From assembly GCA_010093605.1 (NCBI GenBank), contig MU004181.1:62001-126000 (forward strand): DNA of 64,000 bases. Direction: 5' to 3'. Position numbers and translations under genes: made by a program. Shown here piece after piece: positions 1-64,000 of the stretch; the first letter of the stretch is position 1; the number at the start of each line of letters is the position of its first letter. The DNA comes from Lophium mytilinum. Taxonomy: Eukaryota. The notes beneath the pieces are model-generated. The model searched no databases, had not been told where the DNA came from, and saw nothing but the letters and a program-made list of their open reading frames with translations.

Positions 1-232
1 TTCGCTTGAGAGCGGGATACAGTTGTGTTTGTCGGCTTTCGCTGGTCAATTCACGCCGGCAAGTCCTGCCCACAGACGCTAAACCCAACACGAAAATCCC
101 TTCCGCCAATTTAAGCCTCCATTTCCACGTCCTCACCAGCAGCTCCACCACAGCCTCTTGGACCTCTTCCACCACACGCATACTATATACACACACACAC
201 ACAACAACCTACACCTTATACAAAGCATCAGT

Positions 233-966
233 ATGGCGAACACCGCGGGACCAGCCAGTGGGGCGTAGTAAGTACGGCCGTTGAGACTCCCGTGACTGTA
301 GCTTACGATGTTGTAGCATGTTCAACAACAAGTGGCTGTCGGACGTCTTGCTTCGCGTCCACGGCACAGATGGGACAATCGTGGAGTTTCCCGCCCACCG
401 CGAGCGCCTCGTGACGAGGTCTGCGTATTTCATGAAAATGTTCAACGAGAATAGCTTCAAGGTACGTGCCCCACTCCACAACAACCACGTGTTTGGCTTA
501 CAAGGACCCCTAGGAGGCCAAAGAGAAGGTCGTCGATCTCAAGGATGTCGACCTGAAGCATTTCGAGATCGCCCTGTACTGGATGTACACGAAAGAGGAA
601 CGCGACGTAGAGGACGAGACCGTTGCCGAGCTCCTAGAGAACGTCGTCCTGCTTTACCATATAGCAGATTTTTACATCATCCCCAGCCTCCTCCAACACT
701 GCGTCGACCGATTTCGCGACGGGGCGATGCAGAACTTCGATTCCAAGAGCGACGAGTTCCGGGCCGCGCTGCTCGACGCAGCTGACCTCTACTACAAGAC
801 GTGCGCCGAGACGGAGTCTTCGCTAGGACGATGCGTGGTGAAGTTGGTACAGAAGGTCAAGTGGACGAAGGACGACAATGTAGGAGACTTGCAAAAGATG
901 CTGAAGAAGCACCCACTCTTCGCCCTGGACTACGCCCTGGAGACGACCCGCCAGAACTCGGTGTAG
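233..966 (+). CDS. BTB/POZ-domain protein (3 exons: 233-267, 317-461, 514-966)
   Basis: Splicing GTAAGT..TAG (268-316) and GTACGT..TAG (462-513) joins the ORFs in frame. Fungal BTB motifs: WLSDVLLRV..FPAHR..L..RSAYF..MF, then EIALYWMYT, LYHIADFY.IPSL and C-terminal KHPLFA. Confidence 0.88.
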
Positions 967-1129
967 GGAGGGGGGGGGGGGGGTGGGGCAAGCTCGGCGT
1001 GCCGGCCTACTGTTCGAAACGTACGATAGGGCAGAAGATGCGGGCATAGATAGAGGTTTGCATTGGGTTAATACAGTCACTGCCTGGTATTGCAAGTCTT
1101 CACAATTCCAGGACCTTTGTTCGTGCCCT

Positions 1130-2050
1130 TGATCTTGCCGCTATTCATTGCTCTAATTGACCAACCCTTTGATATACTGATCCGCCCCTACATATATCAA
1201 GCATTCCGTTGATGAAATACGTCGGCAACTGCTCTAATCTATGCTGTCTAAACTTACACCTCCCATATAGCTTCTATTTGTTCATGCACTCTATTTCGCT
1301 CCTTTTTCTATCCCTCCTTGCACACCTCCATAACTTGCTAATCCGCCCCTTACTGTGTCAAGTGTATAGCGAGTAGAATGCGTCTGCAACTGCCCTAATC
1401 TGCGATGTTCGAACGCCTACATCTTATATCGCTTTCGTTTTTATAGGCATTCTATATCCTATTTAATTCGTTTCTTCTTTGCAACCCTCTATAACATGGT
1501 GATCCGCCCCTGACTATATTAAATCTGTAGTGCGTAAAACACGTCGGCAACTGCTCTAATCTGTAACCTCCAACATCTTCTCTTTTCTATAGATTATGTT
1601 TGTGTATTCACCTTACTTTGCAGCAAATCCCAGCTTGTTTACAGCCGTTCTTAAGATAGTAAACCGCTCCTGACCATATCACTCGGCACTTGGTTGGATT
1701 CGCTGAATACTACTCTAAATTGCGTTCTCAAGAACTCAACACTCTATATAGCCCTCTTTAGCTTGGACGCTCTGTTTTGCTAATAGTCCTAGGTCTCGCT
1801 GCAATCTTCTTTGGTATAGTCAACCGCCCCTAACCACACTCACTTCTTAATTGCAATAAAAGGTTGGTGACGGCTCCAATCTACACTCTCCGAATTTCAA
1901 CGCTCTATATAGCCTTCATCAGCTCATAGCTTCTATATTAGAATTGATGCCAGCCTTGCTTGCAGCCCTCTCTAATACGCCAAAGCCCCCTTCCCATATC
2001 GCTTCCCCAGGCTGCTAAATACGCAGAGCAATGACCCATCCTGCGCCCTC
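1130..2050. repeat. Degenerate tandem repeat, ~160-bp unit, ~6 copies
   Basis: A TCCGCCCC-like anchor recurs at 1181, 1342, 1503, 1663, 1823 and 1983 (spacing 161,161,160,160,160). It is followed by GGCAACTGCTCTAATCT-like and CTCTATATAG-like blocks. Confidence 0.85.
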
Positions 2051-2169
2051 AACACTCTTTCTTCTTATTTGACTTCGGGTGAAATGACCAAGGCACCTCC
2101 GAAGACCGCGAGTTGAATGCTATGACGTAGGCATTCGTTTTGCCATCGTTGGTAGAAAAGATTTCCACA

Positions 2170-2760
2170 ACAACAACACCGTTTGAGGTATCTCCATGAG
2201 TATGAAGAATATTAGTCAAAGAAAAGGCTGAGCTTGATGACTTTAGTTGAGAGTGTAGATTTCCAGGAAGATAACACCGTCTGAGTTGCCTCGATAGGTA
2301 TGGTAAAAGTTGGGCAAAGAGAAAGCTGACCGTAGTGATAATACTCAAGAGAGTGAGTTTCCATTTGCATGACACCGTTCGAGGTGCCCTGATAGGTTTA
2401 ACGAGAATTGGTCAAAGGTAGAGTTGAGCACCGCAAAGATATCATCATTTGGGGTAACTCGGTCAGTATGGAAGAAGTCAGCCAAAGTTACGACGAAGCA
2501 TGTTAACCGTTATGGAGGTAGTGAGTTCACATACAGATTGTGCCGTCTGAGGTATTTCGATGGGCATGACGGAGATTGGGTAGAGGAAGTTAGCTACAGG
2601 GACGATCATCTGAAGTCGTGAATTTTCATGCATATCACACTGTCTGGGGTACCTCGATAAAGATGGCAGGTATGTTTCAAAGGCAAAGTTGAACATAGAA
2701 AGATCTGAACGGCCAGGCCGAATCGACATGCCATCCAAACAGTGCCAGAGGCACAGGTTG
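2170..2760 (+). repeat. Degenerate tandem repeat, ~97-bp unit, core ACACCGTCTGAGGTACCTCGAT
   Basis: The core recurs at about 2177, 2275, 2372, 2444, 2540 and 2638 (spacing about 97,97,72,97,97). The sequence between cores also aligns loosely. Confidence 0.8.
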
Positions 2761-3013
2761 TAGAGGTAATTCTCTCTTAGGTGGAGCTTTGAATGAGATC
2801 TCGATGACGTTATTCACAGTCCGCATTTTTGGACTGCAAAAGCTAAAGATTCACCACATATACGCTAGTTGTACTATATAAACTCTGCCGAATCAATCAT
2901 TACGCTGCTGTGTCACCCTTTCCCTACCCACAACACCAACTACCACCACCAGTCTAAATATCCTTCAATAGCTACAGACCTCTCAAAACCGGATAGGTAT
3001 TCCTTTAGATAGA

Positions 3014-3827
3014 ATGGCGGAGTCTGTGAAAATGGCGGAGTAAGTCAGATGCTTCGACTCGAGCTATGTATACTGCTAACATTCCAATTAGCATGTACAA
3101 CAAAAGCTGGCTCTCGGACGTAAAGCTCCGTGTACATAACAAAAATGGCCAACTCAGGGAACTATCAGGGCATCGGATTGTGCTAGTGACGAGCTCTCCT
3201 TACTTCAGAAACATGTTCAAAGAAGATCGCTTTCTAGTACGTACTCCATCTCTCTCACGTTCGACAAGACTAATGCAATGAAACTAGGAGGGAAAGGAAG
3301 GCACGAAGTCCATTGATCTGAATGACGACGACCTGCACTACCTCACCATTGCCCTTCGGTATATCTATGAGAAGGCCCCCTACGAGACGACATATCTCGA
3401 CAACGCCGCTGACCGCCTCATTCACCACATCCGTATCCACCAAATCGCAGACAAGTACGACATCCCTTCCCTCCGCGCTGAGTGCTCGAACGCGTTCACC
3501 CGAACAGCTCTCTCTATGTCTGATAACTGGCGCTTCCATCACTTCACCTCGGCTACCTCAAGTGTGGCTTCATCAGCGCACTCTTCAGAGGGAAAAGACG
3601 AATTCACTATCGAGCAAGTTCGAGATGGGCTCCTCACAGCGATTGACGAGTTCTACTCGAACAACGCCGAGAAGAACACTTTACTTGGACGAGCGATCGC
3701 CTTGGCGGCATTGCAGATGAGATCTCGATCGCACAACAAGCCGCTTGATGATATGATCATGAAGCATCCGATTTTTGCGGTGGACTGGGCGTTGGAAGTT
3801 TCGGAGGGTTGTTGGCTGCTGCAGTAA
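3014..3827 (+). CDS. BTB/POZ-domain protein, paralog of 233-966 (exons 3014-3039, 3092-3236, 3288-3827)
   Basis: Same two intron positions and phases as the first BTB gene. Motifs WLSDVKLRV..GHRIVL..SSPYF..MF, IALRYIYE, IADKYDIPSL and KHPIFA. Confidence 0.88.
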
Positions 3828-3919
3828 CGGAGACAGAATATAACTGACATCTTTTCTGGATGTCAAACCCGCACGCCCACATTCGGGCTACAGTCTTTTA
3901 AATCTGTCTCATTTCGAAT

Positions 3920-4556
3920 TGGCCTACTGGTCTACATCAAACGCTAGCAGCCAGTGTCCAGAAGGATGGAGAGATCCCCTCAATAAGAAACGTGACTACG
4001 GTCATATCTACGGCATCTCTTATAAGAATTGACATATAGTAGAATGAAAGCTCTGCGAAAGACTTCTGAACTCTCTCATAGCAGTGCTTGGGGTGTACCT
4101 GTGGGCTTTCAATCCTCCACTTACGATGCCAAGGTCGACGCAGTGGAAATGAGGCTGCCTTGGGATTAGACAAATATGTGCTTGCTGGGTTGCCCTTCAC
4201 GGTGGTGGTGAGCGATCAAGACTGATAGTGGGAGATTCATATGTCTAGGTACCCATCCTTATGTCCTGCCATAACATTGCTGTCGGCTTCCTTAACGAGC
4301 TACTCGTTAGCTGTGTATAACGGAGAAGCAAAGGGCGTTGCTACCATAAGACCCCCTACAAATGCGGGTTCAAAGAATTCAGACTTTGTGGCGAGGATGC
4401 TGCGATGAGCTGGATGTCCGGTGGTGTTGCCATCGGCGTCGTAGACTCGGAGAGTAACATCGGAGAGCCGAGCGTCGCTGAGCAGACTAGAAAAAACGTG
4501 AGTAGTGTGACTTGCCCGTAGCGGGAGTAGTAGACTTACTCAGAAATCGTCAGCAT
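3920..4556 (-). pseudogene. Third BTB/POZ paralog, degenerate in its last exon
   Basis: ATG at 4556, phase-2 intron GTAAGT(4539)..TAG(4487), then LLSDARLSDVTLRVYDADGNTTGHPAHRSILATKSEFFEPAF. After a second intron at the conserved site the frame reads EADSNV.. and hits TGA within about 18 codons; later similarity is scattered across frames. Confidence 0.75.
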
Positions 4557-5236
4557 GGTTGCGTGCGTTGCCGTCAACCATGAAAGTCTTGAGATGGCCG
4601 GACTCGTGCACGAGAACGATGCGGAACCGGTCGGGGTTGTGGATTACTTTTGTTGTAAGAAAAAAGATAGGCCCAGATAGAAGAATTCAAAGCCAACAAG
4701 GCAAAAAAAGATTGCCTCGTAAGGACTTTAAGCGGACACCGCTGCGGGGTTCGAACCCCTGCTCCAGTGGTGCAATGGAAGCATATAGTGAAGACTGACA
4801 AGGTGTTAGCGAAGTTCCTTAACCACCCTCACCGTGAACAGGTGAGGGCGAAAGACGGTCGAACTTACAAGAAATATATACGTTGGAAGGTGCAAGAATT
4901 GGGCTCGCAAACGGCTTGCAAATCTAGAACATGCAAAGCCGAACACGCCTACTTTACCCCGAAGATCAAGCTTCAAGTCAAATGCCACTGCTCGCGAATG
5001 GCACATGAGATCTAAATATCCAGCCTTGGAGCTCGAATCAGATGCAGATTTTTCGAAGCTTCACTTGACATGGAGGGTGCGTAGCATCTCATCTGTCCTC
5101 TAAACGCTCTGCGAAGGGCTTCAATCGCTAGCTCCGGTTTTCCAAAGATGACCCGTTGAGAATCCGAAGTTTGGTTTTTGCAGGATGTGGCTCTTGATAT
5201 GCCTCGTCTTCCTAAACCCCTGATCAGTTTCCGTTA

Positions 5237-5900
5237 TGCTCATTGAGATGCCTCAGACGGCGTCAAGCGTGCAGCAATGATTTAGTCAGTGCTTCCTGAA
5301 TTCCTATTTACGTTGACGGACAAGCGTTTTGAACGATGCCAGAGTTCCCACTGTATAGGGCGCTCTATATTAGCTTCACCTTTGATGGATTACTCATGTG
5401 CTCATTAAGCCACCTCATACAATGTTAACCGCACAGCATATGATTACTCAAAGACTGCAATTCAGGCGTCTTGCCACACGCGTTTGATCAATATTTACCC
5501 TGCTCATTAGGGTACCTCAGACGGTAACAATTGTGTAGCAAATGTGTAGATCAAGATTGACAACTCGATCTCCATGCCAATAGACATGCACTCCAAATTC
5601 TTGACAGTTCGAAGGCTTTATATTAGATTTACGTTTGATCGATATTCACTCTGCTCACTAAAGGTGTCCCAGACGGTATCAGCCATGCAATAGATGCATA
5701 GTTAAATTTCCCAGTTTGACCTCTATGTCAACGGAGATACAGTCCAGGGTCTCAACTGCTCTAACTCTTTATATCAGATTCACCTTTAATCATTAGTCTC
5801 TCTAATCATAGGGGTACCTCAGACGGTATCAACTATACAGCACCTACCAGGCCAAACGATGTCAAACTACTCTCTATGTTAATCAAGATGCCATTCAGAG
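5237..5900 (-). repeat. Degenerate tandem repeat, ~150-bp unit, same core as the 97-bp array but inverted
   Basis: TGCTCATTAGGGTACCTCAGACGGTATCAA-like motif with CCTCAGACGG at about 5251, 5413, 5515, 5667 and 5817. Confidence 0.8.
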
Positions 5901-7450
5901 TCGTAGCTGCTCTGGAAATGGATATATTGACATAGCTTCCGCGATTGACAGGTGGTGTTCCGAGTTGAACAGCCCACACAGCCGATATCACATTGCGTTC
6001 TTTGTGCTCCACTTGGGGACTCGGGAGCTGCGTGCTCTTTAACATATGCACATGACTGAAGTCTATCCTCATTGCCTCTACGGGTACACGGCCAGATCAA
6101 TTAGATATGGTACCATCATCTGGGATCGTTCCCAAATTTGAGCTTTGGAAGACATCATCTCTTCGCGTCCTCCGTGACATAATCGATGGCCCCTTGGCCC
6201 GGAAGCGTGTCTTGAAAAGCACGAGTAATTTGGAGTTGAGTATTCGATTTCCTTGAAGGATACTGAACTCTAACGAATGACACTGTCTCGTTAGGATTTG
6301 GATGCTACAATGGTCACACTCGCGTAGAGGAATCTGATTTTCGTAACCTTGAAGGTGATGAAAGTACGGTTGCCGTATGTATTATATGCTGGCGACGTTG
6401 TATGCGGTTGAGTCCCACTAGCGTGAGGAGTAGCCTAGCATAGGGGTCACAGCCTAGGTTAGCCATTACCGTCTGCTATCCCGAGCAGCAGTAGAGCCTC
6501 CAATCTACATTTCAGGGGGGTCCAGTAAGCTGCCTGTCCCAGCTCGATTGAAGGCTGGGTTTGTTGCATTATGACAAGCACCTACCGCAAAATAATGCGA
6601 GGAGCAAACAGAGCCACTTGCGTACATAATGGGGCGGTCCATCAATGTTCAGTTGCTGCAGCCTGCCATGCAACTAAAAATGCTAAGAAACATTTTGAAG
6701 GATTAATTCATAATTCTGGGAACTCTTTAAATCTTCATTTGTCTCATCTCACGACCCTTCCTTTATCTAACCGGAAGAGAATAGATCAATCTTCTTTTAG
6801 GGATTTCGCGGAAGAGCTGCCCATCCGTCTTATTAATCCTGGCTTGACACGGGTACTGCAATCAATATCTACCTCTTGAGAAACCCCGGTCCGTAATGCC
6901 ACGCATCGTGGTCAAGCTATAACACACATTGGAGGAGTTATTTATAGTATCTCCCTAGCTCTTAGGCTCCACGGGAGCTACAGAGGAACGGAAAATCTCA
7001 GATGGTAGTCGACTTCAGCAAAATCGTTGCGTCGTTGTATCCAGAAGCGGATATGTTGCCGCAACAGGGTGACATCTCTAACCAGTTGGGCGCCGGAGTG
7101 GTCAGATCCTCGTCAATGGATGTGAGAAAGCTGTTATTCCAGCAACGCCTCGAGGAGCGCAACTGGTGGAACTACCGGTTTCAGTAGATGCAAGAGTGAA
7201 TGCTGCAGTTGAAACTCGTTGCAGATGCCTTCTAAGTACATTCATTGCATTAGTCTCAAGTAAGCTTTTGCGCGGGTGATTCATAGCCTTTGCCGCAGTC
7301 ACCGGCGAGAATATATGCTGGTGCAAGTATATATTCCAGCATCAAGGCCCTCGATTTCCATCATCCACCACGACCGCAATCAATCACCCCACCACCCACA
7401 CCCTGTCTCAACTTTCAACATTGTCCGAATTTGTCGCCATACATTCAAAG

Positions 7451-8677
7451 ATGTCCAGCATGGCAACCACCCAGCCTAGCCGCCTTGTCGAGCTTCTTGC
7501 AAACCCGGACAATGGCTACGAAATCTTCAAGTCTATAGCTCGCCAGCTATCGCCCATGGACCTAATTCATCTTCGCCAAACCTCGCGTGGCCTCCATTCA
7601 GCATACGATACCGCGGTGAAAACACAATGGGGCATCAACAGGGCTCTACAGAAGTTTGTTAAAGACCCGAAAGCGTTTCGCAACAAGATGGGCCAAATGT
7701 CGAGCGTCATTTCAGGGGAGTTTGCCTTAAGGTTCTTCGACCGTTGGGCCCCCGGCAACGTCCTCGATTTATGGACGCCTAAGGAGTCCGAAGGCTCGCG
7801 GATGAAGATTTGGTTGATAGAAGAGGGGTACGAGGCAGATATGAACCCGCTAGCCGTGGGAAAGACCCCCGAATGGGGCGTCTTTGACACGACATATACT
7901 CGGCCAAATTTTGAGGGCAACGGTCCTGAAATCCACCTGCACGAGTGCACCAACCACCCAATTGTGGACATCCTCCGCGGCTATCAGGAATGCACCGCCT
8001 TAGCCAACATCATCACGTCGACTACAGCATACGCCCCTTTCGCGCATCTTACGTTCCGGACTTTTCGGTCTTACATGCACTCCGCACGCTATACCGATCC
8101 TCCCCTCCCGTCAGGCATCTCGAAGACCACACCCGGCTTCCTCAGTATCGGTACCAAGTCCGGCCGGGTGAACACGAACGTTAGTTTCGTCGAGGCGCGG
8201 CGCTTGAGCCCGTATCAGGGCACTGGGCCCGAGCTGCGGTCGCTCAACGACGGCCAGACGTGGGCGATTTCCCTTGACCGCGAGGGTATCCAGGAGCCAT
8301 TCGTGCCTAACTTCGTTGTGAATGCGAGCGAGTTTGACGTGGGAATCCAGTGGGTCCACAGGCACTACGAGGCGTACGCTGTGAACACGGACGGGTATAA
8401 GAGTGCTGGGCTGCGCCACGAGTGGGTTGTCGTGTGGGACACGAAGGTTAAGGAAATGATTCAGCACCTGCAGGCGTGCCAGTTGTTGGACTTCTTCCAG
8501 CGGGTCTCAGAGCAAACGCTGGAGGATCACAGCGTTGAGGAGCTTTTGGCCTCTGAGTCCATCCGTGGCAGCGGCGACGAGTTGGTCGAGACTCGGTCAA
8601 CGTTTGATGAGATGGTGCCAATTTGGTATAAGGAGTGGGACGAAGCTCATACTCGGAAGAAGAACGCGCAGTGGTAG
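7451..8677 (+). CDS. F-box-like + nucleotidyltransferase-like family protein, copy 1 (intronless)
   Basis: Long ORF with IFKSIARQLSPMDLIHLRQTSRGL (F-box-like), QWGINRALQKF, VISGEFALRFFDR..LDL, TALANIITSTTAYAPFA and LNDGQTW, all shared with the 30-46 kb array. Confidence 0.85.
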   Translation: MSSMATTQPSRLVELLANPDNGYEIFKSIARQLSPMDLIHLRQTSRGLHSAYDTAVKTQWGINRALQKFVKDPKAFRNKMGQMSSVISGEFALRFFDRWAPGNVLDLWTPKESEGSRMKIWLIEEGYEADMNPLAVGKTPEWGVFDTTYTRPNFEGNGPEIHLHECTNHPIVDILRGYQECTALANIITSTTAYAPFAHLTFRTFRSYMHSARYTDPPLPSGISKTTPGFLSIGTKSGRVNTNVSFVEARRLSPYQGTGPELRSLNDGQTWAISLDREGIQEPFVPNFVVNASEFDVGIQWVHRHYEAYAVNTDGYKSAGLRHEWVVVWDTKVKEMIQHLQACQLLDFFQRVSEQTLEDHSVEELLASESIRGSGDELVETRSTFDEMVPIWYKEWDEAHTRKKNAQW

Positions 8678-9343
8678 GGCAGTTTTGTCCCAATTTGGAC
8701 GATGGAGGATACTCGTTGCGTCTTACTATTCATTCTGACGAGAGGTATGATGATGGCACTCAATCTGGCAGGACTCTCTTGATTCTTTGGCCACGGTTGA
8801 CTATCCTAGGTGGGGCCTCGGGCTCTGAATGGATAGTTCAATTGCTTGCTTCGAGAGACCAGTATCTTTTCATTCCTTCTATTCCACAATTCTTTGCACA
8901 ATGTTGATCGAGATAAGCAGCATATATCGCGCTCTCCTTTAGTTTGACTGCAAAGATACCAATCCTCCAGATGATTGATACCGTCTGAGTTGGCCTAGCA
9001 GGAGGATCCAGAATAAGAAGCAAAGTGAAATGCCAACGCTCGCGAATTGCACATGAATTCTTGATATCCATTCAATGCCAAATCTTCAGAGTGAAGGTGT
9101 GATAGCAAGAGCACCAAGTGCACTTTGCGTGTAGTGCTCATAACCGAAGACTCCAGTAGGGAATGCTCACTGCCACGGGAAAACTGGACTGACAATGGCT
9201 CGCTTCCTTCACCATTTACCTTCACCCTGTTGTCATTTACCCTTTATAAACAGGAGTAGACAGCCATTCTGATTTCTCTCCAGCACAACGCTCATTCACA
9301 ACCCGCTCCTCAAGTCACCATTTCCAACCCTTCGACCGACATC

Positions 9344-10033
9344 ATGTCCATCCCACAGCGAAACGTACGCCTCAACGCCCAAACCGTGGGACCGATCCGC
9401 TTCCGCCTCCCTCGCCTCCCAAACACCTCCACCACCCCCTACGAGCAGCACGAGGAGAGACAGCGCGTGCGTGTGGCACAACGAGCAGCATTTAGAATGA
9501 GAATCGAGTCGATGGAACACTTCGTGAGAGACGACGAGGACCACTTCCGCACCCTCGGCGTCCGCTACTTCGCCACGACACCCGAAGCCCGCGACCGAGC
9601 CTTCACCACCCTCCGCCCCGACTTCCGCCCCTTTGAGGCCCCCCTAGAGCGCCATGACGAGGAGGAAGGCGAACTCTTCACACCCGCCCGCCTCGCCCGC
9701 CAGTTCTTCGCGTCTGCTCGTGCTGCTTGGCCGGAACCGCGCGCTCTCAACATCCTCCGCTGGGCCCAGTTCTCCCAACAGAAGTTCAACAAGCAAATGG
9801 CGCGGTTGGAACGCTTGGTAGTCGCACTTGAGACAATTGATATCCTGATGGGGCACGCCGACGCTGACCATCTCCGCATAATCGAGGACTGGGAGGAGGA
9901 GGGTGTGTGGGTGGATGAGCGGGTGTGGGCGTGGGTCTGGAGCTTGCCGGAGACGGCACAGCAGATGCGGTTGGGGCTCAGTATGGAGCGGATCGTTACG
10001 AACCTGTTCGCAGGGGTGGAGGAAGAGGAGTAG
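9344..10033 (+). CDS. Hypothetical protein, 229 aa
   Basis: Clean ORF with biased codon usage and TATAAA near 9245. A degenerate paralog at about 22 kb supports it being a real gene. Confidence 0.75.
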   Translation: MSIPQRNVRLNAQTVGPIRFRLPRLPNTSTTPYEQHEERQRVRVAQRAAFRMRIESMEHFVRDDEDHFRTLGVRYFATTPEARDRAFTTLRPDFRPFEAPLERHDEEEGELFTPARLARQFFASARAAWPEPRALNILRWAQFSQQKFNKQMARLERLVVALETIDILMGHADADHLRIIEDWEEEGVWVDERVWAWVWSLPETAQQMRLGLSMERIVTNLFAGVEEEE

Positions 10034-10181
10034 TGGTGTTGGTGGGAAGTGGTGGGCCCGGGAGTGGCTAGATAGATGATTACGAAGGCACAGAGTAGCT
10101 GTAGCTCTGGCGCCGATTGGACGGCATGTTGGGAGCCGTAGATAGATATTTGACCGTCTTGACTGAGTAATTGCAGCATGT

Positions 10182-10400
10182 TTGATACCGTCTGAGTTAC
10201 CTTAATGCGTGGAGAGAATATTGTTCAATGGCGAACCTGATATGAAGGCTTTGAGCAAATATAACTCTAGATAGGATCTTACTTCATATACAGAGCGATT
10301 TGACATGCTATAGCTAAGTAGTTGCTGCACACCCGATACTGTCTGAGGTACCTTAATGCGTAGAGAGGATGTTAATCAAACATATGACTAATATGTATGC
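10182..10400 (+). repeat. Two further ~152-bp units of the CCGTCTGAGGTACC satellite
   Basis: TTGATACCGTCTGAGTTACCTTAATGCGTGGAGAG at 10182 and CGATACTGTCTGAGGTACCTTAATGCGTAGAGAG at about 10334; both align with the reverse complement of the 5.2-5.9 kb units. Confidence 0.75.
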
Positions 10401-10581
10401 TGGGAGCATGTCGTCGTAGATAAATTCATTCCCCCGCTTTTGCACCTATATATACCACCACCAGACACCCCTTCCCAGCCCATCCACCATCCCCGCCCCA
10501 CCATCCCAACCCCTCGCGCTCGCAAATTGGTCCCATCATCGCATCCATATCTCATATCTCGTCTCCCCGGTGCAAATCCCT

Positions 10582-11850
10582 CTAAGCACAGCTGCTCCCC
10601 ACATAGATGGAGTTCGCATAAAGCGCATACGAATCCGCATTATCCACCGCCTGGCTGCTGCTCAACGCCGTGCTCGCACTAAACCCATACGCATTATCAT
10701 CCGTGCCGGGGCTGTACACGCCCGGCGCATGGGTGCTCTCATGCAGAATGGTCGTCGCAATATCCTGCGCATGGCAGGTGCCGCTCAGCACCGGCAGATC
10801 GCTAAAGCTCAACGGGCAGTAGACGATGTAGTTCTCGCTGGGGATAGTGTACGCGAGCACATCCGATTCGCAGCCGTCATCCGTATCCGTGCAGTGCGTC
10901 TCTGTCGCGCCGGACGTCGTGCTGCCGCACTCAGTGGCGACGGCCTTTAGACGGGCGGCGACGGTGGACTTAACGCTCGACGAGGTGGACTTAAAGTAGG
11001 TGCTCATCTTGGTCCCGGCGGAGGCGGCGGTGGCGGCGGCGTTCGCGAGCTTTTTGCAGTCGGCGAGGGCGGTCTTCAAGGTGCTGAGCTTGGAGCCGGT
11101 GCAGTCGCTGGCGACGTAGGTGCGCTTGCGGAGCTTCTTGGCGACTTTGGCGGCTTTGGCGCCGTCGACGTTGAGGGAGAGCTTGTTCGAGCTGTAAGCG
11201 ATGGAGCCGGCTAGAGCGGTGGAGCCCGGCTCGGCGTAGGAGATTGCGCCGGCGGCGAAGACGTCGTAGACGCCTGAGGTGGTTAGGGTGTGCAAGGAGG
11301 CGGCTTCGACGGTGAGTTCTTTGGTTTCGCCGGCGGCGAGGGTCGTGAAGCTGTCGGTCGAGAGAGAGCTGGTTTTCAGGCGGAGTTTCATGCCTTCGAA
11401 GGGGACTTCGGTGTCTGGGGAGAATTGTTAGCATTTTGACCCAATCAGATAGTTCTTTGGTCGAAGCTGGAGGATGATGCTTGTGGTGTATGGTCAGGGG
11501 AGGTGATATGATGCTTGAATGTCCGTGGATGAAGCCTGTCAGGTGCCAAGACCTGCATGAACCCCCTGTTTCAAGTCCCAGTCCAATCATATAAAGACAA
11601 AACGAAACTAAAACTTACTGGCCGAGAAAACCTTGAGCTTCTGTACCGGTTGCACCTCATCCAAGAACGTTCCTTTGCTCAGGAGGTTAAGCTCAGTGGA
11701 ACCAGTGTTGGTAACCGCGACCTTGACCTCGGTGTTGCCCACAGCGGACAGCTCGACACTCAAAGGCGAGGCTCTTTTGTTGACATCGATAGCCGTGGCA
11801 CTGGCAAGCGCCACAAAGGCTGCCATGGAAAGCTGCGTGAGGGTCTTCAT
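10582..11850 (-). CDS. Deuterolysin / neutral protease 2-like metalloprotease (peptidase M35); exons 11850-11619 and 11414-10582
   Basis: Signal peptide MKTLTQLSMAAFVALASA, a prodomain ending at KR, HEXXH motif (LHESTHA), GTDD and DNADSYALYAN. Intron GTAAGT..CTAAC..CAG. Confidence 0.95.
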
Positions 11851-13744
11851 CTTGATCAGGTAGTGCAAGAAGGTACTGCTTGAAAAGAGCTAGTGAATGT
11901 ATCGAGAAGCCGTGCGAAGTCGATGTGCTGATGATCCTACTTTGAGAGGAAATCGAGTGGTTTATATATTCTAAGTAATGGTATGAGTGAGTTGGCAGTT
12001 GCCCATTTTCGTCTCTTCCCGCCGGCAACGGGCCACAATATCTCCACGTTCCAATATAGGCAGCTCGCGATATGAAGGCTTCTCCAGGGGCGAGCGCCTG
12101 ATTGATGATCCTCCGCCTACTGGTACCGTTACGCCCTGATTCGTAGGAGGCGGTTCTGTGTAGAGCGCGAGTGGTCGGTAGAAGGTTCGTCGGATGTGGG
12201 TTGAAACGGGATCTGTCCAAGCGAGGAATCCAATGGGCGATGTACGTAAACGGAAATGATGCGGCAGACGGCGGAAGTGCTAGGCTAGAGGCGGTATGAG
12301 TGTCCGGCAGATGTGTGATTCCAGTGTGTTGGATCTTATCTTATGCGATGGGAGGATGGGTAAAGCGGGATGACGATCCTAAGCCGGATATTAAAACATG
12401 GCGTTCTGGGCGTCTTGGCACGGCGGAGGTTCCTGGGGTTTCGTGGTGTGAATTGAATGTTGCATCGCCTCGTGGAGTCGTGAATATCATTTTGCGGACG
12501 TCAGCATCTCTGCTGTAGAATTAATTGATCTCCAACATAGACACTCATTTGAAGTAGCTGCTACATGTCACCTACAATGGTGGCTAACAGCTATAACGCT
12601 CGATAGGGAAGGCTAGTCCAGAATCTGTATTGCATAAGAGGGTGCGTCCGTCTTCTTGGCAGTCTTAGTAGTCGGTATTAAGCACTCCGCGAGACTTGGC
12701 AGCTTGGTGCCCTTGGAGCCTGGGATCAGGCATCGGCGGCAGCTAGTCGTAGCTGGGAAGGTCCACTAGTAAACATACCGGGTATTCCAATCGGGGTCCA
12801 GGGCATCCTTCGCGCGGAGATCGCCTGCGCCCAATGAAGCCAGTGTTGTGGTATCGTGTATATTGCTTGCAGCATCCTCTATACAGGCAATGCCTGAGTC
12901 CGCAGCTAGCACTCGACAAGATGATAGCCAGCGCTGGCGGAGGGTCATTCCTTCTCCGCCCTTGGCAGCCCATACTGGCAGGTCGTTGTAGTCGAAAGAG
13001 AGTTTGTCGGATAGTTGTGTGCGTGGACCAGTTGGCGACCACTTCGGCTCGTGGGCACAGTCTAAACAGTGGAGAGGGTGCATGCAGCACTGCCGGACTC
13101 GCCTGGTCGGCGCCCCAACCGCTCGCCGCCATATCAGGGCGCACTTGGCGGCGTGGGCGTTGAGCTTAACACTGCTTGTTTTCACGTCGCTATATTTCCT
13201 ATTACGCATCGTTGTGTGTCAGCCCTGGCCTTACCCCACAGAAAGCGCAATCTGACCTTCCTTGTTCCTCTACGATCTGCACGGCATCAGCCTCTCCCGC
13301 GCGCCCGTAGCGATTCGCCGCCACTGCTTTAATCACTGCCCAGGCTGTTTCAGCCGAGCGCCAGGATCGCAGTCGGCGAGGTTTGCGGGAGACACCCTAC
13401 GAATCAGATTGTCGAGATTGCTGCGCTGGTAGTATGCCTAGTGCTTGATTCGCTGCTTGGAGTACGCCCATGGGGTTAGAATATCTGGCATGTCTGCCGT
13501 GGCTGCCCTGGAAGAATCGCATGACTTCGGCGACATAATCCGTGATAGGCAACTCGGAGGAACACAGGCCCTTCTGCGCGTGCAATCAGGAGCATTTTTT
13601 AGTTGCCTGCAGGGTGGCGCCGGCAAGTGACGACGAGGAGCGTGGTTGAAGGAGTGATACCTCCTCCTCTTGTCTCCCACTGCATCAATAGCTAGCAAAC
13701 TCCCGACCTCCGCAGGATTGATTTGTCCGTTCCAAATGAGTCTG

Positions 13745-14317
13745 ATGAAGGATCGCACCGCCGTAATCGTCGTCCTTACAGTCGCTGTCCTCGGTTCCCT
13801 CTACTTCTTTGGATACTCCTCGCCTACCTTCCGGATGGCCTCTACCTCCGTCCCGTCGGCAGATGTGTCCAGCCTTGTTCTGACTCTGGCGCAAACATCT
13901 GCAAGCCCTCCAACGCTGAAGGTGACGATTAAGAATACCCACCCCTCATCCACGTTCACAGTACTGGAGTGGGACACGCCACTCGACAAGCAAGCTCTCA
14001 ATCTGGGCGTCTTCCAGGCAATCGATGCGACGGGCACCAAGATCGACATTCCGCGCTTGATGGTCAATCGCAAACTTCCACCATCGAGAGAAGCTTTGGT
14101 GGAGCTTGCGCCCGGTGCGGAGGTGTCGAAAGAAGTGGGGCTTGACAAACGATGGGTGCCCAAAGACAAGTTTACTATAAAGGCGGAGGGGAAGTGGAAG
14201 GCCGTATGGGAGAAGGCTGCTGGGGATGTACAAGCGAGTGACCTGGAAGAACTGGGCGGGGGTGCAGCGGGGACTGGAGAATTCAAAAGTGATGAAGTTA
14301 CCGTGGACGTAGCATGA
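13745..14317 (+). CDS. Secreted or membrane-anchored protein resembling a stand-alone M35 prodomain
   Basis: Hydrophobic N-terminus. LKVTIKNT..FTVLEWDTPLD..VF..LVELAPGAEVSKEV parallels VKVAVTNTG..LNLLSKGTFLD..VF..FTTLAAGETKELTV in the neighbouring protease prodomain. No HEXXH. Confidence 0.7.
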   Translation: MKDRTAVIVVLTVAVLGSLYFFGYSSPTFRMASTSVPSADVSSLVLTLAQTSASPPTLKVTIKNTHPSSTFTVLEWDTPLDKQALNLGVFQAIDATGTKIDIPRLMVNRKLPPSREALVELAPGAEVSKEVGLDKRWVPKDKFTIKAEGKWKAVWEKAAGDVQASDLEELGGGAAGTGEFKSDEVTVDVA

Positions 14318-16190
14318 GTGTCTAATATGACTGTTTCTGATTACCTCCAGGTACCTCGATAGAACGTGTTCCTTATCGTTTGGCGTGATAGAATGCATCG
14401 TGATAGTCCATGCCAGGCTGCCAGTACAGTTTGCCACCGCGTATATTAGCCCAGTGATTGACCGATTTTAATTAGGGCCCCGGAGAATGTGTTTTGAGAC
14501 GAAAGGTCTATCTGAAGCCTGATACTTACCCTTAGCTGGAGCGAATTCATGTACAGCTAGAGCTGGCGTTAAATATCCTGGAAGTTAGCTAACTTCATGC
14601 AACTTGCGGCTGATATTGAGAATATCCGTTTGACAATATAGGTTATTGCAACTCCGGGAATGCCGTCACTGGACTGCCGATCACGGCGTGGGTCCAGCAA
14701 GCTAGCAAGCTGGCAGCACCCAGAGAGCTATGCGCCTGATGGGATACGAATGTGAAGGCATAGGAAGTCTCGTCAACTTGGATCGAGACGAGAAATGATG
14801 AGGGTGGATAAGGATAATGAGGACAAGGCTGGCGGGGAAGACGGGATAGACGGAGGTCGCCGGAGTTGGTCCGAGGCTTGGCACCCCCCCTGATTTTCTT
14901 CCATCCGAAGTCGCCGCTCAACACCAGGACTTTTTGCGATATTCTACCCATAACTTATCGCAATACCGCTGCTCTAATATCGTCGTATGTTTTCCCTCTC
15001 CAATTTGTCTCAACAGCATGATATTGCTAAAGTGGCGCTTCGGAGCGCTCAGCATGAAGCGCGCGCCAGCATCATCTTGCCATCAATAGCAAAGCTACGA
15101 CTCTGTTGTGGCCCGACTAACCACTGATATCCGCTTTTAACTTCTTAGGATGGATACGACCGGCCATAGAAGGGCTGTAGTTGCGTGGGCGACTTGAGTA
15201 ATTTCTCCATCCCGTTTACGACCATTCGATACGACTTCGGCTTCGAACCCTTCTGAGCAGCCATCATTTCCATTCGAACCCAACGCAGCGTCGACTCGAA
15301 TACTACATAATGGCTGTTGGTGGGATTTGGGATATTCGGATGGTCTAGCATGAAAGGGCGCCATCTTCATCGTTCAGCATGTTAGCTGGGCAGTACAATT
15401 CAGCGAAGCATTGCAGTCATCGCTCTGGCCGTTGAATGGCTCACGTAGTATCCCAAAGCTGGACTCGAATGAAGTGCTGCTTTCCCGATATGGTAGACCA
15501 CGAAATCGAAAATGACGGAAGTGGCAGCATTCGGCGGCCGTTGGTGGCGCATCTGCCCGTCCCACAAAACTGTGATCCGTCAGCCCTGCGCTCGTAAATT
15601 ATTGAGCTGCCTTCAGAATGCCCTCAGCATTTCCAACCTTTTCGTAATCCTTTCGCACGCTCCGAATCGCCTCCTTTCGAAATATCGGGCGTCCCGATCG
15701 CCTCTTCGTTCATCTCGTGTTCAGCATAACGAACACGGAGCCCGGCTGCCTGTCTTCGTCCCCTACGATTCGCCCGTTCGCTTGCAAGCCCCTAATCAAA
15801 CACCAATCAAACGCGCTTCTCGCCCCTTAAGCCTTAGGCCCCTGCAGAAAGTGTTAAGTTTAACTTTAAGGTTGTGCAAACGCCCCTGACTAATCTTGAC
15901 TCATCCTAGTCGAGACCGGTCTCATGGGCGGACTGGTCTAGAATGGCTAGATTTTAACGCCATTGCAAGCCACTAGAGCGTCGAGTTGCACGCGATGTGA
16001 CATGAGTGGCGGCGCGTGCCCTGATGGCAAAGTAGAAAAGTCGGTCGTGCCCTCTCTTTGATCGCACCCGTCTCACACATTCGTTCCACGACAGTACAAA
16101 TACCTTCCTATCAAAACCACACTCGTTAGACCTTAAAGAGTCCCTCCTTCAAACCCTCTAATCTTTTCAAGTCCTCTCCAAACCGCCAAA

Positions 16191-16925
16191 ATGAAAGCCT
16201 CCACAACCCTCCTAGTCCCCACCGCCCTCGTCCTCGCCGGCCTCCCCCTCGCCCCCGCCGCCTCCACCCCGACCGTAACTCTCCTCCTCCCCTACAACGG
16301 CGCCAGCACCACCTACCTCGGCTCCGTCATCACCGCCGCGCCCTCGAGCACCGAATACGCCGTGACCTGTGCACCCCTCCCCGCCTCCGCCTCGGCCACC
16401 GACGACGGCGACTTCTGCGGCCCCGAGTTCACAATCACCCAGGGCCCGTCCATCTGGGCCTTCGCCTACACCGTCGAGGGCGGCGGCGAGACGCTGAGCG
16501 CGAAATGCACCGGCGATATCGACCACAGCAGCGAGTTGACGTGCACGCAGAGTGTGGGCGGGTCGGGGGTTACGGGGACGGAGAAGGGGATCGAGACGAC
16601 GACGATGCAGCCGAGTGATTATTTGTCCGTGTTTGGCGCGGTTACGGTCACGGCGGGTGGGGAGAAGTTGTCTGGGGTGGCGAGTGCGACGGCGAGCGAT
16701 GCGAAAGGTATGTATTGATGCTGGACGCTTAGAAGATGGTGACGCGAGCTAACGGTTCGGATAGCAACGAAATCTGCGAGCGGGAGCTTGACGACGGTTA
16801 CAGGTACGGCCACCGGTTCGGCGACGGGCGCGGCGGCTTCGACGGGTGCGGCGAGCGCGAATGGACTCAGGCAGGGTGCGGTGGCCGGCGTGGCGGGTGT
16901 CGTGCTGGCTGCGCTGGCTTTGTAG
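16191..16925 (+). CDS. Ser/Thr-rich secreted, probably GPI-anchored cell-wall protein (intron 16708-16764)
   Basis: Signal peptide, Cys-containing domain, S/T/A-rich stalk, and hydrophobic tail GAVAGVAGVVLAALAL* after splicing GTATGT..CTAAC..TAG. Confidence 0.85.
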
Positions 16926-18717
16926 GATACTGGTGGATGGAAGGGTGATAGAGAGGGCGAAGAGCTGGTGTAATACATAATCAGATTAGAAAGACCTGTT
17001 GTACCAAAAATAGACATTTGCATCTAAACAAAAACTGGAAGTTTAGTCTTCAAGAGGCCCGTTCCTATGTTTAACTCGCAGTCCCTTTTCTATTTCTCTT
17101 CTCATTCCTCAGGAGCGATGTGGGCATGTGCGATTGTCGTCCATTCACTAAACATGATGTGCTGCAGACTTTGACGATTCACTAGGTCAGGCGACTTTAG
17201 CAATATCAAAATCCCTAAGTGTTGAGCACGGAGGGTCCTATCATCTACTGGGCTTGGCGCGATTCGAAGATCAATGAATACCCGGTATGAGATGCCCGCA
17301 TCAAGATTGGTTATTATGCCAACAACCCTTACTTCCGATTACTGATATCACCCATGGAAACTTGATGTCCCCCGAGGACAATATCTCGTGCGCATATTCT
17401 CGCCTTCTTCTATGGAATGAGGTCAAGGTCGAGATGGATCGTGTTGGCTACATTCACGAGTCAAGTCAGCGCGCGCACCGTTTTGAGCATGACTCGCACT
17501 CACCCATCAACACCAACCACACCCATCACAGTCGTCTTCTTCAGCACGGATTTTGCAGCCTCCGAAACCTGTCTTGCAATCTTGTGTTGTCATAACTGAA
17601 GAATCTGTAAGTTTACAAACCCAGGTTATTCTTAGTCTCACGTGCCGTGCTGCCTTTCCTGACTCCTCCTCGTCTCCGCCGCTGGCTACTTCAGCCCATC
17701 GTCACAACCCCATCTCCCCGCATCAAACTTATGCTTCTTCAGCTAGTCATGCCAGAAATCTCTGTTCTACCGACGTTGTGCCGTCCATCGCGGGTGTTTC
17801 CCCGCTCGAGTCCGGGGTTGAGGGGCTAGCGGCTGATCATTTCGCGCTCGTGATGGAAAATTGAAGTCGACATTTCCCAGTCTCCAGCTTCTGTTTTTCA
17901 CCTGTAACGACGACACAGCGGGATTCGGCATACCTTTTGTCTCATAGAAAGCCTGCTTGCTGGGGTACTGCTCACAGTGGTGCTCGCACAGCAAGAGAGG
18001 AACCTGACTATATCCGATTTATCAATGGCAGCTTCCATATTTCTCTCGCGACTACACATTACGACTAAAAGACGTTATGAACTACTGGCAACACTTTGCC
18101 AGGCTCTTAAATCTCTCCACACCTCCTCACAACACCTCTAAACTTTTCAACTCGACAAGGATATCTCCCGCTTCCGAGGATCAACCGCTCCACATTCTCC
18201 CCGGCGCCATTCCCACCATCGACGGCTCCTCCGCGTTCTAGTGGCTAGCATCCCGGTCTCCACGATCTGTACCCTGTCCGGCAGTTGCGATATACACGCT
18301 TCTGCGCCCCATCAGGCCTAGAATTGCGGGGAAGCTGCCTTGGCTTCGACCAGATCATGAATCGACCCGCGGTTTTGCCGGCAGCAGCTCAGCAATGGCA
18401 TTCCATCGGTGTGCGCTCTCCCGAGAAATTGGTGATGTGATGATGCTAATGGTGCTTTAGAGCACCCTTTCCGCCGGGTTCTTTCCTGTCTGGGCTACAA
18501 ACCGGGTCCGATCTTGAACCATGGGCTTGGATGAAGGTAGCCGACGCGAAAAAAACTTCCCTGTTGGCATGATGCTCGCGCTGTGCTTGCAGTTCTCGGT
18601 TTCTGGTACCTGAGTGCGAGCCGAGGTGAACAGGGAGGATGTATATAAGAGGGGTTGAGGCTACCCATCTAGCTTTACGACAACCATCAAGCGCTTAGTG
18701 GTATGCCTTCTTGCAAT

Positions 18718-21459
18718 ATGTTGCGGCTTCTTGCTGTATTTGTCTACTCTCTACTGTCGACGGTGGTGGCCGGGTTCGATCATGAGCTTTATACGTCGAG
18801 TCCACCGATTTACCCATCGCGTGAGTTGCTTTTCGTTGCCGCTTTACTACTCTGCTTCAATATTTCGTTACAGTTCGTGGAGAGGCTGGGCTTACACCAT
18901 GCACGTAGCGGATACCAATGGGACCGGAGGATGGGATGCGGCACTCAAGAAAGCGGATGCCTTTCTAGCCGAGCTGTCGCTTGAGGAGAAGGCCTATATG
19001 ATCACCGGTACGCAAATTCGTCAAATATACGCGACAGGCCATAAGTCTGGGCACACCGACTCACCACTGCTTGGAGTACCCTCACAGCGCTTCGAAGATT
19101 CAAGGGCGATGTCGAGTTTCAAGCGGTGCAGATTACACTGTCTCTTGACTGATTGGCTTCTCAACAGCCAAGCTACCTCTTACAGTAGTGTCCATCGAGC
19201 AAGATTGAAGCCAAGCAGTGGCAGATCCATGTGTCAAGGCTTATGGTATGGTAACGTATCTGCTTACACTGTCCAGGTACCACTGGACCATGTGCAGGAA
19301 ACATAGCACCCATACCACGCCTCAACTTTACTGGACTATGCCTTCAAGATGGCCCCCTCGCAATTCGACAAGCAGTATATGCAAGTGTGTTTCCGGCAGG
19401 CTTATCTACAGCAGCTTCTTGGGACCGAGATCTCATGTATCAGCGTGGCCTTTTCATGGGAGAAGAGTTCAGGGGTAAAGGCGCCCATGTCATCCTCGGC
19501 CCTGTTGCTGGGCCTCTTGGTCGCTCCCCATACGGCGGCCGCAATTGGGAAGGCTTCTCTCCTGATCCATATCTCACCGGAGTTGGTATGGAACAGACTG
19601 TCACTGGAATGCAAGCAGCTGGTGTTCAAGCATGCTCAAAGCACTACATCGGTAACGAGCAAGAGACGCAAAGAAATCCGAGTGTTTCTGTCGAAAACAA
19701 GACAATCGAAGCCGTTTCTTCCAACGTAGACGACCAAACCATGCACGAGCTCTACCTATGGCCCTTTGCCAACGCCGTCCACGCTGGAACTGCTAGCATC
19801 ATGTGCTCCTACAATCGCATCAACGGCTCCTACGGCTGCCAAAACTCGAAGACCCTTAACGGCCTCCTGAAAGAAGAACTCGGCTTCCAGGGCTACGTTA
19901 TGTCCGACTGGAGCGCAACCCACAGCGGCGTCCCCGCCATCGCCGCCGGCCTCGACATGAACATGCCCGGCGGCATCGCCTTCACCTCCCCCTCCCCCTC
20001 CTACTTCGGCGACAACATCACCACCGCCGTCAACAACGGCTCCCTCCCTATCGCCCGCGTTGACGACATGATCCGGCGTATCATGACCCCATACTACCAC
20101 CTCTCCCAAGACTCCTCCTACCCCCCAATCGACTCCTCCGGCGTGCCCCTCAACTTCTTCCCCAAGCCCTCCTGGGTGCACGAATTCCCCCTCGGCCCCA
20201 CCACCGACGTCCGCGCCGCCCACGCCTCCCTCATCCGCACCCTCGGCGCCGCAGGCATCGTGCTCCTCAAAAACACAAACGGCACCCTCCCGTTGAAGCA
20301 GCCCACCAACCTCGCCGTCCTCGGCAACGCCGCCGCCGACTTCACCGCCGGCGAGTATACCCTCTCCCTCACCGCGGGGATCGCCGCGGGCAACTACGAA
20401 ACCGGCACGCTGCCCGTCGGCGGCGGTAGTGGTACTGGCCGCTTCAGCTACGTCGTGCCGCCGCTCGACGCTATCAAAGCACGCGTAGCTTCTTACGCGC
20501 CGAGGGGGTTGGTGCAGTATATCACCAACAACACCATCCTCTCCTCCCCCACGGGGTTGGGCACGCTCGCGCCGCCGCCGGAGATCTGCGTGCTGTTCCT
20601 CAAGTCCTGGGCCGCGGAGAGCGAGGACCGCGTATCGCTACTAGCCGAGTGGAACTCTACCGCTGTGGTTGAAGCGGTTGCGGCGCAGTGCCCGAATACG
20701 GTGGTTGTGCTGACGGGTGCCGCGCCGAACGTGCTGCCGTGGGCGGGGAATCCGAATGTCACGGCGGTTTTGGCGGCGCATATGCCGGGCCAGGAGATCG
20801 GGAATTCAATCGCGGATGTGTTGTTTGGGGACGTGAATCCGAGTGGGAGACTGCCGTACACCATCGCGCTAAAGGAAGACGACTATGCGAGGAATATTGT
20901 TAATAGTACGGAACTGCTGGAGACGGAGGACGCGGATGCGTGGCAGGCGGATTTCACGGAGGGTGAGCTCATTGATTACCGTGAGTTTGATAAGGAGGGG
21001 AAAAAGGTGGCGTTTGAGTTTGGGTTAGGGTTGAGTTATACGACGTTCGCCTTGTCTGATCTCGAAATCTCGAAAGTCGCGGAGGGGGTTGTTGCTCTTA
21101 CGCCGAGCGCTGCCGGTCCGGTTATCCCGGGTGGAAATGCGGAGTTGTGGATGACGCTGTTTAGCGTTGAGGTTGAGGTGGCTAATACGGGGAAGGTTGC
21201 TGGTGCCGCGGTGCCGCAGCTGTATCTCTCTTTCCCGGCTGAGGCGGGCGAGGTTAGGCCTGTGAGGGTACTAAGGGGGTTTGAGAAGGTGCAACTTGGT
21301 GTTGGGGAGACTAAAAAGGTGGCGTTTCAGCTGATGCGGAGGGACGTCAGTTATTGGAGTGTGGTAGAGCAGACGTGGCGGATTCCTGGAGAGGGGGTAC
21401 AAGTGGCGGTGGGGTGGAGTTCGAGAGATCTGGTGTGCAATGGGACGATCACTGCATAA
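18718..21459 (+). CDS. Secreted glycoside hydrolase family 3 beta-glucosidase (introns ~18821-18908 and ~19008-19276)
   Basis: Signal peptide, SPPIYPSP, LCLQDGPL, GRNWEGFSPDPYL, KHYIGNEQE, nucleophile motif VMSDW, GQEIGNSIADVLFG, PSGRLPYT and a C-terminal Fn3-like LRGFEKV. Confidence 0.96.
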
Positions 21460-21949
21460 GAGGGATAGGATCCAGTAAAGGGGCAGTCTCAAGAAGGAGC
21501 ATACATGAAAATTGCTTGATCGGTAGCTATGGAGACCATCGTTGCTGAATCACCTCTGCATTGCCTAGGGGTGGACCAAGTCGGTGAATACCATGTCAAA
21601 ACGTCAGTACCGACGTTGCGGTCTAGCCACATGGAAAGATGACTTTGTCGGAGCACTGTCCAAATCCAAGAACCGCGCCCTCGCATTCAACAAACATTCA
21701 ATTGCAGGCACTTGGCCATCTCATACAGCGTCAGTAGACCTGCTAAACCTCAGCATTGTCCTACTGCTTTCAGGTTAACTTCCTGGATACTGCTTGCTAT
21801 CTTTCGCCCAAACCATACTCTCCCCTCTCCCCAAGAACTAGCCTCTCCGCGCCGCCACAAAGTAATGTGAACCTCCTCCAGCACTCCTCCATTTCGTAGT
21901 AAAATGCTCCTGAACCTACTCCAAGTTATGCAGTTACCCCTTCGACATC

Positions 21950-22340
21950 GCTCCTCCTCGATCTCATCGGGCTCGTTGAACGTGATGTCGATGATACGTT
22001 CCATACCAAGGCCTGATCGAAGCTGTTTTGCGAGTCAGACTCGAACGTTATCATCCTCCCACAGCCCCTTCTCCAACTACTCTTCAGCTCCACGGCGTAG
22101 GACTATACATCATTCATGCCTAGTTGAGTGTCCACGGCCAGGATTCCAGCTATCCCTCTATCCATCCGCGCCATTTGTCTCGCGAAATAGCTGGCGAGAT
22201 CCCGGGCTGGGCGAAGGGTTGCTATCGCTCTTGGGTGATCTTGAGGGCAGGATGCTCGGGCTAGGGAGAGGGAGTGCCTAGCCTGTCTAGCTAGATTTTA
22301 CGGGTTGGTGGGGACTAGAGGGCCCTCGAAGGGTGGAATT
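21950..22340 (-). pseudogene. Degenerate paralog of the 9344-10033 orphan gene
   Basis: Reads PFEGPL..*NLARQARHSLSLARASCPQDHPRAIATLR..FARQMARMDR..EE*LEKGLWEDDNVRV*LAKQLRSGLGMERII, versus PFEAPL..ARLARQFFASARAAWPEPRALNILR..FNKQMARLER..EDWEEEGVWVDERVWAW..AQQMRLGLSMERIV. Contains stops and a frameshift. Confidence 0.8.
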
Positions 22341-25149
22341 CGGGAAGATGAGTCGCTCCAGCTCTGTCGCGAGCTTGTGCCGTTGTCTGGTAGTATCAGA
22401 CGCCATGATATCGATGTCTGGTCAGGGCTCTGTCTTGACTCGACGCATCGCTAGCACCGGAGCCGCTCCTGACGGCGGCATCGAAGTTGCAGGAGTGGTG
22501 CACCGGGGGTTTGATATTTGGGTTCTGGCTCATGGTGGAGACTGTGGAGGTGGGTGAAGTGTTGATCGTAGGGGTTTGCCGTCTGGGCTGCCTCGTGACT
22601 GAACGACATGCTAACAGCGGTGCTGCTTCTAGTGGTTTCGAGGTTCTAGAGCTGGCGTGCTAGTAGGAGGGCCTTCGTGCGTCGGCCTGTGGGATGGTGC
22701 TGTACATGCCGGTGGAGTTTTGGTGGGATGATGTGGGAGTGAAGTATTATGGAGACGGAGATGTGAGGTGCTGCGGCCAGAAAGGGATTGGATGTATCGA
22801 ATCGAAAGTGAGAATAAATGCTGGAGTGCAAATGGTTCTGAAGTTGTGTGCGATGCGGCGAATTGAACGACGTTTGGGCTCGTGATTCGTTGATGGATGT
22901 CTCCTTTGAATGTGGGTTGGTGACAGCGAAGAGCGGAGAGCTGAGATTCGCAACATACCGTTATGGCCTACTATAATCGTCGCTCCTAGTCCAAAAAGGT
23001 GAAGCGGGGTGATAATTCGAGGGTACGGTAATCGTTTCTGATTCCTGCGGCGGGATGGACGGGGATGTTCTAGCGGGGAGACTCGGGAGTGGTCGAGGCG
23101 GGAGTGTTTCCTCTGGTCTGCCGACTCTCCGGAGATGATGTTGCACTCTGTTGAGTTTTCAGCGCCTGCTTCAAGTGTAGAGGAGTTATGAATCTCGGTG
23201 GACATGGTGCTTGAGGTCGCGGCGGTTTTCCAGGTTGGCCTGATGTGGGCGTGCTGTTGGAAGTTTGTCAGGGCGGACGGCTCCATCAGAGAGCTCCAAA
23301 AGACTGGCTGGGGCCACGAGCTATCTTGGAAAACCTGGATAGTCCGTGCCGGGCGGTGGACGCCATATCGTGACGTTTTTGGAGGTCAGTCAGTCTCGCG
23401 CGAGACCGGGTAGTCCTCGAGACATATGGCACCACCACTTTGACCCCGAAAGGCGCTTAAAGGGTGTCGTAGAGACTGTGGAAGCTTTGACACGTGGTCT
23501 TTCAGAAAGGAAGAGTTGATCGCCATCGATGCCCACCGGCGGACGCGTTTCTGCGACACGTCCCCAGGCCGCGCCTCTGCGGGCGAAGATGGCCACGAAG
23601 GAAGCACAAAATACCTGCGGAGGTTGCATCGAGGCTGTGAACCATGTGTAGGGATTCTGAAAGCGATCAATATTCTGGAACAGGCGTCGCTATCAGTGGC
23701 AGGCGGCTGTGTGAGATTTGGGCACAGAACGCGTCTTCACGCGGCAGAGAGACTGCACAAAGTCCCTAGAGCCCTCTGAAAGACACGAGAGATCCTGATA
23801 CGGAACTATGATCATGTTCTTGGGATAGGTACAGAAGAGCAGACCGGTCGGGTCCATTGAAGGAGTTTTTGGTGGTATCCTAGCCTTGCCGGCTACCAAA
23901 ACACCATGCAGAGCTCACAAGGACATCATGAGAAGCATCAGAGAAGCTTTCATAGTAGCTTCTGCCTCATGACTGCATGAACGCTTTTCGCGGCGCCGCT
24001 AAGCTATATGTCGTCCTCAACACCACGGGCACGCCGCTCTCGGGCAGAGCAACAGCAACTCCCAGCTTCGTTAACGGCCGGCACTGAGATCATCTTCAAC
24101 AGTCACTAGCATCATGAGGACTCATAGTATGAACCTATATTGAATCTACATAGTATCGTACAAGAGAAGGGCTGCCATGCTAAACCTAACCTCGACACCA
24201 CCAACAACGAGAGAAGACTTCTTCTTCAACCCCCTGCACAAGGCAGGTAAGCCAATGAAAAAGATGTGCTCGAAGAGCGGACCAGCAAAAATTATGCTGG
24301 TTAACCCCCCAAGAGGGGAATTAGATAGCAGTCCCCTCCCCGTTGTGCAATGCAGGAGAGGACTACCAGGTGGACCGGATTCATGAGCTCGGACACCCCA
24401 GCGTGTTCTGAGAATTGTTAGCAAGGTCTGAAAGGAAGGAGGGTGGCTGGGTGTGAACTCACAAGTATGAGTTGCAAAGAGGAGGGGGGAGGGGCTCTTA
24501 TATACTGGGAGAGGAAAGAATTTGCGGAGCGGATCAACAAGCTGTTCCGAAGACCGGCGACATTCCACCAGTTTCCAGGCGCTGCTGCCTGGAAGGTCGC
24601 GCTGGAGCGGCGGGGTTGCGGCGGGTAGTGGTGATCCAGGCCGACTCGCCGTGGCCCTCGCGTATCGAGCTTGTCAGTGCCAGGAGCTAACCCAACTAGT
24701 GCGTCGCTATCGGCTCTCGGGAGGTCATAGTCACGGGTAACTCCCAAGGTTCATGTTTAGAGCATGCTATTGCAGCTGGTGGAGTACAATCTGAAGTATG
24801 GGCATGTTAGTTTTTACATATCCTCGGTGAGGGATGAAACATGAAGATTGACCAGTCGCGGGCTGCACCTTTACTAGTCCAGGTCTCTGCATAATATCTC
24901 TACTGGATTCGGCGTTGCTCAGTGTACCTATTATATGACGCTTTCCTTACTCCTTCTCCGTAATTGTTGCCCTTGGTGCCGTAATGTCGCTGGTCGTTGC
25001 AAAGCGTCCGACAGTGAACGAATTTACTGCCCCTGGAAGCTCAATTCTCATGAACGTGAGAACCGTCAATATGGATTTGATATCGGATCCTCATTACGGA
25101 GAATGGGGAGGTGGGATGGATCTTCGGCTTTCAAATGGTCCGTCAACGG

Positions 25150-25770
25150 CGCTTGGGCCACCGCAGAATGATGAACTTGGTTTGGAAGACAATTGCAGTC
25201 TCGCACACAGCAATCTCATCTATAGATTTACAGCAATTCTCCGAACATAATCTCACCTTGTTATTGGTCTACGGCAGGCGCCCTCAAACCTTTCCTTGCC
25301 ATCGCCAGAAAAACCACGAGATCCGACTTCCATATGCCCAACCTCGGTTACAAGACTTGCGTACCCACGATTTAGACTTCCAGCAGCTCTTCGAAAGACG
25401 ACCAAGCCACAATCTCTATTTGCTACACCAATATCGGTCCCCTGCTTGCCCTCCTTACGGCGCCATCCCTCTTCGTCTATGACCCGCCGCCTCGACGTGG
25501 TAATTCGACCTTCCGCCCATCTTGATTGTCTATGTTTTCGATCCGCAGCCTATGGCTTTGCTCGAGACGGCTTTATCTTGTTTCATGCTCTAGCCTGCTA
25601 TATCGCGGTTAGGGGATCTAGGAGATTTAGGCTCGATGGGCTGCATCTCTGGCTGGAAGGAAAGCCTCGCCGGTTTCACGATCACGAAGTACCGGCCTTC
25701 GAAACCGTGTGGACACTGGTTTGGGCTCGATTGCTGACGCTGGAGGGATTGGCTTGGAGATAGGGACGAG
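25150..25770 (+). pseudogene. Possible degenerate F-box-like (LPxELRxxIY-type) gene
   Basis: Fragments NLIYRF and CHRQKNHEIRLPYA..DLDFQQLF in different frames resemble the RQVRNESRPIFY region of 55408-56526; no continuous ORF. Confidence 0.3.
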
Positions 25771-28700
25771 CGGAGTGGAAGAAAGGGGATAAGGAGGGCT
25801 AAGTTCTAGAATCGTGGGATATGCTTCCTCTCGGATCGATCGACCTAGTACGCCTCCGGCACCAGCTGGCGTATTGTTCAAGAGCACAGCTTATAAGACT
25901 ACATATGGGTAATATTGTAATGTTAGACGGCCTTCAAGAACCACTGCAATCCTTTGAGGCTCGCTCAACATGCACTGACAGGCCGTGAAATATGAGGACC
26001 ATCTTTAGGAGCTCTACATGTTGATCCCGGTGATTTTTAAGTAGTTATAGCAAAAGGATAGCATGGAAGATGTGTCCTTCTTGTCAGACTCGCCTTCTAC
26101 CTAATTGCAGCTGGTGCCACTGACATGAATTTTCAAATCTTGAGGGCAGTCAACATGAATCAGAGGACCTCCAAAGGGACTGTATGGTAGTTCTTCAATG
26201 GAAGCTTTCATTTAGAAGTAACATATGATTGGAACACGTCTACAAGCTATGGACTGATCCCAGCGTCAAGATCTTTGCAAGCAACCTCTCATGTTGGGTG
26301 GAGCGGTAGGCATCATGGGCATGTCTGGCATGTTCGACGTGGCGGCATATCTCCCATGGGGAACTCGGAGCCTTTGTAAGCTCCTCAGCCATTGAATCCA
26401 CCACGGCGCGTTGATTTTTGACCACTCTGTTCCCGCGTCACTGTTCCTTTAACAGGTCTTTTCCTCTCAGGAATGCCTTACGAACAATACGTCTGTGACC
26501 TCGGAAACCTATAACCCAAACCGTGATCCGTCGGCCAGGAGAATTCGTGTAGCCGCAGGTGTCGATTTCTGAACGCCCTATGAGCAATTCGTCGTTTTCC
26601 AAGCCATCCCGCGCCGTTCGCAAGCCCGAGAGGATCCACACCTTCTTCATGCCAGGGAGAAGACATGCCGTCCTCGATCTAGAAAGAACGCACACGGGTC
26701 TGAAGCCAGACAGAAGTCAGCCCATCCGTCGTGGTCTATTTGCCCTGGCCGAGTGAGACCATTGCGGATTAGGCCAGTATCTTTACGATATCCGTCCTGA
26801 AATGGTAACATCCGTTAGAACGTGCTAGAAAAAGACATTCCATAAACCCGTACGTTCCTGGGCGTATCCCTCGTCGTCGTATACAGGGTGGCTTTAGGAC
26901 GAGCATTTATGGTAGCCGTTCTAATCCTTGTCGTAGATGTAGCAGAAGTCGCGGTCGCACGCCCATGCGGTTTTGGTGCGCTCAATTATCTCGCGGACGA
27001 CTGGTCCATATCTTGTTCCTTTGTAGTTCCACTGTGTGAACCGGTGTCTTTAGACGCCGCGGAGATGTCTGCACTCTATCCCGAGCGGCGCATGCTGCTG
27101 AATTGCGTGATAACATCGGTGATTGTGTTGAAGCTGGCATTGACCAGAATTTTAGCGGTTTAAGCTGCGGTGGTGATAGGGGGGCAGAAGTCGTTCTTGA
27201 GGTTTTTATGGATCCTTAAATTCTCCGAGCTCGTTCTAGCGGCCAAAGCGACGGCAGAGAGTTCGAGAGGGGGCCGCCCCCTTCAGTAAGCAGGCGATTC
27301 TAACGGGGTGGCGTGGAGAAGTTTTTCCAGATTGCGGTACTAATGCGTATTGGATACGCTACAGAGAAACCGAATATGAAGAAGAAAGGCCAGGGTTCGG
27401 AGGAAGAATGGTAGAGGACTGGGATGAAATGGATCCTGCAACAGATTCCTCTCGATTTTTGAGCTCATTGTTGCCGCCAAGCCAACGGCGGATATTCGAG
27501 AGGGTCCTCCAGGCCCCGGTAGAAAGCTGTTCTTGTACGGCAGCTTGAGCTTCGCTTTGGCGGCACAGAACAGCGTCTTCTACAGCCGAGCGTTCTTCGA
27601 GTCAAGGGTGTTTTAGGCGCCGGCATTGTAGGAGCAGCACTCGAAGACCACCTCTTGGCCAGCGGTGTTGGTGCAGAGTGCTCTTAGCTACAAGAGGCAT
27701 AGCGAGGTCAGCTACAATTGATGATGATGAGCTTGATGCACAGCTTGCTCAACAGCTGCCCAAAAGCTTGGAGCTTGCGAAGACTGTTTGGTACAACAGC
27801 CAGCAGCGCAGGGGACAACGCACCTTGTCGGGCAGAACGCGGGTGCCTAGGCCTCTCAGCGGGACCTTGAACTCGTGGTCGCTGCCCTGGATGGCGATCT
27901 TGATGGCAATGAGGGTGTCGAGGGTAACGGGGATGTTGGTGCACAGCTCGGCCAGGCTGGCGTCGGCGCTCGCGGAGAGGCCTCGAAGGGCCATCCTTTC
28001 AGGTTGTGAAAGTAGCTGGGGCAGATTCGAGCCGAGGAACAGAGGCCGATGATGGAGAAGGAAGGCGGCGTTTCGGAGGTGTCTTTGAGGACGCACACAG
28101 CGGCAGGCATCGGGAGGGTTGCTGTGCGAGTTTTATGGTAGATGGCCAGTCCCGTACGCTTTTCTCCATAGCCGTCGAAGTTATGTCTGCAACCAGCCGC
28201 AGAGGATATGTAATGAGGATAGCCGGCGTGGTGGATCTGCTTGTCGGAGGGCTCTCTTGATGCTTGTAATAATCTTCTCGTGCTCTCCGAAGACAGCCTC
28301 AAGATGTTGGCCATAGTTTAGAGCTAGTGGCATAAGCAGGAAGCTGAAGTCGTTATACTGCCGATGTGGGTCGATGGCAGGGAAAAAGATTTCCTATGAG
28401 ACTTTCTCGCCGATACGACGAGAGGGGCTGGCGTCTGGTCTATAATGTTGCTCAAGGAGAGGTACGATATGCCCTTCGCCGGCGTCCAGTAGGCGGCGAA
28501 GGGCCAAGGCACCACAGGCCCACGTCACATCCATGCCACGCAGTGCGCACTGAAGTAAACCAAATCGTAGGCGCAAGCTTTTGTAGTTCATCCCACAGAG
28601 CTACGGTAGGCCTCGCGCTTGTTCAGTGGCAGGATGGCACTGCGCGCCAGACATCAAGCTCGGGCGGTGCATTCACGATACGCGCACTGAACGCCTTGCT

Positions 28701-30301
28701 GAGGACTGCGAAAGCAGAGAAAGCTCATGAGGAGCTGCATAGTCACGTAGAAATGCAATTGATGTCTCCGCAATTCACTGGCAAATGCCCACCGATCGTC
28801 GCAAGACCATACCCAGAGCGCCCATGGTACCAATATTGCCTTCGCGCCCCAGCCACACCCTCACATTCCATCAATAGATATCTTCCTGGGGTACGCTGAA
28901 CGTGTTCCAATCTCATAGCAAATTTGATGAGCTCGCTGCCTGAATCGGTGGCGGATGAGAGCTGCTTGTCGCCGACGAGCCAGAGCGGGTCCCTTGGTCG
29001 GAGCACCACGCAAAGTTCTGCAGCAAACATCCTAGAGCAATTCCAGTAGGGGCTTGTATATCTAGTCTCTCCAAGTGATTCGTAGAGCGTCGAACGCGTG
29101 TCGTAAAAATCTGCGACGCGTCGCAGCGTGGACGTGCCGCTCAACACCACGCGCGTTGCCACAGCACACCACCACATCATTACGAACAGTATATGCAAAA
29201 GAAAGGCAAGGCAAAATCAAGGCAAAGCGGGGCAACAGTAACGAACTTTGATGTCACGGCAAGTCACAAGTAGACAATCACGAAGAGGAAGTTCTTCTTC
29301 GAGGCCCCGGACAAGCCGAGAAGCTCAATGAAAAGACAAAGTGGAGTGCAACCCTAGCAGGATATCGAGAGAACATCTTCTCTCCCTGCCCAGAGGCGGG
29401 CAGCCCTAGCCTGGTGTATTAGCGAGTCGAATTGGAGAGGAGTGAGGAGGAAAACTTATCTTTTCCCATTATGGAGTCACGCTGGAGAGAGCCTGGTCAA
29501 GGTCAGCAAGACGATCGTGAAGGGAGGTCAGTGACTTATCTTGGTTTGGTTGTTGGCCCGAAGGCAGAAGGTCTAGAGAAGAAGTGTAGTTAGCTATTCG
29601 ATCCTTGACATGAAACAAAACGACGAAAGCAAAAACAGATCCTCCTCTTTCTGGCGACTTTGGCTGGCTGGCGTTGTAGAAGTTGGAAGGACGACGAGCT
29701 TAAGTAGTCGAAAAGTTGCGGCGGCGTTTCGGACTAACTTTGCTCCGTGTGTGGTCCGTATAGCCGTGTCCAATCCCAGTATGCATACATTGTGCAGTAA
29801 GAACCCGAACATGACATCTGCAGAAGTAGTAGAGCGGAATATGACCAAATGGTCTTCGACACACCATTGGTGACGTCACAGTTTTGTCGATTCCCCAGCA
29901 ACATATCCATCCCTAACACTTGGCCTCCAACAAGTCGAAATAGCAGGGAAAATAGAATAACTACTGACGACGGGAAAGCGCAAGTAACCCCATGTCTATG
30001 CCTTCAAGGTATAATCCGCTCATAGTCTTCACAGTGTGACCGATGCCGATGCCCTTGAGCACTGCAAAACGGGCATGGAATCCTACTTTCACTACATCGT
30101 TTGGAATCTTTCTACCTGATCACCCCTGTCGACCACATTCACTCATCATGGGGCCCGTCATCCAATTAATATTCCAGTGGAGTAGCTACATTCGACCTGC
30201 AACCCACAAACCACAACCACCAGACGTACCTACCACACCGACACACAACTCCTGCCAGTCACCGAGTCCTTTCCAATCGGAACTATCAACAAGTCACCGC
30301 A

Positions 30302-31723
30302 ATGCCTACCAAGTCGGTCGACCCTGAATTTGAGGCCATGATGAATAGGGCCGCAATGGCATTGCAGAATCTGCCAATCATGTCGGGATCTCACCTTTCT
30401 CCAATTCGTTCTGTTCCAGTCACGCAGAACCAGACTCTTCCTCCTAGCGTCTCTTCCGATCGACAAGCAGCCACGACCTCTGCTTTCGTATCAGATGACA
30501 TCGACACGCTGTCTGGCTCCCAAACAGAAGATCTCACCAAGCGGTCTCCACTCATTACTTTCTTGACGGAATCAGATCGATATGTGCCAATGTTCGACGT
30601 AATCACGCGCTGCCTACCGGTCTCGGATCTCCTAAACCTGAAGCGTGTGAGCAAGGAGCTGCAGGACGTATACGCCAAAGCCCAAAAGTCCCAGTGGAAT
30701 GAAGCCCGGGCTTTCGGTAACTTCTTCAAAGACCCGACAGGCTTCCGTAACAAGCTTGGAGAGGTCGCTGGCCTCATTTCCGGTATATTCGTCTTGCGAT
30801 TCTTGGCCCGTGCAGGCAATGGCAACATGTTAGACCTTTACGCCACCTACGGCCCGCAGGCTGACGCGCTTGAGAAGTATCTTCTTGACGTGGAGGGCTA
30901 CTACGTCAGCGACGAGGAGACAGCACCAGTGCCAAGCAACCTTAATGTATCGAGGTCACGTAAGGCGCAGACGTTTCGCTCTTCCCGCGACAAACGTCTC
31001 TTCATCTACCTCAATCACACGAACTCTTCCCCCATGCTGGACATACTTCGGGGTGATGTGTACAGCACCGCGGCAACTTCGATCATGACGGCAACAAAGG
31101 TCTATTCTCCATTTGCTAACATGACTTTCAAGAGCGATAAAGCCTACATAATCCGCGCCCTCGACCAGAACGCTCAGACGCACTTGAAGGATATTGAGCA
31201 CGCTCGGCGCGAGATCCTGGACCTGCGCTTCAAGGATCGGGGAATAGCGAAGTATCGTCGCTTGAACGACGGGGACTGCTGGGTCATGAGCCTGGATACC
31301 TGCAATATCGCCACGCCCGCCGTCCCTGATTACGTGTATGATCACACCGACTTTCTGTTCACTGATAGCAACCATCGGCTCTCCCCTCCAGAGAACATCG
31401 GCAGCTCGCTTCACTACAACTGCCTTTTGGGCCCCTTGCTTCACCCGGGACTCAAGCACACGTGGCTCGGCTGCGTCGAGGCGGACAACCGAAAGGATGC
31501 AATCATGCGTCGGCTGGACGCAGTGGTCTGGGCGCAACTGTGGAAACTTCGGGGCCGGGATCGGCCGGTCAATTGGGATGAGATGCTGCGGACGCCTCTG
31601 CTGGTGCGCGAGATGACGGGCTATACGGGTAAGACATTCGATGAGAAGCTGCCAGAGTGGATCAAGGAGCTTGACGATCTAAGCCCTGTGAAGACGGATG
31701 GGCCGTCAACCGCAACGAGGTAG
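30302..31723 (+). CDS. F-box-like + nucleotidyltransferase-like family protein, copy 2
   Basis: 473-aa ORF with YVPMFDVITRCLPVSDLLNLKRVSKEL, QWN, LISGIFVLRFL..LDLY, TATKVYSPFA, RRLNDGDCW, HPGLKHTW and FDEKLPEW. Confidence 0.88.
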   Translation: MPTKSVDPEFEAMMNRAAMALQNLPIMSGSHLSPIRSVPVTQNQTLPPSVSSDRQAATTSAFVSDDIDTLSGSQTEDLTKRSPLITFLTESDRYVPMFDVITRCLPVSDLLNLKRVSKELQDVYAKAQKSQWNEARAFGNFFKDPTGFRNKLGEVAGLISGIFVLRFLARAGNGNMLDLYATYGPQADALEKYLLDVEGYYVSDEETAPVPSNLNVSRSRKAQTFRSSRDKRLFIYLNHTNSSPMLDILRGDVYSTAATSIMTATKVYSPFANMTFKSDKAYIIRALDQNAQTHLKDIEHARREILDLRFKDRGIAKYRRLNDGDCWVMSLDTCNIATPAVPDYVYDHTDFLFTDSNHRLSPPENIGSSLHYNCLLGPLLHPGLKHTWLGCVEADNRKDAIMRRLDAVVWAQLWKLRGRDRPVNWDEMLRTPLLVREMTGYTGKTFDEKLPEWIKELDDLSPVKTDGPSTATR

Positions 31724-32797
31724 GCTACGGAATGTACCTGAGTGACACTTCTAGAGCAGCATTTCGGGTTCAATCCATACGGCTCTCTCGGGCTCCGAAA
31801 TAGTCGTACTTGTTTCCATGTTCAGGTATCGAGGTCTTTGGGGCGCAGCGGTGCTTAAGTATGTACATCTAGTAGATATGTTCCCTTGGAAGAGTCTAAA
31901 ATAGATATCAATTCAGGCTCTTCATTCCCTGTCATGCGCAAAGTAAAACGAGATCATACGACGCTTCACGTTAACTTGTCTGTTCTAGCTCTACTTCTCC
32001 GAATACAAGCGTGACATACAGCGAAACGCCGCGATGGCTTTGCTATTTGCGGTCAGAAGTAGGACGCTATTGAAGCTTCTCATATGTGATCAGGAAGCAA
32101 GCAAGAGCATTAAAACTTCAACATATTAGCTTGGTCTCGCTGTTCTACGTTTCCTCAAAATGCGAGGAAAGTGGTTATACAGCAGCCAATCACGCTAACT
32201 GCTATCGTATGAGACTTTCCTGATGCACAATTTTGAAAAAATCACATCTCATCCGTTCTTGTGATGCCTCAGGAGGCGCTAAACCATATTAAACAGTTGT
32301 AATGACGCATTTAGCTGTGCATTGTATTATTTAGAGATCTTTCGTGACCCAACGAGGAGGGGAAAGAAGTCGAGGGAGAGAAAATGATGTGGGCAGGTAA
32401 AAGGCAGGTTGAATTTAAGGGGCGGTCCAAATTGTGCAGTAGTTAAAGGTGTAGAGGGGTCAGAACGCAGGCCTTCACCAAGCTACCTTTCTGACTTCCT
32501 GTTCGGCGAAAAGACCCCGAAAGATAACGTCCATCTTTCAGCAAGTTGATGCTGCTCGAAATTGGGAGACTATTCCGAACTACATAAAGAGGTCCTCTAG
32601 GAAGCTATCTAAGCTCTAAATGAAGCGCTTAGAATCTATTGACTAGTTTACCATCGTGAACAATTTTAGTTACAGTTGAGTAAGCCATCTAGCGCAGACT
32701 TCGAGCTAGTTTATATGGAACAAGGCATTGCACATACTAACTCCATTAGCCTCTTAAAATCCAAGCGAGAGGTAGCATTAGTACAGTTTGCCACCAT

Positions 32798-34018
32798 CTA
32801 GGAGCGACGGAAGAGCTTCGCCAGCATGTGCACCCATTTCTTCCTCCTGCTCGGCAGTAATGGATGATTGAGTTCTTGAAGCCACTCCGGGATTTTCTCA
32901 TCAAACAATCTGCCCTTGTAGCCCGTCATTGTCTGTAGTAACTCTTTCCTGTGCTGCAACTCGTCCCAATTTTCTGGGAGGTCCTCCCGGGGAAGATCAC
33001 ACAGTTCCATGAACACCAGCGCGTCCAATCGGCGTGCGATTGGTTCCACACGGCCCAGGCCGGCTACAGTCCAATCGTGTGCTACAATCCACTCGTGAGC
33101 CAATCCAGCATGCTTCAACTCCCTCAGCATGATGCGGTAGTGGAGTGGACCACGCCGATTGGTACTGCAGGTAACGAGGAACTCTGCGTGCTCCAAGACA
33201 TAGTCCGGCGTAGATGGCGGCGCAATGTGAGTGGTGTCGAGTGCCATGATCCAAGATGAGCTGTCATTCAGTCGCCGAAGCCGAGTCTTTCCTCTGTCCT
33301 TAAAGCGCGTATCCAGCAACTCATACCCCCTTGCCTTTACATATGATAATTCGTCTCTACCCTCGTAGTCAAGGGGACGCATGCAGTAGGCCTTCTTCGT
33401 CTTGAGCGTCATATCCGCAAAAGGGGCATAGGCTTTCGTTGCCGTCATGAAGACAGTCCCTGCAGTTGTACCCCAAACCCCCCTCAGAACTTGATCCAGT
33501 GGGTGATCCATGGATTGAAGAATGGAAATCCAGAGCCTCGTCTTCTTGCAATGCTGAAAGTATTGAGTTTTGTAAAAAACCGTCGGTGGGTCGCCGGGGC
33601 GGATGTCCTCTGTAAAGCCCTCGTCGATCAAATACTTTTCGACAGCATCGCCTTGCTCGCCGAGGTGAACCTGGAGATCCAGTGAGTTGCCGACAGGGTT
33701 TCGATCGAAGAAGTCCATAGCAAAGACGCCAGCAATGAACGCAGAATTTTGTCCGAGCTTGTTCCTGAACTCTTCAGGTTTTGTGACGAATTTCTTCAGG
33801 GCAGTGTTGACGTTCCATTGTGTATCTTTGGTCTTCTGGTACACCCCGCGGAGGTCTTGGCTGACGCGACTTAGCGTTTTAAGATCAGAAGGCTCCAGAG
33901 AACGTGTGATGGCATCGAACATGGGCACATATTGGTCGGGCTTTGCGAGGAAATCGACCAGAGGTGAGCGATCGTCAGACGCCCGAGTGGGATTACCGAC
34001 TTTCTGGAAAGCAGACAT
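32798..34018 (-). CDS. F-box-like + nucleotidyltransferase-like family protein, copy 3 (an upstream in-frame ATG exists at 34108)
   Basis: YVPMFDAITRSLEPSDLKTLSRVSQDL, QWNVNTALKKF, FIAGVFAMDFFDR..LDL, TATKAYAPFA and FDEKIPEW; most similar by eye to copy 2. Confidence 0.88.
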   Translation of the reverse strand: MSAFQKVGNPTRASDDRSPLVDFLAKPDQYVPMFDAITRSLEPSDLKTLSRVSQDLRGVYQKTKDTQWNVNTALKKFVTKPEEFRNKLGQNSAFIAGVFAMDFFDRNPVGNSLDLQVHLGEQGDAVEKYLIDEGFTEDIRPGDPPTVFYKTQYFQHCKKTRLWISILQSMDHPLDQVLRGVWGTTAGTVFMTATKAYAPFADMTLKTKKAYCMRPLDYEGRDELSYVKARGYELLDTRFKDRGKTRLRRLNDSSSWIMALDTTHIAPPSTPDYVLEHAEFLVTCSTNRRGPLHYRIMLRELKHAGLAHEWIVAHDWTVAGLGRVEPIARRLDALVFMELCDLPREDLPENWDELQHRKELLQTMTGYKGRLFDEKIPEWLQELNHPLLPSRRKKWVHMLAKLFRRS

Positions 34019-34216
34019 TGTGGTGATTGGAAACGGGTTCGGCCAGGGGAGTGTGCGGGGTGGTGGGTGGTGGGTAGACAAAAATTTAGGATGATCTTCG
34101 CTATACATCTCACGTTACCATTTTTGTACCCTAGCTAATGGTGCACCGTCAGTGAATGTAGACAACTAAACAGACAATGTGATCGGAACCTTATCTCTCA
34201 GAACCTGTAGTACACG

Positions 34217-34458
34217 CAGGGCTCGGTATCAATCAATCAATCGGGCCACTTCGAATTGATTGAATTGACAGCTTAGTCAGCAGAGGTTTCCGTTGATTGA
34301 AACCGTCAATATTGACTGATATCTGTATGGTCGACCAATCCAGTGCTTACGAATTGATTGATTGAACCTTTTCCAGAGCCCGATTGATTGCTTCAATCCC
34401 CCAAGACTTCAATCAATTCAATCGATCGATTGCTTCAGTTGATTGATTCCGAGCCCTG
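34217..34458. mobile_element. Non-autonomous hAT-type element (MITE), 242 bp
   Basis: TIRs CAGGGCTCGG(T/A)ATCAATCAA match 19/20. Perfect 8-bp TSD AGTACACG at 34209-34216 and 34459-34466. Internal ATCAATC/GATTGAT repeats. Confidence 0.93.
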
Positions 34459-34906
34459 AGTACACGCTTTGCCGGACCTGCATATTCATTGTGAATACCA
34501 GAGTCAACTAATGCAGGTGAGAGAAATCAGGTACTAGCGAAACTATAAAGCCGCTCATTTGCGAAGAGCTTTTTACTCGATTTTAGGTATAGTATCTCTA
34601 TTTTTTTGCGTCGATCCTGCTATATGGGTCTGAGTGGCTGGGTTTCTCTAGAGCGTGGATTACACTGGATAGGTTTTCGCACCACGGTCTGAGCTTGATG
34701 GCTTCATCGAAGGCTGTGTGGGATGGGTTCGTCACTCCGAAGAGATTTAGAAGTAGGTCAATGCCACCGATGCATTGAATTAGCTCTTACTTGAGAGTGA
34801 ACATTGTTAAACTAAAGCGTCTCAGGCACGTGGCTTCAGGAGTATTCTCGGTCACCTGCAAAGTCTCCAAGAAAACAAGTATCTATCAGCTTCGCCTTTG
34901 AGTCGA

Positions 34907-36251
34907 TTACCAACCAGAATCCATAGTTTCAGTTGCGGCTGCGAGCCAGTCCCTCACAAGCTCATCGTAGAACTTAGCCGGCACAAACGCCTCCGTCGAA
35001 ACCGACTGAGCACCGCCTAGGTTCTGATCTTTCTGTCGCTTCTCTTCCTCTGACTCCATGGCGTCCTTATCCACACACTCCTGCAAGCGCTTCAAGAAGG
35101 CAGTATCATCACATACCGCCCACTGATACTTCAACCCGACATGCTGAAGCGCCTTGATGTCCACAACCCTTCGAACGCGTCCTTCGAACTCCGCACGTGC
35201 ACCAAATGAGGTACTATCGAGCACATACTCTGGCTGCCTCGGCGCGTCCACGCCGTCAGTGTTGAGTGGTATGACCCACGTTCTCCCGTCGTCGAGGCCA
35301 CGCGACCAGTAAGCCGGTACGTAGTCCCGATACTCGAACCTCCCCGGTCTGCGGCCGGTGGTTCTAAGCAGGCGCCGCCATGGATCTCGAGAGTCTCCGT
35401 TGATGGTGTGGTAGCAGCTGTTACAGAAGGTCCAACGTGCGAAGGGCACGTATATCTTGATGGCAGTGACGAAGTTGGCGAGGGCGGTGTTGAATTGGAC
35501 GCCACCGCGCAGTATGGCGACGATGGGCTGCGTGCTGGTGTAGCGGATCGAGATTGCGGTTTTCTGGTGGATGGGGGACGACTGGCGCTCATAGCGTGCG
35601 CGCTTTGAGGCGTGGAGTATTAGTCTACGGCTTGAGTCGAGGAGGGAAGGGGTCGTCGGCAAGACTTACGGTTATCCAGTCGGAGCCTGCGAACTTGCTA
35701 GACTCATCGCTACGATCTTCCGATGCTATGGTGTAGCCCTCTTCAAGAAGATAGGCTACGAGCTGATCTTTGTGTGGGCTGCGGTCGTCGACTATTACCT
35801 GTATCAACGGCCGACCACGCCTGCGATCCAAGAAGTCGAGCACGAAAGTGCCGGAGATGACGCCCGAAGATTTCTCTAGTCTGTTACGGAAGGCAATAGG
35901 GCTCTTGAAGTAGCGCTGAAGTGCTGTGTTGATGTTCCATTGCGTTCGGAGCGCGGTCTCGTAGCCCTCGTGGGTGAATGCGCGGTGGACACGTCGTAGT
36001 TTGACGATGTCGGTTGGCTCGAGATATTGGATGATACGGTCGACCATTGGGACGTATCTGCTAGGCTCGAAGAGGAAGTTGAGGGGGTTCGGCGTGTATT
36101 CCACGGAGGCTGATACTCCTGTGTGATCCAGAGGCCCTTTTGCAGGTGGCCTTTTGGGTGAGGTTGGGGGCTGGTGTTGGCCACGGACTTCTCTGTCCCT
36201 ATTAACCCTATTGCCATCGACGATGAACCTGCTGGTGGGAAAGGAAGCCAT
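34907..36251 (-). CDS. F-box-like + nucleotidyltransferase-like family protein, copy 4 (intron 35603-35669)
   Basis: A phase-0 GTAAGT..CTAAT..AAG intron joins the two ORFs. Motifs YVPMVDRIIQYLEPTDIVKLRRV, QWNINTAL, VISGTFVLDFLDR, TALANFVTA and HVGLKYQW. Confidence 0.85.
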
Positions 36252-36916
36252 TTTTGGCGTTGAGAGCTGACTTTGCCAGCCGCACCTTATTTTGCTGATA
36301 AGAGTGGTAGGTAAGCTGGAGGCTGGTGTGCAAGCGTAGGTGCCTTTTCAGAAGGTAGTCTTTTGGTCGTGGCATAGTTTGGTGAATCGTGGATCTTGCC
36401 ACCTTACCTCGCAGAATTTTTACATCTTGAATGGGGGTGAATATATGAAAGAGCAGAGAAAATAACAGAGAGACATAGGAGACTAGCTTCCCTGAAGAAA
36501 CACTCATCTCCAGGAAAGTGCATAGTGCCCGCCTTATTTAATCAATCTGGGATTCCTGCTCGCGAACTAAGCCGTGACAAAGGAGGGTGCGCAAATCTTG
36601 AGGAGGATTATAGAATACGGCACAATAAAACAGGTTTAGACACTCCTTGGGTCTGCATGAGGTATCTTGGTAGGCTCTGAAACTTCACTTTGAAAACTCG
36701 ATGCAGTGGAAATCGGGTTATTTTTTGATTAACCGAAGGCGTACTAGCCATGGTGCTCCTTGCAGCGGCGTGGAGAGGCGGCAGAGCAGTGGGATCTCTG
36801 TGTATCTAGACTCATGATCTAGCACTGTATAGCATCCTTGCTGATGAAAGCGAAAGTGCGAGAGGTTAGATACCTTTCTGACCTCCCATCATGACATCCT
36901 AGCGTAGTCATGGAAA

Positions 36917-38232
36917 CTACACAACGACCTTCCCATCTTTGAACGCCTTCAAACACTCCAATACCAAGTCATCAAGCCAGATCGGCGGGTCGAATGCCCC
37001 TGCCTCCGCCTCAAACGACTCGACTCCAAAATCCGCCAAGAAGGCCGTTGGCCAACTCTCCTTCGGCATCGTCATGAGTTCCAGGACTAAGCACCCATGC
37101 ACCCTATCCTTGATAAGATCTACTTGGCACTCCCGGGCAGCCCATTCATATTGTAGAGCCACGTGCGTGATAGGCTCGACGTCCACGTGATACGTCCCGA
37201 GATTTCTGAATGTGGTATCTGGCGTGACGGCAAACGTGGTGCTGGAGATAACATGTTCTGGCTGCCAGGGGTCTTCCATATCGTCTGCATTGAGGGGAAA
37301 GGTCCAAGTGAAGCCATCGTCTAAGCTACGGAGTTCCTCTGGTACATCTTGTTCAATAAACTCGTTATCCCGGAGGCTCCGCCCACTCTCTTTCGCGATA
37401 GACAGGGCGTTGCATGCCTCCTCGTGGGGGTGTTCAAAGTCCCCGTATGGATAGGAGCGACGGAGGCGGAAGGTGGACTGCGCAAAAGGCACATACACGT
37501 GAGAAGACGTGATGATATTGGCGAGTGCAGTGGTGTGCTGGAGACCTTGGAGGATTGAGATCACTGGGGAATTCTCTGTACGGGTAATGTAGATGTGGTG
37601 AAGGGTAGGGTCGAATCTGCTCATTGAGTAATTCTTTCGCTTTCATAGAGTTAGTATTCCGCATGGACATCAGGAGATATTGTGAAGGAACATACACGAA
37701 CCCACGGCCGTGGATGGCCGTTCATCACCATATTGTACCCTTCAGCCACTAAGTAGTCGAATATAGTCTCAGTCATGTCTTCATCATCGCGCGAGACGAA
37801 GATGTCCAGGCGCTTGCAAGACGAGATGGTGCGGCGGTCGAGGAAGTGCAGCGCGAACTCGCCAGAGATGCATCCTGACGCCATGCCCAACGCATTCCGG
37901 AACGCCTTAGGATCTTTGAAGAACTTTGCAAGCGCAGTGTTGATGTTCCATTGTGTACTGAGCGCAGCGGGATACGCGTTGTAAGCAAGATTGCGGTTCA
38001 CGCCTCGAAGAACAACGAGATCTTCAGGTTCCAGGTAGTTGACGATGCGGTCGAAGATCGGGACGTATTGGGCTGAATTCGCGAGGAGGTCAATAAGACG
38101 ACCTTTTGGGGGTACAGTACCGTTGGAATCAGGAGTGTTGAGTTCGCCGGTATTCGTGTCGATCATGTCGATGTCCATGACATCTCTGGCTGGGATAACA
38201 GTGGCACCGTCGGGGGTGGAGGAGTCGGCCAT
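36917..38232 (-). CDS. F-box-like + nucleotidyltransferase-like family protein, copy 5 (intron 37640-37695)
   Basis: Phase-0 GTATGT..CTAAC..AAG intron. Motifs YVPIFDRIVNYLEPEDLVVLRGV, CISGEFALHFLDR..LDIFV, TALANIITS and LDDGFTW. Confidence 0.85.
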
Positions 38233-39115
38233 GGCTGTGGGCAGCTTGGAGCCGATCACTGTGTTATTTGAGTTGTGGCGGAGGAGGAGTGTGAAGCCAA
38301 GTAGCTAAGGATGTATCACAAACGCGTAAATACTGTTCGGGAGGTCCCCTTATTTCCGTTGCCTTGCTGTTCGGCCTGGTGAATGGAGGCCAGCATGAGC
38401 ACGGTCAATGCTTCAGATGTCACGTGCAACTGAACATCATCCAACCCAGCCACAAGATTTAGAGCACGATCACATTGCTCCTCATTTCACGGTCGGAGGG
38501 ACCTCTAATTGTATGTTACCTCTCCCATACGCGCACAACGCCGTTTATCAAACGCGCATGTGCAATTTCTGTCCGATTCTCTACATATTTGGCCTTCCAG
38601 TTCACCGTCATCTAGATAGCAAGACGAGTTGGCTCGTGAGCATAGCAATAGCGAATCGGGCGTCACGCTTCAGATGCTAATACCTTGAATACAGCTTTGG
38701 CAACGTTGCGCGAACCGCTTCGAAGATTCGACGCACGGAGGAATTTTGCGTGCTTGGAAAAAGCTGTGTGGTTAGTAACACGATACACAGCGATATCATG
38801 GCCTTTCATTGAGCTTGTAACGGTACATATCACAGTATGTGTCGAGAAGGTACGCCGTTGCTCCAGAATTGAGGGCCATTATTACCCAGGTGAAATCGAA
38901 AAAAAGATAATCCAAGCTCGCAATTTTATACTTGAACTTCTGTTTCTAAGCTGGGTATAGGATAGTGAAGTTGACTAGCTGAAGACTGCAGACTGGAGAC
39001 GCTCCCACGTTGCGTCAACCTAAGAAGCCAACAAGGGCAAGAAAAGAAGATACTTCTGCAGCCGTCGGCCTCGTCCGTTTTCAGCGAATAGAAACTAGGC
39101 CTCGGGCAGGCCATT

Positions 39116-40452
39116 CTAGCTACACCTCTTGATACACTCCTCTTCTTGGTCACGAAGCCACTCCGGCATCATGTCATCGTACCTTGCCCCCAAATCAAGC
39201 TGGTCTGATTGAAGAAGCTGATTGTTACGTATGAGATCGCGCAGACTGGTGTTCCCGTTATCAGGCCACTGATTCTTCGGCAATACAGACACCTCCATTG
39301 CTAAAGCCGTGTTCAAGAAGGCGTCGACAGTACAGAAGTGTGCCCACACATACTGTAGCGCAGGATAAGATATCTGGCTCAGTTCCACCTTATAGTAGTG
39401 CTCGTTCTGGTCCCAAATCTCGGTAGCCCAGTATTTGAATGCCGTAGGATCTGTGACAAAGCTGGGAGTTGCAGGAGCAAGGACGTTGGTTGAGTCGAAA
39501 TCCATGCACCATGAGTGACCGTCAGTCAATTTGCGCAGCTGCGTCGAGTTATTGAGGTCTTTCCAGCGGATTCCTAGCAATCGACACCCAGCCTTCGCGA
39601 TGGACTTCAGATATTCACCAGGATCCTCTTTAAGGTTCCCGTGAAGGTAGGCACGGCGCTCGCAGAAAGTCTGTCTTGCGAAGGGAGCGTATATTTTCGT
39701 CGAAGTAATGAAGTTGGCAAGAGCGAGAGTGCATTGGCGTCCCTTAGATAGGAGGTCTACGATAGGTGTTTCGCGTGTGTTTTGTAGACATATTGATCGA
39801 CCGTCGGTTTCTGGGCGCTGATATACATCCGTTTTATATCGGTTGTCCTCACCTGTGCCTGCGGAGTGCTCCTCGTCGTGGTTGTAAGAGTGAGTCACGG
39901 CGTAGCCTTCGCGGTCGATTGCCAATGACATGAACTCGGCATTGCCAATACCTCCCATCTCTCCGTACACGAAGACATCAAGACGATCGCCGATGGATCG
40001 CCTATCATGGAATTCGAGCGCGAATTGACCAGATATAATTCCCGAGGTTTGCCCAAGCATGCCACGAAATGCCACGGGGTCCTTCACAAACTTTTTCAAT
40101 GCCGTGTTGATGTTCCATTGCGACTTCTGCACAGTCTCGTAGACTTTTGATAGAGGTTTCGAGACGCTGCGAAGCTTGATAAGGTCGCATACGTCCAGTT
40201 GGGAGGGTATTGATTCGAAAATCGGCCAATGGGCGTTCGGGTGGATGAGGAAGTTGTTGGAGTATATAATGTCGCTTATTCTCCGGTCCCCCTAATCTTA
40301 GGCGGGGCGTGCTTTTTCATCCAACAGAAGTCAACCAAACGTCCGCCCGGCGGTGGATCGGTGGCTACAGTCTTCAGAAATGCGGGGGCGGCGGAGGCAG
40401 ACTCAATTGGATGGGAGCCTGTAGAGGTAGCGGTCGTACAGGAGTCACCCAT
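39116..40452 (-). pseudogene. F-box-like + nucleotidyltransferase-like family copy 6, disrupted by a 72-bp insertion
   Basis: Removing 40255-40326 plus one TSD copy restores a continuous ORF MGDS...GRLVDFLIHPNAHWPIFESIPSQLDVCDLIKLRSVSK..QWNINTAL. With the insert present the frame hits TAA and shifts. Confidence 0.85.
40255..40326. mobile_element. Very short solo-LTR-like insertion (72 bp)
   Basis: Ends TGTTGGA...TCCAACA (7-bp inverted, TG..CA), flanked by a 5-bp TSD GAAGT at 40250-40254 and 40327-40331. Confidence 0.85.
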
Positions 40453-41607
40453 GATGTGATGTATGTTTGAGTTGCGAGGATGTTGGGTGGACGCTGTGAG
40501 GGTGTGGATGTGAAGTGGTAGTCGAGGGCGATGACCGGTTAACAAAACAGTTTGAACTAAGCGTTGCGTCATTTAAAGAAGCTTGTGAGTTTTCAACCAG
40601 GTGCTTGGGGTATTAAACACCGCGAACTGCCAGTAATCGATTTAATTGGTTGGTTAGCCTATTCACTATCCTAGAGGGTGCCGCCAAGAAACTGACAATC
40701 GCCGAAGAGGGACTATGCGTGTATCTGGACGACTTTTTGAGTGCAAACAAACTTATACAACAACATCACTTGTGCCAATTACAGTTGGCGCGAGCGACGC
40801 TTTTGACAAAGACTATAATGTCAGCGCCGGCTCGTGGCCCTCGATTGAGTCCTTATGTATCTCGACTTGCGCTCGTTCTTCGTGATCATAACCGCCAAAC
40901 ATTGCTAGCATCACGGGACTAGCACAATCATTCCCCATTCCGCAAAAATGACAAACTCAAGTTCGAAAAGCCCATGATTGACACCCATGACATCGATCCT
41001 ATTTGAGCATTAAGCATGGACAGAGGAAGCGAATAATTGGAACCGCGTTGAAAAAATGGAGCAGTTGCTATGCTTGGCTGGTTGGATCTCTAAGATGAGG
41101 GGCATCGAAATCTCACAGTGTGTACAAGGCTGTCAGAAACTCAATAGCGAGGCGCCCATAGGAGGTAAAATGTCACCTGGCCATGCTGTGTTCTTAGATC
41201 CTTGCTCTTACTCCAAGGCGTTCAGAGGAAGGTCGCGGCTAAGCGGACTCTCTGCCCACGAAAAGATGCATGCCCCGGGAGTCGAACCAAGGTCGACCGC
41301 GCGGGGAAAAGGTGCAAAAAAAGTGTCTAACTCCCTTTGATAGAGCGTGTCATCCTTATTACAAGGGCCTATCGCTATTCCAGACATGTCAATGTTCACT
41401 CGACTTGATGCTAGAACGAAGATCTAATGCAGTAGTCCAGACAGATAGTATTCTCTACTCAAATTCTATGGTTCCCAAACAAGTACTCATCTCTCTCCCA
41501 ACTCAATGTCGGATATCATATCAATAAGCCTCGCAGCTAGCCAGCCTACCAGCCCCTCAACTCTAAGCCATCCGACACCCCTCCCTCCTTAACCTCTCAT
41601 TCTGCTC

Positions 41608-42939
41608 CTACGGTACCTGCTTGCCCTCCGCAATCTTCCCCGCCCACTCCGCCACCATGTCGTCCAGCCACGTCGGCGGCACAAAGTCTCCAGAACGGCT
41701 ATGCAGACCCCTAAACATAAAGTCCATAAGATCAACCGGCCAGTCCTCCTTCGGCAGCTTTCCAATCTCAAGCATGAGGAGATAACGAAGCCGCCTCATC
41801 ACTTCCACGCTTCTGAGCTGGAGCCCTGCCCAGGAATATTGGAGGCCGACGAAATCCAGTGCATCTAGGGCTACGATGAACCGATCGTGGCCTGGCGCAT
41901 CATTCGTGTCAACGCGGACGCTGAAATCGGTCGCTTCGATGACGAAGTCGGGCTCTTTTGGAGTGACGAGGCCGTCTGTTGGGAAGGGGATAACCCAGGT
42001 TTTGCCGTCTGCGAGAGTGCGATAGCAGCGAGCTGGCGTTGGCTTCTCTGTGCTGCCATGGATAGAAGAAGCAGCAACGATATGATCGCGCAGATCACGT
42101 CCACTCTCAGAGGCAACGCTAAGAGCTGCCGGCATCTCCTCATCGCTATCATGCAACATGCCGTGTAGATAAGAGCGGCGCTCCTTGATAGTATACTCCG
42201 CAAAAGGCACATATGCCTTGGTGGCGGTGATGACGTTAGCGAGAGCCGTCGTGTACTGCATTCCCTTCAAAATGCTCACGACCGGCGGGCCCACGGTATA
42301 TTTGACGTAAAGCTTGGTGGGATGTACACCAGTCGGACGTTTTCGAACATAACGGTCCACCTGTGCGAGGTTAGTCATTAAATTCTTTGCTGGTGGGATG
42401 GTACTTACGCCTGTCCACAGACGATTCCTCGCTGGGGCCTGGTGCGTGTGGCCGCCGTGTTGATCGTATCCTTCGTTCTGGAGAAATGCTGTCAATGTCT
42501 CTTTATTCGGCTCCTCCTCAGACATGAAGATGTCGATGCGCTCCCCTGGAGCTCGGCGGTCGAGGAAACGCAGGACAAACTCGCCTGTTACCACTGCTTG
42601 GACTTGGCCCAAAGCGCTTCGGAATCCCACCGGGCTCTTGAAGAACTCGGACAGGGCGGTGTCGATGTTCCATTGGCTCGATTGAGCGGCGGAGAAAACA
42701 TCGTTGGCGGCCAAAGCACGGTCTACGCCACGTAGAGCAATGATGTCCCGTGGTTCAAGATATTGGGTGATAACGTCAAACATCGGGATGTACGCGGATC
42801 CATGAACCAGGAAACTTAGTGCAGTTCCGTCATCGCCGCTGCTAGTGCCGCTTTCATGCGTAATGGCATGATCAGCTGGGCGGCTGGGGTCCTCGAGGGA
42901 TTGGACGTTCGAAGATACCATAGATGAGGCGGAAGGCAT
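41608..42939 (-). CDS. F-box-like + nucleotidyltransferase-like family protein, copy 7 (probable in-frame intron 42361-42408)
   Basis: Motifs YIPMFDVITQYLEPRDIIALRGV, QWNIDTAL, VVTGEFVLRFLDR..IDIFM and TALANVITATKAYVPFA. A 48-nt GTAAGT..CTAAC..CAG sits at the same position as the paralog introns. Confidence 0.88.
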   Translation of the reverse strand: MPSASSMVSSNVQSLEDPSRPADHAITHESGTSSGDDGTALSFLVHGSAYIPMFDVITQYLEPRDIIALRGVDRALAANDVFSAAQSSQWNIDTALSEFFKSPVGFRSALGQVQAVVTGEFVLRFLDRRAPGERIDIFMSEEEPNKETLTAFLQNEGYDQHGGHTHQAPARNRLWTGVSTIPPAKNLMTNLAQVDRYVRKRPTGVHPTKLYVKYTVGPPVVSILKGMQYTTALANVITATKAYVPFAEYTIKERRSYLHGMLHDSDEEMPAALSVASESGRDLRDHIVAASSIHGSTEKPTPARCYRTLADGKTWVIPFPTDGLVTPKEPDFVIEATDFSVRVDTNDAPGHDRFIVALDALDFVGLQYSWAGLQLRSVEVMRRLRYLLMLEIGKLPKEDWPVDLMDFMFRGLHSRSGDFVPPTWLDDMVAEWAGKIAEGKQVP

Positions 42940-43747
42940 GGAATAGTGGGGGTGGGCTATTTGTGTGGTGTGGCAGGTTGTATATTAGAGTGGTTGCAAT
43001 GAGTGTATGCGAAGGCAGGAGGTATTTATAGACGTAATTTCTCAGAAGAGCCAGCCTTAGAGGGCAGTGAATTGATCGGGCTCTATATTGGAAGCAGCTC
43101 TAAATTCACCAAGTCTAGAGCACTGCTTGAATCAGTTGTACTTTCATAGCAATAAGAAGCTATACCCTACCAGAGTCAATCATGTTCAAATACTAAAGAA
43201 TACTTATAGCACGGATAGCTTGCAGCTTACTTCGAAAGGCGTCAAGAACATCTAGTATTAAAGGTCTTACGTAAAAAAATAGAGTGGATGCAAAACCCCA
43301 TTTCAAATGCTGACCTCTAGCATATTCATTTGACGGTTACGTCACAGCCTAGTAGATGCCGATTGGCCTCTTCTTACCGAAAGATTCACTTCTTCATGAA
43401 TTTGAGCCTTCTCAAGTTCTGAAATGTCGCATGCTTCGCGACATATAGACCAACTAAAAACTTCCAAGGAATACCACGTGCTTCATCGAACAAGCTACAC
43501 GTACAAGCCAGCCGTAGAACCACACCATTTTACTGCTGCTTGGATTTCCCTAGTAGGACTTTTTTTTTAGGCGCGCGATATCAAGTTCTAAGCAGTGCAA
43601 ATCTGACTACTGTTTTACTCATTGTCTACCGACTAGCTGGGCCACTCCTTACAGTGATATCAAGCACCCAAAACTAGAGCCGAGCAGCAGCAAATCCGCG
43701 TGCACATGTTCATAGCCTCCTCTTGTATCTAATAGCTGCTCTCGTTC

Positions 43748-44890
43748 CTAGAAAACGTGATAGAATCCGTGTTCTAGCCTTTCGTGGTCGGCGGTGCAGA
43801 CAACGAAGCTGGTGGAGTCAGCTACGTCGTCTGCTTGTTGTGAAGACGCTACGTTCGTCATGTTGAGATCCATGGACCACGTTTCCGAATCACTCAGCGA
43901 GCGCCGAGTGGTTGGCCACGCCACATAATCGGCCCAGTCCTCAGGGTCGTAATAAGATGGCCCTTTTGGACCCTCCTCGACGTCCCAAAGCTCACGGCCT
44001 GTTTGGGAGATGATTTCCACGCCTGCTTGGAACGCAATGCTGTTTATCCGGCCGTTGAGGCCAAAGCGGTAAGACCGGTCGTCTTTGAAGGTCCATCGTG
44101 CAAACGGCGCATAGACCTTAGACGCCGTAATAAAACTGGTGAGGGCCGTATGAGGGTATAGGCCTCGAAGAATCGCGCGGATTGGTGGGTCCATTGGGAA
44201 GATAATAATGATTATCTCCGGTCGGCCTGGCCGTTGATACATCTCGAGCTATTGCTGTCTTAGTGCGCCATTCTTTCAAGAATACTGAACAAGAAAGGGG
44301 ATACTTACTACATCCCTGCCCCCCCAAAGATCTTCCTGGATCCTTGCGTATCCTCCCTTGATGATGTAGTCTCTTATCTCCTCCCGCCTTGGTTCATTCT
44401 TCGAGACTACGATATCCAACCTGTGTCCCGAACTGGAACGGTCCAAGAAATCAAGCACAAAAGGCCCAGATATTACAGCCGATACCTGTCCAACCAAGCT
44501 GCGAAACGCAGTCGGTTTGGTAACGAAGTTGCCCAACGTGCGGTTGAGGTTCCACTGTGTCCTCATCGCAGTGGACATTTCGGCGTCTAGTGTGTGATTG
44601 ACGCGTTTGAGCCGAAGAATGTCGGCGACATGAAGACTACGAGTAATTCCATCAAAAATGGGGACATACTGCTCCCCACTGCCTAGGAAGTCGATTACGT
44701 CTCGTGGTGTTCCGGTTTCGTGGCCGTGGCCGTTGCGCAAAAAAGAGGAAGAACCGACATGTGAGGGCCTCGATTCAACCCAGCCGTTTGCAATTCTTCG
44801 TCGCTTGGACGCTGGCTCCACATGCTCTGCCACGTTTCCGTTATCACCTCGCTTTCTCTTCAATCCATTCGCTCCAGCCGTCGTGGACAT
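43748..44890 (-). CDS. F-box-like + nucleotidyltransferase-like family copy 8, C-terminally truncated (intron 44249-44308); possibly a pseudogene
   Basis: Motifs YVPIFDGITRSLHVADILRLKRV, QWNLNRTL, VISGPFVLDFLDR..LDIVV and ITASKVYAPFA. Stops at HVF* before the HxGLxxxW and terminal D..W motifs of the paralogs. Confidence 0.75.
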
Positions 44891-45649
44891 TGTAGCTAAG
44901 TTGCCAGATGATGTTGACACACTGGTAGAAGCTGACAGATTGTTGATCGTTGATTATTTGGAGGTTAGGTAGATGTTGTGAGATTTGTGGTGTGTGGGTG
45001 TGGTGACACGGGGTGGTTGTGAGTGTAAGTCCCGAAAGACGCCCCCCTCGAAGGTGGATTTATGCACCCAAAGTAGACCCGAGAAGTGACATTCAGTGCC
45101 AAAAGCGGAACATTCAGTGAACTGGCTGCCTGGTTGAGGTATGCCAGCGCATTCAAGGCAACCATTTACATCTCGCCGGTTAATGCTGAGTGCCAAGGTT
45201 GAGGCGTCCAAACAATGCTTCTGCACAACGCAATTCGATATGTCTACTGCATAGTATGTTGCGAATTGGTACACCTATGAGACTCAGTATGTTAGCATTC
45301 AAATGGATGTCGATGAGGCGAGGCTGCATTTGTAACCTTTTAATGGTTCAGTTGCACTCACCTGCACGGGAACATAGGCGATAGCAGCTTGCAGCCACGC
45401 GCAAAGTTTAGGGGCTATGAGCTGGATATACCAGACGTAGGAAAATTAGCTATACAGTTTGATTTAGATCAAGGCTGGAGAGGAAGAACTCTCAGACCAT
45501 GTTCGACACTTCGGCTGAGCTGAGGGGTTTTTTATATCATGATACATTATGGTGATTATACCAAACTTGCGGCAATGTATGTGATCAAGCGCAGATACTA
45601 GGATGAAGCAATCAATTAAAAGGTACCATATGAGTTTGAGATTAGCAAT

Positions 45650-46710
45650 CAGACGGTAGATATATCACATTGCACGATGGAGTATCCACCAGGCTCTATA
45701 AGTAACGGAAATTCGACACTGCCCTCTCTCATCACTTCGAAGATTTCAAAGCCTTCCAAAGCGGGCTGAGCTAGGTATGATGTATCCTCTCTGGCGAAGT
45801 CGCGCTCCGCTTGCTTTATCACATGTCCAAGTAGGAGGAAATAGTGAAGAACCGGACCCCACACACTCTGATGTAAGAAGATTAGCCGGTGATTGAGTAA
45901 TTGCGGCAATATCTAGGAAAGAAGGTGTATATGCAGTCGGGGATGCTCGCGGGCAGACGTGCTGCAGTAAATGCTTACATCACTAAGCCCCGAGCTTTTC
46001 AACGTACTTACCGCTGAACGTCGCAATCTTCGCGATCATAAACATCAACGACACTAACAACGCTTTCTTCACCCATCGCCCCCCATCATCACAGGCTTCA
46101 AGAGCTTGTTCCCCCTAATCGCATTTGCGAACAACGTAAGATTTATGAAAGCGTACGCCCCGTTCGCGTATTGGAGCTTCGAAACCTACCGCTTTTACCC
46201 CCACCGCCGCTCCAGTTGCGGCGAGAACATGGCGTCCCGCCTTGCCATCTTCGCCGCGACCGGCGGTGAGATTCGCGATATCGAGACCAACCCGGAAGCG
46301 TCATGAACCGCACGTCAGTATACACTCCGTAGGAGACAGCTAGACCGGCTGCATCGCTCTCAACACCGAGGCCATGACGTCCCGGATCCCGGACTTCGTC
46401 GCATCGACGACGAGTTTTTATACCAAGGCTGCCAAGGGCCAGCATGCCGAGATGGAGACGAGACGATTGAGCATGTGGTGTTGCAGCACCCGTGCTGGGG
46501 CTGCATGAGGGTGCATACGGCGTTGGCGCTGCGGTGCTGGCGGAGGCGCGGGTGGTGCGTTTGCGGGATTTTGAGATTGACTCGCTTGATGCGCGGCATG
46601 GGTCGTTTCGGCCGTCGCGCGACTGGGTGATGTTGTCTGGAGTAGGCCTAAGAGATGGCAGAGTAGGGAGGCAGCTTTTGGAGACCATGGTGGTAAGTTG
46701 GGGAGATTGA
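45650..46710 (+). pseudogene. F-box-like + nucleotidyltransferase-like family copy 9, heavily decayed
   Basis: One frame reads *RKFDTALSHHFEDFKAFQSGLS*V*CILSGEVALRLL; later PPIITGFKSLFPLIAFANNVRFMKAYAPFAYWSF..TGGEIRDIE, matching family motifs with many stops. Confidence 0.75.
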
Positions 46711-46977
46711 GACGATGCTTCTGCGTTGGTAAATGGCGTCTCGAAGCGCTTGATGTGCTCGTGCTTCAACTGTCGAAAGGTTAGAAGGTTCATGTTTTAC
46801 TCACAAAGTCTTTTGTGCGTAACCGCTAGTGAGGGGGCGATGGCTATGGATTCCTTGAAAGCGTATCTAGTTAATGAGGGGCTTGCATTACATTCATTCT
46901 GAATAGGACTAGTAGGCTGTTCAGGTTCCAACAATGATGATACACATACAAAGCGGCGGACACCTGGCGGCCAACAC

Positions 46978-48610
46978 CTAACCATCATCCTCCTCTCCAT
47001 CACGAGGATCCCGACCAAGCGTCAGGAGTCCGACACCGCGGGCGAGCGAGCACAGAGGCCAGAACGAACCCGAGAACTCGAGGTCATACCAGTAATTGAC
47101 GGCACAGCATATTCCCTCCGACGAAACCGACTGCGCTACCTTGTGGTACCACAATGCGGGCAAGTACAGCATATCGCCCTCGTCCAGCGTGACCCGCATG
47201 GCACGAGAGTACTGCGAGAACGGCGTAGCGCGCCGATCTGGAACATCGGGGTCCCAAGTTGCGAATGGCACATTTTCCTCCGGCTCATCGAGGCACACAA
47301 CGAGATCGTCTAGGACTTCGTCGTGCGTCATTGCTGGACGAACCTGCGAGGAAGACATGGAGATGTCGGAGGTGACGGATGGCGAGCGGGGAGATTCGGG
47401 GGTGACGGGCTCTCGAGGTTGGTAGGTGGCGGCTGGGATAAGCTGCTCGTTGACACATGCGCACTCGATGGGAGGTAAGAGGGTGAAGTGCTTTTGGCCA
47501 AGGACTTGCACGTAGATATTTTCGTAGTTGTCCTTGTGTAGGGCAGTGATACTGCAAGAGTTGCCTAAGAATCTTAGTAAAATAGACGGAGGAGATGGAA
47601 GGTCGAAAGACAGCCCAGATTCCGCGGCATGCGACTTGACCTTGCACATTTGCGAAGACCCATACGGTGGCCCTAAGCGTTGGGAGACGAATCGTAAAGA
47701 CATACCTAGCCATAGATTGATGGCGTCTGGGGATTTCTCCAACGCGATTCGGGCGAACGGTATGTCCTTCGGGAGGTCGGAGAATAGTGGCATGTACTCA
47801 TTGCGGAGATTGTCATTTTCTTGAAACAATCAGTGTAAGCCTAGCGATCAGGTATAGTAGACTATGAAAACATACGAGTTTGCGCGTATCTAGTCGGTCC
47901 TAAGTTCAGCGTTAGCCGAGAGGCATTCAGAGAAGCCTGGGTATGAGTTGATCTCAAGAGTTACCTGGGCCATCTATTCCTTGACGCTCTTTCTCTTGAA
48001 TCTTCTCGAGAAGCTTGTTAAATGGCTCTTCTGTGTCATAGGGCTTCACGAATAGCAACCCGTCGTCCTCAAGCTCTATGACCGAGTCTGCGTTTCTAGA
48101 AAAGAACACGTGGCGTTAGCACGGTTTTTGCTGGGCCAATCCTCCTCGAGAAGATCTCTCCAAGAATAGAGCGTGGCTGGCGAAAGAAAAGCTTACCCAT
48201 GCGGTGTCACAGCGACATTGACAAGCTGCCGACCCATGACATCCACCATGTACTTCGCATTCCACACCTTCCGCGCCGTCCAGCTCTCAGCGCCCTTCCG
48301 GACAACGAATGGCCGATTGCGGGCAACATAGCGCATGAACTCGAGCGGACTTGGCTCTTCGTGCAACTCATCGATGATTGTGGAGTTGAGTTCGTGATAC
48401 GACACGATAAGATCTGATTGGATGGGTTAGAAAAGATAAATGCGACCGTACCACAAGCACAGGCAACGAACGAAGCATCCAAAGTTTACAGAAAGACTAT
48501 GAAAGCGTATCCGACAGAGGAGGGGGCGCATTGTACTATATCGAGAGGGTAAACCACCCACCTCTTACAGCACCGGGGAGCTTCGCCATATTCGGCACAT
48601 TGAACGTCAT
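46978..48610 (-). CDS. JmjC (cupin-like) domain protein, JMJD7-like; multi-exon
   Basis: Motifs PSPLEFMRYVARNRPFV, VAVTPHGNAD, YAQTQNDNLR, PDAINLWLGN, TALHKDNYENIYVQ and GDMLYLPALWYHKV (HxD..H triad). Start codon (48610 or 48589) is uncertain. Confidence 0.9.
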
Positions 48611-48927
48611 TTTTGCTAACGTTGCAGGTCCACAAAATTAGAAGCTGGGGAAAGGCGACCAGTTCTCCAGGCGGCCCCAGGCAGTTCTGAAAAAGGGCGT
48701 GAATATATGGAGTCTGTTGAGGAAGGATGGTGGTGTGAGGTTCGATCACGCTTTCTAGCACAGCCGGATTTGTTAGGTCCCCGGATCGGCGGAACGAATC
48801 GCCGGCCCGGTGATCTCCGTCGTCTCATCAATCTCCAACACCGCGAATCCGTCACCTCTCACCCTACCATCCCTGCTTCATCGCTACTGTCGCGAGCTAT
48901 GTGTGATCAGAGCTGCAGACCGCCATC

Positions 48928-49523
48928 ATGACCCTTCTTCAAGGCCTCCGCGCTGCGCCTCGCGCTATCACTCGCTTCGTCCGACCCATCCCCTTCGTCA
49001 TCTTCAACTTCGCTCTCGTAACACATATTAGCTTTGGCTACTTTTACAGCATTCGAACTTCCACCGGCGAGAGCATGTACCCGACGTTAGCGGTGCGCGG
49101 GGACTTATGGATATGTTCGAAGCGGCACCGGCGAGGGAGGAATGTGAAAGTCGGAGATATCATCAGCTTCTCACACCCGGTCCTGTCAGGCTTAGGTGGG
49201 GTAAAAAGGGTCGTGGGAATGCCGGGAGACTTTGTGTTAGCTGGTACACCTGGTGTAGATGGGGGAGATGAGGGCGTTGGTATGGTGCAAGTGAGGGTTC
49301 TACAAAAGTTGCGAAGCTGGCTGGATGCTGACGGAGTGCTTAGGTGCCCCCGGGCCATTGCTGGGTAGCCGGCGACAATCAGACTCTGTCAAGAGACTCC
49401 CGAATCATCGGACCCGTACCACTCGCCTTAATCACCGGAAAGCTAGTTGCGATATTTTGGCCGCTGTCGAGGTTCAAGGTGCTGGAGAATGGTTTGAAAG
49501 AGCCCATACCCTGGGATCCTTGA
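48928..49523 (+). CDS. IMP1: Mitochondrial inner membrane peptidase subunit, IMP1-like (S26); intron ~49291-49343
   Basis: GESMYPT (catalytic Ser), VKRVVGMPGD (Lys), and VPPGHCWVAGDN..SRDSR..GPVPLALITGK after splicing. IMP1 versus IMP2 is not certain. Confidence 0.85.
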
Positions 49524-51680
49524 AATGATGTGGGAAAAGCAACGTAAAATACCCTAGAGAATTGTAGAATACCTGTACAAAAAGGGCGTTGCCGAACAAG
49601 GCGACAGAGTCGTGATCTTACCCCCGCTGTATATACCTAGCAGCCCGTTGGAAAAACGTCTCGGGTCGTTTCAACGTCATCTCCCCCGGTGTATAGACTG
49701 CTAGGTCGTTCGACTCCTGCTAAATTCTTTTGATTCAGGAAGAGAACAAGTTGTTTTGGCAGACATTTCGAAGACCTGAGGCTTTCTCGGAGCGCCCCAC
49801 GCGACGGCGAGACTGCTGTACGTCTATCCGGAACGTTGAAATTCACAGAGAAGTCACATGTTAGTTATTCATTACTCTTCGAAGACTTGCGAGCAGTACT
49901 ATCTCTGACCTTCCCAACTCCTCTTCGCATCGCTTAAGCCATCTACATTGCAGCTGCACTACGTTCGAATTTGGCTGAAGACAGCATTTCCATTCATCAG
50001 CAGTCGCGTTTCTGTATCTTTGATCATGACGTCCACTCTTGGCATGATCATTGTGTGCTTTCTCAACATCAAACCCCCGAGGACGCAGTCTTTTGGATGT
50101 GATCAGCGCCCGGCAAAGGGTTCCATAAGCTGGACCTGTCAACCTCAGCCAGATGTCGTCCGAGCTAATCATCATGGAAAGGTAAGTCATGGCCAATCTA
50201 CCTATAACGCAGCTCCACCTCCTTTTCTTTTGCATGGCACTATCTACGCGAGATTCGTGTTCTATCAACCCCAGCCTCGAAACAGCTGCCTTCTCGTCAC
50301 GATTATTGCCCCTCTCCTTCGTCGATCGACACCAACCCAGCCAACGTCGTCGGGTACATGTCCAGCATCTCCTCGTATTGGTTTCCCGCCCGATGAACGT
50401 CCTCGAGATCTTGGCGATGTCCCCAATACGGCTGGACGTGATGCGGCGTACCCCAATGACCATACTAGGAGGCATACCGTCTATCCGCCGCGCTTCATTG
50501 TGTCTTCGTCAACCACGATCGACTCATGCCAATATGACAGGACTAGCAAAGCGGCCGCACGGCCGATAGGTCCTTTGCCTCCCTAGAGCTCTCTTCAGCG
50601 TAAATAAGCCGTTCCAGAGGGTATGCGTAAATCTCGCCGACCAACTCCATCGCAAGCCTAGCTCCAATGACCCTCGAAAATCAGTCTATGATCTCGCTCG
50701 CCCAGTATCGGCACCCATATCCTTCTCTTCAACGACTCTGCCGTCCAATGCCAGCCCTACCACCACTTCTTCGAAAAGCGTTCTATAGTCGCGAACGTTC
50801 CCAGCCGTCGTCCCAGCACCACGTCTACTCCACGACACAAACCACTACCGCGTAATCTCCAGAATTCCACCTCGCCCCAACAACGCAACCATCATACCGA
50901 CCCTTCGCTGTCGCCAATGCAGCTCCATCGACCTCGTTCGCGTACTCGAACCTCCGATCCTTTCCTCATCCGCTCCGAACACGACCGCCACTGATGAGGA
51001 CTTATCGCCTATGGCCGCCTCGTAGCTAGCTTAGGCGCGTGCTCGGAGGAGCCGGCTAGGACGTCAAACCACCAGCCGCCATCTCCTCGACATCCTTCAC
51101 AATGGAGGGTGCTCATCCAAGACTATAGGAGCCTGTAACACCTCGTTGAGGAGGAGGTTTCGGTGAGGTAGCAACGGGTTGCACGAATGAAAAAGATCTG
51201 AAGTTGAGCTCAATGGATGAGGGTCCGGAACGCGACTACTCGGGCGATACGGACACGTGGATGGCTGTGATCGCTGCATTCTCGGCATCCGGCTTTCCAG
51301 CCTTCGTGACTCCAGTACGCCTGGGAGTACTAGAGCCCAGAATCATCAGGCGCGCGAAGTAGAATACCATGATTAGACGCGAGTAGTATATGAGCTGAAG
51401 GAGAGCTACGGAGAGCCATTAGTCACGTGATTGGCAGCCGCATCAAAGAAAACTCAAGGTAAAAACCTGGTCAAATGCCAGTATATTCCATACAAGAAGG
51501 GGGTTTGGTAACTACAAATTACCTATTACCTGACAAAGCGAGGGTAGTAATCGAAGCGAAGATGCAAAAATCACCGCGTGTAAACCCATCCAAGAACGCC
51601 CTAAACCCATCGCTAATGCAGAAGTCCCAAAACCCCAAACCCGACGTAGCCCCCTTCCCTCATCTCTTAGAAGCAACCGC

Positions 51681-52247
51681 TCATGCCTTCCCATTAAACG
51701 GCATGCTCGGCGGCGCTAAAGTGCCTCCGTTCCCAACGATCGGCGGCGAGATCGACACCCCCGTCCACGCGGCCATCTTCTTATACTGATCGAGCGTAGC
51801 ACCGCCATCGAAGTTCTGGTTAATCACCATCCCCATGCCCATCTGGCAATGATTCCCCTTGGTCTGCGCGCAGTAGAACCACTTCGGCAGCTTATCCGTG
51901 ACCTCGATCGTAAACGCGTTCGGCGCTTCCGCCTGCACGCCCTTGGTCGCGGGCTGGAAGCCCGAGAAGATGGCGTTGTCGTTGATCGGCACGCAGGGTT
52001 TGGCGAACGAGGACTGCGCGAAGGAGTGGTTCGCCGGCGCGAAGTGCACTTCGACGAGGTCGCCGATTTCCGCGACGATGTTTTCGGGCTCGAAGCGGAG
52101 GGTGCCGGCGAACCCGGCTTCGACGCGGTGGGTGGCGCCGGTGCGGCGGCCGAGGGCGGGGGAGGCGTCTTGGGGGGTTGTGGCGGTGGGGAGGGCGGCG
52201 GCGAGAGTGGCAGCGCCGAGGATGGCGATGGTGGTGAAGGAGACCAT
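51681..52247 (-). CDS. Secreted cupredoxin-fold protein
   Basis: Signal peptide, then F.PENIVAEIGD.V..HF.PANHSFAQSSFAKPC and WFYCAQ..NHCQMGM..VIN, typical of fungal extracellular cupredoxin-like proteins. Confidence 0.85.
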   Translation of the reverse strand: MVSFTTIAILGAATLAAALPTATTPQDASPALGRRTGATHRVEAGFAGTLRFEPENIVAEIGDLVEVHFAPANHSFAQSSFAKPCVPINDNAIFSGFQPATKGVQAEAPNAFTIEVTDKLPKWFYCAQTKGNHCQMGMGMVINQNFDGGATLDQYKKMAAWTGVSISPPIVGNGGTLAPPSMPFNGKA

Positions 52248-53969
52248 TTTGGCTGATTGACTGGGTTGGATATGGGTTTTTGTGGTTTTGTTGTTGGAGT
52301 AGCTGGTGGGACTCTTGATGTACGAAGGAAATCAAGGAAATAAAACACTACCGGAAAGGGAAGAAATGGATCGAGGGTTGATGAGGTGGTGAGGGATGAT
52401 GAGATGATGGATTCGAATTACCGCGACTTCTACCTTTCCTTTATACAATCTCCCTACATGTCAGCGGTGCCTCTTTCCTCTCACGTTCCCGAGAAATGCG
52501 GTCTGGAGGCGTCACACGGAAGGGGCCTAAGCCGATAGGCGGCTTAGAAGGGGTGAGAATGGGCTGCGCACCCGTGGTGTTGGCCTGAAAAAGGTTTACC
52601 AAGATGCGCAGCTTGCTGCTCGGCATCAGCACCTTGATTTAGAGTGTGGAAATTGTGTGCTGACGCCCCGCTGGAAACAAGCAGCCACTAGGTTTGAAAC
52701 GGCGTTCCCGGGGCGGTGGTGGCAGCGGCTGTCAGTTGCGAACTCAGCCACGATGAAGATGGTTTTCCTCGACTTGTCGTGAAGCGGTTCGAGCGTGTCC
52801 GACCAGCAACAGGTAAGGCGGTAAGAAATCCTGTTCTGGAAACGCACAGGACTAGGAATTGAAAAGCCCGGAATCTAGAAATGGTGCTGGCGCCATCAGC
52901 GTGGTGACAGGTACCAGGGACTTCGTTAACGGCTGAAAACCACAGCTCGGGTTTCAGTCGGTGTAAAATTGAGCTTGGTCATGGGAGATAACCATAAGCG
53001 TTATGGCAGCTGGCGTAGGTACGGGCGTGCCTCTGTAAGCCTGTCTGTTGAAATCTACTTCGATGTGCTTGGTCAGGATCTCGGAATAGCCGCGATAGAG
53101 GGTGTGCTATTAATAGAATCGCCAAGCTGAGGCGTACCAGCAGCCCCAAGGTGATGCGGAGAAAATGTCTCTGTATCTCAAATCATTGACATCCCATGAA
53201 GATATTAGAGTTCCTCTGTGGACGGTGTTTCTGGCCGGATAGAAAGATTCTCGAGGAATCGAGATTTTCAAGGCCGACACGGCAACATGGCCCTTTGAGG
53301 CCTCCAAGGTCGTCGTCACCAAGCTGCATGTTGTTGTAAAAATATGAATGAGTTGTCAGTTCGTCCTATGTTGAAACAAATCGAGTGCTGCTGTTCAGGC
53401 TGAGCATGCGGATGGCAAGGCGCCCGTTTCAAGATGAAGTTGGTGGTGTTGGAATTCAAAAGTCTGCGCCCACGATTTGCCGCCGGGCATGCTTCGTTCC
53501 TTATATATCTCGAATCTGCCGGTCAGAAATGAGGCCGGCGGTAATATGCTCACAGCTTGCGCAACAACTTGCTCAAAGAATTCTGTGAAGTTCTTCGGAA
53601 GGAAGGGACCTTGCGGGATGGACTTCAGCGATAGAAGCTTGGCATGTAAGCTGGACGGGAACCTGGGAACCTAAGAACCTGCAAAGAACTGCATGTCAGC
53701 TGCCTGGACCATTGAACGCCTCCAAGGAACTTCGTTAGTTAGTGTTGATATAGTAATCAGAGTGAGGCTGATGGTGACTCGCAAACCCTCGTGACTTGCT
53801 AACGTGCAGGATCGGGCTTGATCGGATTCGATAATCGTCACATATGCGGACGAATGCGGAGGAATATTTGTCGGAAATTCGACGAAAAGGTTCGATCAAT
53901 CCTGTTGAACCGCATCAATTGTTCGTCTCTTGAATCTTGAGCTTCTTCGCCTTCACAAACATCGCCAAA

Positions 53970-54427
53970 ATGCCAATCCTTACCACATCAACACTCCTCT
54001 ATGTGCAGAGCATCCCAATCCTGCTCAACGGAATCGTGACTCTTGTATCCCCAGAGACAGTCGCAGTTCCAGGGACGCCAAAGGTCGCCCTCCATCTCAT
54101 CAGGTATGCAGTCTTTTAAGCTCTTCCGAAATTGTCCGCAGAGTTTCGCGAACATCATCTCCACTCCAATGCGCCTCGCTGCATTAGACCGCCCCCTGCC
54201 CAGTATAGTATCTCTAACAAGACAACAGTATTCTCTCGCTCTCCCTAGGCATTGGTTATATCGTCGCAGCGCAGGCTCCGGCTGCAACTCGTCGAAAGTT
54301 CATGCTGGCTTCGGTGCCGCTCCGAGGCCTTGCCGTATCGCTGTTCTGGGCTGATGGAGAGATTGGCACTGTCATCTGGGAGGGGTCAATGGCGGTCGTG
54401 AACACTGCAGCGGCTCTGTTGCTGTGA
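53970..54427 (+). CDS. Small multi-pass membrane protein (intron 54104-54228)
   Basis: Splicing GTATGC..CTAAC..CAG gives about 110 aa with 3-4 hydrophobic segments ending NTAAALLL*. Confidence 0.7.
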
Positions 54428-55407
54428 TGGAAGGGATTGCGGTGTTGGAAGATGGATGGGATTCTGAGTTGCCAAGGAGCGCATCATTGGCACCTCGGCA
54501 GCGACGGCCGAAACGAATGGGTGCCAAAACATCACCAGCCATCGACCTCAGCTTTATCCATCAAAATCTGTAAATACGTCTTTCTTGTATTTTTATAGCA
54601 TCTAGCCATGTTCTCTTCACGCATTTCGGGGGGTATTCCCCCCTTTTTACATGTCAAATTCTCGTATGCGCACTTCCTGTGCACTACGCCAATGGAAAAT
54701 GCTATCTCCATCACCAAAGCGCCATCATGAGCAGAAATGCCCGCCTCTACCTCTCCTAGGCATCCCAATGAATCGTCTTCTAGCCCGGCTTCATACAGGA
54801 TCTGCGCCGTCATTGGCCATGAGGGATTCATTGTGGCCTCCCCCCAGCGACGACCGACGAGTTACGTTCGATGAGGCCATGAACCAGCCGCTAAATCGAT
54901 AGCTGGTTGATGGTAGCAATAGAAGTCTAATTCACAATCTCAAACTACGCATATCTGTCATCTCCGCTGATGCAATGATAGTTGAAGTTTGGTAGCATGT
55001 GCCTTCCAATATCTCGCCTCTTCGAGATTTTCTCGACAACCGTGGTCGCTTTTACCAATAACACACAAACTCTTGCAAATGCCCAAAAGATTGGAGGTTT
55101 AAGAGACAAAGTCCAAATCCGTATGTTCCGAACAGTTTCCATAACCGCGGAGTAATGGAAGCTCGCGGTGCTCCGCGCCTCGTGCCTTCGAGCCCATCTA
55201 ACGCAGTATCTTTCCCCGCCTGCATTCTAAGGATATGTCTCCTTTGGATAAGTTTGCTATTTCTAGCAAAGGTTTCCCGGGCAGACGATATCTCTAGCAT
55301 GCTTCCAACTACTAGAAGCTTCCAAGAAGGGCAGAATAACAGCTATATAGGTAGGCTCATGTGCCGCTACTCTGACGACCACCTCTATTCCTCCACCCTG
55401 GCACAAA

Positions 55408-56526
55408 ATGGGAAAACGGGGAAGAGCACAGCCGGATGGCGGCCAAAAGAAGAGGGCTAAGCAGAGGAAGACAGCGGCTAAAGACCAAGAAGTACTCACC
55501 GAGAGCCAACGCGCAGAAAATCACAAACGAGACTGCTATAGGCTAGGAGCATTTCCCCTGCTAGCACTCCCTGGCGAGCTCCGGAACCGTGTCTACGAGT
55601 TCGCACTCGTCTGCCAAAAGATACTGATCGAAGAATATTCAACACGCAGGTGTCTGAAACCTGGAGACTATGACTCGTTCTGCAAAACGCCGGAAGAACA
55701 AGTTGCCAACACGCAAACATGTCTAGATCTCCTTCGCGTCAGCCGCCAAGTTCGAAACGAATCACGACCGATCTTCTACGGCAAAAACGTTTTCCACTTC
55801 TCGACGTCATTATATGGCAACGCCAACTCCGTTTTAACCTTTCTTGAATTACGCCCGGACGAGGTACTCCGAAATTGGCTCCAGCAAATCCATATTGGCC
55901 CGCTAGCGCCGACTAACTGGCCATCATTTCAAGCATTGGGAGATTTCCTGGCGCAACAGAAACTGCCATTGCGGTACTTAGGCCTGTTATTCGAAGCCTT
56001 CGTTCCTATCGTGACCATCGAAGACGATGGTTCCTGGGCGTGGCAATGGGCCGATATGTTCAGGCATACTTCTGATGACCACGACGCGATGCAGTACTTC
56101 CTCTCCGCCCTGCGCACAGCCATACCCACGCGCACTCTGGCTTTGATGATCACCACGCCGGCTACATACATGAATTACGGTGCTCCTCGTACACAGCATC
56201 CCACAATACGGCATGCAGTTGCGTTCATGGCGTTCCTCCGCTCTAAGTTGCTACTAGATGCGGAGAAGTTTGGGTTGGGCGAGAGAGGCATCGAGGTGGA
56301 GCGTACCTGGGCCCTTCGAGAAGACATGAAAACCAAGTCCAGCAAAGATAATCGGCGTCTGTTCCGTGATCCTAAGAACCGGGTTGTGTCGCTCCTGAAG
56401 CTACAGTGCAAAGATAATAGCCAGGGAAGGTCGCTGCTGGAGGAGGGTGGTGAGGAGGTGGAGTTGAAGAGGAGGGAGGAGATGGCGTTGGCGGAGAAAG
56501 GACCCTTTGATCTTCGGCAGCCATAG
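55408..56526 (+). CDS. Hypothetical protein with fungal F-box-like N-terminal motif
   Basis: 372-aa ORF with FPLLALPGELRNRVYEFAL and LLRVSRQVRNESRPIFYGKNVFHF. Confidence 0.82.
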   Translation: MGKRGRAQPDGGQKKRAKQRKTAAKDQEVLTESQRAENHKRDCYRLGAFPLLALPGELRNRVYEFALVCQKILIEEYSTRRCLKPGDYDSFCKTPEEQVANTQTCLDLLRVSRQVRNESRPIFYGKNVFHFSTSLYGNANSVLTFLELRPDEVLRNWLQQIHIGPLAPTNWPSFQALGDFLAQQKLPLRYLGLLFEAFVPIVTIEDDGSWAWQWADMFRHTSDDHDAMQYFLSALRTAIPTRTLALMITTPATYMNYGAPRTQHPTIRHAVAFMAFLRSKLLLDAEKFGLGERGIEVERTWALREDMKTKSSKDNRRLFRDPKNRVVSLLKLQCKDNSQGRSLLEEGGEEVELKRREEMALAEKGPFDLRQP

Positions 56527-57347
56527 GAAGTTTGACGCATGAGGTATCGCGAGCTTGGCATTAGATGACAAGCTCTGAATCTCTCATACTACGTTTTCTA
56601 TGGCCCCTAAATATTGCAACTAAGTTCTGTACGTGAGATCTGATTCACAACGTGAAAGAAAGCAGGACCCTATGCGTAATCTGCGGAACTGTCGATATCA
56701 AGTCACAGGTATGCTGCTCTCCCACTTGCGGTAGTATGGAATGCGTTCAAATTGAGGAGAAAAGGAGTAGGAATGGGATTATGTTGGGGAGGAGGGGCCA
56801 TTTGAGAGCTGTTAGTCATTTCTTTGAATGAAATCTTCTTGTGTTCCTGCCAGCCTGACAGTGAGTGCATCTCGAGTTGTAGACTTTAAAAGTTCGGGGA
56901 TCATTTTACCCACTGGAACCTCGCCACCTTTTATTCATAATTCTTGGAATTCCTCAGTGCCCGCTTTGCAACAAGGGCGAGAAGTATCAACATGGTGGAG
57001 AAAAGTTCTACTGAGAGTAACGATATTGAGGTGGCGTGGTGAAGTAACGATAGCTACTAAGTAGCGATGGCATGGTTAAGGTTGAACGATATGTAGGCAG
57101 CGTTTCAAGTCGCGTGCCGCTGCTCGCTCATTTGTGTCAATGTCAGTTGTTCTTCCTGAAATGGCCTATGGTATTTTTACTACTCGAGAAACTTCGCGTG
57201 ACGATTGCGGTGTCTTGGTCGTGCTCGCAATTTCTGGAACTATCTTCTTGAGCGGGCAAACGATATACCAAACCCCGTTCATAGTTCTTGATTTCCAAAT
57301 CCTTTCCGACACAAGACGACGGTATTAGAAACGACCCCTAGTACGGT

Positions 57348-58000
57348 ATGGTAAAGAGGGGAAGGACAAGTCCAAAGGGGACCTCCCATGGGCAGACCAA
57401 GAGGACGAAGTTAGGTCCTCAATCGACCGAGGAGCACATCCTAAATTGCCTTTGTTTACATACCTTCCGCTTCTTAGCCCTTCCTATAGAGCTTCGCGAT
57501 CGGGTCTATGAGTTCGTGCTCGTTCGAAGGAGATCAAAATCAGACGTTCGGCAGATTCGAGCGACGAACGTAGGTATATACTTTTGATGGTAGTCATCGA
57601 CGACGGCCGAGCCTCGACCTTGGGCTGTGGTCGAACACCACGGTAGGGTTGAGGTGTGTCGATGATTATGAGGCGAAATCCCGGCTGGTACATTCAAGGG
57701 TGAATCACAGCTGGAGCCTCGAGGAGCTCGAAGAGCATTAAGATCAAGGATGCTTGTACGCTTGACGCGGAGGAAAGACTGTTTCGACCGTTTACCCAAC
57801 AGTTCGGTACCAGTAAAGAATTACGTTGCCGGAGGAACTTCTAGATGCAATACATTATTCCTTTTTAAGGCGCTCTAGACTGTCATTAATATAAATCAAC
57901 CGTAATGTCTTTGACAGAGCGAATGAACGCAGCCCTACATGAACTCACAAGCCTCGCCTTACTACTTTCTTAGATATTTTAGCATCTTTCAAGAGGTTCA
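57348..58000 (+). pseudogene. Degenerate tandem paralog of 55408-56526
   Basis: MVKRGR...FRFLALPIELRDRVYEFVLV matches MGKRGR...FPLLALPGELRNRVYEFALV. The ORF ends after 79 aa and downstream sequence is stop-rich and AT-rich. The 3' boundary is approximate. Confidence 0.72.
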
Positions 58001-58462
58001 AGGTACGGTAGAGGTGCGCTAATATAAGTAAGTGGTGCGCTTAGATCTTCCGCTACTACCTATTAGGTGGTTTACATAACCCTTCGACCAGTAACATAGT
58101 CACGTGACTATATCACTCCAATTTCATCTAGTCCATCCATTGCACATCCCTACCAATGATTCCTAGAATATCTCAGCAGTGTCTGTTATTTATTCTCGGT
58201 TTGTCAAGAGATCAAAAGCATGTATTTCTCGAAAGAACATTGCTGACAAATACTCCTCCCCTACTATTGGTCGCCGTAATTTACCCCTCTCTATCACCCC
58301 TCAACCCCACATAAGCATCAACGACATCATCGATCCAACTCCAAGCTTCCTTTGACGCCATGGTAGGCATGCTATACCCCATTCCTTGAAAGCTCACCAT
58401 GGCGTGTGTTCTACACCCTCACAAGCCTCTATAATCCCCTTCTTTGACCAACCTTACGCAAA

Positions 58463-59382
58463 ATGTCTACCTCAGAGTACGCAAGAGCTCGAAGAGCACG
58501 CAAAGAACTTACTAAAATATCAGCAGCTTACACAAACTCGCCGTAAAGCTTGTCAAAGATGGCCCCTACAAGCGAGAACACACGTCCCGACGCGTGAGAG
58601 GGTTGTTCTATGGGGTGTACGCGTTTGATACGATCAACGCGGAATATGTTTGGGAGGTGCCCAACTATCCCCAGTACGCACGATCTACCCTCAATAGACC
58701 GCAGGCGCTGATGTTTGCTTAGGTTTTACATACCAATCAGAGACTTCTCCGATTCAAACGCAAAACTCTCAGCCCTGAAGGAAGTCGAGAAGACAGACGG
58801 AGGTGCATACTGGGCAGAGCTCGCGGTGGGATCCAGAAACACAAACAGGGTGATTGAATTCCGGAAGGGGCCCCTCGCTGGATTCGTAAAGGTTGTGTTT
58901 GGGGCTATTGGTACGTTTTCGATTGCCTAACGCCTCGCACTCGCGCCCCCAATCATCTTACTAACCACCCGCCAGACCAATGGTTCGAAGAAGAAACCCC
59001 GATCTACGTCCACCCGAAAGACCCTTACAAGCGCATCTCAATCCTCCCATCCACCCGCCACATACGAATCGAAATGGACGGCGTCACGATCGCCGAAACC
59101 TCCACCCCGATCTTCCTCCACGAAACGTCCCTCCCGACGCGGTATTATATACCACCTACAAGCATCAATTGGGCTTATCTCCGGAAGAGTGGCCAGGAGA
59201 CGAGCTGCCCGTATAAGGGAAAGGCGAATTATTATCATGTTGCGGTCAAGAATAGTCAGCACGATAATATCTGTTGGTGGTATCAATATCCGACGATGGA
59301 GAGTGCGCCGATTGCGGGGTATCTTTGCTTTTATAACGGGGTGGTTGATGTGTTTATTGATGGAGTGAGAGAGGGGGATTAG
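58463..59382 (+). CDS. DUF427-domain protein (tandem domains), multi-exon
   Basis: Spliced product MSTSDSLHKLAVKLVKDGPYK..RRVRG..VWEVPNYPQFYIP..WFEEETPIYVHPKDPYKRI..LHETSLPTRYYIP..CPYKGKANYY..WWYQYP..IAGYLCFYN. Confidence 0.85.
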
Positions 59383-59878
59383 CAGCCTATTCTGAGGCAG
59401 ATGTTGGGGGTATGGAGAAAAAGCTGGCCTGAGGAATGCAGCGCTTCGGCAAGGAGATCTCGTGTGAGAACATCAGGAGTGGAGGGGTGTTGCTCTGATT
59501 TACTCAAAATCCAGAAGGTTTGCGGGAAGCGTTCAGCATCCATCTACAGTCCTAGGCCACAAGTCTGGGCACACTCGGCTCTAACTTGCCCACTCAACAC
59601 TACTGTTGGGGGTGGCCTGGTTGCTGAGCAGACAAACAGTCAAAAGGCAGTCTAATTTATCCTGCTTGAAGCTTGACATCACCCTTGGGCCCTCGAAACC
59701 CTGTTGGGGTACCCAAGTAGCGGCATACCAGTGTGCCCAGACTTGTGGCCTGTCACTGAATTTTATTCCAAGTTACAAAACCCAGCTTCAATAACTCCAT
59801 TTCGCATTCCAAGCACTAGCAGTCTTGCATCTTCCCCTTGGCCCCCCCACACTCACAACGAACGCTCTTACTATCCCC

Positions 59879-61769
59879 TCAATCCAACGGCGGCGCCCCC
59901 GGATCCATCATACACTGATCCACCCTCATCAATCTCTTCCCCGTCGCCTTCGCCTCCCTAATAAACTCCCTCAAATACCCCACCGTACTCGCATACAGAT
60001 AATGCATCACCACCAAATCCCCGCCCTTCCCCACATCCCTCCGAAACGCATCCAACTGCTTCTCCGGCGTCCCGCTCTCCCCCCACAGCCAGTCCTCAAC
60101 ATCCACACTCCACATCACCACGCTCGGATCCTCCACCCCCAGCACCGCCGCCAGCCGCTCCCGCATCCGCGCCCCCTCGGTGCCGTACGGCGGGCGGAAA
60201 TACGTGGACTTGGGCAAGTCGGGGAACGTGGACGCCATGGCGGCGAGGTCGGAGACGTATTCAGCGTCGATGGCGGCGGTGGAGGGGAGGCCTTCCATCT
60301 TCGGGTGCGTGAAGCTGTGGAGGGCGATTTGGTGGCCGCGGGCCGCCGCGTCGCGGTACACGTTGCTGAGATTCGTAGAGGGGTCTAGTAGAGCTTGGCC
60401 GACGGTAAAGAAAGTTACGGTCACGTTTTCTTCGGCGAGGATCTGCAGGACGGTTTGGGCGTATTCGGGCTCGCCGTCGTCGATGCCGAAGGCGAAGGAG
60501 TTGGGCCGGCGGCAGTGGAAGAGGAGGGAGCCCGTGGGGAGTTTGGGCGGGATGGGGAAGGAGGGGGGGATGGTGGGGAGGAGTTCGATACGCGTGAGTT
60601 TTAGGGAGTCGGTGGGGTGGTAGAAGCCTTTTAGTGCGACGCCGATGACGCGGGTCATGTTCATGTTGAAATGGGAGAGGGGGATGTAGATATCCGTGCC
60701 GTTGGAGTAGCGCGATGCTTCGACGGAGTCCCAGGTTTCGGGGAAAGGGACGATGTCCTCTGAGCAGGCGGCGTTGTGCTGCTGGAGGGCGACGGTGAAC
60801 GCGGTGGTTCCTGAGTACGCGATGTGGAGATAGGCGGAGGCGTAGGCGGCTAAGGAAACGCAAGTGTCCGAGAATTGGCTGTAGAAGCTGAAGTCGGCAT
60901 CGGAGGATCGGATTGTGAGAGATTTGGAGCCCCAAGTCAACGACATGCCATCGTCGGCACCATGCCAGTGGCCAGCGGCGTTTGTGGAGGATGAGGCGAA
61001 GGTGTCGATGAGAGAGGGCGTGGGCGCCGCTTGGGCCTTGACGGAAATGGAGATTGGTTTTGATGCTGTAGCAGAGACGGAAGTCGTAGCTGAGGCGCTT
61101 GAAGCTGAAGACAAGTTATTTAGCAACCCTAATGAAAAAGAGGGAGGTTTTGCAACGGATGAAGATCCACCCGAAGCTCTAGATGTCGTCGCATTGCAAG
61201 CGAAATTAACACCACTTAACTTCCACGTCGCCGTCGTATTCGAGAAGGTCCCCCATACGAATGACGTTATCGCATTGGGGTTTGACTCGGTGTACGATGA
61301 CAACGGAATCGAAAGAAGCTGAGTCCCACCCGGAAACGAGCCGAACACGATTTCTTCGCTCGTGTAGCTCGTGTCTTCGCAAGACGCCTTGGTTTGAATC
61401 TCGAGATTGAATGTAGCACCTGCTGGTGCATCAATGGCGAACTGAATGCGATTGTATCCGTTGTTGAGGTATGAGCTGCATGGCAAGGTCTCATATAAGT
61501 AGGACGCGTCTTTAGGCACGAATGACAGGATGCCGTTGGTTGCGGATATGGATGACATTGTTCCATCATCTAGTTCGTGCTGTCAGCTTAGCCATTTGGG
61601 TGGGAGCGGAAGGGTGAGAGAACGTAGTACCGCTAACGAAAGAATTCAACTCATTCGTCTTCGTTATCCAACCCTGGAAATCATCAATTAGAAGAGGTCC
61701 CGTGCATAGGGCGAGTATTCTTTGAACGCAGAAGGCTGGCAAAATATGAACGATGGCGAGGGTACGCAT
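59879..61769 (-). CDS. Secreted polysaccharide deacetylase (CE4/NodB) with long N-terminal extension; one short intron near 61570-61630
   Basis: Signal peptide and NodB motifs GIDDG, HSFTH, FRPPYG, WSVDVEDW and VMH. Two beta-rich modules separated by an S/A-rich linker precede the catalytic domain. Confidence 0.92.
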
Positions 61770-62429
61770 TGTAGAAAAGACAATCTATCAAGAAACGACC
61801 AAGTAAGAAGATGAGAGCCGAAGACTCGACGGCCTAAGGGAGAGAGGTAATTCCAGAATAGAGAAGTGGAGGACGTGGTCTCCTTTATGAAAATTGCCTG
61901 CTCCATAAGTTCTTCCGATTTCAATGTTGCACGGCAGAGCAAACCGTTTTCGTGTGACAAAACGGGGTTGACACCTCTCAAGTGGGGCGAGGCAGAAGGA
62001 ACGACGTGAAAGGCAGACATCGCAAGAATAGGACGTAGACTTCCGGAAGACGGTTCTTTTCATCACTATAATGCTATGTGTGAGGAATGGTGATAGCGCT
62101 GAGATGCGGTTGTGCTTTCGGAGGTGCTGCGGGGAGAATCGACCCCTGACGCTAACCGCAAAGGGAAAGGTTCCGTCGGTTCCTCTATTCTTCTGGATGC
62201 ATCTCTGAACGTCACAAATATCATGCATTCGACTGAAAAGAACGAATGTATCAGCTTCATGAAATATTGCATCCTGAGTTATGTGGTTTCTCCCTAGTTG
62301 CCTGCCGTCGCTCTCCTGTCCCAACGCGTTGCACATTCATTCCCCGCAAACTTGCCAGTACGCAACACAAGCTTGTAGAATTAATAGCTCATCGTCGGCC
62401 TGTATTGTCTCGGCACGTAAAAAGCGCCG

Positions 62430-62888
62430 CTAAGGATGTGGAGCACATGTCTTGATCCAATCCTCAACGCGTCCTGCTAAATCATCGTGCTTCGCCCTAT
62501 GAAGCCCATACGAGATGACTTTCGCTCCGAAAGGAATATCGCGTCTGTACTTCCGCTCTACTAGTGCCACTAATTTTATTCGTCCATAGATAGGTGCTGT
62601 CACGTCGGGCGCCGGAAAAGCGGCCAGATCGTCGGGTGCTGCAGGATTGTACATCATCACAAATAAGTCTTGAGAATCGCCATCTCGAGAGTTTCGAATG
62701 TAATCGTGAAGATATAACATACCGACCGGGTCTGGTACGTTCAGTCCTGCTAGACTCACTCCTTGGTTTTGGAACATGTAGCTTGAGTAGAGCTAGTTCC
62801 ATGCTTCCGCGTCGCTGATTTTGAACCCGAAAATTGGTCCTCTGAACGGATCTGCCGCGTCTCTTAGCCAATGTAATGCGACTGCCAT
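62430..62888 (-). pseudogene. Hypothetical gene with one in-frame TAG (or a 115-aa CDS starting at 62777)
   Basis: ATG at 62888 in AAAAATGG context is in frame with the 62777 ORF but interrupted by TAG at 62793-62795. Confidence 0.4.
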
Positions 62889-64000
62889 TTTTTCTCTCGC
62901 GGAGCTTGGATGAGGAGAGATAAGTGGATGGAAAGAGTGTATAAGTAGGGTTATTCTACGTTTGCTACAAAGTTAGCGGACGATCACTCTGTTTCGTGCT
63001 CTTTTCAAAGCAATGGTCAGATCAATCTCTACCTGCTTCCGTCTTGACCGACTGGGCAGTCAATCTGGCGGCCACATGTCCCATGTAGTAAAGTCTAATG
63101 AACCAACCCTCGTGTCTTCTTGACTTTCGGGCACCCGTCAAGCACGCGAAAGTTATCAAGCCGTCACATTGCAATCAGCAAACCTTCCAAAATCATCCAT
63201 GACTATTCCGATACGTGTTTTCACCTGTTATGCCCTCCCACACTGTCAGCCTTTGGGAAAATCTGAGATGTCACTAGAGGAAAAACGGAAAGAGTAACTG
63301 GACGTTTGCGGAAGTAGCTTCATTGGTTCATTCCGTGTCTTATGTGCCTTGATCAAACGAGTGACTGGAAACGTTATTACGGACCCAGATGACGCCTGTG
63401 TCATATAGCCGTGAAAGACATGCTGCGCCGGCGAAATTTCTGACCAATCAGTGCAGTAGCCAAAGGAAATTCATAGTTCCATGCCGTGGCTTCAACAATA
63501 TGTTATCCGAAAGAGATCGCTCGATTCAGGCCTTTCAAAATGAGCGACGATCGCCAGGTAAAGAGCGGCTACGACAAGGCGTAGTTCGATCTTCGCTTCA
63601 TCAATATTGGGTTTATCCCCTATCCATTGTCTTTACGAATGTCCGCCATGGCCCTCTCCTTCACTGTGATACATCCCCGCAAATATCTCCAGTCTACAAA
63701 TCAAACACATTAAACCTGCAGCTATGATTCACCCCGAATTCTAATAGAAGGCATGTTGTAGACGTCGGCTACCGATAGCGTCTTATCTGTCTTTGGCCAT
63801 CTTTTCCCCGCAAAATTCGCCCTACTAGCTCGTGATTAAGCAGCGATATTTGATATGAAGACACCAGTATGATCGGACCGTCAATGCACAAAATTGCGAA
63901 TGATGTCACGAATACTTTTCGTCAAGGCGTCATGATCCTCCGTATCACCATCCTTGTGATACACCACTTTCGCTCCTTGAGGCGTATCTCGGAAATCGGA

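What the first reader, a model, noticed from the sequence alone, without database searches (positions are those of the whole stretch)
30302..46710. Tandem array of F-box-like / degenerate nucleotidyltransferase-like fusion genes (9 copies in the window)
Seen: eight paralogs in 16 kb plus one at 7451, very divergent but sharing ordered blocks: YVPMFDxI...LxxxDhxxLxxVxxxL, QWNhNTAL, FR, hISGxFhLxFhDR-x(4-7)-LDhhh, YL..EGY, PhhxhL..TALANhhT...Y.PFA, LxDGxxW, HxGLxxxW and DxxhxxW. Established: the first block resembles an F-box (Skp1-binding) motif, and hG[GS]-x(9-13)-DhD is the pol-beta nucleotidyltransferase signature. Seen: the residue after G is never S (E/I/V/T/Q/P) and the first Asp of DhD is replaced (e.g. 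RLD, SLD, MLD, VLD, RID). Inference: these may be SCF adaptors using a catalytically dead NTase fold as a diversifying recognition module, i.e. a rapidly evolving surveillance or non-self degradation repertoire.
Basis: partly seen in the sequence, partly recalled or inferred. Interest (0 to 1): 0.85.

Follow-up and report, generated by a model that had tools for sequence, protein, structure and literature searches.

The report
Fungal F-box dead-nucleotidyltransferase gene array
A wood-dwelling fungus carries an old, fast-changing cluster of genes that join a probable ubiquitin-ligase docking motif to a nucleotide-adding enzyme fold that has lost its catalytic residues, so they probably pick proteins for destruction rather than act as enzymes, but their targets are unknown.

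Summary
Largely confirmed. The window holds nine copies, 27-44% identical. Six look intact, one is truncated but spliced, one is broken by a 72-bp repeat, and one is a decayed pseudogene. At least five more copies carry the same species label and contig length. The AlphaFold model (pLDDT 93) has a class II CCA/A-adding nucleotidyltransferase head (Z 10.1) behind an F-box-like helical bundle (weak: Z 4.5; Pfam below cut-off). The C-terminal domain has no clear PDB match. The family is large (2,420 clusters) and related to phage Gad2 and giant-virus proteins. This scan had noted the family before on other DNA; I found no paper on it. 49 of 125 outside homologues keep G[SG]..DxD. The array's clade (19 sequences, two genera) lost the whole co-conserved set together (Ser 0, Gln 0, first Asp 1, KY 0 of 19) but kept the fold. 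Best cross-genus matches are 38-70% identical, against 96.5% for the neighbouring JMJD7 gene. Best reading: non-catalytic SCF substrate receptors under birth-and-death turnover (about 0.5). Skp1 binding was not tested, and a non-self or antiviral role is not shown.

The parts
7451..8677 (+). c0: intronless copy, 408 aa, outside the array; best cross-genus match P0011 (58%)
   Evidence: Pfam F-box E 0.009, 16.4 bits, below cut-off 20.5
30302..31723 (+). c1: intronless copy, 473 aa (= P0004); convergent with c2, its closest paralogue (44%)
32798..34018 (-). c2: intronless copy, 406 aa (= P0001); the copy that was folded. F-box-like residues about 18-66, NTase head about 68-240, C-terminal beta/helical domain about 245-385
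34217..34457 (.). hAT-type MITE-like element upstream of c2: CAG..CTG ends, 23-nt inverted arms, 8-bp flanking duplication read from the sequence; a second contig aligns here
   Evidence: the hAT label is recalled knowledge
34907..36251 (-). c3: 425 aa (= P0002), phase-0 intron 35669-35603; has lost both Asp of DxD
36917..38232 (-). c4: 419 aa (= P0005), phase-0 intron 37695-37640 at the same alignment column
39116..40452 (-). c5: copy frameshifted by an insertion before the F-box; no rescue intron with a canonical branch site (0 of 26 candidate splices); best cross-genus match P0010 (70%)
40255..40326 (.). 72-bp dispersed repeat inside c5, 7-bp inverted ends TG..CA, 5-bp target duplication (solo-LTR-like, inferred); many other contigs of DNA run X1 align only here
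41608..42939 (-). c6: 427 aa if the in-frame 48-nt intron 42408-42361 is spliced (predicted, same site as c3/c4); best cross-genus match P0007 (52-56%); a low-depth contig of run X3 covers its 3' end
43748..44890 (-). c7: intron 44308-44249 skipped in a contig of RNA-like run X3; stops at 360 aa and lacks the C-terminal helical part; positional counterpart P0069 (31-38%)
45600..46630 (+). c8: decayed pseudogene (ends approximate); its closest relative is the open M. resinicola gene P0009; overlapped by a spliced minus-strand transcript
46978..48426 (-). JMJD7-like JmjC gene (5' end approximate): syntenic anchor and rate control, not part of the family

Best explanation
These are non-catalytic substrate receptors for SCF (Skp1-Cullin1-F-box) ubiquitin ligases, derived from a widespread fungal F-box plus Gad2-type nucleotidyltransferase family. 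SHOWN (computationally): one clade in Mytilinidiaceae lost the metal-binding Asp and Ser and the co-conserved Gln, Lys-Tyr and Arg residues together, kept the fold, the F-box-like helices and the C-terminal domain, multiplied by old local duplication to at least 14 copies in this species, and turns over by insertion, truncation and decay. INFERRED: the N-terminal helices dock on Skp1; the dead NTase head plus the family-specific C-terminal domain binds a protein target (the ancestor's substrate-recognition surface reused) and delivers it for ubiquitination; different paralogues take different targets. The driver (conflict with viruses, competitors or selfish elements, or merely niche-specific regulation) is unknown.
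For: Fold: AF2 pLDDT 93.3, pTM 0.89; Foldseek best PDB hits are A-adding/CCA enzymes, E 1.5e-4; VIA Z 10.1, rmsd 4.2, 166 aligned to 3wfo_A, with 5 of 48,161 chains at Z >= 8 and the top seven rows all tRNA nucleotidyltransferase-type. Catalytic loss: among 42 outside homologues chosen for G-[SG], DxD and KY, Q102 (100%), N189 (100%), R230 (93%) and Q165 (83%) are co-conserved; in the 19 clade members S98 0, Q102 0, D112 1, Q165 0 of 18, K226 0, Y227 0, R230 1, while G97, F99, F103, P173, T204, R248, W256 and F280 stay invariant. Passages of bioRxiv 2023.12.02.569716 state that class II enzymes need the two motif-A carboxylates. Single origin: the 19 rows form one branch, SH-like 99 (FastTree). 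F-box: the model's residues 3-54 align to a Skp1-bound F-box, 5ibk_E, 48 of 48 residues, Z 4.5; 5 of 8 excised N-termini match PF00646 at E <= 1, best 3.8e-4; 17 of 80 homologues have sub-threshold F-box hits at the same site; the F-box region is as conserved among Lophium paralogues (41%) as the NTase core (39%). Selection on protein: synonymous sites saturated (pS 0.68-0.86) against pN 0.39-0.53 in 28 of 28 pairs. Fast change: cross-genus partners 38-70% versus JMJD7 360/373. Splicing in an RNA-like run for c7.
Against: No F-box hit at the N-terminal site reaches Pfam's cut-off (0 of 80; c0 and c5 sub-threshold). A profile of the eight N-termini found no F-box protein in the PDB, and Z 4.5 is within the range of common helical arrangements. 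The clade keeps D114 (18 of 19) and N189 (16 of 19) and mostly has Arg at the first Asp (12 of 19), which could serve an altered chemistry. The pocket is not uniformly hypervariable. Three of nine copies are broken. No target, no expression pattern and no site-level selection test. Degeneration is common family-wide (57 of 125 outsiders keep at most 4 of 10 marker residues), so it is not special to this locus; that share is biased upward because the query profile was itself degenerate.
Confidence: 0.5

Rival explanations
1. Redundant paralogues under relaxed selection: after duplication the enzyme function was lost and the copies are drifting towards pseudogenes, with little or no present function.
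For: 3 of 9 copies are broken; the family degenerates repeatedly in other fungi; run X3 gave no contigs over c0-type intronless copies c1 and c2 or over c3-c5, which is not evidence either way.
Against: Six ORFs of 406-473 aa stay open although synonymous sites are saturated. Many positions are invariant across 19 members, several of them clade-specific (P199, A201, T192, W310). Gene-for-gene counterparts persist next to JMJD7 in a second genus.
Confidence: 0.13
2. The head still binds a nucleotide, tRNA/RNA end or nucleotidylated protein, or has an altered chemistry, so the proteins are ligand-gated F-box sensors or atypical enzymes rather than simple protein-binding adaptors.
For: D114, N189, D105-R106 and often R112 are kept. 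Passages of PMC11646218 say that Tam41 keeps one of three acidic residues and that RelA/SpoT synthetases replace GS with GR and lack one acid, yet both are active.
Against: Position 98 takes at least ten different residues, and K226, Y227 and R230 became small or hydrophobic; no new invariant polar set replaces them except R232.
Confidence: 0.15
3. Decoys or regulators of active family members: the dead copies bind the same target as an active F-box-NTase or a viral Gad2-like enzyme, or titrate Skp1, and so block or tune it.
For: Intact relatives are common in fungi, and related folds abound in giant viruses and phages. An earlier scan note reports another family gene in this genome (e1-7640687; not checked here).
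Against: No intact copy lies in the window; a single decoy role does not need at least 14 divergent copies; no interaction data.
Confidence: 0.12
4. The N-terminal helices are not a working F-box but a structural cap of the NTase head, and the proteins have nothing to do with SCF.
For: All N-terminal Pfam F-box scores are sub-threshold; no PDB F-box by sequence profile; the Atlas feature hit is 0.86, a lead only.
Against: The same weak F-box signal recurs at one site in 17 of 80 homologues; structural neighbours of the segment are F-box clusters and 5ibk_E; the closest viral folds include proteins named F-box; a related pandoravirus NTase carries a BTB adaptor instead.
Confidence: 0.1

Closest known systems
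Class II tRNA nucleotidyltransferases and bacterial poly(A) polymerase (PDB 3wfo/3wfp, 4wby, 3h37, 3aql; Pfam PF01743)
   Same: Head-domain fold over model residues about 46-227 (Z 8-10, rmsd 3.4-5.3).
   Different: Motif A broken in all window copies; identity 10-14%; no match to the neck, body or tail beyond about residue 278; an F-box-like N-terminus and a different C-terminal domain.
Gad2 (Gabija anti-defence 2) of Bacillus phage SPbetaL7, WIT28108.1; Pfam PF26128
   Same: Atlas feature score 0.91 to a Gad2/NCLDV cluster, and structure neighbours. A profile of 42 intact homologues scores Gad2 at 14.6 bits, above all 2,000 shuffles (max 10.2). Gad2 shows, by eye, the same order G-G..DxD..Q..KY.
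   Different: Similarity is weak (HHalign probability 4%, E 0.0096) and was aligned over the first motif only. Gad2 keeps the motif, has no F-box and is a phage counter-defence protein; its enzyme activity was only predicted in the passages read.
Pandoravirus 'cluster 7' BTB plus class II nucleotidyltransferase (bioRxiv 2023.12.02.569716; passages read)
   Same: A ubiquitin-ligase adaptor domain fused to a class II NTase with Gln where the third carboxylate would be, multi-copy per genome.
   Different: BTB/Cul3 rather than F-box/Cul1; catalytic motif conserved; viral; not aligned to the window's proteins here.
Giant-virus F-box plus NTase-like proteins (Klosneuvirus A0A1V0SK13, Orpheovirus A0A2I2L471, Catovirus A0A1V0S9F3, Cedratvirus A0A2R8FG48)
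   Same: Top Foldseek matches in BFVD, E 4e-7 to 4e-5, named F-box proteins.
   Different: 10-13% identity, TM about 0.3-0.4; uncharacterised; their catalytic state was not checked.
F-box fusions with conflict-derived or expanded recognition domains: FBXO3 and fungal F-box-SUKH (PMC3113570, passages read); nematode and plant F-box/MATH-BTB birth-death families (as cited in PMC1866355, passages read)
   Same: An F-box in front of a domain recruited from bacterial conflict systems as a presumed substrate-recognition module; clustered, unstable families hypothesised to act in pathogen defence, on indirect evidence.
   Different: Unrelated recognition fold; eukaryotic FBXO3 shows no lineage-specific expansion; positive selection was not testable here.

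Membership tests
Pol-beta nucleotidyltransferase superfamily (class II head) | NTase fold | tested here: met
   (Z 10.1, 166 aligned, rmsd 4.2)
Pol-beta nucleotidyltransferase superfamily (class II head) | hG[GS]x(9-13)Dh[DE]h motif intact (definition) | tested here: not met
   0 of 8 ORF copies; 1 of 19 clade members (P0009, M. resinicola) keeps GG and DLD but lacks Q102, KY and R230
Pol-beta nucleotidyltransferase superfamily (class II head) | NMP-transfer activity | not testable with these tools
   needs an assay
Gad2 family (PF26128) | Significant profile match | tested here: inconclusive
   14.6 bits for the intact-homologue profile and 8.3 bits for the clade profile, each above 2,000 shuffles; HHalign probability 4%; no Gad2 hit appeared in the Pfam scans, whose copy may lack the model
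Gad2 family (PF26128) | Catalytic motif as in Gad2 | tested here: not met
   Gad2 has GG..DVD; window copies do not
F-box proteins | Pfam F-box above the curated cut-off | tested here: not met
   c0 16.4 and c5 13.3 bits against 20.5; 0 of 80 homologues at the N-terminal site
F-box proteins | Three-helix F-box fold at the N-terminus | tested here: inconclusive
   helices 6-12, 20-26, 30-39, 46-54; 5ibk_E Z 4.5, 48 aligned, rmsd 3.5; TM 0.45-0.52 to F-box clusters
F-box proteins | Binds Skp1 | not tested
Unnamed fungal F-box-like plus NTase family | Full-length profile match with the same domain order | tested here: met
   2,420 representatives at E <= 0.001, 142 at E <= 1e-30; Atlas TM 0.80 and 0.71 over 347-377 residues to ascomycete clusters
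Positively selected birth-death F-box immune repertoires | Clustered, unstable copy number with pseudogenes | tested here: met
   9 in the window plus 5 outside; 3 of 9 broken; c8 dead here but open in the sister genus
Positively selected birth-death F-box immune repertoires | Site-specific positive selection in the substrate-binding domain | not testable with these tools
   no orthologous DNA was obtainable (no genome held; 0 of 63 JMJD7 loci carried a copy); paralogue dS is saturated

The most novel reading that the evidence does not exclude
Fungi carry an undescribed, virus-shared class of 'F-box plus Gad2-type nucleotidyltransferase' conflict proteins, and they repeatedly convert it into arrays of dead-enzyme receptors that recognise foreign or selfish proteins (for example viral NTase effectors or their modified targets) and send them to the proteasome. 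This would be an SCF-based variable immune repertoire in fungi, parallel to NLRs, and this locus with at least 14 copies would be an example.
Probability: 0.17. Interest if true: 0.88.

Novelty: new variant of a known kind. Interest (0 to 1): 0.56.

Why it matters
The family has thousands of clusters across asco- and basidiomycetes and relatives in giant viruses and phages, yet nine literature searches found no description of it. A matched series of intact and dead members, with gene-for-gene counterparts in two genera, makes two questions testable: what the Gad2-type NTase modifies in eukaryotes, and whether fungi build variable ubiquitin-ligase receptor repertoires from dead enzymes. The general pattern (F-box arrays, pseudoenzymes as binding modules) is known, which caps the surprise until a target is found.

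Tried and rejected
Skp1 complex prediction: not available; no verdict. The 120 Skp1 homologues listed were pandoraviral, amoebozoan or unnamed, none labelled fungal, so the test would have used a stand-in. No whole genome is held. PDB sequence searches with the family profiles gave only DDX3X and similar noise, E >= 0.15, and the N-terminal profile found no F-box. PHROGs: best E 0.027, single members. The word-index homologue search found only 3 proteins, far fewer than the HMMER scan. C-terminal domain folded alone (pLDDT 91): no Foldseek match at E <= 0.001, best VIA Z 4.1; this does not show a new fold. Viral-contig scan with P0022: nothing confirmed. Phage tblastn with P0022: E >= 3. The metagenome scan with JMJD7 returned 63 loci but not the 52-kb contig that carries family fragments; none of the 66 loci then held had a family hit, though many flanks are short. 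tblastx synteny on those loci was too noisy except for the S26-JMJD7 pair. The IQ-TREE run timed out; FastTree was used, without bootstrap or AU test. RIP as the cause of c8's decay: dinucleotide indices are like the window's, rejected. No RNA holder was listed; X3 is only guessed to be RNA, and its lack of cover on c1-c5 is no evidence. No tRNA and no Rfam family at gathering score. The 55351 DUF7730/2EXR gene is not a family member. The Thomas 2006 F-box paper was not held; it is cited only through PMC1866355. Literature searches without a description of the family: (open-access library only; bioRxiv supplements closed, no supplements read).
Full report
Setting. The window is fungal: spliceosomal introns, a GH3 glucosidase, an M35 protease, a JmjC gene and a polysaccharide deacetylase. 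No genome is held. A database protein identical to my splice model of copy c3 is labelled Lophium mytilinum by its source; the nearest relatives are labelled Mytilinidion resinicola.

The observation. Nine copies are present (coordinates under parts), 27-44% identical in pairs. Six look intact (c0, c1, c2, c3, c4, c6). c5 is frameshifted just before the F-box by a 72-bp element with inverted ends and a 5-bp target duplication, which recurs on many contigs of DNA run X1. c7 is spliced in a contig of run X3 (guessed to be RNA) but ends at 360 aa. c8 is a + strand pseudogene. c3, c4, c6 and c7 share a phase-0 intron at the same or nearly the same alignment column and group together in the tree (SH-like 98). 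That fits DNA-level tandem duplication. Synonymous sites are saturated in 28 of 28 pairs, so the duplications are old.

Extent and history. Five more copies carry the same species label and contig length, with accessions KAF2501985, 86, 88, 89 and 90; JMJD7 is KAF2501977. So at least 14 copies probably lie in two groups around a central block (inferred from accession order). In M. resinicola, JMJD7 is KAF2817842, followed by 843 (closest to c8, but open), 844 (sister of c7), 845 (c6), 846, 847 and 849, with further copies at 820 (c0), 821 (c2) and 832 (c5). The order suggests an inversion of the block from c6 through JMJD7 between the genera (inference from accession numbers only). JMJD7 is 360 of 373 identical between the genera, while the window copies' partners are 58, 62, 70, 56 and 38% (c0, c2, c5, c6, c7). 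Caveat: the representative library merges proteins above 50% identity, so closer partners of c1, c3 and c4 could be hidden. The ten clade proteins looked up, and c2 and c3, are singletons at 90%. None of 63 JMJD7 loci from other fungi showed a copy in the flanks held, which fits, but does not prove, an origin at this site within the family.

Anatomy. AlphaFold2 of c2 with 136 sequences gave pLDDT 93.3 and pTM 0.89. Foldseek's best PDB hits are A-adding and CCA-adding enzymes (E 1.5e-4). VIA-align gives Z 10.1, rmsd 4.2, 166 residues to 3wfo_A, with class II enzymes in the top seven rows. Residues 3-54 align to a Skp1-bound F-box (5ibk_E, Z 4.5, 48 residues), which is suggestive only. Pfam F-box hits are all below cut-off at this site: c0 and c5, 17 of 80 homologues (an 18th, P0072, passes the cut-off at an internal second site), and 5 of 8 excised segments at E <= 1. 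A PDB sequence search with those segments found no F-box. The C-terminal 157 residues fold confidently alone but match nothing clearly.

The family. A profile of the copies finds 2,420 cluster representatives at E <= 0.001. The Atlas lists 24 unnamed eukaryotic clusters among its 30 feature hits, the best three at 0.98 (asco- and basidiomycete), and a Gad2/NCLDV cluster at 0.91. BFVD's best folds are Klosneuvirus, Orpheovirus, Catovirus and Cedratvirus proteins, several named F-box. I saw only the best 150 hits. I dropped 11 under 280 aa and 3 identical to window copies, leaving 136 plus 8 window models. Of 125 rows then counted as outsiders (one, P0069, later proved to be a clade member), 49 keep G[SG] and DxD; 50 keep 9-10 of 10 marker residues and 57 keep at most 4. 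The markers were derived from the intact rows, so the G, S, D, D, K and Y figures are circular. Q102, N189, R230 and Q165 are not, and they are co-conserved at 83-100%. Phage Gad2 has the same order of residues by eye and scores above 2,000 shuffles against the intact profile, but HHalign probability is only 4%. It is a distant relative, and membership of PF26128 is not shown.

Catalytic state. The 19 Mytilinidiaceae rows form one branch (SH-like 99; FastTree, no bootstrap). In them S98 is 0, Q102 0, D112 1, K226 0, Y227 0 and R230 1 of 19, and Q165 0 of 18, while the scaffold residues stay invariant. Such joint loss of metal ligands and of the probable triphosphate-binding set (role inferred) is the pseudoenzyme pattern. 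Passages of bioRxiv 2023.12.02.569716 say that class II enzymes need both motif-A carboxylates. Against certainty: D114 (18 of 19), N189 (16 of 19) and Arg at 112 (12 of 19) are kept, and PMC11646218 notes active NTase-fold enzymes with fewer acids (passages). The old pocket is not clearly a hot spot: position 98 is at the 90th entropy percentile, 165 and 226 at 63-66, and 102, 112, 227 and 230 at 35-46. The most variable regions are the intron-bearing loop, the former KY-RG helix and the C-terminal helices (17-22% identity among paralogues). These are candidate specificity surfaces, though they are also variable among intact members.

Mechanism. Shown: fold, joint catalytic loss, single origin, local expansion, purifying selection on the protein, fast divergence, turnover. 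Inferred: Skp1 docking, target binding by the dead head plus C-terminal domain, ubiquitination. I give this about 0.5. Rivals: altered ligand binding or chemistry 0.15, relaxed decay 0.13, decoy of active relatives 0.12, not an F-box 0.10. The Skp1 complex prediction could not be run. Nothing here links the genes to non-self recognition; the immune reading rests on analogy.

Comparison with what is known. It works, probably, like an F-box receptor with a recruited recognition domain (FBXO3 and fungal F-box-SUKH, PMC3113570, passages) in an unstable clustered family (PMC1866355, passages). The nearest published architecture is the pandoravirus BTB plus class II NTase, which keeps its motif. For Gad2 I read passages of bioRxiv 2023.05.01.538930. 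Other papers were seen as search listings only. Nine searches found no description of the fungal family; subscription journals and preprint supplements were not visible. Earlier AI notes of this scan reported single genes of the same family in this and another genome, but none reported the dead array.

Verdict. Real and mostly as described: a new variant of a known kind, a pseudoenzyme clade of an unstudied, virus-shared F-box-NTase family, expanded in arrays. Interest 0.56; the immune-repertoire reading has probability about 0.17 and would deserve about 0.88.

Noticed in passing
window:45616-46769 (-): Contigs of run X3 cover the c8 pseudogene and skip 46011-45868 with minus-strand GT..AG ends, so a spliced transcript antisense to c8 (or a JMJD7 read-through) exists; it carries a 189-codon ORF from 46710 with no Pfam hit.
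   Followed up: partly
window:41255-41370 (-): The 3' half of a U6-like sequence (Rfam E 0.035, 18.4 bits, below gathering 44) is followed by a T-run and, about 25 nt further, a B-box-like GGTTCGACTCC (label recalled). Extra contigs align here in both runs. No 5' half of U6 was seen.
   Followed up: partly
window:40255-40326: A 72-bp multicopy mini-element with TG..CA inverted ends and a 5-bp target duplication; very short for a solo LTR, also seen in contigs of run X3.
   Followed up: partly
window:34217-34457: MITE-like element with 23-nt inverted arms and many internal TCAAT/ATTGA repeats, upstream of c2.
   Followed up: partly
window:285-963 (+), 3288-3824 (+), 55351-56526 (+): Other ubiquitin-adaptor-like genes nearby: a BTB gene (Pfam above cut-off), a second ORF resembling its C-terminal part by eye (weak Cullin hit, E 1.6e-4), and a DUF7730/2EXR gene with an F-box-like start.
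   Followed up: no
L002:311-757, L003: Pandoravirus genomes encode their own Skp1, with what appear to be introns.
   Followed up: no
P0072, P0143 (basidiomycete homologues): Longer members (632 and 748 aa) with an intact motif; P0072 has a further F-box at 329-358 that passes Pfam's cut-off.
   Followed up: no
P0082, P0101, P0156 (each on a 52,034-base JGI contig): Probably a third related fungus with JMJD7 and family fragments on one contig; not retrieved by the scan.
   Followed up: partly
window:12000-30000: Apart from GH3 (19255-21459), no Pfam hit among the ORFs scanned here (146 of the shorter ORFs window-wide were not all scanned: 145 of 235); the stretch left of the array looks gene-poor or holds orphan genes.
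   Followed up: no
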